A stretch of 63,344 nt of DNA, filler included, from 11 parts of 11 records of this genome joined end to end with filler, not necessarily neighbours in it, one strand, 5' to 3'. Numbered from the whole stretch's first letter, positions 1 through 63,344 are shown. Numbers and translations are program-made. Notes: generated by a model from the sequence alone, not told the origin.

Positions 1-85
1 CCCGCTGATGTCCTCCTCAAACTTGCAGTCCGTCGCGGTGAGATATTTTCTGTTTCTCTCTTAGAGTCTAAAGTGGAAAAGTTGA

Positions 86-718
86 ATGGAACTCACTAGG
101 TGCGGGGCGGCCCGTCGGGGTCGAGACCGGGGGGCAGCAACGCGCAAGTGGCAATCACCACCTCGTTCGACGAGCGCAACCCGCCGAGCAACATGCTCGA
201 CGGGTGCCATGTACCGCCAGCCGCCCGGCTCAGCCAACCGATAGGTTCGACCGGTCGTTCTGGGCCACCGGCGGGCTGTTCCCGCAGGAGTTTCTAATCC
301 AGCTGGACCGCCCGCACGACATCAGCAAGGTCGCCTGGCCGCCGCAGCCCGGCTCAACCTGCAGCCCAGGTGATGCTAGTTACGGCGGGGGTCCGCACGC
401 TGACGCTCGAGGCCCGAGACGCCAGTCTGCCCAACACCGACTTCACGCAAGTGACCCAGGACGGTTCGCCGAGCCAGCTCGGGCTGCCGGCCAGCCGGGG
501 ACAGCGTTTGAGAATATAGGCAGCCAGCAGCAGCAGAAGGAAATCACGGTGAGCCTCGGCTGGGCCAGAGCTGGAGCTGGGCCGCAGGTCGAGGGGGTGC
601 GCGCGACGCACCTGCGGTTTGTGATCGAATCAGGGTGGGTGGGTGGATGGATGGGGTGACTGGTCTGAGCAGGTGGTCGGACTTCTGCGCAGTGTACCGC
701 TGTCAGGTGTTTAGCTAG
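86..718 (+). CDS. IFT25: Intraflagellar transport protein 25 (HSPB11), 7 exons
   Basis: Removing six GT-AG introns of 38-41 nt (first 100-137) gives MELTSNAQVAITTSFDERNPPSNMLDGFDRSFWATGGLFPQEFLIQL...RATHLRFVIESGWSDFCAVYRCQVFS*. The W.T.GLFPQEF and LRF.I.SG..DF motifs are typical of IFT25. Confidence 0.88.
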
Positions 719-1440
719 ACTACATTTAATGGTGGGGGCAATCGTCGCCACTCCAGCAAGGTGCTTTCAAATGCCAGAGCACCTGGGGTCTAATGGCGGG
801 CAACGTCAATAAATAAAGGATGTATACCTATAAACCGGCAGCCGCGAGTGCATGGCTGTTTTATCCCACGCTGGCGCAAGCTTAGCTTGTTTTGAATTGT
901 TGGATCGCATAATTATCTCTTTGAAAAGGCATGAGTTCCGGAATGACAAAACATTGCTTAATTTTCAATTTTCAAACGAGGGCCTTAAACACGTTTTTCC
1001 CTCTAAAACGCGTTTGAGGCAATATAGAATGACAACGTGATTCCTGCGTGATTCCTCTCGGTCCCGCCGTCCCGCTCCTGTTCAATGTTCCACATTCATC
1101 TTAGTATGCACAGATACTCGCTCCGACTTACTTACGGCGATACAAGGTGGAAGTCTGCGGCCGTTGCGGCATGGCAGAGCAAAAAGGAATATCTCTGGCA
1201 GGAGCCACAACCGCCAGCGCGTCGGGCTCCAAGGGCGTGAGCGCGTGAGGGGCGGTGTGGATTGTGGAGGGCGTGCCCACAAAGCCGCTGAGCATTAGCA
1301 TCATGCTGCTCATTATGCCTCGGTGCCGAGCTTCTCGATCCTGTATAGACGACCCACTCAAAGTGAAGGCCGATCGACGGGTCCAGGCTCCCCAGGTTGC
1401 GTTGCCGTTAGAGCCCGGTCGGGCAGATTACGAAGCGACC

Positions 1441-2730
1441 ATGATCAGTGACTGCGGGGGATACATGGAGAGGCTGAAGGAGCAGATCGAGGAGGAAGAG
1501 GAGTGGGAGCGCCGGCCCAAGAAGCAAGCCGGCCCCGAGCGCTGGCGCCTCCGACTGCCGGGCTGGCTGCGGTACGTCGCCTACCTCGCAGTGCTTGTGA
1601 TAGCGATCGGCGGCATGCCATGCGAGCAGATCCGTTACATTAGCCCGCCCAGCCCGCTTCACCCGGCGGCCGACCCGCGCGACGCGATGAGCCTCGGGTT
1701 CGACAAAGGCAACCCGCTCGCGCCCAGCCTGTTGCTATTCGTTCACGGCTGGCCGGACAACTCAAAGGTCTGGAAGGCTCAGCTCAAAGGACTCTGCAAC
1801 GACCGGGACGGCCCAAACCGGTGCGTCGGCGTGGAGCTCCCCGGATTCGCCCCGGGGGCTCGCCGGCCCTCCGGGGACGGGCCTGATTTCGATGAGCTAA
1901 GCGCGATGCTCGTGGCAACCACCCGCCAGCTGGTCTCCGGCTACTCCGGCAGCCCGCCGGCCGTCACCGCGATCGGTCACGACTGGGGGGCTTGGCTCGT
2001 CTACATGACCGAGAAGGCCAACCCGGGGCTGTTTGATAAAGTGGTTGGGCTTGATGTCGGACCGGGTCCCGTGGCGCGGCCGCACGAGAGTGAGACTGTC
2101 TGGGTTGGCAAGCTCGTAACCTACCAACTAGTCAATCTGGCCATGTGGCAGCTGGGGTCCTGGATCCCGATGATAGGCCCGCTGGTGGCCAACTTTGTGC
2201 TCCGGAGCTTCTGCACTTTTTTCATGGGACTTGGCACAGGCGCCTGGACTCCAACTAGCTGGTACGAGCGATCCTACACCCAGTCGTACCCTTACTGGCA
2301 CACCTGGCGGCACGGGTCGCCTGACAAGGCGCTCTGCTTCGTGAAAGGCTACCAGGCGGTGCACGGGGTGCAGGAGTCGCCGCGCTGCCCGACCCTGTTC
2401 ATGGCTGCAACAGTCGGGATGAACTTGCACGGCAAGCTATGGTTTGACCAAATCAACCGCAAACGAGAGAGCGACGGGAGCTCCAAGGCAGTGCTGCTGC
2501 ACGGCTGCCACCACTGGCTGATGGCGCAGCAGCCGCACTGCGCCGCGCGGGTCAGCCTGCATATCAGGGAGTTCCTAGCAGGCCAGCCGGGCGATGACTC
2601 GACCGACGAGGAGGTCGAGCCTGTGGACCCGGCGGTTGCTTCTGTCCAAGATTCTTCGTGGGAGAGGTCGCACGTGCATGACTACGACCCAACGTACCAC
2701 GCCAAGCATACTGCACATACTGAGCTCTAG
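1441..2730 (+). CDS. Membrane-anchored alpha/beta hydrolase, epoxide-hydrolase-like
   Basis: Single ORF with HGWPD oxyanion motif, GHDWG nucleophile elbow, C-terminal His (HWLM) and an N-terminal hydrophobic segment YVAYLAVLVIAIGG. Start is 1441 or 1465. Confidence 0.8.
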   Translation: MISDCGGYMERLKEQIEEEEEWERRPKKQAGPERWRLRLPGWLRYVAYLAVLVIAIGGMPCEQIRYISPPSPLHPAADPRDAMSLGFDKGNPLAPSLLLFVHGWPDNSKVWKAQLKGLCNDRDGPNRCVGVELPGFAPGARRPSGDGPDFDELSAMLVATTRQLVSGYSGSPPAVTAIGHDWGAWLVYMTEKANPGLFDKVVGLDVGPGPVARPHESETVWVGKLVTYQLVNLAMWQLGSWIPMIGPLVANFVLRSFCTFFMGLGTGAWTPTSWYERSYTQSYPYWHTWRHGSPDKALCFVKGYQAVHGVQESPRCPTLFMAATVGMNLHGKLWFDQINRKRESDGSSKAVLLHGCHHWLMAQQPHCAARVSLHIREFLAGQPGDDSTDEEVEPVDPAVASVQDSSWERSHVHDYDPTYHAKHTAHTEL

Positions 2731-3047
2731 CTCCTGGCACAATCATGCAACGTCATACTCTCATGGAGGGCCGGCTACAAACTGTATGGTAGATATGATA
2801 GATACGACATAGTGGATTAGTTGGAACTGTTAGAGTTCAATCTAGTACAATCCAGAGAGCCACAAATGAATTTTCAATCTCAGTATTTGGAGCAAACACG
2901 GATCTTCTTAACAGTTAACTATCTTCGAACGCCCGCAATCATTTAATACATGTAAGTACACAATCATTCATGATTGTATTGAATTTATTCAAGTTAATCC
3001 GGATCCGCGACTTGTAAAGCAGTTGAGTCCATGCTCGTATACTTATT

Positions 3048-5030
3048 TTACTTGGGGCGCATGCCAGGCCGCTTGGTCTGCTTGGCCAGATATTCGTCCA
3101 CTGTCCCGCCCCACTCGCGCACCTGTTGCTCTTCCACCAGCAACACACGGCACTCGAGCGCAGAGAGCAGCGACCTGTTATGCGAAACCAGCACCACCCC
3201 ACCCTCGAACAGCCTGAGCGCCTCCTGCAGCGCGTCGATCGAGTAAATGTCCAGGTGATTAGTAGGCTCATCAAGCACAAGCACATGCGGTCTCCGGGCG
3301 GCCAGTGTGGCAAACACCACCCTCACCCGCTGCCCGCCTGATAGCGTGCTCATCTCCTGAACTGCCAGCTCGCTGGGCATCCCAAACGAGCTCAGCGTGG
3401 CGCGAGCCTCGTGCTCCTTCATAGCCGGGAATGCAGCCATCAGGTGACTCAGCGGCGTGCTTTCCGGCTCGGCCTCGAGTGCCTCAGTATGGTGCTGTGA
3501 GTAAAGCCCAATCCGCAAGTTGGGCTGCCGGAGTACCTGGCCACTCAGAGGCTGCAGCTCCTCCGTGATCGCCTTGATGAGCGTGCTCTTTCCGGCCCCG
3601 TTTCGGCCTAGCACAGCCACCCGGCACCGCGCGGTTAATGCGAGCGAGACCCGTCGCAGCACCGGCTGGGCACACTGAGGGTACCCGAAGCTGGCCTCGC
3701 GCAGCTCGAGCACAGCTGAATGCTCGGCCGTGCCCAGCGGAGCAGCCTGCGTGAAGCTGAACCTCACAGTGGGGTCGCCACGCTGGATGAGTGGCGCGGC
3801 ACTCATTTTCCCATTCTTCCATCCTCCGTCGTTCTCGTTGGCGGCGCCCTTGCGCAGCCCGTGCTTTTGTGCGTTAAACTTCTTGCCATCTACCTTCTCT
3901 AGCCCCATTCTGCCTAGCTTCTTGGCCCGCGAGGCCACCTGATCCGACTTCTTCTGGTCCCCCTTTTTGCCAGCCGCCTGCTTGCGCATCGCCTCCATGC
4001 TCTTTTGCACCTTCTCCTTTTTCTTCTCCAGAGCCTCCACCTGCCGCTGCAACCCAAGTTGAGCCTCAGTCGCCTTCAGCTCAAACTCGGCCAACGTGCC
4101 ATTGAAGTAATCCAGCCGGAAGTTAGCGAAGATGACAACGTCGGTCGCCACGGCCTCGATGAACGCACGGTCGTGGCTCACACAGAGCAGCGTGCCTCTG
4201 AACCGCTCGACCAAGTATCTGGTCAGCCATCGGATTCCGTTGAGATCTAGATGGTTAGTCGGTTCGTCGAGCATCAGCAGCCGGGGCGAGCTCAACAAAG
4301 CGCACCCCAGCGCCAGCCGCATCCGCCACCCTCCGCTGAGCGACCCGACCGGTGCCTCGAGCATCTCTTCTCTGAACCCGACCCCCCTGAGTACGCCCTC
4401 GGCCTGCCACCCGCTCACGCCAGCCTGCTCTCCCTCCAGCTGCTCGTATATCTCGCACAGCCGCTCTGCCACTCGGTCGGTCATCTCGCCGGCCTCGAGC
4501 TTCTCAGCTTCCTCATGGAGCGCGCTTGCCGGACTGGCGGCCATCGCTGTGTCGAGTACAGTCCGGTCGAGCTCAAGCGTCAGCTGCTGGTCCACAAGGA
4601 ACGTGCTCACCTCGGTCGGCCAGCCCTCCACCCGGCCGGACTGTATCGCCTGCAGCAGCGTCGACTTGCCGCACCCATTCTTCCCAAGCAGTAAGTACCG
4701 CGCGCCCTCACGCAGCCGCAAGTTGCAATCCAGGTGCGCGAATGAGCCCGCGTGTATCGCCCCGTGGTTGCGCGTATCCTGGAGCAGCATCCGACCCCCA
4801 GCCAGCAGCCGATGCACTGGCACGTCCACAAGCATTCCGCCGGCCCGTCGACTCGCGTTGGCCGCCGGCATCCAGCCCTCGGGCCCCCGCCGGCGCTCTC
4901 GTGCCCCGGCTGCCCGCTTAGTTGGCACAGCAATGCTCGGACCCGACGCTGACACTGCCTCAGGCTCTGGCGTGTTCTCCAGCACCGGCTCCGGCTCCAA
5001 CTCTGGTGCTGGCTCTGGTGCTGGCTCTGG
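3048..5030 (-). CDS. ABC-F family ATPase (5' truncated by contig end)
   Basis: Two ABC domains (GKNGCGKST/LSGGW/LDEPTNHLD and GRNGAGKST/LSGGQ/LDEPTNHLD), no transmembrane domain, N-terminal EP repeats, no introns. Confidence 0.92.
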   Translation of the reverse strand, partial: PEPAPEPAPELEPEPVLENTPEPEAVSASGPSIAVPTKRAAGARERRRGPEGWMPAANASRRAGGMLVDVPVHRLLAGGRMLLQDTRNHGAIHAGSFAHLDCNLRLREGARYLLLGKNGCGKSTLLQAIQSGRVEGWPTEVSTFLVDQQLTLELDRTVLDTAMAASPASALHEEAEKLEAGEMTDRVAERLCEIYEQLEGEQAGVSGWQAEGVLRGVGFREEMLEAPVGSLSGGWRMRLALGCALLSSPRLLMLDEPTNHLDLNGIRWLTRYLVERFRGTLLCVSHDRAFIEAVATDVVIFANFRLDYFNGTLAEFELKATEAQLGLQRQVEALEKKKEKVQKSMEAMRKQAAGKKGDQKKSDQVASRAKKLGRMGLEKVDGKKFNAQKHGLRKGAANENDGGWKNGKMSAAPLIQRGDPTVRFSFTQAAPLGTAEHSAVLELREASFGYPQCAQPVLRRVSLALTARCRVAVLGRNGAGKSTLIKAITEELQPLSGQVLRQPNLRIGLYSQHHTEALEAEPESTPLSHLMAAFPAMKEHEARATLSSFGMPSELAVQEMSTLSGGQRVRVVFATLAARRPHVLVLDEPTNHLDIYSIDALQEALRLFEGGVVLVSHNRSLLSALECRVLLVEEQQVREWGGTVDEYLAKQTKRPGMRPK

Positions 5031-5130
5031 NNNNNNNNNNNNNNNNNNNNNNNNNNNNNNNNNNNNNNNNNNNNTTAATTAATTAANNNNNNNNNNNNNN
5101 NNNNNNNNNNNNNNNNNNNNNNNNNNNNNN
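5031..5130. other. Artificial contig linker (N44-TTAATTAATTAA-N44)
   Basis: An identical 100-nt spacer with stops in all six frames recurs at 10932-11031, 15441-15540, 23476-23575, 26706-26805, 30428-30527, 34503-34602, 44543-44642, 55862-55961 and 59796-59895. Confidence 0.98.
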
Positions 5131-5385
5131 CGTTGGCTATGTGGCAATCCGTGTATTAATTATTTAATATTTTAATCAATCAGGCAGTTGTACAGCCATG
5201 CACACTCGAGTTAACTCGAGCACGACTCGCATAATTATCAATTATGGCCAACGTTGACACGACAGACAACATGACAGACAAGTGCGAGCTCATCGTGCTC
5301 ATCTGAATCATCATGGATCTAAAGCTCGAGTTGGCACGTTGACGACCGGTCAGTGTGACACCCCCCACGTCCGCCACGTGTGCCC

Positions 5386-7152
5386 TCATTTCGGCTCAAA
5401 TATCACAAAGCGAGAGTCGAGACCGCCCACGCTGCCCGTGCTCCAGGCGCCGTCGACAATCGGTCCTGCATCCGCTCCGGACCAGACATCGGTCACGGTC
5501 GCATCGGTGGCACTGATGTTGAGCTCGCTCAGTGTCACATTAGCCGTATAGCTGAGCCCGCCGCCATTGATGAAGAGCGCCGCGGTTCGGCCCTGCCCGA
5601 GAGGCTTGGCCCACAGCTGGACTCCGGCTACTGCTGCCGGTGGAGGGTTATACCCAGCCCGTGCAGCAAGGCAGTAGTTGGCTTGGCTTCTAACGCTGCC
5701 GTCGCGCGGGCTGACCACCCACTGCTGGGCTGGACTAGCGCCACATCTGTACACATCCACCTTGCCAGGGACAGTGCCAGTGCCGGTGGCCTGTAGGCAG
5801 CCAGGGTACGGCTTGCCGCCCGCAGGCGCATCGACAGTGAACTGTTTGCTGGCTTGATTGTATGAAAAGTTCTGGAAAGCGCTCTTATTCCCGCAGCTGA
5901 GGAGGTTGACCGGGAGCGTCCAGCCTTGGGTCGAGAGGCAGAGGCCCTGGTGGGCAAGAGAGCCGGTGCTTGCGGAGTAGCTCCAGCCATGCTGGGTGGC
6001 ATCGCTAGCATTGCAAGGCACACTTACGACCGCTGAGCCGGGTGCCACAGGCGGAGCAGGAGGGGAGGCCGGTGGGAGGGTGCGGACCAGCGAGCCAGGG
6101 TGACCGGCCCATGCCTGGTTGATGGCTAGGGCCTGCTTGTTCCCGATGATGTCCAGGATCGGCTCCAGGTTTTCATCCGAAGGGTGGATCGAGAGCACCA
6201 GCGGGCTCGAGATGATCGCGAACGCTGCAAAGTGCGCCCGGCTCCAGGCCTCGTATTGGGGGGCAGCGCAGCCGTGGGTTCTGGAGGGGCAGCCCAGCCT
6301 GCCGACTTGCAGCATGTCTGGGTAGGCCCAGCAGCCCGGTCGAGAGACAGGCGCATTCCATGTGCTGAAGCGGGTTGTAGTCTGCAGGTTGCTGTACCAC
6401 GTCCCGAGCGCGTTGTTGCTGTCACCGCTGGTCCGGTAGAAGTTGAATGGACACCAATCGGCTGTGGGGCACGACGAAGCGTCGTCCACCGTGCACGCAC
6501 CCCAGTGGCAGTTTTCAATCGTATAAGCCTTGCCTGTGCTCTTCATCAGCTGTGCGTAGAAAGTCATGTTGCACATGCGGCCGCAGCCGTCGAATTTGAC
6601 CGAATCAAACCCAAGTTGGTGGAGCATCTGGATGTCGCCCTCGTAGTTCACATCCCATCCGCTGGCCGGCTCGCGCTTCTCGATGCAGCCGCACCCGTTG
6701 AAGTACCACCCCATCTTGACCCCACGGGCATGCCCGTACTCCACGAGCCCCTTCAGGTCCGGAAACAGCGTCGGATTGACCGCGGGGGTCCCGTTGAGGT
6801 AGTGCTGCGTGCCGTTCACCCCGAGCCCACAACCCTCCCAGCCTTCGTCGATCCCAGCCGAGCAATACCCGAGCTCGCAGAGCGACACCGGCCTGTCCCA
6901 GCCCTTGACGGTCCGATTCTTGGCCACCAGCGCATCGATGACGGTCTGAATCATCGGCTGACTCATTGCAGTGTAGTAGGCGTACCAGGAGCGCCAGCCC
7001 TGGGGCGGGGTCTGGGCGAGCCCGTTCCAGCCCGGGGGGTAGGCGGTGCTGGTGCGCGGGCCGTACCCCTGGTGCGACATGCCGTTGCAGTACCCGGAGA
7101 CCCCGGCGCAGCTGCCCAGGACGGCCAGCAGGGTGAGCCAGGTTGTAGCCAT
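5386..7152 (-). CDS. Secreted GH27 alpha-galactosidase/alpha-N-acetylgalactosaminidase with inserted ricin-B lectin domain
   Basis: Signal peptide MATTWLTLLAVLGSCAG; NGLAQTPPQGWRSW, IDEGW, KFDGC, RTSGD and YPDMLQVG motifs; a QxW-type lectin flanked by Pro-rich linkers precedes WAKPL. No introns. Confidence 0.9.
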   Translation of the reverse strand: MATTWLTLLAVLGSCAGVSGYCNGMSHQGYGPRTSTAYPPGWNGLAQTPPQGWRSWYAYYTAMSQPMIQTVIDALVAKNRTVKGWDRPVSLCELGYCSAGIDEGWEGCGLGVNGTQHYLNGTPAVNPTLFPDLKGLVEYGHARGVKMGWYFNGCGCIEKREPASGWDVNYEGDIQMLHQLGFDSVKFDGCGRMCNMTFYAQLMKSTGKAYTIENCHWGACTVDDASSCPTADWCPFNFYRTSGDSNNALGTWYSNLQTTTRFSTWNAPVSRPGCWAYPDMLQVGRLGCPSRTHGCAAPQYEAWSRAHFAAFAIISSPLVLSIHPSDENLEPILDIIGNKQALAINQAWAGHPGSLVRTLPPASPPAPPVAPGSAVVSVPCNASDATQHGWSYSASTGSLAHQGLCLSTQGWTLPVNLLSCGNKSAFQNFSYNQASKQFTVDAPAGGKPYPGCLQATGTGTVPGKVDVYRCGASPAQQWVVSPRDGSVRSQANYCLAARAGYNPPPAAVAGVQLWAKPLGQGRTAALFINGGGLSYTANVTLSELNISATDATVTDVWSGADAGPIVDGAWSTGSVGGLDSRFVIFEPK

Positions 7153-7181
7153 CTCAGTGATGCTCAACGGCCAACCAACAC

Positions 7182-9611
7182 ATGGCGGCTTCATACCCGC
7201 CGGGCTTCGCACCCGAGGACTGGAGGGCGGCCGCGCGGGACCGGCAGCCTGACGCGGCCCGGCAGTCCACGGTGGACGCGGCCAAGGCGCAGATCCGGAC
7301 CGAGATCGAGCTGGACGAGTGGGACCGGCGGGGGTACCATCGGTCGCTCGACCTGCAGCGAATGCGCCAGCACGGCCAACGGGCGGACAGCCAAACCCGG
7401 GTGGACAGCCACGCCGTCTCGCCCGAACAATTCCTCGAGCTCTACCAGCGGCCGCAGCGGCCGGCCGTGATCAGCGGGCTCTGCGACCACTGGCCGGCGG
7501 CGTCAGCGTGGACACCGGAGAAGCTATCTGCTCGGTTCGCCGGTGTGAACTTCCGTGTGGGGTCCGACGACGACGGGGACGCGGTGGAGATCCCGATGGA
7601 CTGCTTCTGGTGGTACTGCCAGCATGGGCAGGCGGCTACAGACGACAACCCGATTTACCTGTTCGACCGAGAGGTTTGACGTCCCAGGTGGCGCCGGAGC
7701 CGTGGGGGGGCAGTTTGAGGACTCTGACCGGGGCAAGTCGCTGGTGGACGACTATGCGGTGCCCCCGTACTTCAAGCAGGACCTGTTCGGGGTGATCGGA
7801 GACTCTGACCGACCGCCGTGGCGCTGGGTGGTGATGGGGCCAGCCCGGTCAGGCTCGGCCGTGCACACCGGTGGCTCAAGATACTGGCCGGCGTGCTGAT
7901 TGTGGCGTGTAGATCCGTTGGACACATCGGCCTGGAACGCGCTGCTCTCAGGCCACAAGTATTGGGTGCTTTACCCGCCTGAGACTCCCAAGGCGGCCAT
8001 CAAGCCGGAGCTCGAGGACGAGCATCACGTCGGCGGGGCGGCAGCCTGGTTCAGCCACGTTTTCCCGAAGACGCTCAGTCCGGATTGGCCGTACGCTCCA
8101 CCTGTGGTGATCCTACAGCACCCAGGGGAGACCATGTACGTGCCTTGCATGTGGTGGCATGCCGTACTCAACCTGGACACTACCATTGCTGTCACCCATA
8201 ACTTGGCTGAGCCGGTCAATTTCGACAGAATCTGGCGGACTGTCGCTGTCAAACGGACAGACATGGTGCACCTCTGGATGCGGATACTTAAGGCATCCCC
8301 TGCTGGCTGGCGCGGCTGACCCAGCTGGGTCAGGAGGAATGGCCGGAGCTAGCTATCCGAGCTGAGCAGATGGGCGGCTTGACGGCAGTCCGGGAGATGG
8401 CGGTGCACCACCGGAAGAAGAAGGCCCGGTCTAGCATACCGCTCAGTAATTGGACAGCCGAGCGATACGCCGAGCGGCTAGACTTGCCGGCATTGTCAGT
8501 TGCTCCGTCGCGAGAGGCGGGGCTGGTGAGGCTTTGCCTGCCGGAGCAGTTGGACGAGGCCTGCCAGCGAGTGGAATGCGGGGCTGGCCCGATGCTGCTC
8601 CAAGGGGCGGCCGATGACTGGCCGGCCTGCGAGTGGAGCCTGGACAGCCTCAACAACCGGTTTGGAAAGTGCAAGCTGTGCGTGGGCTCGTCCGATGAAG
8701 GCGCCTCGGTGAAGATGCCGTTGCGGGACTACGCGTGGTATTGTGGGAGTGCAGAGGCCTCGGCGGACGACAACCCTCTTCAAGGCACTCGTGGCTGTTG
8801 GCTGCAGACTGAGCTCAATGGTCGCAGTGTACGACGGCAGCTTTGAGGACCACAAGAAGCTCCGAGCGCTGCTGGACGAGTACACCCCTGCGAGCTGCTT
8901 CCATAACGACCTGTTCAGCACTATTCCCGACGATGATCGCCCGCCCAACAAGTGCTGCGCTGGGGGCTGTGCTGGGTGAGCGGCTGGGCAGGTGGATCGT
9001 GATGGGCCCGGCTCGGGCCGGCAGCGCGTTGAGTGTGGACCCGCTCGGGACATGCTCATGGCACACGCTGCTGCAAGGGTCCCGCAGGTAAGGCCACGTG
9101 CAGCAGTTCAGCCTCAGCCTGCCGTGCAGGTGGTTCTTGGCTGCACCCGGAGTGTCAAAGCGGGCCATGGCGCCCAGAGGCAAACTGACACTCCCGAGCG
9201 ACGTAGGCGGCGCAGCCCAGTGGTGCGCGAATGTGCAGCTTGGGTTTCTGACTCGGCAGCTGCAGGTTCGACAAGGTGTATCCGATGACTCAGCTCGCGA
9301 GCTGGCACGGGCACGTTGTGGAGATCACGCAGCGGCCTGGCGAGACTCTGTACATTCCAGCCGGCTGGCAGCAGGTCGTGATCAACACCGAGTTTTCGAT
9401 CGGGCTCACTCAGAACTTTGCATCGGCATACAACTTTGATAAGGTGTACAGTATGGTGGCCTCGAGGCGCGAAGACATGCTAGACGCTTGGCTGGAGGGG
9501 CTGGCCCGTACGCATCCACAGCTCTACCAGCAAGCGCTTTACAAGCGGTATAACAACGGAGCTGGCTTTTCCCGACTACCGCAGTCTACTGTTGCATTGG
9601 AACAAGCTTGA
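7182..9611 (+). CDS. Tandem double JMJD6-like JmjC protein, 8 exons
   Basis: First half has [37 protein letters not shown] and WWHAVLNLDTTIAVTHN. A second copy follows after GC-AG intron 8293-8333. Seven introns of 40-43 nt. Confidence 0.85.
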
Positions 9612-9752
9612 TCATAACAGATCATAATTATCATGCATAGTTATCGCACAGTACCGCAATACAATGTCATGCACAATATCATGTACAACTAAATTTAGCT
9701 CCGGTCTAATTCGTGATGGCGGCAAGCCTGTATACAACTAGATACATTCAGA

Positions 9753-10931
9753 TTATACTTTTAATTCTTTGCGGCCAGTCGCAGCCCAGAGTTCCTTTTG
9801 CTTGGCCTTGATGCGGCCCTCGATTTCTTGGGGCAGCACCGGCGCCGCCCAGAGCCCTGTGGCCACCTTGAAAGCCGTCCATGGCAGTCCGGTGGATATG
9901 GCGGCGTATAGCATTCTAGGAGTCGAAATGTAAGCCATCAGTCCCTCTTGCACAGCGGGGAGGCTCAGCGCTCTCTCCCAGTACTCTCTTAGCGCTGGAT
10001 ACTTGTCAAAGACTTGCTCAAACATAAACGGCGTGGCCACAGTAAAGATCCGGAAGATTGGCAGGAAATACACATCACCCGTCGAGAGCTCGTCTCCAAA
10101 CAGGAACCTGCCGCTAATTTTGACCAGCTGCTCCCCACGGGCCATGATCTGATCCAGACGCTCATAGTTCATCTGGAGCTCAGCCGCCTTCCGCTCGCCG
10201 GCCTGCTGAGCGCGCACCATGTTGCTATACCCGGCGATCTTTTTGACGTACGCCTCGATCAAGAACTGTTGGTCGTCTGGCCTCTCGTCCAAGACTTGCT
10301 TCAAGTAAGTCCGGAGCGCAGTGAGCCGCATCTTGTGGGCAAAATCAGCCCCGCCCGCCATCGCATGAGAGGAATACGTGAATAAATACTCGTCCCAGGT
10401 CCGGCAAAAGAGGCACCACTGCACCATTTCCTGTTTGCGGCCGTGCGCCACCGCCAGCTTGTCACCCGTACCCGGGTAGTGCTCCAGAAGGTACATGATC
10501 ATGTTAGTCGAGTCCGTGTGCACTTTATCATCGACCTGCATGGTAGGCACTGCCATAGTGTCCGGATTTAGTCGAGCATACGCTGGTCTGTAGTTGTTCT
10601 CCATGTGATTGACATACAGGACCAGCGTCTCCTCGGATTTGGCCGAAATCCGCACCGCCAGCGTGGCCTTCCCCGAGTTGAACGAGCCCACGAACTGGTG
10701 CAGCACCGGCCTGTCCACGGGAGCTGAGACAGTCCGGGTGCCGCCCTCCGCCAGCAAGGATCCGGTCACCTGCACTGATGCGTCGTCCCACGCTTTGGCC
10801 TCGCCCGCGGTCCCCTGCTCCGGCCGCCAGCGCTCTACCCGCCAGCAAGTCTGGAGCCTCGATCCAACCCCCTCGGCCACCCGGCAGGCCCGATCGTGGT
10901 GGCCCGGGACCTGGTCCGCGCGCCAGCCAGC
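9753..10931 (-). CDS. Glutathione S-transferase-fold protein, GDAP1-like (5' end uncertain or truncated)
   Basis: SFNSGK, YARLNP..VPT and DSTNMIMYL in the GST-N domain; FLFGDELSTGD in GST-C; long helical insertion and hydrophobic C-terminal segment. Confidence 0.75.
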   Translation of the reverse strand, partial: AGWRADQVPGHHDRACRVAEGVGSRLQTCWRVERWRPEQGTAGEAKAWDDASVQVTGSLLAEGGTRTVSAPVDRPVLHQFVGSFNSGKATLAVRISAKSEETLVLYVNHMENNYRPAYARLNPDTMAVPTMQVDDKVHTDSTNMIMYLLEHYPGTGDKLAVAHGRKQEMVQWCLFCRTWDEYLFTYSSHAMAGGADFAHKMRLTALRTYLKQVLDERPDDQQFLIEAYVKKIAGYSNMVRAQQAGERKAAELQMNYERLDQIMARGEQLVKISGRFLFGDELSTGDVYFLPIFRIFTVATPFMFEQVFDKYPALREYWERALSLPAVQEGLMAYISTPRMLYAAISTGLPWTAFKVATGLWAAPVLPQEIEGRIKAKQKELWAATGRKELKV

Positions 10932-11130
10932 NNNNNNNNNNNNNNNNNNNNNNNNNNNNNNNNNNNNNNNNNNNNTTAATTAATTAANNNNNNNNNNNNN
11001 NNNNNNNNNNNNNNNNNNNNNNNNNNNNNNNATTGTTTATTACGTACAAAGACAAACGCTCTAGTTGGCTAACGCTACCGACTGTCTATCCCTACACCTG
11101 CCTAATGCAGTCCGGGTCAGTTATCTAAGA

Positions 11131-12472
11131 CTACATGTATTTATCACCGGGATGACCTTCTTCCATCTCGTCAACCAACGGAAAGTAAGACTCGAGGCTG
11201 CCTCTCCGTCTGATGTCCATAGTACCGCAATGCAGCCCGCCGCCAAACTCGACCACATTCTTGTAGGGCACCGTGACAACCTCCATTCCGAGCGACGACA
11301 GCTGATCGATCATCGGCCGGTCGTGCTCCATCACTGCTACCTTGTCCGGGGACAGAGGAAGCACGTTCATCGCAATCCACTTGCCGCTCTTACCGTGGTA
11401 GTCCGGATCCACCGTGTAGTGATCCTCAGGCTCAACGCACGGGACGATTTCCCAACCGTTCTCCCGAAAGACTGAAACATCTTCAATCACGTTAGGTGCA
11501 GCCAGCAGCAGCCCTGGTCTGAGAGGCATGATGCTGGCGTCGATGTGCGAAGGGTTGAGCACGGAGGGCATGTGCAGCAGGTGCGCCCGCACCCCCCGAC
11601 GCCCCAGCTGCCGCTCTATCCATTGAAAGCTGCGCCCGCGACTGTCAAGGCACCAGCGTTTTCTAAGGTGCTACCCTGCCAGATTGCACGTGTGCGAGTG
11701 CAGCACGAACACGTCCTTCCCGCACCTGACCAGACTCAGCGCCCGGCATGTCTCCGCAGCACCGGATGATATCGGCGGCGTCGAAGCACGGCTCCACCCA
11801 GTCGTGTGTCACAAACTCGCGGCGTGCCATCTGCTCCGCCCGCTGCTCGGCCTGATCAGCGTACCCGTCCCGGTACAGCTCGTCCCGGAGCGCGGGCAAC
11901 GGGGCGGCGGTCCAGAGCCTGCCCCTGTCTCGCCCCGGGTGCGGCCCGGGCAGCTACATATTTGGGTCATCCCGGTGATATTGCATCAGCAGATCTTTGT
12001 ACGCGGTGAGCTCAAAGTTGCGGGAGCGCCAAGGGGTGGCCGCCTCGAGCACCTCGTTCCCGACCACCGTGATCACGTCCCGCGGGCATGTCCAGCCGTT
12101 GGCCGCGGCGCTCGTAAAGTGCGGCGTCTCAAACCCTTTGTTCGGCTCCACCCTCGGCCGGCGGACAGTCACTCCGTGCTGCTCGAGCACAGCGCAGAAG
12201 TTGTCCAGCTCGGCCGCGGCCAGCTCAATCTTGGCCGGGTCCCGAGGCCCGGTCGCGGCCAGCGTGTTGGGCAGGTGGAACACTTTGGCCTCCTCGGCCG
12301 GGTGGAGCGGTGGGACGGCACTTCCGCCGGCCAAGCCGACCACCACTTCCTCCAACGGATCCCACTCGTTCCACGAGTTCACAACGCCTGGCCTGCTGCA
12401 CAGCCCCCGGCCCAGCAGCCTCCGGCCCAGCGGCCTCCGGACCCCGCCGCCCAGCCTGGCCACGCTCCGCAT
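11131..12472 (-). CDS. GATM: L-arginine:glycine amidinotransferase-like protein with mitochondrial-type presequence, 4 exons
   Basis: VNSWNEWDPLEEVVVG, CPRD, FDAAD, HIDA, MNVL and GGGLHC motifs; three GT-AG introns (39, 37, 45 nt); Arg-rich, acid-free N-terminus. Confidence 0.85.
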
Positions 12473-12545
12473 TTGCTCCCAACAGCCGAGCCTCAATCGC
12501 GTGATTCGCGTCACACCGGGACAATTTTTATTAGCGCTGCCGGTA

Positions 12546-13674
12546 ATGCCGACTGGGTTGACTCACTGCGTGCTGCCTGCCCTTCTCGCGGGCATGGCGC
12601 TCGCGGGCGCGGGCTCCAGGATCGAAAAGACCGTCTATCATCTGAACCCAAAGACTGCGGGCTCGCTGCCCCTGGACATGGACACGGGGGACGCCCGCGG
12701 CGACCTGGTGAGCGGGGGAACTGGCACCGGGGCCGGTCACTGCCGGTGGGGCAGTACTTCTACCTGGGCCAGTTCCTGCTCCCGCTCGAGTGCAAGAACG
12801 TGTCGGCCCAGAGCCGGGCACATTTCGACTGCGATAACGCCGAGCGTCGGGGGCCGGACCTTGTGGTAACCGAGGTGCAGCTGGAGATGGATTCCCGATT
12901 CACTGGGTACTCGGCCTGCAACCTTTGCAACGGCAGTGACCCCTTCTCCCGCAAGCCGTGCAAGGTCGGCCGCGGGCCCGGCCGGGGGCTCAACCCACCC
13001 AGGTGGGCACGTACATCTGCGATTGCGAGAGCGACCACGACGGCGGACCGCCTTGCCTGCACCAGCGGGTGGGCTACGCCAACGTGACCAAGAAGTTCGG
13101 CCCGTCTCACCCGACGGCCAAGTGCTCAGCTGCGCTCAACTCGACCTGTGGGTCAAAGCGGGACGATCAGAACAGCTGCTGGCGATGTGTCGAGTTCCAC
13201 GGAAAGGCGCTGTCGGGGCAAGGCTGCCAAATGAACGACTTTGAGCACTTTTGCCCCAACCCGTGGGATAAGTGCAACCCGGACTTCCCGCCTGTTGTCG
13301 AGTGGTCGTGCTGGGAGGCCAATATTCCTCGGAAGACCGGAGGCTCCTGGTTCTCTACTCTCAAAGAGGGCATGGGCAAGAGTTGGACCGCCAAGGGCAT
13401 GAAGACCATCAAAGAGTCGTGCCTCAAGGACACGCTGATCGGTGCGGTGGAGGCGCATGATTCGCAGGGCTGCTTTGGGGGCTGCGGTGCTGTGAGGAAT
13501 GAGAGCAGCGCTTGCTGGATAGGCTGCTTCTTTGACACGCTCCTGGGCCCCGACGCAGCCCGCTCGACTGCGCTGCCTCTCGCAGGGATGTCCATAGATG
13601 CGATTGAGCGCGGATGGACTGATGCGTTTGACGGCCGGTGTCCTGAACTCAACGTTAGCTACGCTCTGGCTTGA
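12546..13674 (+). CDS. Secreted cysteine-rich protein of unknown function, 3 exons
   Basis: Signal peptide; introns of 47 and 38 nt join three ORF pieces into one frame with about 20 Cys. Confidence 0.75.
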
Positions 13675-13859
13675 TCTTGACACACTGAAGTACGCTGCTC
13701 AATTTCAACCGATTCGCTGCTTGGCACTATGCAGAGTGTTGTTACTTTATTGTGAGCATTAAAATCACGGATCAAAACCAACCAGTTGACCGATTCGATT
13801 CGCGAGTCGCTACCCAAGCGCTTTCTATATGTACATATGGTACCTATACTCTCGACCAA

Positions 13860-14468
13860 TCAGCTAGCTGCAGTGCTCGGCTCTACAGCTCGAACCGCGC
13901 TATTGTTCGAGAGGAGAAGTAGCAGGGTCTTCCATAGCAGCGATGTGCAGTTATCGTACAAGATCCTTTGCCGATTCGGAACAAACCGGAAGTTGATGGT
14001 TTGGAACACGGCGTGGGTGGCCACTGCGCTCGAGTAGGCCTTGGGGAACACGTCCCACCAAAACGGGCCGCACGCACTCGGGTCGCCCGTTTTGACCAGG
14101 CAGATGTATACCAGCACACTGGACACGTACATTGGCCCGTTCAGCCCGAGGTCCAGCGCCACTTTGGGCACGATCATCCGGGCGCTGGTGCCGCTTAGCC
14201 GCCGGTCAAGCAACCCGTACCATTTGTGAAACCAGGGCGCGTGCACCATCAGCCCCCAGGCCGACATGGCCGCTGTTTGCTCCGGCCGGTACGGCTCGTC
14301 CCCCAGCCGCTGGGCGATGACGTCCCCGGCGGCCATCAGCGAGCAGGAGGTGAGCATCTTAGTTTGGAGAGGCCGGGCGGCCAGCTGAGCCTCGTACGCC
14401 CGCCAGCTCGGTCGGCTCAAAACCCAGTCGCCCAGCCGACAGGCTGCACCGACCAACCGCGCCGCCAT
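13860..14468 (-). CDS. Mpv17/PMP22 family membrane protein
   Basis: RPLQTKMLTS, GDVIAQ, HKWYGLLD, KVALD and QTINFRFVP motifs. Confidence 0.9.
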   Translation of the reverse strand: MAARLVGAACRLGDWVLSRPSWRAYEAQLAARPLQTKMLTSCSLMAAGDVIAQRLGDEPYRPEQTAAMSAWGLMVHAPWFHKWYGLLDRRLSGTSARMIVPKVALDLGLNGPMYVSSVLVYICLVKTGDPSACGPFWWDVFPKAYSSAVATHAVFQTINFRFVPNRQRILYDNCTSLLWKTLLLLLSNNSAVRAVEPSTAAS

Positions 14469-14584
14469 CGCACGCGTCGGCTGCCGAGCAAGCGCCTAGA
14501 CACACAGTTCGCCCGGTGCCGGCCTCGGACAGTGGCAGTGTGGACGGGGCCGTTGTCCCAACGGGCAGAGGCCCGGCGTTGGCC

Positions 14585-15129
14585 ATGGTGGGAGCCTACC
14601 GGTGCTGGGCGAGGGGGCGCAGGCTCAGGACGACTTTAGCCTGGTGGCCATCATCGGCGACCACGTGGCTGCCCCGCCGGCCGGCCGGCGAGCCGGGCGT
14701 CAGGACACTTGCGCGGGGTTCTTGCTGTCCGGGATAGGCGACCTGGACCGGGGCAAGGGCTCTAATTACATGAAGGTCGAAGGAAGTGCGCCCGGCCAGC
14801 CGGGCCCGAGGCGAGCCGGCGGGCAGGCACCGAGACCCCGCAGATCGAGGCCAAATTTGACGAGCTTACCGGCCGGGATGACGTGGCAATCATCGTTATC
14901 AACCAATGGGTGCCGGCCTGGGACCGACCCGGCGAGGCTCGGGCAGATCGCCGATCGGATTGATAGCAAGATCCGGGACTACAACCAGCTGATGCCCACC
15001 ATAGTGCTGGTCCCGTCCAAGGACAAGCCGTGCGGCCTGTGCCGGGCGGGACGGTCACCGGCGGACAGGTACGACCCCAATACCGACCCCGTGTTCAATC
15101 GGATTCAGCGGATGATGGGCCGCGGGTGA
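14585..15129 (+). CDS. ATP6V1F: V-type ATPase subunit F, 6 exons
   Basis: Five 35-41 nt introns (first directly after the ATG, 14588-14622) give MAQDDFSLVAIIGDHDTCAGFLLSGIG...RDDVAIIVINQWIAD...IVLVPSKDKPYDPNTDPVFNR. Confidence 0.9.
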
Positions 15130-15540
15130 GTGGAGGCCGCCAGGATACTGAACCGCGTTGAAAGTGTGCTGTTGCAAACACGAATAATTGCGTGCCGATG
15201 AAACAACTGCATGCGGAAGATCATTAGAAGATCATAGATTTGATGAATTCATGTGCGCTATAATCCGTGTATACAGCTTATATACAGCCCGACGGCTCGA
15301 TGCCAGATCAATCATCGTGAGTGGGCGCCATGCAGGTCTAATTTATTGATTTGGTATATAGGCGCGCGCTAGAATAGCTCGGGGGGGAGGTCGGCCCGGG
15401 GCGGGTAGGAGGTCTGAGTCCCCGGCCTGGTCACTGAGCGNNNNNNNNNNNNNNNNNNNNNNNNNNNNNNNNNNNNNNNNNNNNTTAATTAATTAANNNN
15501 NNNNNNNNNNNNNNNNNNNNNNNNNNNNNNNNNNNNNNNN

Positions 15541-17676
15541 GGGATTGTCACTGGAATCGGCCGGATGGATTATGCGAACGGCGACCAGGCCGAGGGCACG
15601 TTTGTCGATGGACTGCGTGAGGGCCGCGGCATGTGCACCACTGCCAGAGGCGACAGCATGCGCGGTGACTGGAAGGCCGACAAGATGGACGGGCGCGGCG
15701 AAGTGGTGTATGCCAGCGGAGATAAGTACGAAGGTATGTTCGAGGCCGGTCGGCGGCACGGCGAAGGCACCTGCACCATGAGTGATGGGAACGTGTACCA
15801 AGGAAACTTTGAATTCGACTTCTTCTCAGGCGAAGGGATCATGATGGCCGCCGACAAGAGCGTCTACAAGGGCCAGTGGAAGCGAGGGTTCAGGAGCGGC
15901 ACTGGCGAGGCCACAGAGTTGGACGGGACCACGTACACCGGCCAGTTCTTGGAGGACTCCAAAAACGGGGAGGGCTGCTGCGTCTACCCGTCTGGCAATG
16001 TGTACACTGGCAGCTGGGTCGACGGCTCGCGGGAAGGTCAGGGGACCTACTTGTTCCAGGATGCACCAGTTGTCGACAGCGATGTGATGGAGGGCGCTGA
16101 GCCCCGCAACTCGTTCCAAGGCAGCTGGAAGAACAATGTGCGGGCCGGGCCGGGTACTTGTGTGTACTCAACCGGGCACGAGTACAGCGGCGAGTGGGCG
16201 GACGACATGAGGCACGGAGATGGGCAAATGACCTACCAGCCTGGCGGGACGACCTACCAGGGCAAGTGGAGCTGCGACCGGAAGGAAGGTTTCGGGGTGC
16301 TCACAGACCCAAGCAGGAACGAGAGCTACGAGGGAGAGTGGCTGGCCGACATGCGGCACGGCAAGGGCCTTTGCAAGACTGAGGACGGCGCGACGTACAC
16401 TGGCAACTGGGAGGATGATGCACGGAGCGGGCTGGGCACGGTCGAGAGCGAGGACGGCAGCCGGTACGAAGGCGCCTGGAAGGCTGGGCTGCGGCATGGC
16501 TGGGGCACAATCGTGTTTGCTGCCAAGAGCGAGGGTGAGATGCAAGAGTCGTGGGAGGGAGAGATGCAGGGTGACAAGATGCATGGATTCGGCACATACA
16601 GCTACAGCAACGGCGATGTGTATGAAGGCAAGATGGCAGCCGGGGTACGCTCTGGCAAGGGCACTATCACCTACGCTAACGGCGATGTGTATGAGGGCCT
16701 GTGGGAGAACGATGTCAAGCATGGGAAAGGAATCTACGTGGAGGCCAACGGGGTGCGATTCGACGGAACTTACGAAGCCGATTTGCGGCAAGGTGCCGGC
16801 AAGCTCTCATGGAGCGACGGCTCGTTCTTCCACGGCGACTGGCACGAGGGTAAACTGGAGGGAGAGGGCATCTGGACCTATGCAGAGGGCCACACCTGCC
16901 AGGTGCGATTCCAGGGCGACGGGCGGATGGTTGAAGCTGTCTATTCGGATTCGAGCAAGTACGAGGGCGAGTTTGTGTCTGGAATGCGTGAAGGCCACGG
17001 CAACTTCACCTCAGTCACTGGGTACCGGTACAACGGAGCATGGAACAGTGACTTCCAGACTGGACAGGGGATGTGCACCTATTCAAACGGCAATGTGTAC
17101 ACAGGTGAGTGGCTCAACGGCTTGCAGAGCGGCGTAGGCAAGATGCAGTATGCTAATGGCGATGTTTACGAGGGCAGCTGGGAGGCTGGCCAGCGGTCAG
17201 GCCACGGTGTGCAGTTCTATGCATCTGGCGCCAAATATTATGGCACATGGCAAGCTGATGCCTGGGTCAAGGGCACGCATTACAGCGAGGAGGGCCCAGT
17301 ATATGACGGCGAGTTCAGTGAAGGGCAGCCGCACGGCAGGGGCAAGTGCACCTGGATGGATGACAGTGTGTACGAAGGAATGTGGGAGAACGGCAGGCGG
17401 GAGGGTGCCAATGGACACATGACATATGCAACTGGGGAGGAGTTCACTGGCATGTGGCACGACAACAAGCGTGAAGGGCTGGGCCGTGCCAAGTTTGCCA
17501 ATGGCGATGTGTATGAGGGCGGATGGTCTAATGACATGCGCAATGGTGAGGGCAGGATGGAGTATGCCAATGGGGAAGTGTACCACGGGGGCTGGAAGGA
17601 TGGGCGCAAGCATGGAGTGGGCAAGGAGATCTACCCGAACGGCGACGAGTACGAGGGAACCTTTGGCGTGGCATGA
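15541..17676 (+). CDS. Long MORN-repeat protein (5' truncated)
   Basis: Close to 30 repeats of YxGxWxxGxRxGxG; no introns; frame open from the contig start. Confidence 0.92.
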   Translation, partial: GIVTGIGRMDYANGDQAEGTFVDGLREGRGMCTTARGDSMRGDWKADKMDGRGEVVYASGDKYEGMFEAGRRHGEGTCTMSDGNVYQGNFEFDFFSGEGIMMAADKSVYKGQWKRGFRSGTGEATELDGTTYTGQFLEDSKNGEGCCVYPSGNVYTGSWVDGSREGQGTYLFQDAPVVDSDVMEGAEPRNSFQGSWKNNVRAGPGTCVYSTGHEYSGEWADDMRHGDGQMTYQPGGTTYQGKWSCDRKEGFGVLTDPSRNESYEGEWLADMRHGKGLCKTEDGATYTGNWEDDARSGLGTVESEDGSRYEGAWKAGLRHGWGTIVFAAKSEGEMQESWEGEMQGDKMHGFGTYSYSNGDVYEGKMAAGVRSGKGTITYANGDVYEGLWENDVKHGKGIYVEANGVRFDGTYEADLRQGAGKLSWSDGSFFHGDWHEGKLEGEGIWTYAEGHTCQVRFQGDGRMVEAVYSDSSKYEGEFVSGMREGHGNFTSVTGYRYNGAWNSDFQTGQGMCTYSNGNVYTGEWLNGLQSGVGKMQYANGDVYEGSWEAGQRSGHGVQFYASGAKYYGTWQADAWVKGTHYSEEGPVYDGEFSEGQPHGRGKCTWMDDSVYEGMWENGRREGANGHMTYATGEEFTGMWHDNKREGLGRAKFANGDVYEGGWSNDMRNGEGRMEYANGEVYHGGWKDGRKHGVGKEIYPNGDEYEGTFGVA

Positions 17677-18070
17677 GACGCGGGGATCATTGACTCATTA
17701 ATGTGTTAGAATTCGAGCTCGAATGTTGATTGCTTAATTGCTTATTTCTTAGATAAAAACCAAAATGGAATAGTTCTAAGCCATGCAAAATTAATAGAAA
17801 AACGTAGTGTTTCAGGCATCAATTGTAAAGGAATTGGACTCTTGAAATGTTTATGCCAACATTTAAATAGATCTAATGTGATAAATTTTCTGTGACACGA
17901 TTGTACCATGTACTGGTACAATGAATGTCACCATGTAATGTTTCATGCTTGCTATGCGTAATGACTTATGTATGTTTGTTTTGCTTCGTGACCTGCGGAC
18001 TTGTACCCTCTAGGTATCTTCTATTGACTCAAAGCATTGACAATTGTATGACAGGTGTACAGGGGCAAGC

Positions 18071-20660
18071 TCACAACTGATCATAACAGGGTGCAGGCGG
18101 GGGTGCGTCGTAGTCATAAACGTCGTAATCTTCGTCGTAGCCCGTTGAGAGCAAGGCCTCTTTCTCATCGTAGTCATAGCCCTCGGCGCGAGGAGGTGCG
18201 ACTTCCGACTTCTCCTCCTCGGGGCAGCCAGCAGCTTTGAAAGCCTCGGTTGCCATGTCTGAATCGATCATGCCAAACATGAACTCTGCCTCATTCTCGC
18301 ACTTGTTGACAAAAGTTGTGGACACCTCCTCGTTCTCGCCCCTTTGGACCAGGACCTCTGTGACCTTGGCCTTTACAACTGTGTCCCAGTACGGCTTGGC
18401 TGCCTTGATTACATCGAGCAGCTCGCTGAAGTCTTCTCTCAGTTCGGCGACGTACTCTGGGCTGGGCCGGTACTTGGCAGGGTCGAGGATCTTCGGGGAA
18501 TCAGGTCGAGCGATAGTTTTCTGAATGAATTTCCCGTACGGCTCCAGCCAGGGGATCACCATGTCCGAATACCGACTCTTCTTGCCGGTCACCTGTGTCC
18601 ACCGGAATCAGCCCCAAAGCCGGTCCTTGGCCAGCTGCCTGTGCAGCTTCCCAGTCCGCTTTGGAGGGCAGCAGCTCCGCCAGATCCATCCCCGTGACAT
18701 CGAACCCGGCGGTCATCACCTTGCTCACCAGCTTGGCTGACGACAAGCCTTTGAGTGTCTCAGCCGCCTGAGCCCACAGCTGAGCCCGCAGCAGCCAGGC
18801 CAGCACCTTGAAGCCCAGCCCGCACAGCGCAAGGCTAAACCGGGCCTCGCTGCCTCTGTAGCCCATCCCCTTCTTGCCTTTCTGGATGTCCTTGATTGCC
18901 TCTTGCTCCATCCGGGTCATGCTCCACTTCACCATTGCCTGCACGCTGTTCAGCCATGTGAACTCAGAGGGCAGCACCAGGAATGTGCCCAGCCTGTCTT
19001 CGCCTCGATCCACAGGGGTTCGAAACAGCATGTCATCCAAAAAATGCTTTTTGAGGCTGTCGGTGGTCTTGCCCGAAATGTTTCCGATAGCCTCGACCAC
19101 TTGATCAATCAGCTCGGTTGGCGGCATCTCCGGCGTCTGAGTCCCCATTTCGTCACATGCTTTCTCGACCATCTGCATCCGCAGCTGAGTGGGGACGGAG
19201 CCTGGGAGGATGCTACCTTGAAATACATAGGGAGGAGCACGTCCTTGGCCATCTGGCTGGCGAACTCGAGCGCATTCTCGAATTGGAAGAACACGAGGCT
19301 GCGCTGTGCTTGGAAGAATTGGCATGCAGCGAGGATTGACAGAAAAGGCATGTCACGATCCATTTGGCGGTTAAAGCTTCGCTCGTAGCCATTAGCATCG
19401 ACCATAATTTGAGTTTGCCGGATGATCTGGGTGATCACCTCCACCAGCTTGACATGCCTGCCGACCGCGCTCAGCGCACCCTGAGCCGAACCTACCAGCT
19501 GAACTCGACCTCAAGCTTGGCAGAGAGCATATCCTTGAGCGTCACGCCGCCCGCGCCGCCCAGATCAGCCGCCGCGAACCCGAGACCGAGCTTGGCGGAC
19601 GCCTCGGGCAGGATGTGATCCAAGTCGTGCGTGACCGCCTCCAGAGGCTTGCTCGGGTCCACACCCGAGAACGCAGCCAGCCGCAACACTCGCTGGCCTC
19701 CCACGTCGCAGCATCCGACACGAATCGAGTCAAACGGCTTGTTGGACACTAGCCCGGTCCGGATCAGCTCGCGGGGGATGTCGTTCACCATCTTTTGGAC
19801 CACCGGCATCGCATAGTCGTCAAAGCATTGTTCGATCCCCTTCGCGAGCGCTTCCAACTGAGCTTCATCTGCGCCCTCCTTGACAGCGAAATCGACCACC
19901 GCCGCCAGCCCGCACTCCTCGTTCGGCGGACCAATCGCGGCCAGCTCCTCGGCCCCGCCGGGTCGGACATACATGTGCAGCTCGCTGCGGACATCGGAAT
20001 CGCCCACCTTGACAGTCAGCTGGTTGCTCGAGCGGCCGGCGGGATCATCCGGCGCGATCTTGTTCATGGACCCGACCAACCGCTTGATCCAGAGCGGGAT
20101 CATCAGCTTGACCTTCAGCGCCAGCTGCCGCATTGCCCATGCACCCTCGGCGTCGTCCTCCACCTCCTCCTCCACGATTTTCTTGATCTTGGCTTGATCG
20201 TACCGGGTCATGTTTTCGGTCTCGGTCTTGCTGTAGTCCCAAAAGAACTGGTCCTGCAGCTTGCGCACCTCGGCCTGCTCCCCGCTCATCGCCTTCTCAA
20301 AGCTCTCAAGATCGGCCGTGTTGACACGATCCAGCTTTGGGCACTTGGGGTCGGTGAACCAGGCCACCAGCTCGCTCTTGGAGATCTTCCCGCTGCCGTC
20401 CTGTGCAGGGCTGAGCCCCAGGGCCGGCCCCGGGCCGCACTGTGTCGAGCCGCTTGACCACAATGTCGAGCATCGGGTCCGGGAGCGGCATGTCCATAGC
20501 CGCCAGCAGCCCCCCGAACTCGGCCTGTCCCCAAATCCCAACGCCCGACCGGGGGGCACACCGGGTCGATCTCGCCGCTCCCGTCCACGTCATAATGCGA
20601 GAAGAGCTCGTCCACCTCTGCCTCCGACAGGCCCAACTTCCGTCCGAGTCTGGCGTCCAT
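18071..20660 (-). CDS. EF-hand pair plus long domain of unknown function, about 7 exons
   Basis: DVDGSGEIDPAE and DTDGSGKISKSE loops after splicing; short introns link ORFs 19492-20559, 19109-19444, 18501-19325 and 18071-18592. The last intron, 18593-18638, is GC-AG. Confidence 0.72.
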
Positions 20661-21201
20661 CGTCGTTAGATCTACCGTTGGGACGGAGAGAGATTTCGCA
20701 ACGGTAAAGTGGAAGAGGCGTTGGATAGAGAGGAGGCGTACCTTTAGAAGAAGCTTAGCCAAGATGAGACCACATCCGCTGCGGCCGGGGCCGTGACCAG
20801 TCACTCGATGCTGGCTTCCGTCTCGAACGCCTCCTCGTGCAACATTGTCCGCCGGCTCTAGACGCGTACTGTCCTGGTTCAAGCAATTTCAAGCTGAAGG
20901 CACGAATACTCGTTGCTACGTTCGACATCGTATCAGAAGCGCGCCCCGGAGCGGGTCGCACGGATCCGGGCGGCTAGGAAGATTGGAGCTAGCTGGGACC
21001 ACGGCTTTCGGGCTTTCACCCGACGCGCCAGTTCACGTTCTGTCTTGTCCGTTACTCGGTTCCATCTGAACACCCGGCGAGGCACTCCCCTCTCACCAGC
21101 GGTCAGCTGCGCGGGCCGGGGCTGAGCGGCGGGGAGTCGACGCGCGTCAGCGGGGGCAGCCGAGCGCGGGCAGGCCGGCTGGGCTCGACCGCGCCGAGCC
21201 A

Positions 21202-22980
21202 ATGGAGCCCCCGCCCGATCCGATGAGCCAGGCGGTCGGCTTCACCCAGCCGGGCTTCACCCAGGTGCGCGGCGCGGGCCCGGGCGGCGGGCCGAGGGCT
21301 CGGGGCAGCCGGTGCCGGAGGAGGACTTTTCGACTGAGGGTGGCACCGAGCCGGAGCAGGCCGATGAGGAGGCTGACGGTCAGACGCACATCTACGTGCT
21401 GCTGCGCACCGACCTCGAGGAGGTGGTGGATCTGGGCTACGGAGCGAACTTCACGCTAGGCCGGGGCAACAGCTGCGAGTACACGATCGAGGACCAGAGC
21501 GTGTCGGCGAAGCATTGCGAAATCAATAATCCGCGCCCCAATTTGTACGAGATGACCGACCTCAGTTCGAACGGTACCTACCTCGATCAGGCCCGGATGC
21601 GAGTGGAGAAGAGCAAAACGGTCGAGCTGACCGACGGGATGGAGCTGGTGGTGAAGAAGAAGTTCAAGGGCAAGCCCAAGATCTCGTTTGTCTTCTCGGT
21701 CCGCCGCAGCCTCGCGTGCCGTGCTCAGGGCGAGCAGGTGTATCCGAGGGTCGCGGGTCTGCCGGAGCCCGGGTTTCTGAACCTCCAGCGGAACTACAAA
21801 TTCGACTTCGAGGGCGCCGGTCAGCGACTAGGGTCCGGCACCTTCGCAGAAGTGTTCAAAGGCAACCGCACGAGGCTCGCACGCGCCGACCGCTGTGCCT
21901 GCAGGGACCTGCCGCAACTCCTCAAAGCTGGTGGCGATCAAGGTGCGGGCCCTGCCCGGGCCGAGCGAGCCGGCGGGCGACAGGCGGTGGACAAGAAGAA
22001 GGTGCAGGTGCACACTTCGCTCAGCCAGCAGTCGATACAAGACGTGCGTTCGTGGCGCGAATCAGCCGACCCGGGGCGGCAGGAATTCAAAATTCTGAAG
22101 CAGCTGCAGCACAACGGGATCGTGCGGGTGTTTGACGTGTTCGACACGCAAGACAAGCTGTACATTGTGCTCGAGCGAGCTACAGGCGGCGAGCTGTTTG
22201 ATGCTGTGCTGGAGAGACAGTATAATGAGAGCGACGCTCGTCACGTGTTCAGACAGGTCCGACCGGCTGCCGGCCAGCCCAGTGAGGTGGGGGCAGATGG
22301 TGGAGGCGATCCAGTACCTGCACGACAATGGTGTCGTACACAGGGACTTGAAGCCTGAGGTGCTGCTCAGTGCTGCTCCGCTGAGCTGCCTGGGACAGAA
22401 CGTGCTGATAGCCTCCAAGACGCCCACCAGGGCCAAGCAGCGGGTGGTGCTAACGGATTTCGGACTCTCCCGGCTGGTGGGTGCCGAGAGTTTTATGCAA
22501 ACAGTGTGTGGCACGCCGCAGTATCTAGCTCCGGAGGCTTTCCCGGCCCCAGGCCAGTCAGTTGCTGCAGGCTACGACAAGCAGGTAGACATGTGGAGCC
22601 TGGGCGTGATCTTGTACATCCTGATCAGCAAGACCATGCCGTTCGCCGGGCCCACGCCCAGCTGCCCCAACCGGACCACTGTCGAGAGCCAAGTGCGGTC
22701 GGCCCAGATTTCGTTTCCTGAGGGCCCGAGCGAAGAATTTAACTGGGCCAGCGCCTCGCTGTCGGTTAAGAACCTAATACAACGGCTGCTCACGAAGGAG
22801 CCCTCAAAGCGCGCCACGCCCAAGCAAGTCCTTGAGCACTCGTGGATGAGGGGCCGGCCACACCCTTCAGAGGAGGAGGAGGCGGCCGTAGTAAAGACGC
22901 CACAACGGCCGTCGCCCAAGCGGAAGCGGAACACGGGGCCGCGAGAGACGGACAAGAACAAGACGGTTAGGGTCAATTGA
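21202..22980 (+). CDS. CHEK2: Checkpoint kinase 2-like (SQ/TQ cluster + FHA + CAMK-type kinase), 8 exons
   Basis: N-terminal SQ..TQ..TQ; FHA motifs LGR, VSAKHC, DLSSNGTY; kinase motifs LGSGTFAEV, VAIK, HRDLKPEN, DFG, TVCGTPQYLAPE. One GC-AG intron at 21862-21904. Confidence 0.85.
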
Positions 22981-23322
22981 GATAGATAGGCTGCGAGCTC
23001 ACCGAGCTGCGCTCTTTACGAATGTTGCATCTAGTGCTAAGGGAATTCAACATATACTATTCTTTATTAAAGAAGCCCACTTCACTATAATTGTGTGTGC
23101 GTACTCGGACGAGTGTGTGCGTACGGTACTTAAATTAAGTACTTGTACTCGTACTCTTACTACTCGTACTCCGAGGCGTACTCTGAGGCGTACTCGACTA
23201 CCGTACATGTACTCGTACTGGGCTAGACAACCGAGACACCATTCCCTCAACGAGCACCAAAGCACGCGGTACGCATACATGCCTCACCAGTGTCACTTGT
23301 CGGCACAGCCACCGTGGTCCCA

Positions 23323-23475
23323 TCAGAACAGCCCAGCCCTATCCACCGCGGCATCCATCCGCGCCATCCAGTCCCGTCGAAACTCTGAGTTGCAGAGCCC
23401 GGCCGTCGCGTTCATGATCCCGTCCACCCACTCCACCCCGTCCACCCGCTCGCGCTCGGGCACCACAGGCCGACC
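23323..23475 (-). CDS. C-terminal fragment of an unknown protein
   Basis: Open frame RPVVPERERVDGVEWVDGIMNATAGLCNSEFRRDWMARMDAAVDRAGLF* from the contig end, with coding-like GC. Confidence 0.5.
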   Translation of the reverse strand, partial: GRPVVPERERVDGVEWVDGIMNATAGLCNSEFRRDWMARMDAAVDRAGLF

Positions 23476-23575
23476 NNNNNNNNNNNNNNNNNNNNNNNNN
23501 NNNNNNNNNNNNNNNNNNNTTAATTAATTAANNNNNNNNNNNNNNNNNNNNNNNNNNNNNNNNNNNNNNNNNNNN

Positions 23576-26500
23576 GAGCAGCTCTTCAGCAATTCCCAAC
23601 AGCACCTGGCTGACACCAACTTTCACATCAAGTCGGTGTGCAGCTGGCGCCGAAGGTTTTTCCATAGGAAACGTAGGACGTGCACCTGCTGCAATCATTT
23701 CTGTTGACTTCGGTCTCTTCTTCAGATACAAATCCCAATCGACTGGCACCACTGCAAGTTTGGCACAGGCCTTGGCAAAAAGAACTTTTGACAGAGCATT
23801 CTCGACCATGTCACAGTTCACAGCAGAAAGGCCAATACGCTGTAGCTTGGAGTCTGCTTGAGTGCGTGCACCCATTCCGACTTGCGACACTGCACCCCAC
23901 TGGATCGAATGGGCATTGATCCCATTAGCTCGTGCATAGTGTACGGCTGCATCAATTGCAGCGTTTGCAGCGGAATAGTTTGTTTGTCCAGCACCTCCAA
24001 AGGTGCTTGCAATCGAAGAGAAGACCACAAAATGCTGGATGGAATTCTTTGGCATGGCCTTCAAAAGGTTGAAGGCTCCAACCACCTTCGGATCCCAAAC
24101 CTTTTTAATACGGCTTTTTGTTTGGTTGCGTAGAATAGCATCATCCAGCGTGCCTGCAGCATGAATGATCCCCGTCACTGCAGGCCAGGACTGGCTTGCA
24201 GCTGTAGACATTGCCATGCGGACCTCGTCTGAATTTCCAACATCTCCACATGGCCTGGCAATCTTCACATCCAGTGATTGCAGGTGCTTCCAGTGATCTT
24301 CTGAACCAGCAGGTACCTTTCCGCTTCGCGACATGAGGATCAAGTGCTTGACACCTTGCTGCACAAGCCAGCAAGCTGTGACTAAACCAAGCCCACCGGT
24401 CCCACCGGTGACTAAATAGGTTCCTTCGAGCTTTTGAGCTGGTATGTCCTGTTTCATAAGTGGTGACGGAATCACCCTGTGAACAAAACGCGTTTGATCG
24501 TATATGCATACCTCTGACTCATGCCCAACTCCACCTCGATTTGATGCAGCTTCGTGAAGAACCATTTCTGCCTCAGCTTTCCCCTGCCTATCAATATCAA
24601 CACACTTGAGCGCGATCCCAGGATGCTCTAGCGCCACAGCTCGTGCAAAGCCCCAAAGGCCGGCATGCTGCGGCCGACTCACTGCCTGTGGGCCTTCAAC
24701 CGGCTGTGTCCCGGATGTTAGAAAGACAATGGGTGGTGGTGATTTATGGATTGATGTGAGCGCCTGGGTCATGCGAAGTGCCGCATCCAAAATGTCTACT
24801 TGGTCCTTTGAACTGTCAAGAGCAGTTAAGAACAGAATTCCATCCCAGTCACGTTTGGCCAAGAGTGCCTCCATTGGAGGCATCTCATCTGAAATCGGCT
24901 CGGGCATGCACTTTGCAAACACAAAATCCCCTCTGCACATCTTAATGGACAGGTTGAGAGATACTTTAGGACTGGTAATCACAAGCCAACGCTGGCTGTT
25001 ACGAGGGGCCTGGCACAGCTGTAGGTCCAATCTTTGCCAATTGGTTTCAAAAAGCCAGGGCAACTCTGAGCGTATCGCAATGGCTGTCTTTTGCTTGCTC
25101 TGCAGCTGCTGGTTCTGGTTGGTTTCATCACGGTCAAAGGCATCTGGAGGCGCCCATGCATATGACATACGGCCATATTCCCACTCCACAGTCGAGATGA
25201 GCTTGTCACACACCAATCCAGGGTCAGAGTTAACAGCTTCTTCCAGCATCACGTGGCTGTTTGTGCCTCCAAAACCGAAGGAAGATACTCCTGCAACCAG
25301 CGGGCCATCAGCACACAGGGGAAATGATGCTCCACATGGAAGACCAACAGGAAAGCCTTGAAGATCAAATGACTCGTTTATGGTCCTCAGGTGAGGCACT
25401 GGCAGTGCACGACGATGAACTATCGAGAGCACGGCCTTAGCCAGTCCAGTGATCCCAGCAGCACCTTCCAAATGCCCAACATTTGGTTTTGCCGATCCGA
25501 GAACCAGTGGGCTGGGCATCTTCCGCCCGTTGGCAAATACTTCTCGCAGCGCTGTGAACTCGATCACGTCTCCCAATGAGGTGCCAGTTCCATGCGCCTC
25601 AATGCTCGAGACCTCGTTTGGTTGCACATTCGCCATTTTATGCGCCCTCCTGATCACTGCCTGCTGTGCGGGACCATTAGGAGCAGTGAGAGTTTGACTG
25701 GCGCCGTCTTGGTTGACAGCAGACCCTGTTGCAAACGTGATGACTGCGCTGCATGTCACCTTGGCTGCAGAGTATATCTGGAGCGCTGCGGCACAGCAGC
25801 CTTCTCCTCGGACGTAACCATCAGCAGAGTTATCAAAGGTTGCATTTCGACCGGTTGGTGATAGCATGTTTGCTTTTGAGAGAGCCACAAACATATAAGG
25901 CGAGAGGCAGAGATTCACTCCTGCAACCAGTGACGTTGAACACGAATCGTCCTTCAGATATTTGATTGACGCATCCAGACCAACGAGCGATGCAGAGCAC
26001 GCCGTGTCCACTGTCATCGAGGGCCCTTTCAGACCGAGTACATATGAGACCCGGTTTGAGTGAATTGCTGCAGAGCATCCAGAATTGCCTGTTGCAGACA
26101 CGCCAGTTATCCTCTGATGCTGTGTTACAAGGCACCAGTCGTTTGAGCACACTCCAACAAACACACCCACATCGTCACCCATGAGTGACTTCCTCGTGAA
26201 ACCAGCACAATTCAATGCAACATAGGACATTTCAAGGAGCATTCGCTGCTTTGGGTCCATAGCAAGTGCTTCCGCTTTCGCAACCTTGAAAAATTTCGCA
26301 GCAAAAAGATCTGCATCCTCGACCCAGCACCCAGCATTAGTGTAGCACTTGCCCCGAGCCATTTTGTTCTCAGAATAATACAGCGTCTTGTCCCAGCGTG
26401 AAGCTGGTACGTCTTTTGCAGTGCAGATACTGTTGTCTAACAAGCCCCAGAACTGTGCCGCCATACCAATGTTATTTGGAAGTTGACACGACATTCCAAT

Positions 26501-26705
26501 GATTGCAATAGGTTGGTCTGACGATGGACTTGTTGAATCAATCATAGGGTTTGCAGTGGCTGCAGTCAAGGCACTGAGCTGAGAGGCTGCGACCACATTG
26601 CTTTCTGATGCTGACGCAGAACCGGTAGCTTTGATGCCACGGCCCTCTAGGTAGCCTGCTATTTCTTGTACTGTCGGATAATCAAATACCAGAGATGCAG
26701 GTAGC
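23576..26705 (-). CDS. Internal fragment of a modular type I polyketide synthase: (ACP end)-KS-KR-(ACP start), no AT
   Basis: LVFDYPT ACP tail; KS with DTACSASL, EAHGTGT, GHLEGAAG, SFGFGGTN; KR with GGTGGLG, HAAGTLDD, YSAAN. Open across the whole contig, no introns. Confidence 0.93.
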
Positions 26706-26805
26706 NNNNNNNNNNNNNNNNNNNNNNNNNNNNNNNNNNNNNNNNNNNNTTAATTAATTAANNNNNNNNNNNNNNNNNNNNNNNNNNNNNNNNNNNNNNN
26801 NNNNN

Positions 26806-27889
26806 CTTTGATATTCGACCAAGACAACTTCCTCTGCTTCAAAGTCAACAGCGACTGCTTGGCAATCAACAGTGTGAACTCTGCAAACCGGTCCCCATCT
26901 TTCACACTCTTGCTTGACGTCGTTGAGTATGTCGACGAGCTCGTCTGGGTCCTCATCGATGCTGACAGTATTGTGCAGCATCAGCACTCTTGTTGGGAAC
27001 AGCAGTCGCTCTGCCAGCCCACTAGTGGGCATCTTTTCTGCCTTGAAAAACGGATGGGCTGCTGATTCGCCAGCCGAGGGACGCTTCTCAGCCACAGGAG
27101 AGAGCATATGGCAGATCAGTCGGCCAAAAAGATCATCCCTGCTAGCCGCCCATGCGCCAGCCCCACGGCTTCCCAGCCACTTGCCCGCCACCAATTCAGC
27201 CAGAACCACTCCGAGACAAAACACGTCAGCTGCAGCTCCAGGCGCGGCGGCTCCCAGGGGCTCCCCCACCTTGATCTGGGCATTCCACTGCTCGGCCTCA
27301 GGCGGGGCGTAGCCATGCGAAAAACAGGGCTGGCCGACGGGCCCGACCTCTAGTCGGAAGCTAAATCCGAAATCGACCATGCGAACCGCCCGACGTTGCG
27401 GATCCCAGCACAGGTTGGCTGGCTTGATGTCGCCGTGGCACCAACCCTGGCTGTGCAGCTCGCCCAGGTCCGTCAGCAGTTGCCAGCCAATCCGCTGGGC
27501 TGCCCCGAGCGAGAGCCCGCCGGTGGCGGCCAGCATCAACCGTATCACCTCACTGAGCGGCACCCCGAGCAGCTCGAGCAGCACGAACAGACGCCCGCCG
27601 CGCTCGAGTAGCCCGAGCATCCCAGGCGCAGCCCGCAGCCCCGCGATCTGCCGCAGCACCAACGCCTCGCGCACCCCCTGCTGGTAGTAAGCGGCCCCGG
27701 TGCGGTAGGCTTTGACGGCGCAGCTCGGGTGCTGGTCCGAGCTCGCTGCCCACACGGTCGCCGCCACGCCCTGGCCTATCCGTCTGAGCCCCCTGAAGCC
27801 GCATTGCTCCAGGCAGGCCGCCTCTTCCGACTCGAGAGCAGGCAACCCTGAGCAGTCCACACAAGCTCCCCCCCTCCAGCCCTGGCCAT
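26806..27889 (-). CDS. UHMK1: UHMK1/KIS-like Ser/Thr kinase with C-terminal UHM domain (3' truncated, start uncertain)
   Basis: IGQGVAATV, HGDIKPANLCW, DFGFSF, YAPPEAE, then LLFPTRVLMLHN...DILNDVKQECERWGPV...VLVEY. The ATG at 27889 is one base out of frame across a G7 run. Confidence 0.72.
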
Positions 27890-27949
27890 GGGCAGCGCAG
27901 CTTAGGCCAGCGCAAGTCGGACGGAGGGCAGTCAGCTGCTCAGCTCGCT

Positions 27950-30427
27950 ATGTCCGCAAGCGATGCGGTGCGCTCCTCAGCGGTGCTCTCACCGATGTTG
28001 TGGTGGGCAGCACGGTGCGCGAGTCTACCGCTGTTTGATTTCCAAGGGCGTGGCGTACCGTGCGACCCTCAACTTCGCAGACAAAGTGCGCTGCCCTGGG
28101 GCCTGGCTAAGCTCCTTGCAGTGCGGCGCCGGCCCAGTCGAGCCGCAGTGTGTGGTGGCCTCCGAGCTGACTCAGGGCCCAGACGCGGTGTGGCTCTGGT
28201 GTCAGTCGGGCAAGGGCTTCCTGCCACTCACCTCAGCCAAGGTGCGCCCACCCGGCCCAGTGACTCGACCGCCGGCCAGGGTGAGGTCCGTTGCTTCGAG
28301 CTGCTCGGGCCGGCGGCGAGCATGGACCTGTCCGGCCTGCAGTTTGCCAACTCGAAGCTCTACGGCGCTGCCAGCATTCCAGGTGCGGCGGTGCTGCAGC
28401 CGGGGAGCTGACTGGATTGCGCCAGAGGGTCCGCCGATGCCAGCCGATTGCAAGTTTGGCAGGAGAGTTTATCGCAGGCGACCCGAAGCCACCGGGCTGA
28501 GCTATTACTCTGGGCCGTCTTTCGATGCCAAGGTCAAAGTAGGGCTGGGCCAGCTCTGACCGACACACAGATTGCTGTGCATCCATCTGGCGTACCTCCT
28601 TTTGTGCTAGCGATTGGATTGCAGCCTGGTAAGTCCCGAGGTGACTGGGCTGCAATTGAGCTTCCTGTTTCAGGTCCAGGCGCTCTGTTCATCCAGTGTA
28701 ACTCGGGCAGGGGCTGGATCCCACTCAGTTTAAATCAGGTAGACCGGCGTGCTGGCCGCGACCAAGCTGCTGGGCAGACCCAGCTGTTTGATTACATTGG
28801 ACCGGCCGACAAGCTACAGCTGGAGCACTTTGACTTTGGCCAGCTGCACAACCCCCCACCGGCCCTGCCAGCACAAGCCGCCCAGAGCCGGATGAGTGCA
28901 ACCATCGAGCCCCCCAAGCAAGTTAAGCCAGAACCGGTGCGACCCGTCCAGCAAGTATTGCACAGGGAGGCAGCACGCCAAAAGAACGAAGTGCAGGGAA
29001 TGCAAATGCAGATAGACGCACTTCGGAAGGAGCGGGATGATGCAATGCTATCACTGCAGCTGAAGGACAACGATAGTTCGAAAGAGGCTCAACAGAAAGC
29101 AGCACTGGAGTTGTTGGAGGCACAGCAAGCACTCAGGCTGGTTAGTGACGAGCGGAACAAGTTGATCGTCAAACTCGAGACTCTGAAGGTCTCAACATCA
29201 TCTGACTCCGAATTGGAAGAGGCAATTGTCAACACCTGCGAGCAAGCCCTTGTCAGTTGCTTGCAAGCAGATGCTGAGCAGGGCTGGGAGGTAATAAAAC
29301 CCCCAGCAGGAGCAGGCGAATATTCAGTGAAAGTGAAAGAGAGTGGCAAATCGATAGTCCTGAAAGTAGAGTGTACCATGAACGCATCGCGTCAGCAGAT
29401 CATCGACACATTGCGGCAGGGCAGGGGTGGACCTAAAAACACATCGGTGCAAGTTGTCAAGAAACTCTCCAACACCACATCCTTGTTACACATTGAAGCA
29501 AGTCTACCTTTAATCAAGACACGTGATTTTGTATGTGGTCAGTGGATCAATGAGGGTACAGAGCCCACAGCTAAGGTTGTGTATTGTTCAATTCCGTCCG
29601 AATTGAGTGAATCTCTGAAGCCTCCCACTTCGAAATGCGTTCGTGGAATGATTGTATTCCAATGCATGTTTGTAACGCCTATGGCTGGGGACAGCAACCA
29701 ATCGTCTATAAAGTGGCTTTCCTGTGTAGACCCAACAGGTCACAACGCAGCCTTTTCATTTATCTTGGCTGCTCACTGAGGAGAATGCTGTGCAGGCAAT
29801 GTTTCTGGTGTAAAAACTATGACTGCAAACGAAGCCATCAAAACAATGACAGCACTGCAAAAAGCTGCAGTGGGTACGGTCAACGCAGAGGAAGCAATAG
29901 AGCAACTGCTGAAATCAAAGCAGGAAAATCAGTGGCTCCAGGGGCAACAAGAGCGACTTCAGTTGTTAGTTGGTCCTGGACAAATGAGCAACCTGCAGGA
30001 CGAAATGGATCAGTTTGAAGTTGACCGTTCTATGCTAGAGGATCTGCTCTCTGCTGAAGAGGCAGCCCGAAAGCAGCTTTTGGAGAGCGAAAAGAAAGCC
30101 AAGCTAGTCAGTGCGCAGCTTGCTGAAATGGAGGGAAAACTCGCTTCTATGTCTCCACAGCACGAAACAGGAGATGTGACAAAAACGCAGGCAGAAAACT
30201 CTGAAAATGAAGAAAACGAAGACATATACGCCAGGAAGAAGGAACTGTATAAATCAGAGCAAGAAATACTCGAGCGCGAGAAACAGCTTGAATATGCAAG
30301 GGAAAAATCAGACATAGCAGAAAAGGAGCTTGAACTGCAGGTGAGGGAGAAACAATTGGCCCAGAAAGAACGGCAACTGAGGAGGCTCGGTGCCACTCAT
30401 GGTACAGGACTGAATCAGCTCCAGGCG
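27950..30427 (+). CDS. Protein with two N-terminal SH3-like repeats, coiled coil, START-like domain and coiled coil (3' truncated)
   Basis: About 8 introns; START motifs QGWEV, PLIKTRDFV, KCVRG and VDPTGNV (after a 57-nt intron). Confidence 0.72.
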
Positions 30428-30813
30428 NNNNNNNNNNNNNNNNNNNNNNNNNNNNNNNNNNNNNNNNNNNNTTAATTAATTAANNNNNNNNNNNNNNNNN
30501 NNNNNNNNNNNNNNNNNNNNNNNNNNNGTTGTCTATCCGAGAACTCGACAACGGACTCACGCCGGACCTGCGGATTTTCCGATTTAAGTGGATTGAGTGA
30601 GGAATGAGTAGGCAAGTGGCCGGTCCGATCTTCTCCAATGTAGCGAGTACCCCGAATCCCCGATAGATAAATTTTATACGATCGGGATATGATCGCGAGA
30701 AATCACGAGTAGGCGCGACTGGCGCGTAAATATTATCGGCATGTACTTGTATTAATTGTTGCCTCGTTTGTCTTAGTAAAGCACAAACAAGAAATCATGG
30801 TAATATCAGCAGG

Positions 30814-32543
30814 TCACAAGTTGGCTTTAGTGTGTGCATAAGTCTTGCGGAGTTCGGCTTTCAGAATCTTTCCTGCGCCCGAGACGGGCAGCCCGTGTTT
30901 CAGCACAATCACCCTTCGAGGGACCTTGAACCCAGCAATTCTCTCACGGCAGTGCTTGACTAGAGCGTCGGTATCAAACTCGGCATCTGGCTGTCTGGGC
31001 GCCACCACCTGACCCAAGCAGACCATGGTCATTTGAGCAGCCAGGGTAGCTTAATAAGAGGCCACCGCAGTGACGATTTGGCCATACTTTGGATCCGGCG
31101 TGCCAATCACAGCAACCATCGCAACCGGAGCGAAGCTCGCGACTGCTGCCTCTACCTGGACCCCCAGATGGACTCGGCGTCTCGAACGGGCACCTCGGCG
31201 GAATAGACGTTCTCGCCGCCGGTGATGATCATATCTTTGATCCGATCGACCAAGAACACGAAACCGTCCTCGTCCATCTTCCCAGCGTCACCCGTGTGCA
31301 TCCAGCCACCCCGGAGCGTCTCAGCAGTCAGCTCAGGCAGCCGCCAGTACCCCTGCACTCCCGAATATGACTACTCGCCGAGAGGTGGCTACCTTCATCA
31401 CGTGCGGTCCTCGGGTCACGATCTCCCCCACCTGGCCTCGTACCAACTCGTTGTCCTGCTTGTCGACCACTTTGACCTCCACCCACGGCACAGCCACCCC
31501 TACGGACGACATGCGGGGGTTGCCGGCCGTGTGGTGCTCGGCAGTTAGCATCGTTATCGCCGGAGAAGTCTCAGTCATCCCGTATCCCTGAATGAACGCC
31601 GCGTTGGGGAATTTAGCCATGGCTGGCTTCAGGAGCGCCATCGGCATCGGGGCCGCACCTGGCACCAGCTAAGCCGGGCCGGGCTGGGTCCCGCACCGTA
31701 CATGATAACCGAGAGTGAGCTGCAGTCAAACTGGTTTGCTGTGTCAGTGGCGAGCATCATCTGGATCATCACAGGCACCATCATCGCCTTGTTCACCTTG
31801 TGAGACGCTATCGCGGCCAGCATCGGCTTCGGGTCAAACTTGCGTATAAACACGTGCGTGCCGCCTGCTAGCGTGATGGCAAATGTGGACGCGCCGTCTG
31901 CTAGATGAAACATTGGAGCCGAGTGAAGGTATTTGCTCTTCGTGTCATAGTGGAGCATTGCCACGTGGCCGAGCGCGTTAAACACCACGTTGGCGTGCGT
32001 GAGCTCCACGCCCTTGGGCTTGCCGGTGGTGCCACCGGTGTAGAAGAGGCCGAACGTGTCCTCGCCCCCCCGCATCGCGTCGGCGGCCGGCGCAGTCCCG
32101 GCGACCAGAGGCTCGTAGCCTTCGCATCCGGCGGGGGCCGGTCCGTCTTCAGCATAAATCACGCTCCGCAGAGAGGGCACCTGGTCCCTGACCGCCGCGG
32201 CCAGCTGTGCGAAGGCTTGGTCCACCATCAGCACCGAGCACTGGGCGTCGCGCAGGATCTCAACGATCTCGGGGGCGGCCAGCCTGATGTTGAGCGGGAG
32301 CACCACCCCGCCGGCCCACGGCGTTGCGTACAGCGCCTCGAAGTAACGGTCCGAGTTGAGCATCAGGAGGGCCACACGGCCAGCCGCGGGCAGCCTGAGC
32401 TGCAGCGCGCCGGCAAGTCTCGAGACCCGGGCTTCCAGCTCGCGATAGGTCCGAGTCCGGCCTGTGGGCGCATCGACGGTGGCCACCGCGTCCGGCGAGA
32501 GCTGCGCCCCCCGGTGCACTGCGGCGGTGACGAATGGGGGCAT
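30814..32543 (-). CDS. Long-chain acyl-CoA ligase (FadD-like), 5 exons, possible PTS1 (-ANL)
   Basis: YTGGTTGKPKG, GYGMTE, GWMHTGD, DRIKDMIITGGENVYSAEVE and GKILK motifs; introns of 38, 40, 38 and 57 nt. Confidence 0.9.
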
Positions 32544-32636
32544 CCTTCAGGCTTGCGGGAGATCCCGCACGGCCGTTGTCGATCAAGGCGCTCCACGGCT
32601 GGCTGAGGCGCTGAGCGTCTATCAGGGGAAGACCGG

Positions 32637-33317
32637 ATGACCCAGCACAGGAACCGCGGGGACGGGCCGTTGCACGTGGCGGCGCACAACGGCCAACTGG
32701 AGATGGTGCGGCTGCTGGTGCGAGAGGGGCTGTCCTTCCAAGTAGGTTACCTGGATAAGCCGTCGTCCAGTGACGGGGCCACGGCATTGATGCGGGCGTG
32801 TGAGGGCAACCCGGACGCGACCGCCCCGGGGGGGATGCTCGATTGTGCTAAGGTGCTCGTGGAGAACGGCTGCGATATCAACCAGGTCAATTTCGCAGGG
32901 CACACTGCGCTGCACGTAGCCTTTCACTATCGGCAGACCGAGATAGCAGACTACCTGCTCCAGACCGGCCGGCTGTCTAGCTCAGAGTGCGAGGGGGGGC
33001 GGTGCAAGCGGTGCCAGCTCAATCTCAAAATCAGGCTGCGCGAGATGCGGAATGTGGAGGCGCGACAGCAGGCGGAGGAGGCCGAGCGACGAGAGGCCGA
33101 GCGTCGGGCGGAGGAGCGGAAGGCACTGGAGGAGGAGATGGACCAACTGGACTTTGAGACCGAGCTGGCCGCGCTCAAGGCTGACCTGGGCTCCAGTAAT
33201 CTGGGCTCCGGTAATGCGACGGGCGCCGGGCTGCGGGCCAGCGCCCCCGGGGAGAGCAGCGGGGGTGGGGCAAAGCCCCGGAGTAGGGGTAAGCGGGGCA
33301 AAAAGAAGAAAAGGTAG
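32637..33317 (+). CDS. Ankyrin-repeat protein with coiled coil and basic tail
   Basis: GDGPLHVAA, GATALMRAC and GHTALHVA repeats; a C..C..C stretch; K/R-rich C-terminus. Confidence 0.82.
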   Translation: MTQHRNRGDGPLHVAAHNGQLEMVRLLVREGLSFQVGYLDKPSSSDGATALMRACEGNPDATAPGGMLDCAKVLVENGCDINQVNFAGHTALHVAFHYRQTEIADYLLQTGRLSSSECEGGRCKRCQLNLKIRLREMRNVEARQQAEEAERREAERRAEERKALEEEMDQLDFETELAALKADLGSSNLGSGNATGAGLRASAPGESSGGGAKPRSRGKRGKKKKR

Positions 33318-33536
33318 GGGTCTGTGTATGATATCAGTGTCGTTGTGGAGGAGCTGTGCACGCATGCATGCACTCCGAAGTGACCAATCGTGATTACAAT
33401 GATTGATCATCGATGTACTCGTCTCCGTTGTTCCGTGAAATCATCTTTATAGAGCCCAACGCTAAAGCCTAAGAGGCCGGTTCGTAACAGACCCTTATCT
33501 AGTACAACTTGAACGCGCTCTAGTTACGCGCTTTCA

Positions 33537-34080
33537 TCATCGTTTAGTGACTAGCTTTATCCCGCCCCGCAGCGCGCCTTCCAACGCATCTGCCCCCGCC
33601 TCACCCAGGCTGGACCGCCCGGCCCACCCATCACCACCACCACGCAGGCCTCGAGCCCCGTGGCCTCCCCCATCACCGCCAGCTCCCCCATCTCGAGCTC
33701 AATCTCCCCGGCCTGCGCGCCCCAACCCGCCGACCCCCGCAGCGCTTGCACCCGCCACCGTATCAGCTTGTACACCCTGCCCAGCCGCTAGCCGCCCGGC
33801 CGGCCGCCCGGCCGTGTCCACCGCTGCTGCGCGGCGCTCAGCCGGTCCAGCTCTTGCTGCTGCTGCTCCAGCTGTCGCCGGCCTGCCTCGGCCCGTCGCT
33901 CGGCTGCGCCCAGCGCCTGCCTCAGCCGCTGCCCCCCCCCGCTAAAGAGCAGCCGGCATGCGCGAGTACCTGGATAGTTGAGAGCGCCTGGTACAGCCCG
34001 ACGGCCGCCACCGCCGCCGCTAGCCACGCCACCCTGACCAGCGGAGATCGCTGCAGGAACCCTTGGACCAGCGTGTCCAT
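33537..34080 (-). CDS. Small protein with N-terminal TM segment and coiled coil, about 5 exons
   Basis: MDTLVQGFLQRSPLVRVAWLAAAVAAVGLYQAL; 38-45 nt GT-AG introns join the three overlapping ORFs, ending DALEGALRGGIKLVTKR*. Confidence 0.55.
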
Positions 34081-34230
34081 CTTCCGTTGGGCTTGGGCGT
34101 GGATTCCGATTGGAGACCTCTGTTCATGATGGCTGAGCCATCGTGATGTCTTAAAGTACGCATCATTATTTAATACGAGCACTCCGCATGCAACCAGTTA
34201 CTTAGGCTTTGCAAGTTTGCGCTACGGCGC

Positions 34231-34264
34231 TGTGTGTGTGTGTGTGTGTGTGTGGGGGGGGGGG
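34231..34264. repeat. (TG)12 microsatellite followed by a G run
   Basis: Directly visible in the sequence. Confidence 0.95.
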
Positions 34265-34279
34265 TCCTGCACATCCGGA

Positions 34280-34502
34280 TCATTGCACTACGCACCCTTG
34301 TATAGCAAGCGTGTCAGATGCTGTGTCTTTTAGCACTTTGAGTGATGATCCGACCTTTTTGCAAGCTTTTGATTGCATCTTGACCGTACAGCGCCACCAA
34401 TCATCTTTCTTGAATGGATCCATTTCTATAATCGACGGGCATCGTCGCTTGGTTGTTTGAATCGATATGTCATCAACCAAGGAGCATGCAAGCTTGTCGT
34501 AC
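34280..34502 (-). CDS. Possible C-terminal fragment of an unknown protein
   Basis: Frame open from the contig end to a stop at 34280; no recognisable motif. Confidence 0.35.
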
Positions 34503-34602
34503 NNNNNNNNNNNNNNNNNNNNNNNNNNNNNNNNNNNNNNNNNNNNTTAATTAATTAANNNNNNNNNNNNNNNNNNNNNNNNNNNNNNNNNNNNNNNNNN
34601 NN

Positions 34603-35280
34603 ATGTCGCCCGAGGAGAGGGCAGCAGCGTTGGCGGCGGCCCTGACCGCAGAAGAGGGGGCAGCAGCGCTGCAAGCAGCGGCAGTTATGCCGCCCCCAGA
34701 GCTATCGGCTCCGGAGTTGTGCTCTTACCGGCGTGATGGATTCTCCGGTGCCGACGTAACGAAAATCTGTCAACGCGCAGCCGAGAGCCCTAGTCGTGCA
34801 AGTCAAGAGCCGGAATATTCCGAAAGGCCAAAGTCGCCCAGCAGGCTCAGGAGGCGACTCCGGCGAGCGCTCAGCCCCCATCGGGCCGGCCCAGCCCCGT
34901 CGGAGCTACTAGGGGCAGCGATGGCCGCCCACCTGACTAGTGAGCCCGAACCAACAACAGGCCCAGCGGGGCTCGCGTGGCGGCCTCAAACATCACTCCG
35001 TTGGCGACCCGCTGAGCGGCCCAGCCAAGCGATGGGACAAGTAGAGGCCGAGCAGCTGCGCGACGCCAGCATGGAGCCCGAACGCTTCGAGAGCTTGAGC
35101 AATATTGATGGCGCTGATGAGACCACCATTCCGAGGAAGTGCCCCAGTCCTCCAGTGGGCCCTCCGAAGGGAACGCATGCATGGAGAAGGTCGTATCAAC
35201 ATGCAGAGCATGATCACTTATGGTCCAACCAATATGCGGCTTTTGACGGGCCCCAGCACCAAAGACTAAGTGATCATTAA
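34603..35280 (+). CDS. Low-complexity Pro/Ser/Arg-rich protein, probably 5' truncated
   Basis: 225-aa ORF beginning at the contig edge; contains a short CDC48-lid-like peptide. Confidence 0.55.
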   Translation: MSPEERAAALAAALTAEEGAAALQAAAVMPPPELSAPELCSYRRDGFSGADVTKICQRAAESPSRASQEPEYSERPKSPSRLRRRLRRALSPHRAGPAPSELLGAAMAAHLTSEPEPTTGPAGLAWRPQTSLRWRPAERPSQAMGQVEAEQLRDASMEPERFESLSNIDGADETTIPRKCPSPPVGPPKGTHAWRRSYQHAEHDHLWSNQYAAFDGPQHQRLSDH

Positions 35281-35579
35281 GTGATCATTAGTCTATGTAA
35301 TCATTAGCCTACAAGAAGAAAGTACACGACTACGATTGTAATGGTAGTTCCGTAGAATAGAATAGACACCTGTAGATAGACATTCAATAATGTGCACATG
35401 TACAAATGAGTCATAAATTATTGTACTACATGCACGAGAAGTATTTCTAAAACCGACCCATGGATGAATTCTCGTACGTAGATTACTTGTATAGTACTTG
35501 TACTTGTACAATGTACTAGTAGTAGTATTTTAAGGCGGTGCCAATTTAGTCTAATATTGGTCTAAGCGAGATAACTAGT

Positions 35580-37088
35580 TTAGCTCAATGACACTGCCTT
35601 GTGCACCTGCCATACCCGAGGTCAAACCCAACCAACCCTGAAGCGGACAAACATTCAACCTAACAGCACGCGTACAGTGCACAGGCTGATGCTTAGGTAT
35701 ATACTTAGGGCACAGGCGCTCACCAGGGCAGCCATCTCGACATCCTGCAATGCCATCCGGTAGATTGGCACGCTCAGTCCGACCACCGCTTCATGCAACT
35801 GTGCCCTAAGAGATGCCTCAAAGTCTGGCACCGACACGGTCGATTGATGTACAAATTTGCGAGCCCATTCGAGCATTGCTCTCCGCCTCACCCTTTTCAG
35901 CCTTGAGCTGCGGTTGAAGAACCATTCGCCCACTTGCGTCAGGTACTGACGCTTCCGCTGCTTCATGCTCTGTGCGAGCACCTGGATAGTAGCCGCTCTG
36001 GTAGCGACTCGCCTGATCGGCTTGATCCTCGCTGCAGCTAGAGTGTCGTTGATCTTTCGTGCTGCCCTTCTGAGGGCATCGTTTCGTCGCCAGCCCATCA
36101 CTTTCTTATTCTTTTGCTGGATCATCACTTGCTGCACCCGCTCATACTGTTGGGCTGCCAGCTCCGCCCGGGCCAGCCACATCAGCCTGTACCGCCTGAA
36201 TCGGCGCTGGACCAGCACCACAGCGTGCCGGTATCGAGCCATTGCCAGTGAGAACGAGCCTCCCAAAGAGCGTGCATGACCCAGGAAGCTAAGCAGCACC
36301 CGGCTGTGATGTCTGCGCCACTTGAGCCTGAGCTTACCCAGCCAGTAACTGAGCGCTCGGACGATTATCTTCCGGGCGCCGATTCGGCGGGCCATCAGCC
36401 GGGTGAGGACCATCATCCTCCACCGCCGCTGAATGCAAATCACAGCAGTCACCTGCTGTATCGACAGGCTTCGCAAGTACTTGTGTCTGAGCATCGCTTG
36501 CCTGAGGGCCACTGCCCGAGCTGAGAGCGCCACCTGCACCAGCCACGCAGTCTGGGCCAGCTTGGCCTCCTTGGCAGTTTTGATTTGCCTCCGCTGTTCC
36601 ACCAGCTGCTTGACGTTTTCTGTCGCCGTGTCCTGCCGCTTGGCCGCCTGCTTGAGCACAGTATGCACCCGATTAGTGTGCTCGCTACACCGCCGGCTGA
36701 TTGCATCCGCCTTCTCGTCCATGCTGAGCATCCGCCGGTTCCGGGCCGCGAAATCTGGCAGCCCTGACCTCCTGCTCCTCCGAAGCTGATTCCGGAGCTC
36801 CTCTCCGCTCATCGCTGATGCGGCGCGCACTTTGGCCTCCAGCGCCGCTGGGAATCGCCTTGCCGCCGGCAGCTTGGCCGAGCACCGGCTGCTGTCGGCG
36901 GATTGGCGGCGTCGGGGCCGTTGCGAGCTCTGGGCCAGTCTGATCTCCCCGGTGATGGTGAGGTGCCCGCGAGGCTTGGTCCGGCCAAACAGCGCCGGTC
37001 GGGACCCGTCGATAGCCGGCAGCTTCTCCCGCCGCCCGCTGATCAGCGGCGGCGGGCCCTGGGCGTCCGGCGGCAGCAAAGGTGCCAT
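35580..37088 (-). CDS. Basic helical protein with IQ-like motifs
   Basis: AVICIQRRWR and AVVLVQRRFRRY motifs. A probable last intron of about 117 nt gives ...EMAALVHKAVSLS*. Confidence 0.65.
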
Positions 37089-37156
37089 TGGCGAGGTTTT
37101 GTGTTGTAAAGCCTTCTAATAATAGGCTACAATAGGTATGGGGTCCCCGGGCAGCG

Positions 37157-39606
37157 ATGAGTGAGAGGGTCCCGCTGCCGGAGATCAGTCCCCGGCGGCC
37201 GGCAGCCCCGGAGCAGCGGCCACCGTCGGAGGGGCCGCTGACCGCCCGGCCGCACTTTGCGCGCCGGCCGCTGGGCGAGGGGGCCGGGCACGAGGTGAGC
37301 ATGCAAGTGGGCGGCTCGTACCTCCAGTCGATCCGGGCCCGGCGGTGGCGGCTGGGGCGGGAGGCGGCGGTGGAGGCTCGCGGGTCGCAGACCAGCGACC
37401 AGGACTTCGTGCTCTCCGAGTATCACGACCAAGCCCGGCCGGACGCGCAGCTGCAGCGGCTGCAGCGCGAGAACGGCAGGCTGCGCCAGATGGTTGACAG
37501 ACTCTCTGCAGGGCCAAAGGCGCGGCGAGGGGGGCAGCCGTTGCTGGTCGACCTCGGGCGGCCGCGGGGGGAGGCGCGGGACAGGCTTGGGGTGGCGAAT
37601 CATGAGTGGAACCGGATGGAAAACAAAGTGCTGCACGCCGAGAAGGAGATGAGGGTAGCCCAAGCCGAGAGCAAGGCGCTGCGCAAGCAGGTGAACTGGC
37701 TGCACGGCAAGGTGATGCTCGCTCAGATCCAGTCGCAGCACCACCTGGGGGCCACCTGGGTCTGCACACACCTGTTCCGTTGGTCGCACAACATGCTGGC
37801 CTGGCTCTTCCGCTGCTGGGTTGAGTACGTTCAGAACGGGCACCACACCGACCTGTCGGCCACGCTCAAGGCCATGGTCTCCCGGCGAGCCTGCCTGCAG
37901 CTGAAGGCGGCGCTCGAAGTTGTGCTGGACGCGTGCCTTCGGACGTCGTTCCGGACCTGGAAGCAGTATCACATGATGATGGAGGATCTGAGGACAGGGC
38001 ATCTGCGGTTGGACCGGTCGCACCAGCTCGTTCACGGCATGTTTGAACAAATACACAGCGAACTCAGCTCTACGCACGATTTCCCGTCTTTACTGACAAA
38101 GGTTTGCTTCTAGATGCGAGGAGAGCTGAGCTCTTTGGCAGGTCTGCGAGCTTGGTCGGAGTCTTGTGCTCGCGCAAGAGGCTGCTGTGTACATTATCAC
38201 TGCCGAAGGCGGTTTCGAGCCGCTCGCCGAGCTGAAGGATAGTCCGAATGGGCAGCTGCTCCTGCACGGAATGGGACTGTCCACTGACAAACCCACAGGC
38301 TGCTCTGCACCTAATCAATCCGCAGTGGAGGGCTCCTCACCCGCGTCATTGTTGGCCTTGCGGCAGCAGGTGGACCCAGATGTGAAGGATCCCGCTGCTA
38401 TACTACGTGAAGCCACCAGCGCTCTGGCTGCCTGGGCAATTCAAAAGGCAAGGCCGGTGTTGCGGAGAGACAACTCAGATTTGATTGAGAAATGCCCAAC
38501 TGCGCCTGAAATGATTGCACTTCCAGTCTACGCCTACTCTGTGCCGTGTGTTATAAACCAGCCTTCTGAATCCGAAAATGAGCAGCCTCATGAGGAGCAG
38601 ATCCAGGTTGGCCCAATCGCTGTGATCGTGTACAGCAATACCACAATTCGTCGAAAGTTCGAAAACTCTGAGCTAGATATATTACAATCTCTGATGATGA
38701 TAGCAGAGCCACCACTCATGGTTGCTCGCCAGCTAACCCTAAAGACAGTGCAGCTGGAGCAGCTGGAGGCATCAGCGGTTTCAGGGTATCTGAGTGGCTT
38801 GACGTGACCGAAACACAACTCCACAATCTACAAGAACTTACGGTTGCGACTACGCGAGCACTATCTTCAAACAAAGACCGCACTGAGGATCTTCAAAAAC
38901 TATTGCGCCAGCTGGCCAAAATGGTTGAAGCCAAGATACGTTGCAAGATTTGGTCCGCAGGGCTCTCAAGCCACCGAGGGGTAGTTATGAAGATAAGATA
39001 GATCATATACTCACGCACTGTCGCCGGGTGCTGCGTGCTGACGTGCTATTGCTCTACAAAGCAAACGCTGATAATACATTCCGGAACGTTGCAATGGATG
39101 CAACTTTATTGGCGACGGGCTATTGGTCTCGTGGGCACAACATTGAAATGGTCCAGGGTACAGCTGTCTTTGGACAGGGGCTTGTAGGACTGTGTGCAAT
39201 ATCAGGAGAAGTGGTGAATACTACTCTAGAATGCAGAGCGGAGGATAAGAACAATGTTATGGACGCTGAAGGGCGCTTTGACAAGTCAATTGACGCCCCC
39301 GCAGCCTACCCTGCTAGATCAGTGCTTTGTGTGCCGATCAAGGACTTGAACAATACGCTGGTTGGTGTCCTGGAGGCTCTTGATAAGCACGACTCGAGCG
39401 TGCCTGATCCTGTGCAATTTGTAGCGGAGGATGAACGGCTGCTAGACTCTATGGCTGTCATGCTTGCTGAAGATTTGAAGTGCACAAACTATCCGGATGA
39501 CCGGCGCAGCTCTGTCCTGGAGGCAAGGGAACGGGCTCCAGACGGCCCAGACTCTCTCGAGGAAGGCGATCCCGACCGATGGTTCCGTGGTGATGTGATG
39601 CACTGA
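37157..39606 (+). CDS. Coiled-coil plus GAF-domain protein with no catalytic domain
   Basis: C-terminal GAF (GQGLVGLCAISGEVVN, RFDKSID, SVLCVPI, VGVLEALDK, FVAEDERLL) and a degenerate upstream GAF (FENSELDILQSL). Splicing near 38750-38995 is unresolved. Confidence 0.68.
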
Positions 39607-39938
39607 TCAATGTGACCCTTGATTCCATAGAGCATACTAATGCACACCATACACGCGGACAGTGGCACTCATCCATTAGTCGGATGTGCCTTAGATGTGC
39701 CTTAGTAGGCCAGTTCCTCATGTCGCGATAATATTTTAAAATTACTAAAGTGTGACGGATTTCTACCCGCTTGGAGCCTAGCTACTCGCACTCGCACATG
39801 ATATTGTTGTTAACCGATCAATAAAAATCAAGAACTCAAGCATGCGCAGACACTTAGCTAGCTCAGTATTGGTACAAGTTAGTAGCTGCACTACTAGTGG
39901 TGCTAAGCGTGTCTACGGGTACATCCCATAGATTTGTC

Positions 39939-41206
39939 TCACACGTCACCTTCGAGTTGACAGCTCAAGTCGTACAACTCGGTCAGCGCATCGCGCCGCT
40001 GCTTCAACTTAGGCGGAGGCTTGCACGGCGCGCTAAAAAAGTTTTCTATCCCGGTCTGTCGCTGCACCTTCTCCTTCTTCTGCAAGGACGGGCGCGAGCT
40101 CGGAATCTTGGACCTCTCTGCTGGCCGACCACGCGCCGCCCGAGCCACAAACAGTGTCCGTTGGGCGATTTGGTCGCCTGGGCCTCCGCAGCACTCCTTC
40201 TTATGTGCTGGTGAGCGGGCCGCGGAGTCCGGCGAGCGGAGAGGGGATCTCTCGGGCCGCTTAGAATCGTTCGGCAGGTAGCGGCCAGCCCCCTGGCACA
40301 TCAGCCGGAACGCCTTGCTCTCGCACCCGTCGCCCGGCGACGGGACTCGCTTACTGAGCACGCCTGGCGAGCTTGCTGTGGGCGACTTGGCAGCGGGGCT
40401 CTTGCTAGGGCTGCAGCACTCTATAGCTTTCTCCAATGAGGCCGGCAGCTCGCACACCGGATCTGCCGAATCGCTCGCCCCGAGGCAGTGCGGCTGGCAC
40501 CTGGGTCGCCCAGTGCGGCGATGAGGTTGACCGCCAGGCCCGGCCACCAGCAGTGGGCCAACGGCTCGAGAGAGTCAACGGCCGCCGCCGCGCTCTGGAA
40601 CAGCCGACTCACCTCCGCCGCCTGCTCTCTGCTGACTGCCGAGCCGCGCAGCTTGGCTAGCACTCGGCTGATCATCCGGCGCAGCTCGTCACCGGCCGAC
40701 CCACTGACCAGTCCACTCACCCGCGCCCAACCCGAGGCCGCACCCGGGGCGGCTGAAGTGGACCTCGGCCACAGCCTCGCACACCGCGGCGCACTCGACC
40801 GGCCAGCTCTCGCTGCCGCGGCGGACGGCCGAGACGAAGCATTGGAACGCGCTGAGGCTGCCGGCGAACCGGCGGGCTGCGGACAGGCTTGCCCGGACCG
40901 GCTCACTGAAGGTCGCCGGGGCGCAGGCCGCCAGCCCAAGGAGCGCCGCATCGTCCCGGGAGCTGCAGCCGGCCGGTGGGCGCGCCGTAGGCAGCGGGGG
41001 CACCTGCTGGCTAGTCGGAGTACCGCCTGGATCAGCAGCAACCCTGGTGAGCCCCAGCTCGGATCGGCGGCCAGCCCCAGCTCAGCAGCCGAGCGACCGG
41101 CCGGAGCCCCGAGCCGGGCGGCCAGTGCAGCGTGTCGGCAGTCTGAGAGCGCCGTTTTGTCGCCCGAGAGCGGCAGGAGCACCGCCACCGCCCCGGCAAG
41201 ATCCAT
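39939..41206 (-). CDS. Unknown multi-exon protein with C-terminal PIP-box-like motif
   Basis: Chain of ORFs separated by short introns; SP-rich tail and QTGIENFF near the C-terminus. Confidence 0.55.
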
Positions 41207-41806
41207 CTTTCGTACCAACTGCTTTTTCGAGGCGTTTTTTTATTATTTTTGGCAGCACGATACCCGCAGGGGCTTGTACATAGGCGGCTTGTGTTTCATG
41301 TGAAGCTGTGCGGCACGCTCCGACCCAATGACCGGGCACACCGGTCGACAAGGCCGTCCTCCCGAGATCCCGGACCCCAAACTCTGCCCACACCACAGAC
41401 CAAAGCGCCACAGCGCAAAGCCCGAGCGAGTGCTCACGCGCTTCACTAGAGGTTAGCGGGCTAGTATGACATACGGCGAACCTCCTAGGACTCACTGGAT
41501 CAAACGGCTAGTGCTGCATGTTGGTGCGGCTTGGACATCGGCCCGCGCAACAGCGCGAACAGCGCAACTGCACAAACGCGGCGCGGTTTTACTCTTTATC
41601 GTCTTTATTTGAAGTCGTGAGACTTTTCTAGCTGAGCAACGGGCCGCGGATAGCCGTGATCACCGATTACCGAGCCCCGGGGCGACCTGAGCCTGTCGGG
41701 GCCGTGTCGAGGGTGCGCGGAGAAGCCCCCTGCGCCCTGCCCCACACCGAAAAAAAATTCACGCAACGAAAGTCGTTATTCCACAGGGACCACGCCGAGC
41801 AGAGAC

Positions 41807-42516
41807 ATGGAGGTGGTGAAGACAGAGATGGGGTGCGCGGCGGGCGGCCGGCGGCGGGCTGAGGGCGGTACACAGGGTGCTCTCCACCGCCCCGTACTGC
41901 TACAAGCAGAACAACGGGTCCCCCCCCCCACCCGCGCAGGCAGCTGAGCCCGGAGGCAGGTACCCGCACGGGGCTCATGGGTTCCAGTCGGCTGGATACA
42001 CGGCTGGCTTCCCGTACAACCATCACGAGCCGAATGAGTACAACGCGGCGTACGCGGCCAAGCACGCCTACCATGAGAAGATGATCCCATCGGGGTACAC
42101 CTACCCGGCCCACTCGGGCTACTGCCAAGGACACGGCTACTACGGGTACCAAGGCCGCGGGGGCTCGGTGTACGGCGGCGACAAGGTGCGACCAGCCCGC
42201 TGTGCGCTAGACTGTCGCGGGAGAGGGCGGGCGGCTAGGGCTGGCTAGGGCTAAGGCTGTCGACGGGGCTGTCGTAGCGGGTTGGCGGGGTCTGAGCTTT
42301 GGGGGCTAGGGGATAGGACAAGCTTACTACGGGACTCAGCCGGTGGCGTACCCGCAGCGGTATGGCTACGGCGACCATTCGATCACAGGCCATGGCACTG
42401 GGCACTACCAGGCTTACGGGACCGGCTTCCCGGCCTCATATGCCAAGGGCTACGGATCCAACCAGGGCACCTACCATCCGCACGCCCAGGGCTACCCTCA
42501 CCTGCCGCTGTACTAG
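41807..42516 (+). CDS. Tyr/Gly/His/Pro-rich low-complexity protein
   Basis: MEVVKTEMG|VLSTAPYCYKQNNG|YPHGAHGF...GHGYYGYQG, with last exon GQAYYGTQPVAYPQRYGYGDH...QGYPHLPLY*. Splicing between 42150 and 42317 is unresolved. Confidence 0.65.
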
Positions 42517-42819
42517 TCGGTGGGCCGCCCCCCGGATCTCGATAGGACTACATAACCGAAGAGTTGCACACGCGCGCCACGATCACAATCATTATGCGCT
42601 TCTCGAAATAAATGATAATATATACCGTCGACTCGTATCAAGATGAGCCGATCAATGCACACACCGCGCAACCAGCCCCATCGCCGCCCGCAGCTTACTA
42701 GCAATTGGACTCACCACCCATCTGCAATCGAGCAATGCAGTAGTTTTTGGGTGCAGGCTGCGCGTTGTATCCGTTGGGATCTGTGTTTTGGCGGGAGCGA
42801 GCAGCGAGCGGTGTTCGGA

Positions 42820-43732
42820 ATGGTGTTCAAGGACGCCCTGACCGAGTCCGGCTTCAGCGGGGACCAGATCTACGAGGCGGTGCGCCCCGGGCCCACCGGC
42901 GGGCGCCAGCCGGGCCAGTTGGACTATTGCGACAACGACAGGATCAAGGCGCTCAAGTGGCTCCAGAAGACTAAAAAAGCCGACGGCAAGGTCCGCCCCC
43001 GACCGGCCGGGGCCGACCGGCGGGCCAGGCGGACTGGAAGGCGGTGCTGTACCAGCGGCTGGAGCAGGGGGAGGTGCGCCACCCGCTGGGGATCGTGAGC
43101 TCGTTCAGGTCACCGACAAGCAGTTGGCGGACCAGCTTTGGCGGCTGTGGGAGCACGCCAACTGGCAGGCGCGGCGGGGCCCTAACGGCCTGAGCCCAAC
43201 GGCAGGACAACGTGCCGATGAAGCCCAAACCGTTTAAGAACTTCGTCTCCAATTCGCTGAATCTAAAGCGGCAAGAGGCGACCGGCCGGCCGGCGGCGGC
43301 GGCGGCGAGCGGTGACCACAGGAGCTTGTGGGTCGGATGTGGGATCAAGTCTCCAGCTGCCTGGCCCGACCGGCGCAGCCCGAGAAGAAGCGGAAGGAGT
43401 CGGAGGTCGAGGAGCCACCGAGTAAGAAGAGCAGACCTAGTGACGAGCCACCCACGGTGCCGGCCGGGCCGGGAGGCGCTGACAAGGGGCAGGCGAGCGC
43501 GCTGTGCAAGCTGACGGTGAAGGCGCTGGAGGGGAGCAAGGCCGACAAGGTCTCGCGAGCCAAGCTGTGGAAGAAGGTTGGCCGCGGCCGTTGGGCGCCC
43601 GGCGATTGAGTGCAGGTGGCAAAGCGGCTGGCGGAGGGTGCAGACGAGGAGGGCTGGTGGGAAGCAGTCAGTAAGAGCGATAAGTTCGCTGTCCGCGGTA
43701 AGAACAAGCAGACCGTTGCGCTCTCCTCCTAG
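42820..43732 (+). CDS. UBA-like domain fused to LYAR-like middle and C-terminal domains, 8 exons
   Basis: Spliced product MVFKDALTESGFSGDQIYEALDYCDNDRIKALKWL...DNVPMKPKPFKNFVSNSL...ELVGRMW...AKLWKKV...SKSDKFAV. Two GC-AG introns at 43169-43205 and 43278-43321. Confidence 0.68.
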
Positions 43733-44065
43733 TTGAGGTCGCTAGCCGATTGAACCCGAATCTATTTGATAATTATTGTATTGGTAATCAACATCTAGTA
43801 ACTGTTATTGTCAGCATCGTATACGTATCATATGACAAGTAATCGCACGGGGCACGGGCTATGAATGCTTTCCAAACAATGAGACAAAACATTACATGTA
43901 ATTTACGTGAATCGCAAACGTTCATTCACCGGATTTGTACCGGATTTGATCCTACTGTATTGCGGTATTGCAATCATCTCTACGTGGTGTGACGTATCAT
44001 GGGTCCCTGTGATTCGAGGATTGAGATCTCGTGACTCTGTCTCCAGTCGATTGGTGCTACACGAA

Positions 44066-44542
44066 TCAGCTAGCCCGGATCAAGATTGCGTCCCACGGGA
44101 AAAAACGCTCTTCAAGATCATCGCGTCCCACAGGAACGAGACAGTAGGATTTCGTTTCTGTGCAAAAGTCGCTATCCGTCTGCATTAGATCTAGGGTGGC
44201 TTCGTTACCAGCAAAATCAGCCATATCATAGCTCCAGGTCACAGCGTCCTCGGCGCCAGGGGCAGACCGCTCGCAAAGGCGCTCCAGCTCTTCCACATCC
44301 GCGATTACTTTGACGATGGTCCCCTCGGCCATCTCAATATATCCCGTGAGCGGCACCCACTGGCCGCCAGCCGGTGTGCCTCCACCGACCAGCCAGCTCA
44401 CATCGAGCTTCGCCTCCCTGGCTGCAGTCAGCGGGTCTAGTAGCTTGATGATCAGGGCCGCCGCCTCCGAACCGAGCTCCGCAGCCGCCTCAAAGTGTGT
44501 CCGCGCGGCCGCCTCGCCCCCGGGCAGCGCCCCCGTGTGCTT
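44066..44542 (-). CDS. C-terminal fragment: Sel1-like helix plus possible Mind-bomb-type SH3 repeat
   Basis: ARTHFEAAAELG, then GTIVKVIADVEELERL...W..DM..FAG...FFPWDAI. The domain call is from pattern resemblance only. Confidence 0.45.
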   Translation of the reverse strand, partial: KHTGALPGGEAAARTHFEAAAELGSEAAALIIKLLDPLTAAREAKLDVSWLVGGGTPAGGQWVPLTGYIEMAEGTIVKVIADVEELERLCERSAPGAEDAVTWSYDMADFAGNEATLDLMQTDSDFCTETKSYCLVPVGRDDLEERFFPWDAILIRAS

Positions 44543-44724
44543 NNNNNNNNNNNNNNNNNNNNNNNNNNNNNNNNNNNNNNNNNNNNTTAATTAATTAANN
44601 NNNNNNNNNNNNNNNNNNNNNNNNNNNNNNNNNNNNNNNNNNTGTAATAAAACGCCTTTTCTTTCAAAAAAAGCCGCGAAGCCCAGCTGCTTTATGACCG
44701 TTATTACCTGCAACGGACATAGCG

Positions 44725-47700
44725 ATGGCTGCCGAGCACCAGCAGGTCGAGCTCCAGGCTGCGGGGCGGCAGTCGACAGGAAGCAGGTGGTGCCGGTGGA
44801 AGGGCGGGTGCGGGCGGTGAGCAAGGAGGCCGCCAACAGCCGGGCCGCCGCTGTCTGCGACCTCAACCACAACAACTTCTGGTCCGAGCCGACTGGCCGC
44901 CCGCTGAGCCGCCCGCAGGTCCTCGGGCTCCAACGCCAAGGAGTGGATTGTGATTGAGCTCGACGCGGCCTGCCTGCTGGTCCAGGTGCCTGCCCGGCCG
45001 GCGGGCCGCACTTACGGGTTTCCATTGCAGCTCCGGATCCAGAACCGGAGCGTCACCGAATGGGAGCTCTCGGTCTCACTGACCAACAAGGCCGAATCGT
45101 ACATTCGGATCAGGCCGCGGTGGGCCGCTGGGTGGTGCCCGGTTCACCACTCCGTCGGACAGCTCGGACGCCCCGCGGCGGGAGGTGGTGATTCCAGTGG
45201 GTTACGTCCCGTGCCGGTGACTATTTCCTTATTAGGGAGCGTGTTAAGCCGATTTCCTGATCCGGACGGGGCAGGTTTGTCAAAGTCTACTGTGCGCGCG
45301 GTGTGTCGGCCGGCTGCGCCCACTCAGCTGGCCAGTGCAGGTTCGCCGATTGCAATCCAGTCAGTGCAGGCAGACGGGTATTTACTATTATTACACACTA
45401 TTGTGTTATTGACAGTCCGCACAGGGTGCCCATCCCAGGCCTGTCCAAGCCGCTTCTCCCCCTGGCCTACCACCTGGTCCCCAGGATCGTCCAGTCCTGT
45501 GAGGCCTCGCTAGCCATGCTCCGGTGCATTCGCATGGCTCTGCACAATGAGTTGCGCCGGGCAGCTCGGCGGCGGTGTTCCTGGATCCACTGGCCGAGCT
45601 GCTGCAGCACGAGCTGGCCCCTGAGAACTTAGACAGCTCAATCAACTTCCTGGCCCGGCTGGTTTCCGTTATATTCCGTTAAATGTCGAGCCTCAGCAGG
45701 TGGGCCCCTGGGCTCCGGTGCTCTCAGTGCTCCGCAAAGACCATCAGATCCAGCCAGCCGCCCAGGTGTCCGTTGGATTCAGTCGGGGGGCTGATCCGTT
45801 GCAGGGGATGGTCTCGGCAAACTTCTCGGCTCAGGTAGCTACACCTTCATTAAGGAAATAACCGGCATAACAGGTGCAGAAACAAGCTGGCAGCACGCTG
45901 CCGACACTCCGACCGGCCAACCTGCTCGTGCGATGCTCGCACGGACTGGCGCTGACCGCGGGTAGGCCTTGCTGCGGCATGCGCATGGCGACGCGGGGCT
46001 TGGGGCCGTGGTGGGGATGGTGGCAGCGCTGCTGAGAGAGCGCGAACAGGCAGCACGTTAACTGTGGCTTGCTACTGAGTCTAGTGCAGGATTCGACGAC
46101 AGAAGAGGCCACGGAGGTGCTATCGCACCAGGGAAAGGAGGCGCTCTTGGCCATGCTCTACTGCTGCGCCGCCAACCCTGTCTGTACGGGCCAACTGGCC
46201 GCTGCCAAACAGCTACCGCCTATCCGGTGCAGCCTGCCAAACCCTTTCCTGAGCCTGGTGCAGGCTGCTCCGCGTGCTTGCCCCGGGGATGCGCGCTATC
46301 GCCAACTCGTCCAGCGCCGCGCCCACCCGGTGCGCTCCACTGCGCATCCAGCTGAGCCGGCTGCAGCGTGGCAGTAGCGCACCGGTCGCTGTGCATAGCT
46401 GTGCAGCTCACGGTGCAACCAGAGCTGCAGCCGCTCCTTTCCGGGATCTGCGCCGTGCTGGGCTCGGCCTCGCACCTGCAGGAGTCAGCAGCCTGCGTGC
46501 TGCTAGAGCTCTGTGTCGGGCCGCTCAGAGCCTCAGCTCGGCTGGTCCCGCGGCAGGTGGGCTCATTTGATGTAGCCCGGGCTGAGTGCGGGTAGCTGGA
46601 CGCCTGCCTGGAGATCGCCACCGACCTGCTGGTCAAACAGTTTTGGTCGCGCAGGCACCAAGCGGGCACTGTGTGTGCTGGCGGGCGGTGGGTGGTGAGG
46701 GCTGGCAGGTGGTGCTTATGATCGAAGTAGTGCTCAGTGGACTGCTTGACAACTGCCTTGACGCGTTCCTGGCACACAAGGCCGGCCGTTGGGGTTGAAC
46801 GGGGCTGAGTTGTGGCTCGGCAGGCAGAGCTGCTGTTTGTACTACATACGCTGGCGCCCGGCCTCCGAGCTCGGCTGGACAGCCTCAGATCCGGGATCCC
46901 CGGCGACAGGTGCGCGCTGTGCAGTGCGTGTCGCGATAAAGACCGGGGGCAGCCGCACACACGGCCCAGAGGATAGCGCTCGGGTGGTAGAATGGCTACT
47001 GAACGCGGTTGACCAGGCAAGGCTTTTGCCGCTGGTAGCTGCCAAGGTCCGGTCGGGCACTTGACACATGCTGAGCTGGTATTAGGTGGAGGCCGGGGAC
47101 ATGCTTCCGTACACTGGGATGCTCCTGCTGCAGCCGCAGCTCCCTACCGAGCTGGCTGCCGTCTCGAGGGACCCTCTCCCTCCCGCTCTGGAGGCGCCAG
47201 ACCAAGACCCATCCAGTGGCCAGCGGCGCGAGAACGAGGACTGGATCGCCATTCTGGCTGCAGACCCATTCAAGCCGGCCGAGCCTGAGCAAGAAGCAGC
47301 TGGGCCGGCCACCACCGATCTGGACACAGACTTGGCCGTGCTCGACAACGCCGCCGGCCGCAGCCTATGCGCGCAGCAGTTTGCGGATCTGGCATCCACG
47401 CTGAGGGAATCGGCTGATCCTGCGGTCCAGCAAGCGGCCGTGCATGCCTTGCTCTTGTCGGCGGAGTGCCACCTGAGCCCGCACCCGCTCCCAAAACAGC
47501 CTGAGCAGTCCGAGCAGCCGGCAGCCCCGAACAGGCAAGCTGAGGAGGATAGGGACTTGGCAGTGGCGCGGTTGCTGGTGCAGGCGGCGAGCTGGGAGCG
47601 GCCAGAGCTCTGCGGCGCGGAGCGAGGGCTCGCGCTGGCCAGTGATTGGCTCGAATCGGCTGATCTTGTGACGTATGTCCGGGTGCATCAGCAGCTGCTG

Positions 47701-50700
47701 ATGAAGTTCCTGCTGGGGCGGCTGGGGGGAGCTGCGCCTGTGTGTGCAGCTGTGCTGCGTGGACTGGGCTTTCTGGTACAGGTGGCCACCCATCCATCGG
47801 CAGGCGAGATGAGCATGCTGGAAGCCGTGCTGGCGGCCATCACCCAGCCGCAGAGCCAACCACAGCATTGGGCCGTACCGCTCTGGCAGCCTCTGCATGC
47901 GCTGATCGACTGCTGCACCCGCCCGGACAGGCTGATCCAGAGCTCGCACTGGCTGGCGGCGGTGCCCGCAGTCAGGGCCAGTCCAGATCCGATCACGCAA
48001 TATCTGCTCTGGCGGGTCATAGTCCGAGGCATCTGCGCCCAACCTGCGACCATCCCAGAGCCCGAGGCGTGGACTGCAATGCTTGAGCTGCAGTGCGACG
48101 CTTTGTGCCAGCAAGAGCCCCCAGCCCAGCTGGAGGGGGCCCCTGAGTGGGTCGTCAGCCACCTGGCCAGCCAGATGCCTAAGCTGGCAGCCGACGGGAT
48201 GCGGGCGGCCCTAGCAGCTGTCCGCCGCACAGCCGAGGGCGGCGGGCTGGATACAGTGCTCTCTTGGCTCTCTGGTGTGCCGCCCGCAAATCTGCCGCCG
48301 CTGACCAAGCCGCAGGTTTGTGCTCCGGACCTTCAGGGGGAAATGCCAAGCTGCCATTCAATAGAGCCATGGTACAGTTTTTCAGTGAAACGCTCGTGGC
48401 GATGCCGGACGCGCGATTGTGCCTGGCTCACCTGCCACAGCTGCTGGCAGTGCTCTGCGCACTGGCTGCCAACCAACACGCGCAGCGGGCTACACTCGAC
48501 TGCTTGATGCAGATGGTGCAGCCGGTAGTAGACGCCTCAGAGCTGCCGCTGACCGACATAGTCGAAGGCGCCGTGTTTGAACGGCTTGTCGAGAGCCTCA
48601 GGGAAGGTGGGCAGGCGCCGCCAGGGCTGGTGCTCGCTGTGCTTGCCTGGATGGTGCCTCAGCTCTCTGAAGCCCAGCAGTCTAGAGCGCTTGAGCGACT
48701 GCCTGAGTGGTTTGACAGCAAAGAGCACAAAAATGCTGCCCAGATGCATGGACTTGCTGAGCTGCTTGAGAGTGTCAGCAAGCAGCCAGCCACTGCAAAG
48801 CTAGTCCGACCGCACTTGGACGCGCTGCTGGCCCATCTGGAGGGCCCAGCCCCGCCACTTCAGCCGGTAGCCACGCAGGGTATTGTCGACGCGGCGCTGC
48901 ACTGCCTTGAGGCGAGTGACGGGTCAAGCGCCCTCCCGGCGGCTGTGCTGCAGCTGGCGGGGAAGCTGCAGGCCAGTGGCAAGTGGGGAGGCGCGCTGCA
49001 GTTACTGGCCAAGATCCTACCCACTGGGCGCGACACAGAGGAACCGACCTGCCAGCTTGAAGCGGCTGAGGCTGGCGAGCTTATCGAAAGCCTGTGCACG
49101 ATTAGTCTACAAGCTCCTAGGCTGCTGTGGCGGGAGAGGGCCGCGGAGCTGATTGGGTGTGCGCTGCGGGAAGCGAGTTTGTACCGAGCGGAGCAGCTGG
49201 ATGGGCGACTCACGGAGCTACTCAAGCACCCGGAACCGGAGGTTATTTTCACTTAATCACGTCAGTGTGGTCACATGCTGTGCAGGTGAGAACAGCACTG
49301 TTGGACCACTTGATCCAACTCGCTGACCACCCAGCAGTACACGCTGAGGCAACCCAGCAGTCGCTTGCTGCGCTCACTGATTGGCAGACCACCGCGCTTG
49401 TAGGCAAGATCTGGCAGGCTCTGCTGATGGCTGCCACTGCGGACGGGTTCGGCTTGGTCCGATCTAAGGCCGAGTTTTGCATCCAGCGGTGGGTTTGGCC
49501 GGCGGCAACCTCGAGCCCGGGCGCAGGTGGCTGTGGACGTTGGACAGCGCTGATTTGGAACAGTTTGGGCGGAAAGTAAAGCGCTGTCACACCGTGGCTG
49601 GCCAGGCGGTGGTGGGCGAGCTGAGCCTTGGACTGGGCACACTGGCAGCCCTGGCAGCTCAGGCCTTCGAGGCGGCTCGGCCCTGGGGGGTGACTGGTCA
49701 GGGCAGGCTGGATCTCTGAAAATGCTGGACGAGGGGCTGTGGACCGAGCTAGGTCAAATCGCGGGCAACCCTCTGGCTGGGGCTCAGGAAAGGCAGTTGG
49801 CTGAGCTGCTTGGCCGGTCAGGAGCTGCGCCATGGGCCGGGGTAAGCCTGCTGGTAGGTGCAAAGAGGGAGTGGAAGAGCCTGAAAAGCTCAAGGCAGCG
49901 GCTGCTGAGCAGCTGGAGCAGCCTGCGCCTCTGTGTGAGCAAGACTCGTTCATGGAGGTGGTGCTCCGGGCGAGGGCGGAGGCCGAGGAGGAGTTGGGCC
50001 ACTTGGAGATGGCAGATGAGCAGCATGATGTGTCGGGCAGCCAGCTTACCCCTCAGCTCGACAGGGTTCGGACCCAGCTGCGCCAGGCAAAGCCCTAGGC
50101 CTGGGGAGGGTGATCCAGCGCAGGAGGCGAAAGAGGAGATGGACGCCGAGCAGCGGCAGCTCGACTCTCTGCACGAGAAGTTGCGGAAAGAACGGATCGC
50201 GGCTCGTGAGGCGGCCATACATGAGCAGCACGCGGTGGCTGTGTGCTGGGCAGTGGAGGGCTGACTGGGGGCAGGCCTCGGTTGAGTTGATCAAACTGGA
50301 GACCAAGCTGCAGCTGAAGAGCGTCGAGCGGCAGGTGGCCCGACTCGAGGCCGAGGAGGAGCACCAGCAGAGCGAGCATGAGCATAGAATGGAGCAACTC
50401 AGGTTGGCGGTGCCTAGAGGTGGGAGCAAGCGTGGTGGTAGGTGGAGGGCCCCCGAGGAGAAGCCCAAGGAGGATAGGTGGGTGGTGTGGGGTATTTATT
50501 AATATGCTGAGCCTGAGGCAGGAAACAGCCGACAGAGAAGGAGCATTACCAGCCTCGGGCGGCGCGGGACAGGAGGAGTGAGCAGGGGGAAGCCCGGCGG
50601 CAAAGAGGAGGCGAGGACAGCAAGCGGGCCGACGAGGAGAGCAGCAAGGCAGCTGGGGGGGTGCCACTTGGTGTGGGGGTGGGGCTGACGGCTGCTGGTA

Positions 50701-50945
50701 GGTGCTGCCGTTCAATGCAAGCTCAGATTTGGCTCCTCCGGTGGAGTCCAGGGGCCAAGGAGCCCGGGAGGTGAGCTTGGGTTTGGGCGAGGGGTTAATT
50801 ACGAGTGCGGGGGCAGCATGGGGGGCGGTCGGAGGGGTCTCATCATGGCCAGAGAAGTCGCGGTACGAAAGGCAGCAAGAACAATAGTCGGCAGAAGCGG
50901 GACGAGCCACAACAGTCCGAATTGCAGCAATACAGCACCAATTGA
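44725..50945 (+). CDS. Large intron-rich protein: N-terminal galactose-binding-like beta-sandwich, ARM/HEAT solenoid, C-terminal coiled coil
   Basis: Spliced N-terminus ...NFWSSGSNAKEWIVIELDAACLLVQLRIQNRSVTEWELSV...IRPRSDAPRREVVIPVGYVPCRFVKVYCARGSPIAI resembles an uncharacterised land-plant family (recalled, not searched). Middle exons were not all resolved. Confidence 0.68.
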
Positions 50946-51152
50946 ACTCAGAGCGAGCTCTGAGGCCCTGTGGGGCAACACCTACAATTACTGTAACACT
51001 TTATATCTTACTATCGGATTGTTAAATTAATAAACGAATCTGTTACAAGTACATTATTTTAATTACCGTGCACCGATATCTATTGTACATCAATTATTTG
51101 TCGTGCATATATGAGTATGTGTTGTACATGCAGTCGAGTGCATAGTGCAAAC

Positions 51153-52745
51153 TTAATCCCGTGGAGTAAGCAAGACCTTGAGACCGGCCTTCATCGGACA
51201 GGTGAGCGTGATTGCGTACTGCACACACTGTCCGGGCTGCTTGGTCACCTTGTACTGGCTCAGCAGCAGCGCGAGCATGGTCTTGATCTCAAGCAGGGCC
51301 ATGTCCATCCCGAGGCAAAGCCGATACCCGCCATTGAACGCCGGGAATTTAAATTGACTCACGCGTTGGAACTTGCCCTGATCGTCCAACCAACGGCCTG
51401 GCCGAAACTCCGCAGCGTCTGGTCCCCACAGCCGCTGGTCCCGGCCCTGGCAGTAAGGACTGAATGATACAAAGCTGCCCGCAGGCACAAAGGTTCCATC
51501 GGGGAGGAAGTCGTCGTTGAGTGCCATCTTCATTTCGACCGGCACCGACGGATAGAGCCGTAGAGTCTCGTGCACCACGGCATGCAGGAACGGCCTCGCC
51601 TTCTGGCTCAAGTCCTCGTACTCCGGGTGCCGGCCTAGCCCGGCAAGTTCATTGAGCAGCACGCTCTCCACTTGAGGGTGGTCCGCAATCAAGTGGATCG
51701 CCCAAGAAAGCGCGTTAGACGTAGTGTCGCGCCCGGCGATGATAAAGTTGAGCACAACATCCCTTAGCTGTTGGTCTGAGAGCGGCCGGCCTTCCGAATC
51801 CGACATTAGCATGAACCGACTGAGGATGTCCCCGCCGGTCCGGACCGCATCCGGTTGGCTAGCCAGCAGCCGCCGGCGCTTGTCAATCACGTCCTGTGTA
51901 AACTCCCGCAGCGTCCGGATCCAGCCGCGCATCTGGCCCTCGGCGCCAATACGGAGCAGCCGGCTGACTTTCCAGGTGAGTTGTTCGGTCACAATCCGGC
52001 GCCACAGCTGGGCCTGGGCTGCGTCGAACGCCACCGCGAATGGGGGCGGGTCCTCCGACTCCAGACAGCCGAGGGAGACCCCAAACCCAAGCTCGCCGAT
52101 GCTGTCAAGCGTGTACCTCTGGAAGAGCTCTTGTATCTCGATCGGGCTGTCAAGCCTTGAGGCGACCAGCTCAATCAGCCGGTTGGTGTTCTTGTTGAAG
52201 ACCTGCATGTAGAACTCGCGGAATTTTGTCACCGTGAACTCGTGGCTGGCCGTCTTGCGCTGACTCTTCCATTTGTGCCCGTCCACAGCGAAGATGCCTT
52301 CCCCCAACAGATCCCTGAACGCCTCCGAGAAGGTGGGCCCCTTGGGGTAGTTGTCAAAGTTTTTCTTGAGCACGTGCTCCAAATCGCACGGGCTGCTCAG
52401 GCTGGTGAGTCTAAAGAGCGGTAGCTGGATGATGCCGTTCGGGACCCGGTCGGGCGCCTCGATCCCCTGCTTGGGGGGCGGCATCTTAGCGTAATGCTCC
52501 TTGGCGACCACCTCGATAAAGAAGTCGTACAGCTCGTCCAGATTCCGGTACAGCACGACCAGATTGGACAGCCCGTTCCACCGGGAGAGCACGAACTTGC
52601 CCTGGTTGTGCTTGTGGTCCATCCATAGCAGCCGGAGCCACCGGCCGGCGTGCACGGTCGCCAGTCCGGCCAGCAGCAGTCCGGTGAGCAGCCAGAGTGG
52701 GCGGTCAAGCAGCGGGGCGGCCAGCAGCCCGACAGGAGCTGACAT
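51153..52745 (-). CDS. Cytochrome P450, CYP86-clan/CYP704-like (fatty-acid hydroxylase type)
   Basis: NFDNYPKG, LLGEGIFAVDG..WKSQRKTASHEF, AGRDTT, ETLRLYP and FNGGYRLCLG motifs; N-terminal anchor; ATG at 52745; no introns. Confidence 0.9.
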   Translation of the reverse strand: MSAPVGLLAAPLLDRPLWLLTGLLLAGLATVHAGRWLRLLWMDHKHNQGKFVLSRWNGLSNLVVLYRNLDELYDFFIEVVAKEHYAKMPPPKQGIEAPDRVPNGIIQLPLFRLTSLSSPCDLEHVLKKNFDNYPKGPTFSEAFRDLLGEGIFAVDGHKWKSQRKTASHEFTVTKFREFYMQVFNKNTNRLIELVASRLDSPIEIQELFQRYTLDSIGELGFGVSLGCLESEDPPPFAVAFDAAQAQLWRRIVTEQLTWKVSRLLRIGAEGQMRGWIRTLREFTQDVIDKRRRLLASQPDAVRTGGDILSRFMLMSDSEGRPLSDQQLRDVVLNFIIAGRDTTSNALSWAIHLIADHPQVESVLLNELAGLGRHPEYEDLSQKARPFLHAVVHETLRLYPSVPVEMKMALNDDFLPDGTFVPAGSFVSFSPYCQGRDQRLWGPDAAEFRPGRWLDDQGKFQRVSQFKFPAFNGGYRLCLGMDMALLEIKTMLALLLSQYKVTKQPGQCVQYAITLTCPMKAGLKVLLTPRD

Positions 52746-52860
52746 GGCGGCTGTTCGGCTGTGGGAGGGACAGAACACCTCGGCGATGTTGCGCTCACGT
52801 TGCGTTGAATTCCGTTGAATTCCGTTGACAAACTGAAAGCCTGGGACTGTTCGACTCTCG

Positions 52861-54195
52861 ATGAGGCAGTGCGGGCTGCTGTGGCTGCTGCTGCTGCGGT
52901 CCGCCTGGGCCGGCACGCCCATCGTGCTGGTGCACGGGTTCATGGGCTGGGGGCGGGACGAGATGGCCGGATTCAAGTACTGGGGCGGCCTGTCAGACTG
53001 GGAAGCTAGGCTCCGTCGGGACGGGTTCGACGTCCGTACTGCAGCCGTAGGACCGATCTCCTCCAACTGGGACCGGGCGTGCGAGTTGTTTGCGTACATC
53101 AAGGGCGGCCGGGTGGACTACGGCGCGGCACATGCTGCTCGTTACGGCCACCTGCGGTACGGACGCAACTTTACCGGGCTATACCCAGAGTGGGGCACGC
53201 TGGACGGCCAGGGCCGGCCGCGCTCGGTGGATCTGGTGGGTCATTCGATGGGTGGCCAGACGGTACGGATGATGCTCCAGTTGCTGGAGAGTGCCCAACC
53301 CGAGCAGCGCGGGGCGCCGGCCGGGCTGTTCGGAGGTCTGGCGCTCCCGTGCGAACTGACGGGCGGCTCAGGCGGCAAGGGGGGGTGGGTGCGGAGCATC
53401 AGCACAGTGTCGGCCCCTCATGACGGGACCACCTTGTTCGACCTATGGCCCGACGGATTCGTATCAGTGGTTGCGCAAATGGCCAAAGGCATCGCGGGGG
53501 CGCAGGTGACCGTGCTTCCGCCTGGGTGTCTAATGCGGTGCTTCTAGGGGCTGTTTGGAGATGAGCTGGTGTTCGATTTCAAGCTTGACCAGTGGGGTCT
53601 GGAGCGTCGGCCGGGTGAGGGCTGGATGGCGTACGAACAACGGCAAGTCACTTCGGTGCACTAAGACTAACGGCTGGGTGTAACTAGGGTGCTGAATTCA
53701 TCTATTTGGCAATCGAACGAGCGAGACTTGTCCTCCTTTGACTTGACCGTCAATGGAAGTGAAGCAATGAACCGGTGGACACCAGCGCTGCCTGACGTAT
53801 ACTACTTCAGTCATAGCTCGTGTGCCACCAAGCAGGCAATGATAGGAGACCACCAGGTAGCTGGTCGGGCCGGGTGGGTGGTTGACAGCCTGCAGGTGCC
53901 CGATCTCACAATGTGGTTCTACCTGCAACCGTTTGCGCTCATGATGGGTAGCAACGAGGACAAGGACACGTGGCCGAGCGATGGAGTAGTAAACACTGTC
54001 AGCCAGAGCGGCCCACACAAGGGTTCCAATGATACCGTTGTTATGTTTGATCCATCCAAGCCCGTCGCCCCCGGGGTGTGGAATTTTGTCAGCGAGCATA
54101 GCGGATTGGACCACTTAGAAATCATCGGAAATGGTGTGCAAGAGGCATACCCGATCTATCAAGCAATGGCGTCGCTTATCGACTCCTTGAAATGA
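52861..54195 (+). CDS. Secreted triacylglycerol lipase of Geobacillus/Staphylococcus (family I.5/I.6) type, 5 exons
   Basis: Signal peptide; PIVLVHGFMGWGRDE, SSNWDRACE, DYGAAHAARYGH, GHSMGGQT, DFKLDQWG, SDGVVNT and DHLEIIG motifs; GC-AG intron at 53643-53687. Confidence 0.9.
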
Positions 54196-54228
54196 TAATT
54201 ATAATTATCCACTTTATTACAGCAATGA

Positions 54229-55425
54229 TTAGTGTAGCCACCAGCTCACCCCGAGCCACACTGCTGCCGCCACTGGGCCTATGGGCCCGATGTGATCGAC
54301 TGCCCCGACCAGCACCACTGTCGGCGCGCCTAGCACCACCATCCGCCATGCCGGAATCCACCCGGGCGGCCGGGCCACAAGGCTCGGCTCGATCCGGCGC
54401 ACCACGGCCGTATCCTGACCAGGCGGCACCTCCACCACCACATCGGCAAACTTATGCATATCAGCGTACACGTAGTTCCGTACTAAATGCAGCGGGTGGA
54501 CGTACGCTGGCTTGAGAAACCGGTAGCGGTCGAGGTAGGGCGGGGCGTGCGCTACGTGCTTGTAGAGCACCACGTGCGCGTTCTGTGCCCGGCCGTGCTT
54601 GAACTCGCTCTCGAGCAACTCAATCAATATCGACTTTGGGAACATCCGAGACCGCCGCAACAGCCCGGCGAACGCGATCCCGCTTGAAGTCCACTGCGCG
54701 CAGTTGCCGGCCGTGTACGTGGCATCCCGAGCCTCGGTCATCGTGGCGTGCGCCCGCAGGACAGCCCCGTCACTGCTCGGGGTGCCCTTGGCCAGCATCT
54801 CGGTCACGCCCCTGGCCCTCTCGAGCCCGCTATGCACCAGCTGCGTGAGAGGGGCCGGCAGGTGCCGCGCCAGCTCCGATAGCCGGGCCTCGATCAGCTG
54901 AAACCGCGCCGCCCCTGCCTTCCCGCCTCGGCCGACGCTCGCCCGGGCATCGAGCGCTTCAAAGTACTTGTGCAAAGCGTCCGTTGCCCCCGGGGAGCAC
55001 CGCTCGACCCGAACACCAATGAAGTCCCTATTGTATGCCCCGCCCTGCTGGGCCCAGCTGTCCCAGCCCCTAGTGCCGTATATGTACTCGGACGGGTCCA
55101 CGAAGTTCACCATCTTGGCACCGGGCACATCCAGAGAGCCCAGTATGTTCATCACACGCTGCTTGCCGTCGCTGGTGGTGTACCGCACCGCCACGTGCCC
55201 GAACCGGAGGAAGTGCGAGTGCATCCAGACATTGAACGGGCTGTCGACGCAGGTGAGGTGGTCTGTGAGTATCACCTCCAGGTCTGCTGGGCGAGCCGCC
55301 CCGAGCGCCCTGTCCACCTCCTGCAGCACCGTGCGCTTGTTGGCGATGCAGCCCCCGTCCCGCGCCCCAAAGTCCCGCCCCGCGGTGCACAGCCGCCGTG
55401 CACAGAGGCCCAGCCTGCACCGCAT
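54229..55425 (-). CDS. Unknown protein with permuted papain-like (NlpC/P60) His...Asn-Cys motifs
   Basis: 398-aa single ORF; FGHVAVRY and YTAGNCAQW; presequence-like N-terminus and hydrophobic C-terminus. Confidence 0.6.
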   Translation of the reverse strand: MRCRLGLCARRLCTAGRDFGARDGGCIANKRTVLQEVDRALGAARPADLEVILTDHLTCVDSPFNVWMHSHFLRFGHVAVRYTTSDGKQRVMNILGSLDVPGAKMVNFVDPSEYIYGTRGWDSWAQQGGAYNRDFIGVRVERCSPGATDALHKYFEALDARASVGRGGKAGAARFQLIEARLSELARHLPAPLTQLVHSGLERARGVTEMLAKGTPSSDGAVLRAHATMTEARDATYTAGNCAQWTSSGIAFAGLLRRSRMFPKSILIELLESEFKHGRAQNAHVVLYKHVAHAPPYLDRYRFLKPAYVHPLHLVRNYVYADMHKFADVVVEVPPGQDTAVVRRIEPSLVARPPGWIPAWRMVVLGAPTVVLVGAVDHIGPIGPVAAAVWLGVSWWLH

Positions 55426-55636
55426 CGGCGGTGGGGGCTGAAATTACCGTTAGAATCCTGGTTCGTGCTGATGAACTGATGACCTGCAGCTGGATCGTCC
55501 GATCGTCCCGGCCGAAGCACATGGCTGGCGACCCGCGCGGCTGGCCACGCGTCACCCGGCGAGAAGGTCCGCAGGCCCCGCCCCTGTGGGTCGAGGCCTG
55601 CGGACGCGAGCTCAGCCCGGAAGCCCCGGGCGAGCA

Positions 55637-55861
55637 ATGGCAGCCATCACGGTGGAGGGCGCTGCCTGTCACAGCCCCGCCCGCTGCGGGCGCACCGCAG
55701 CTAGGCCATGTCTGTACTAGGTAGGACAGACGATCGGCTGAAGCTAAGCTACCAACTCAAACAAAAACAACCCAAACCAACAACAATGACAACACCCAAA
55801 CTAACAACAATGACAACCCGATACACAACCAGGCCACGGTCAACATCGGCGTGATCGGGCA
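55637..55861 (+). CDS. 5' fragment of an eIF2-gamma-like translational GTPase
   Basis: The contig ends in NQATVNIGVIG(H), compared with eIF2-gamma QATINIGTIGH; preceded by a duplicated TQTNNNDN. Start and intron are tentative. Confidence 0.5.
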
Positions 55862-55994
55862 NNNNNNNNNNNNNNNNNNNNNNNNNNNNNNNNNNNNNNN
55901 NNNNNTTAATTAATTAANNNNNNNNNNNNNNNNNNNNNNNNNNNNNNNNNNNNNNNNNNNNTGCGGGGGTGGGGCTGAGGCTGCCGGCCCGCAG

Positions 55995-56344
55995 ACTTTG
56001 ATGACAATGGGTTCATCGACCCTGTGGACCTTGAGCTGGTGGTAGAGACCATGCTCAAGCTGGTAGACCAGGTGTGCTCATTCCATTAGCATAGCATCAG
56101 AGCTGGCCAGGACGACGCCGAGCAGCTGAGCAACGAGGAAAAGATCGTGATAATCCAGAAGGTGATGTGTGAGGGAGACCCATCGATCACTGAGGAGGAC
56201 CAACAGAAGCATGGATACCAGAATGTCGGCCAGGTCGGGGCCAGCTCAGAATGGGCTGAGCTGTGGCAGATCTCGTACCACGAGTTTGAGCGGATCATGC
56301 AGCGGGTGCCCGATTTTGAATCAAAGTTCTACATCTCGTTCTAA
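55995..56344 (+). CDS. C-terminal part of a CIB (calcium- and integrin-binding)-like EF-hand protein
   Basis: DFDDNGFIDPVDL, LSNEE..IIQKVMCEGD and ISYHEFERIMQRVPDFESKFYISF*; two short introns. Confidence 0.75.
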
Positions 56345-56691
56345 TAGCCAACACCGCCGGCGCCGGCGCACCGCTAACTAGTTAGTCACATTAAACATTG
56401 GTCAACACTGATTCGCGTCTGTGTTGATCCACCTCCAACCGCAAGTACTTGTATGCAGGATCGGAGGACGCTCTTGGCTCCGGTGCATCCGGACCGGACC
56501 ACCGTCTGGCGCTGGAAGAAGCGGGAGGCCTCCGGCCAACCCGACACACAACGCACATGCATCGGACACACGGCCGACATACACTCTATACACGCACAGC
56601 CTACGCACAGTGCACATATTAAGCTTTACACCCGACACATCCAACATCCAATCAACGGGCTGAACAACAAACTGACTTCGCGCCCGCCCGG

Positions 56692-58560
56692 ATGGCTGAC
56701 CAGGCGTCCAAAGCACTTGCGAGTGGTGAGTCCCGGGGGGTGGCAGGTTGTGCAGCTGGATACGGTCCAGCCTACGATGCAGAGCGTGCGCCCGCCGCTG
56801 GGGTGGTACTCATATTGCGCGCAGGTCCACATCGACGAGCAAACACCCAAGGGCAGCCGGGCGCCCGACCATGTGACCGACGAGCCGATGCACACAGATC
56901 ACAACGTGCTGGCCGACCAGCCAGAGCCCAAATCCACCAGTGCTGACGAGGCCGCGTTCGCTGAGGACGAGGAGGCGGACGGACCCAGGCGGCTCGAGCG
57001 GGCCCGTACGCTGGTGAGGCCGCCCAGCGGCTAGCCGGGCTGACCGGGCGCAGACCGAGAGCGAGGAGTTCGACTACCAGCGGACCATCTCGTTCTGGAG
57101 GCATGGGGCCCGGCTGGCCGGTTGTTGAGCCGTTGGCAGTGCGATCTTCTTCATCGAGGGTTCGGTGCTCTTCACGGTCGGGTCGCTTGCGCTCTACCCG
57201 AGCCTGATGGACCAGATCGAGGCAACGGCGGGCCAGTTTAGAGTGACGGCCTGGGCAGGTGTACAAATGGAAGGCACTGGGGTGGGTGGATTACCCTTTC
57301 ATGATCGGAGCCTGGAACTTCACTGTGGGCAACTACCTCGTGTACTATCTAGTCATAAACTCAGAGCAAGCGCACGCCACCAAATCGGACTCGGGCGAGG
57401 CCGGATGGTTCCAGCGGTACCCGACCGCTCAGGCCCGGCTGAGCTGCGGCAGCTACTGCACGGAGAAGAAGTTTGTGGCTTTTCCGACCCTTGACAGCGG
57501 GCACCTTGGAGCGCTGATGAACCTGATAGGAGCGTTGTTCTACAACGTCAACACCATGCACTCGCTCTACGGGTCCAACGCCAAGACAGAGCAGGCGCGG
57601 CTCGGGCTGGCCGTCTGAGTGCTGGTCAGGACTTTGATTTGTGGTACGTGATGACCGGTTCTGTCGGTTCTGTTTTCTTTGTGCTCGGGGCTGTGTTCGA
57701 GGGCGAGCACAACGACTGGCGCTCCTGCTCCGGCTGGAACCCTTGGCGGGGCAAGAACCAGGCGCTGCCCAAGATCATGTCGGTGCTTAACCTGGTCGGC
57801 GGGCTGCTCTTCTTTGTGGCTTACATAGTCGACTTCAACCACGTGGCATCGGAGAGCAGGCAGATCACCAGATGGGCCGTCGCCACTCCGTTCACTGTAA
57901 TAGCTAACCCGCACTCCCCGCTGACCAGCAGCCAGGTTGGATCTGTCTTCTTCACACTATCGTCTTGGATGTCGCTCTGGATGTGGAAGTCCCAGCAGTT
58001 TGGTCCCGAAGTCTCAGCCTCGGCCGCTCAGCCTGGGGCAGGTCTTGGGTTTGCCCAGCAACTCAGTTATTCGTGGGTGGACCCCAAGTCGCAGGTGGCT
58101 CAGTGAGTGCCAGGTCTGACAGCTGTGCAGGTGGACTGGAAGCAGCAGCTGATGCTGATGGTGTACAGGTTAGAGCTAGCTGGCTATACTATTGAACCCA
58201 TCCTACATTACGCTCTATTGCCTGATGCTGCTGGTGTGCAGCGGCAACATCGTGCTCGAGTGGCTCATCCTCGGGTTCGTATTCGCTTTGTACCACAACT
58301 TTGCCAACGCGCTTGGTAGCAAGTGGCGGGACGCTTGGCTGCAGGAGATTTGGTTCAAGGTGATCGCGTACCACGGAGTCATGTTCTTGGCCTCGGCCAT
58401 CCACACCACCCCGGACCGGCCACCGTACGGCGCCATGCTCTGGACACTCCGGCTGGTCTGCATTTATGGATTCATTTCCGATTCGTACTTGCTCAACCTT
58501 TGGAGCACTCTCAACGACCAAAGCTGCATGATCAACAAGTGTGTGCGGGATTACTCATGA
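56692..58560 (+). CDS. Polytopic membrane protein with YrhK-like repeats, about 12 exons
   Basis: Repeated helices (FFIEGSVLFTVGS, GSVGSVFFVLGA, NLVGGLLFFVA, VGSVFFTLSS); about 11 introns, four with GC donors. Confidence 0.7.
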
Positions 58561-58569
58561 TCAGCAAGG

Positions 58570-58650
58570 GCTCCTATGTACACCCTAACCCTCGCTCCTC
58601 TAGACGGGAATCTAAACCCTCGCTCCTATGTACACCCTAAACCTTAAATA
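58570..58650. repeat. Local direct repeats containing CCCTAA(A) motifs
   Basis: gctcctatgtacaccctaa occurs at 58570 and 58622; aaccctcgctcct occurs twice. Confidence 0.8.
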
Positions 58651-58913
58651 GGAACCTAAATCTGATTTAAATCATGGCCATGGGTCGACCAATTGCCATC
58701 GCTACAATAGAGCTCTCTACATTACAAATCAATAGCTTATATATAGCGTATGCGTACATGATTCACGACGAAATCCGTATAGTCATGAGCTAGCCAGTTG
58801 ATACTTTTATGAACTTAACATGAACTCGCACGATTGACGATTCAAGTACCGTACAATCATGTCAACCTTACGTATCAATTATGTGCAGCTATAAGCTCCG
58901 GTGCCCCTCGCGC

Positions 58914-59795
58914 TCACTGGTTGAGTTTGGCCGCCATCAAACTCTGCATGGTTTGGCCTGGACCAGCACTCAGCCGGCAGGGCGGGCGGGCTGCCTAGCA
59001 AGAAGTCTCGCGAGGTTGTGCCGTCGTCCTGGGTCTCGAGCCTGATAACTGCCTGGTTCATCACGTTGTTGAACCTCTGCTCGTCCTCGGTGCCCTGGAG
59101 CGCGAGCAGCTTCTGCAGGCTGGCCATATCCACCGGGGCTCCGCGATCGAGCAGCAGCTCAGCGAGCTCCGGCCGCTTGAATTGGATTGCCACACCGAGC
59201 AGCGTGCCCTGCTTGAGCACCACCCGGATGCTGCTCCCGGCCTCGAGCAGCGCCAAAAGCAGCTCGCCGTTCCCCTTGAGGCAGGCCAGCCCGGTGGCCG
59301 TGAACCCGAGCGGATTGATCGCGTCCAAGTCGGCCCCTGCTGCTATGGCCGCCCGCACCGCATCCAGATCCCCTTTCTTGGCCGCGGCTAGCAGTTGCTT
59401 GCTCGGCTCGTCCACCGCCGGCTTGAGCTCGGCCGCGCTTTTGTTCTCGCGCATGATCTGCCCCCGCGGCTCGGCCGCCCGCCGCTCGGGCAGCTGCCTG
59501 GAACGGGTCGGTCGTGTCGCTCGCTAGCGCCTCCGGCCGCCGGCAGGTTTTAAGCTTCTCGGTCCAGCTCATTGCCCGCCACTCGTCCACCCCGGCCAGC
59601 TTCTGCCCGGCCGACCGCCGGTCGATCCCCAGAGAGAAGAGCTCCTGCCTGGCGGCCTCCTCCACCCCGGGGCTCAGCTCCTCGGCCGTCGGCTCGGGCT
59701 CGGGCTCGGGCTCGGGTACAAAGTTCTGCCCGGGTGGCTGGCCAGCGGCTGGGGCTGCGGGCCGCCTGGCGCCGCTGCTCAAAGTATTGTTTGTC
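58914..59795 (-). CDS. Ankyrin-repeat protein (5' truncated)
   Basis: LLAAAKKGDLDAVRAAIAAGADLD, GFTATGLAC and GTLLGVAI repeats; EP repeats; probable GC-AG introns at 59458-59497 and 58958-58994. Confidence 0.75.
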
Positions 59796-59895
59796 NNNNN
59801 NNNNNNNNNNNNNNNNNNNNNNNNNNNNNNNNNNNNNNNTTAATTAATTAANNNNNNNNNNNNNNNNNNNNNNNNNNNNNNNNNNNNNNNNNNNN

Positions 59896-60977
59896 CGGAG
59901 CCAGCAGCAGCAGCTGGTGGAGGGGCTCCAGCTCGAGCTCAACCAGCTTAGCCTGGCGGCCCAGGAGCGGCAGAGCTCGTCTAGCCAGCTGCTCGACCAG
60001 CAGCTCGCCCAGCTGCAGGACGAGATCCTTCGGGGCGAGCAGGTCCACGGCCAGCTCCAGGCCCAGATATCCCAGCTGCTCGCCAGCCAGGCCGGACTGG
60101 AGGCCCAGCTGCTGGCCGAGCAGCAGCAGCGGCAGGCCGTCCAAGTTCAGCTCGACTCGGCTGAACTGCGCGAGCAGCTCGAGCAGGAGGAGCTCCGGTC
60201 TATGGCCGCGCAGATTGAGCGGCTCAAGCGGGAGCAGCTCAGCCAGCAGCCGGTGCGCGGCCGGCGCTAGCAGCGGCTCACTGTGTGCTCCAGGGCGGCT
60301 CTGATGCCCAGCAGAGGACGCAGACTGGCCCCATGAAGCCACCTACCGACACGGCCGACGTGGGCCAGGTGGGCAGAGGGCGAGTCCGGCGGCTGAGTGC
60401 GGTGTGAGGTGTTCGAGGCCATGATGCAGGCCGAGCAGCGGATGGAGCTGATGGAGAGCGAGCTGGCTCAGATGCAGCGGCTACCTGCCAGGGTAGAGCA
60501 GCTGCAGGCCGAGCTCAATCTAGCCAACCAGCGCAACACAGAGCTGATGGCCGCCCAACGCGAGCCCGAAGCGGCCCAGATACAAGCGGTGATGCAGGGC
60601 GCCACGGTACCGGCTGGCTGGGCGGCGGGCTGATGGGCGGGCAGGAGCTGAGAGAGCAGCTGGCCGGGGCACAGGCCCAGATGGAGCAGCTCAGAGCCGC
60701 ACGGCAAGCCCAGGACAAGCCAGCGCGGCCAACGGCTCAGCCAGAAGCTAAGCAAGCAGCTGAGCCGGCGGCTGAGCCTGCTGGCGGGCCACTTGGGGTA
60801 GCCAAACGGGATGCTGCGGTGGGTGTGGGGCTAGCGCACAGTGCTGAGCCTCAGGCAGGCAATAAAAGAGCGGCTGAAGGCTGCTCAGCAACAGATGAAC
60901 AAATGGACCAAGATAGGCAAGCAAGCCTGGAACAACTAACTAAGGCTCATCAATGGCTGAACAACCAGTCTAGATGA
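59896..60977 (+). CDS. Gln/Glu/Leu-rich coiled-coil protein, C-terminal part
   Basis: Three heptad-rich ORFs separated by short intron-like stretches. Confidence 0.6.
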
Positions 60978-61362
60978 AATTAAGCAATCACGACAATCAC
61001 CGGGCCACGGAAGCACACCAATGCAAGAATCGAGTCAATTATTTTTAAGTCGGTGATTACTAATTCTTATTAAAAGAACTCAATTCGTTTGAGATCTATG
61101 CATACAACATTCGCGCACAATCGTGTCAAATACATGCATTAATTCATATTTGATCAAAATTCAATTTTAAGTTGAGTACGTGTACTAGTTGGCGTAATTC
61201 GGTTGGTCCGAGTAGGTCTGAGCATCTAAGTAGCTTCTAACTAGACTAAAGGTGATGGCTAAGCATGTGCACAGATTACAAATGAAAGCCTCAATCCCAG
61301 CCTCAAGCAGGCTGCTTTGTATGTGCCTGTTGAAGACACACGCCTTAATGGGTCTGTAGAAG

Positions 61363-61874
61363 CTATGTGCTCGGCTCAGCGGTTGAGTCAGGCTGCTCGC
61401 TGGCAGCCTCACCTTCCTCGTTCTCAGCATCCTCAAAATCCTCATCATCTCCATAGTCATCCTCTAAGGCCTCACCTTCTGACTCTGCTTTAGGTGCGAC
61501 TAGCCCCGCCTCAGGCTCTGCCTGCTCTGCCTCAGGCGCAACCACCACCTCGGGCTCAGGCTGCTCTGCTCCTTCTCCAGCTCAGTTTGGTGCAAGCCAA
61601 TTGCTTCCTCCAGCTTCTCCACCTCCCCGGTGAGCTCGTTCACGTAATTGAACAGGGAGAAGTTTCTGTCCTCGTGATCTATGAAGCTGTCCACCACTAC
61701 ATCGATATCGTCGATCTGAGTCACCTGCTTGATCCGCATAAACATCTCCTCGTAAGTCTCGTTCTGATCCTTCTTTTCCTGAACCTTGGCCTTCTCCGAG
61801 CCAAGCTTCCAAGCGCCGGCGTGCACTTTCTTCTTGAGCGCCTTCTCCTGCTCAATGTCCATATCCCCCCGGAA
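61363..61874 (-). CDS. Short outer-dynein-arm docking complex (ODA1/CCDC114/CCDC63-like) segment with acidic tail
   Basis: YEEMFMRIKQVTQIDDIDVVVDSFIDHEDRNFSLFNYVNEL motif. The 5' exons and the junction to the acidic tail are unresolved. Confidence 0.6.
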
Positions 61875-62467
61875 CTGTTCAGTGGTCCAGCCCCGCTTCG
61901 CCGCTCATGCTGCAGGCTGCGCGCCACCCACCCCGGCCCGAGCTCACACAGACGCTGGCCCAGCGTGCCCAAGAGTGCCTGCCGTCCAAAAGTGGAGCTC
62001 TCCAAACGGAAAGGCGCTCTGTCTGCGGCTCTACCGGTACCGCTCTGCAAGCGATGCGGCGATGTGTGCTGAATGTTATGATTGTGGATCCTTGGACTTG
62101 GATTCTTCGACCGCGGGGACTCGATCATCAGCTGCCATGGAGCGCTGATCATCAGCAGCCATCAATCATCCATAATGGAGCGGCGCGTGACAAGCTGGGC
62201 AGCATGGGCTCCCGGTTCTGTACGGTTCACCTGGTCTGCAACCCGTATTGTCCACCAGCATCGCCAAAGCATCGCCCCGAAGCAGACAGCTTCCGCCCGG
62301 ACACAAGACGGGGACAGCGCGACACGGAACACGTGCTGATCGGTTTGTACACCGTCCACGGCCACTTGTGCTGGCTCAGCATTGGCCCACTGTGATAAAA
62401 CGGCTGATGAGCTCTCCAAGCAGACCAAGCTGCAGGTCCTGTCTGCCACAGCGGCGGTGCGGGAGCA

Positions 62468-63330
62468 ATGTCCAAGTCCAACGACGGTGCGGGGAGGGGC
62501 GCGGGGGCTGGGCCTAGTGCGGGGTGCAGCGCTGAAGCTGAAGCAGGACCTGGCCCTGACGGTGGAGCTGTTCGAGACGGAGGGCTTTGACCGGCCGGAG
62601 CTGATGCACCACTGCGAGCTGCTCGACCAGGCCAGCGAGTACGAGGCGGCCTCCGCTGCCGGCCGGGCCGAGCCAGCCGCAGGGGATGCTCAACTGTGCG
62701 ATCTGCCGGGTCCGGAGCTCGGGGGGCGGCGACAGCCTGGCGGAGGAAGTGCTCCAAAGGGACTTGTTCGCGGTGGCCTGCAAGAAGTACATGACCCACA
62801 AGCTCGGCCAGTGGCGGTGAGAGCCCGGGCTCGGCCGGAACGGACGGGGGGCAGCGTGCTGCGGGACCGGAAGAACGAGCTGGCCACCAACTCACTGGGC
62901 AAGCGGCTGGGTGGGCCGGGGCCTGGGCTGGGCCGAGCCGTTGGCAGAGATGGTGAACGACTACCTGCACCGATTCAACCGAGGGATACTGGACCACCTT
63001 AGCCAGATCATTAAGCTTTTGGACGAGCAACTGATCCCGCAAGCCAACTGTGACGAGAATAAGATATTCTTCTACAAGATGCTCGCCGACTACTACAGGC
63101 ACACGATAGACTTCCAGGAGCAGGACAACCTAGCCCAGTACAACCAGGCGGTCGAGGAGGCCAGGATCAACTACGAGTACGCCTGGACCCTGGCGGAGGA
63201 GGCCAAGCTCCACCCGACCAACCCTATCACGCTCGCACTCGTGCTCAACTTTGCGGTGCAACAGGCCGCCAATGCTTGGGCCAAAGGGGGGCTAACTAAC
63301 TAACTAACTAAGCGCGGCAGACCTTCTTAG
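62468..63330 (+). CDS. Divergent 14-3-3-like protein (3' truncated)
   Basis: Spliced product MSKSNDALKLKQ...LLDQASEYEGM...RDLFAVACKKYMTHKLGQWR...KIFFYKMLADYYRH...LHPTNPITLALVLNFA; GC-AG intron at 62646-62682. Confidence 0.8.
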
Positions 63331-63344
63331 GGGGGGGGGGGGGG

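Follow-up and report, generated by a model that had tools for sequence, protein, structure and literature searches.

Frequent GC-AG introns among the very short introns of a presumed uncultured marine protist

The gene at 56692-58560 raises the question of whether GC can regularly take the place of GT at the start of an intron. An earlier note on this DNA had placed four GC-AG introns in this gene and described such introns as very frequent in the window, by which we mean the whole stretch of DNA analysed here (63,344 bases with ten masked N pairs; GC content 53-64%, about 60% overall). Long exons in the window encode an ABC-F ATPase, a KS-KR polyketide synthase, a MORN-repeat protein, a P450, an alpha-galactosidase, an FHA-kinase, a lipase, an ankyrin protein and a 14-3-3-like protein. 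The ABC-F protein has its closest named relative in Emiliania huxleyi (51% identity); it is 68% identical to another record and 38% identical to a pelagophyte protein. A mamiellophyte origin was ruled out, as the top named match was E. huxleyi and no Micromonas or Ostreococcus protein was found among the best 120 ABC-F matches. Because of the identities to E. huxleyi and the pelagophyte, we take the host for an uncultured marine protist whose affinities lean towards the haptophytes, and assign it to no named genus.

Spliceosomal introns in the window are 31-52 nt long, are typically about 39 nt and number 9-25 per gene in some genes; in an initial gene-model pass they formed a tight class of 31-51 nt. 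Their signals are a G/GT donor (a slash marks the exon-intron boundary throughout) with little conservation after the GT, a branch motif resembling CTGA[C/G], with its A some 10-16 nt before the intron 3' end, and a CAG/G acceptor. Two tiny GT-AG introns, 56072-56110 and 56234-56269, are spliced out in RNA contigs from two runs, which shows that introns of this size are real.

The 14 segments proposed in the earlier note all run from GC to AG on the coding strand and span 35-46 nt, with 11 on the plus strand and three on the minus strand (18593, 58958 and 59458). When the claimed introns are removed, all eight gene models are free of internal stops. The segments match the GT-AG introns in branch motif, spacing, acceptor and length (GT mean 39.8 nt): a CAG acceptor ends 13 of the 14 GC introns and 67 of 80 GT introns, and the YTRAB branch motif is present in 8/14 and 33/80, respectively. 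Raw intron-feature scores, for which we call an intron feature-good at 0 or more, range from 1.2 to 11.9 in 13 of the GC candidates, the remaining one (53643-53687) scoring -1.3. Most confirmed GT controls score 3.8 to 13.1, the exception being the 73-nt intron 58169-58241 at -0.4.

Restored frames alone can mislead, and the GC donors could be a frame-restoring artefact, with the true introns using nearby GT donors or other acceptors, or with the segments being coding sequence. At the last three of the four focal introns, nearby GT donors had been said to give stops or the wrong phase; instead, in-phase and stop-free GT-AG alternatives exist near all 14 segments, as this explanation would have it. 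Most of these alternatives, however, fall outside the 31-52 nt range, at 55-130 nt, or have negative scores. Independent support was obtained for four of the 14: 57101-57139, 62646-62682 and 21862-21904 through homology or motifs, with colinearity to homologs restored at the exact boundaries in each, and 58958-58994 through a relative's transcript. The evidence for 8293, 18593, 43169, 43278 and 59458 is gene modelling.

The focal protein belongs to a eukaryotic family without a Pfam match, both the exons and the homologs having been scanned; Pfam searches with individual short exons of the focal, 14-3-3 and kinase genes returned nothing usable. Homologs were collected with an intron-free metagenome locus (L001) as query, which yielded 178 relatives at E <= 0.001, the best 150 of them listed, whereas exon 57259-57594 used alone found no match. 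A profile of 36 homologs was then used to score all stop-free, in-phase boundary pairs within about 65 by 65 nt of each junction. The spliced focal model is free of internal stops and reaches 449.5 bits against this profile; under GT-only rules the gene breaks into two gene models. The four GT-AG controls in the scan (57897-57935, 58003-58041, 58095-58130 and 58169-58241) were all top-ranked. One of them, 57897-57935, is in frame and stop-free and hence invisible to ORF logic.

In the same scan, the GC-AG form of 57101-57139 tied for the top among 1216 stop-free alternatives. Its best GT-AG rival, 57092-57139, scored 16.9 bits lower and drops a conserved FW that includes the invariant W of the ISFW motif, which speaks against an artefact at this junction. 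The next two GC-AG introns coincide with changes of reading frame: in tblastn alignments the conserved blocks switch frame near 57221/57253 and again near 57597/57630. Intron 57222-57258 is needed because the LYP and WVDYPF blocks, both conserved, lie in different frames, and of the GT options there, 57243-57273 has a raw score of -6.1 and 57177-57258 loses 27.6 profile bits. At 57595-57629 a frame change is likewise required, and reading through meets stop codons. The GT options score -8.8, -8.1 and -2.1 on intron features, with a fourth, 57537-57619, at -12.5; the GC form keeps the full profile score, compared with 440.9 and 443.0 bits for GT options. Both introns fall within variable loops, where the profile cannot place either to the base. 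Their GT-AG options lose 8.6-27.6 bits or are weak in intron features, and on these features the GC-AG forms are clearly far better than the GT-AG options. The first candidate, 56704-56746, sits in the non-conserved N-terminus, and translation might instead begin at an in-frame ATG some 85 nt further on, near 56777.

The proposal that four GC donors best restore the frames of this gene therefore stands for 57101 by homology and for 57222 and 57595 by frame change and intron features, while 56704 is a candidate. The claimed clustering of four such introns in one gene did not amount to a clear excess (binomial P = 0.04 for 4/10 with p = 0.14; P = 0.12 for 3/9 without 56704-56746). RNA contigs over 55962-59795 gave no cover of 56474-57881, where the four focal GC-AG introns lie. 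Further downstream, a relative's RNA contig has 52 letters in place of 58004-58130, and the loose end of X3 record 3 past 58166 resembles, as read by eye, the sequence from 58242 onward.

Table 1. Positions and characteristics of the focal gene and of the GC-AG and GT-AG introns discussed in the text. Raw, raw intron-feature score.
Feature	Position	Strand	Length (nt)	Donor or branch motif	Raw	Basis and remarks
Focal gene	56692-58560	+				496-aa multi-pass membrane protein, 10 exons, 9 introns (model of the earlier note)
Candidate GC-AG intron 1, focal gene	56704-56746	+	43	CAG/GCGTCC	10.4	
GT-AG intron	57014-57053	+	40	branch GCTGAC	9.7	gene model
GC-AG intron 2, focal gene	57101-57139	+	39	GAG/GCATGG		confirmed by homology
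GC-AG intron 3, focal gene	57222-57258	+	37	GAG/GCAACG	+5.2	GC at 57228 a possible alternative donor
GC-AG intron 4, focal gene	57595-57629	+	35	CAG/GCGCGG; branch GTCTGAG	11.1	
GT-AG intron	57897-57935	+	39			profile scan
GT-AG intron	58003-58041	+	39			profile scan
GT-AG intron	58095-58130	+	36			profile scan and RNA contig X3 record 3
GT-AG intron	58169-58241	+	73			profile scan; unusually long for the window
GC-AG intron, ankyrin-repeat gene	58958-58994	-	37	TAG/GCAGCC; branch GGCTGAG		
Candidate GC-AG intron	59458-59497	-	40		8.3	gene-finder choice
GC-AG intron, 14-3-3-like gene	62646-62682	+	37	GAG/GCGGCC		confirmed by homology
GC-AG intron, FHA-kinase gene	21862-21904	+	43	AAG/GCAACC		kinase motifs
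GT-AG intron, partner of 21862-21904	21943-21983	+	41			pair in frame and stop-free
Candidate GC-AG intron	8293-8333	+	41	AAG/GCATCC	9.1	gene model
GC-AG intron or GT-AG intron 8791-8827	8785-8827	+	43 (GC) or 37 (GT)			gene finder took the GT form
Candidate GC-AG intron	18593-18638	-	46		5.7	gene model
Candidate GC-AG intron	43169-43205	+	37	CAG/GCGCGG	11.9	gene model; best features of all
Candidate GC-AG intron	43278-43321	+	44		1.2 (weak)	gene model; GT options -7.5 to -10.0
GC-AG intron or GT-AG intron 53631-53687, lipase gene	53643-53687	+	45 (GC) or 57 (GT)			both forms in frame
GT-AG intron, upstream gene	56072-56110	+	39			joints in RNA contigs of X3 and X8; positive control
GT-AG intron	56234-56269	+	36			joints in RNA contigs of X3 and X8; positive control

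Two other genes supplied homology across a GC-AG junction. The 14-3-3-like gene, the final exon of which is matched by the Pfam 14-3-3 family, has two relatives (P0271 and P0273, 57-63% identical, P0273 being from a transcriptome assembly) that align without gaps across the EYE/GML junction created by removing 62646-62682. This GC-AG form tied for the top of 1513 alternatives, the best GT-AG form was 11.8 bits lower, again against an artefact, and two GT control introns of the gene were likewise top-ranked. In the FHA-kinase gene, removal of 21862-21904 together with its GT-AG partner 21943-21983 yields GSGTFAEVFKGTCRNSSKLVAIK, i.e. the kinase GxGxxG...VAIK block. The glycine loop and VAIK are spaced as is standard for kinase subdomains I and II. 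Without splicing, the frame contains no VAIK lysine, and its Pfam Pkinase match begins only at profile position 43. No in-phase GT donor exists for the acceptor at 21904, a further point that the artefact explanation does not accommodate; the other stop-free, in-phase GT-AG options near 21862 have other boundaries, lengths of 55-91 nt and scores of -13.0 to 0.3. The 39-aa kinase exon had no match in the PDB.

Transcript evidence bears on the ankyrin-repeat gene. In X8 record 12, from a relative 90-95% similar, the match stops at 58958, and the next 30 letters align gap-free with the sequence that starts at 58995. Past this junction there are eight mismatches, six of which are, as judged by eye, synonymous third positions in the upstream frame, and the similarity ends three codons short of the stop codon of the spliced frame. 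The record thus supports the exact absence of the 37 nt of 58958-58994 from the mRNA of a relative, at 90-95% similarity and not the host's own. X9 record 13, which is near-identical and comes from an RNA library, covers 58846-59005 and retains 58958-58994. This copy may derive from unspliced RNA or from DNA present in the library, or it may be a sign that the intron is not used, the last of which would agree with the artefact explanation.

The retained copy also concerns the quality of the sequence itself. Parts of 55962-59795 are present in public marine metagenomes and metatranscriptomes, with a share of sampled words of 0.12 or less per run. The source resembles a metagenome assembly, and at most 12% of the sampled words are present in any one run, so that consensus or assembly errors at +2, or a minority allele, might disguise an organism that really uses GT. 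We regard this as extremely improbable: the same T-to-C error would be needed at a dozen or more independent donors, X9 record 13 comes from an independent run, spans the 58958-58994 donor and shows no difference there, and similar GC-donor rates are documented in related kinds of algae.

Among the remaining segments, 8293-8333 competes with a 68-nt GT option, 8266-8333, with a raw score of 4.9. At two sites the GT form is a real competitor and thus a point for the artefact explanation. For 8785-8827, the GC form aligns without gaps to the first JmjC-like paralogous repeat of the same gene (218, versus 209 for GT 8791-8827), and judged by this repeat it is slightly favoured. The lipase intron 53643-53687 has the sole GCAAGT donor of the set and lies between stretches that both match Pfam Lip_C; its GT form 53631-53687 scores lower still on intron features, at -6.8.

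How many GC introns are expected by chance was addressed with a decoy control, in which a Viterbi gene finder could use GT and, with the same prior, one further donor dinucleotide. Two earlier settings of the gene finder over-predicted, with long false introns and 394-484 introns over three training rounds, and were replaced by the calibrated model. Allowing GC raised the total score by 57.1 and gave 12 introns, seven of them feature-good. The 14 decoy dinucleotides gained 3.8-31.3 and gave 2-9 introns each (mean 5.1), with 0-3 feature-good introns each and ten in total. Since GC exceeds every decoy, GC donors are in use, and the earlier observation that GC-AG introns are frequent proved real in the window. 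The 2-9 spurious introns per decoy are what an artefact would produce, and some of the GC calls that come from modelling are probably false. Even so, with GC ahead of all decoys, GT forms disfavoured by the profile scans at 57101 and 62646, and most alternatives too long or badly scoring, we consider it very unlikely that the GC donors as a whole are artefactual.

Compared with the 14 claimed segments, the gene finder read through 21862 and 58958, missed the gene containing 53643, took the GT form at 8785, shifted the donor at 57222 to 57228, and added 49672-49706 and 28091-28129. The GC-AG share is 12 of 94 modelled introns, about seven after decoy subtraction and at most about 16 of roughly 100 after curation. 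We therefore estimate that GC donors make up about 7-16% of the roughly 100 introns in the window. Simpler counts were less informative. A loose regular-expression count of donor dinucleotides did not discriminate, and a frame-independent count of intron-like X...AG segments found an excess for GT and none for GC, because the candidates borrow the 3' halves of genuine GT introns.

We compared donor positions between the two intron classes, bearing in mind that the GC set was picked by the earlier note and by a model that rewards exonic AG, and so carries a selection bias. An exonic AG directly precedes 13 of the 14 GC donors, as had been claimed, compared with 29 of 80 GT donors (Fisher p = 8e-5). 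Positions +3 to +6 had been described as unconstrained. This is accurate for +4 to +6, which have no consensus (G at +5 in 4/14 GC and 48/80 GT introns), and inaccurate for +3, which is a purine in all 14 GC introns (A in 9/14, versus 10/80 GT introns). Compensation in the GC donors is thus present and confined to -2, -1 and +3, in a set partly biased by choice. The exonic AG and the +3 purine are positions that pair with the U1 5' end; they argue for, and not against, a role of U1 pairing at GC donors, which we infer from the donor sequences.

These observations would be explained by ordinary major-type (U2-dependent) introns in which GC replaces GT at the donor, in a GC-rich marine protist with very short introns, and we hold this to be very probable. 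GC and GT introns share a length window of about 35-46 nt, a CTGA[C/G]-like branch motif and a CAG/G acceptor. Donors are generally low in information past their first two bases, so a T-to-C change at +2 may be tolerated given an exon-end AG and a +3 purine, which would keep the U1 5' end paired on either side of the +2 mismatch. The high frequency of GC would most likely stem from mutation or gene conversion that favours GC and acts on a permissive 5' splice site, an explanation already put forward for Emiliania huxleyi and pelagophytes. Both the spliceosome type and the mutational cause are read from the window's sequence and are to be taken as probable assignments.

A different splicing route would change the first of these assignments. 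Some of the GC-AG introns might be minor (U12-type) or otherwise non-standard: 8293-8333 begins with GCATCC, given as the motif that defines U12-type GC-AG introns in the pages cited from Sheth et al. 2006 (PMC1557818), and minor-like introns and U6atac genes are reported for E. huxleyi in the part cited of PMC11347168. Yet GCATCC occurs in one of the 14 only, the 13 other donors misfit the U12 type, and a TCCTTRAC-type branch site is present in none, the CTGA[C/G] motif being that of the GT introns. An Rfam search of the window returned no snRNA match at the gathering score or at E <= 1, and U11, U12 and U6atac had no match within it. We consider a U12-type or other non-standard route highly improbable.

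A bolder reading takes up the earlier idea that donor choice relies on exon ends and intron length. Here, in a lineage no more than a distant relative of cultured haptophytes, introns would be defined almost wholly by a fixed length of about 39 nt, CTGA[C/G] and CAG/G, and the donor would need only G at +1, a purine at +3 and an exon-end AG, with GT and GC nearly equivalent and 5' choice having moved away from U1/U6 pairing at +4 to +6 towards exon-end contacts. We think this unlikely. If it were true, a change in the U1 5' end or in the U6 ACAGAG box would be predicted, and the splicing code would be one not described for any cultured organism.

The preferred reading, major-type introns with GC donors, can be compared with known systems. 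High GC-AG rates have been published for a haptophyte and for pelagophytes (PMC4028052; 10.1101/2024.10.30.620910), in line with the earlier note. In E. huxleyi, about 56-65% of donors are reported as GC, verified in part by RT-PCR, and intron retention is frequent, in the sections cited of Feldmesser et al. 2014 (PMC4028052). Like our host, E. huxleyi is a GC-rich marine alga in that account, with canonical AG acceptors and frequent GC donors, and its intron retention fits the retained copy of 58958-58994 in X9 record 13; unlike there, the share in the window is only about 7-16%. Predicted GC-AG introns make up about 14-17% in Aureococcus anophagefferens and about 14% in Pelagomonas calceolata, attributed to high genomic GC in the passages cited (10.1101/2024.10.30.620910), and introner elements of Pelagomonas are described with both GC and GT donors (10.1101/2021.10.25.465678). 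The pelagophyte share is of the same order as that in the window. In contrast to the window, with its introns of about 39 nt and 9-25 introns in some genes, pelagophyte introns are given in these sources as averaging 103-177 bp, partly as introner elements, with few per gene.

For model animals and plants, the part cited of Sheth et al. 2006 (PMC1557818) puts GC-AG introns at 0.4-0.9%, with other donor positions compensating for the U1 mismatch. The window's introns are of the same U2-type boundary class, with remaining donor positions compensating for the +2 mismatch; compensation in animals and plants is described over intronic positions, whereas in the window it is restricted to -2, -1 and +3. 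In the article texts searched, we found no published description of haptophyte genomes with such short introns. The window thus shows a phenomenon that is already known, now in another, uncultured lineage whose introns are unusually short and which would join the small group of GC-rich marine algae in which GC donors exceed 10%.

The donor rule that emerges is compact, AG/GCR, and can be tested genome-wide. Gene callers restricted to GT-AG introns would break up or garble about one in every four or five genes on contigs of this organism, which matters for protein catalogues from marine eukaryotic metagenome bins. Reading through 21862-21904 and 21943-21983, both in frame, costs the kinase its ATP-binding lysine.

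Some introns in the window are invisible to ORF calling. These are in-frame and free of stops, either singly (57897-57935, within the gene for the 496-aa multi-pass membrane protein) or as a pair (21862-21904, a GC-AG intron, together with the GT-AG intron 21943-21983, in the FHA-kinase gene). ORF-based calling passes through such introns and adds 13-28 false residues. When the kinase pair is read through, the VAIK motif is lost. The kinase is also about 17 residues longer between VAIK and the alpha-C region (window 21984-22070) than 3f3z, its best PDB match, and a further short in-frame intron may be hidden in this segment.

A homolog of the membrane protein gene without introns was found at positions 3-1223 of L001, the only related metagenome locus. 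Because a ribosomal protein L14e ORF begins just past this homolog, the spacing suggests either a very compact genome or a two-gene transcript contig.

The 37-nt GC-AG intron of the ankyrin-repeat gene (58958-58994, minus strand) was kept in an RNA-library contig that is near-identical to the window over 58846-59005. This contig represents either intron retention or DNA carry-over. Intron retention is reported as common in E. huxleyi (PMC4028052).

The donor of intron 8293-8333 is GCATCC, a motif described in PMC1557818 as defining U12-type GC-AG introns. Despite this donor, its branch region, GGCTGAC, has the ordinary form for this organism.

Ten masked blocks are present in the window, the first at 5031-5130, all laid out as 44 N, 12 bases and 44 N. 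Several genes are interrupted by them, including the ABC-F gene and a polyketide synthase gene. The polyketide synthase fragment is one long exon, whereas neighbouring genes contain 9-25 tiny introns. In the 14-3-3-like gene, the last intron contains five copies of CTAA, giving stacked branch-like motifs. A run of 15 G, which is probably an assembly end artefact, closes the contig at 63330-63344.

Features in the window and on the metagenome locus L001
Feature	Position	Strand	Remark
Type I polyketide synthase fragment (KS, KR)	23528-26749	-	single long exon
Last intron of 14-3-3-like gene	63256-63320		65 nt
Ribosomal protein L14e ORF	L001 1240-1695	same as membrane protein homolog	17 nt downstream of homolog
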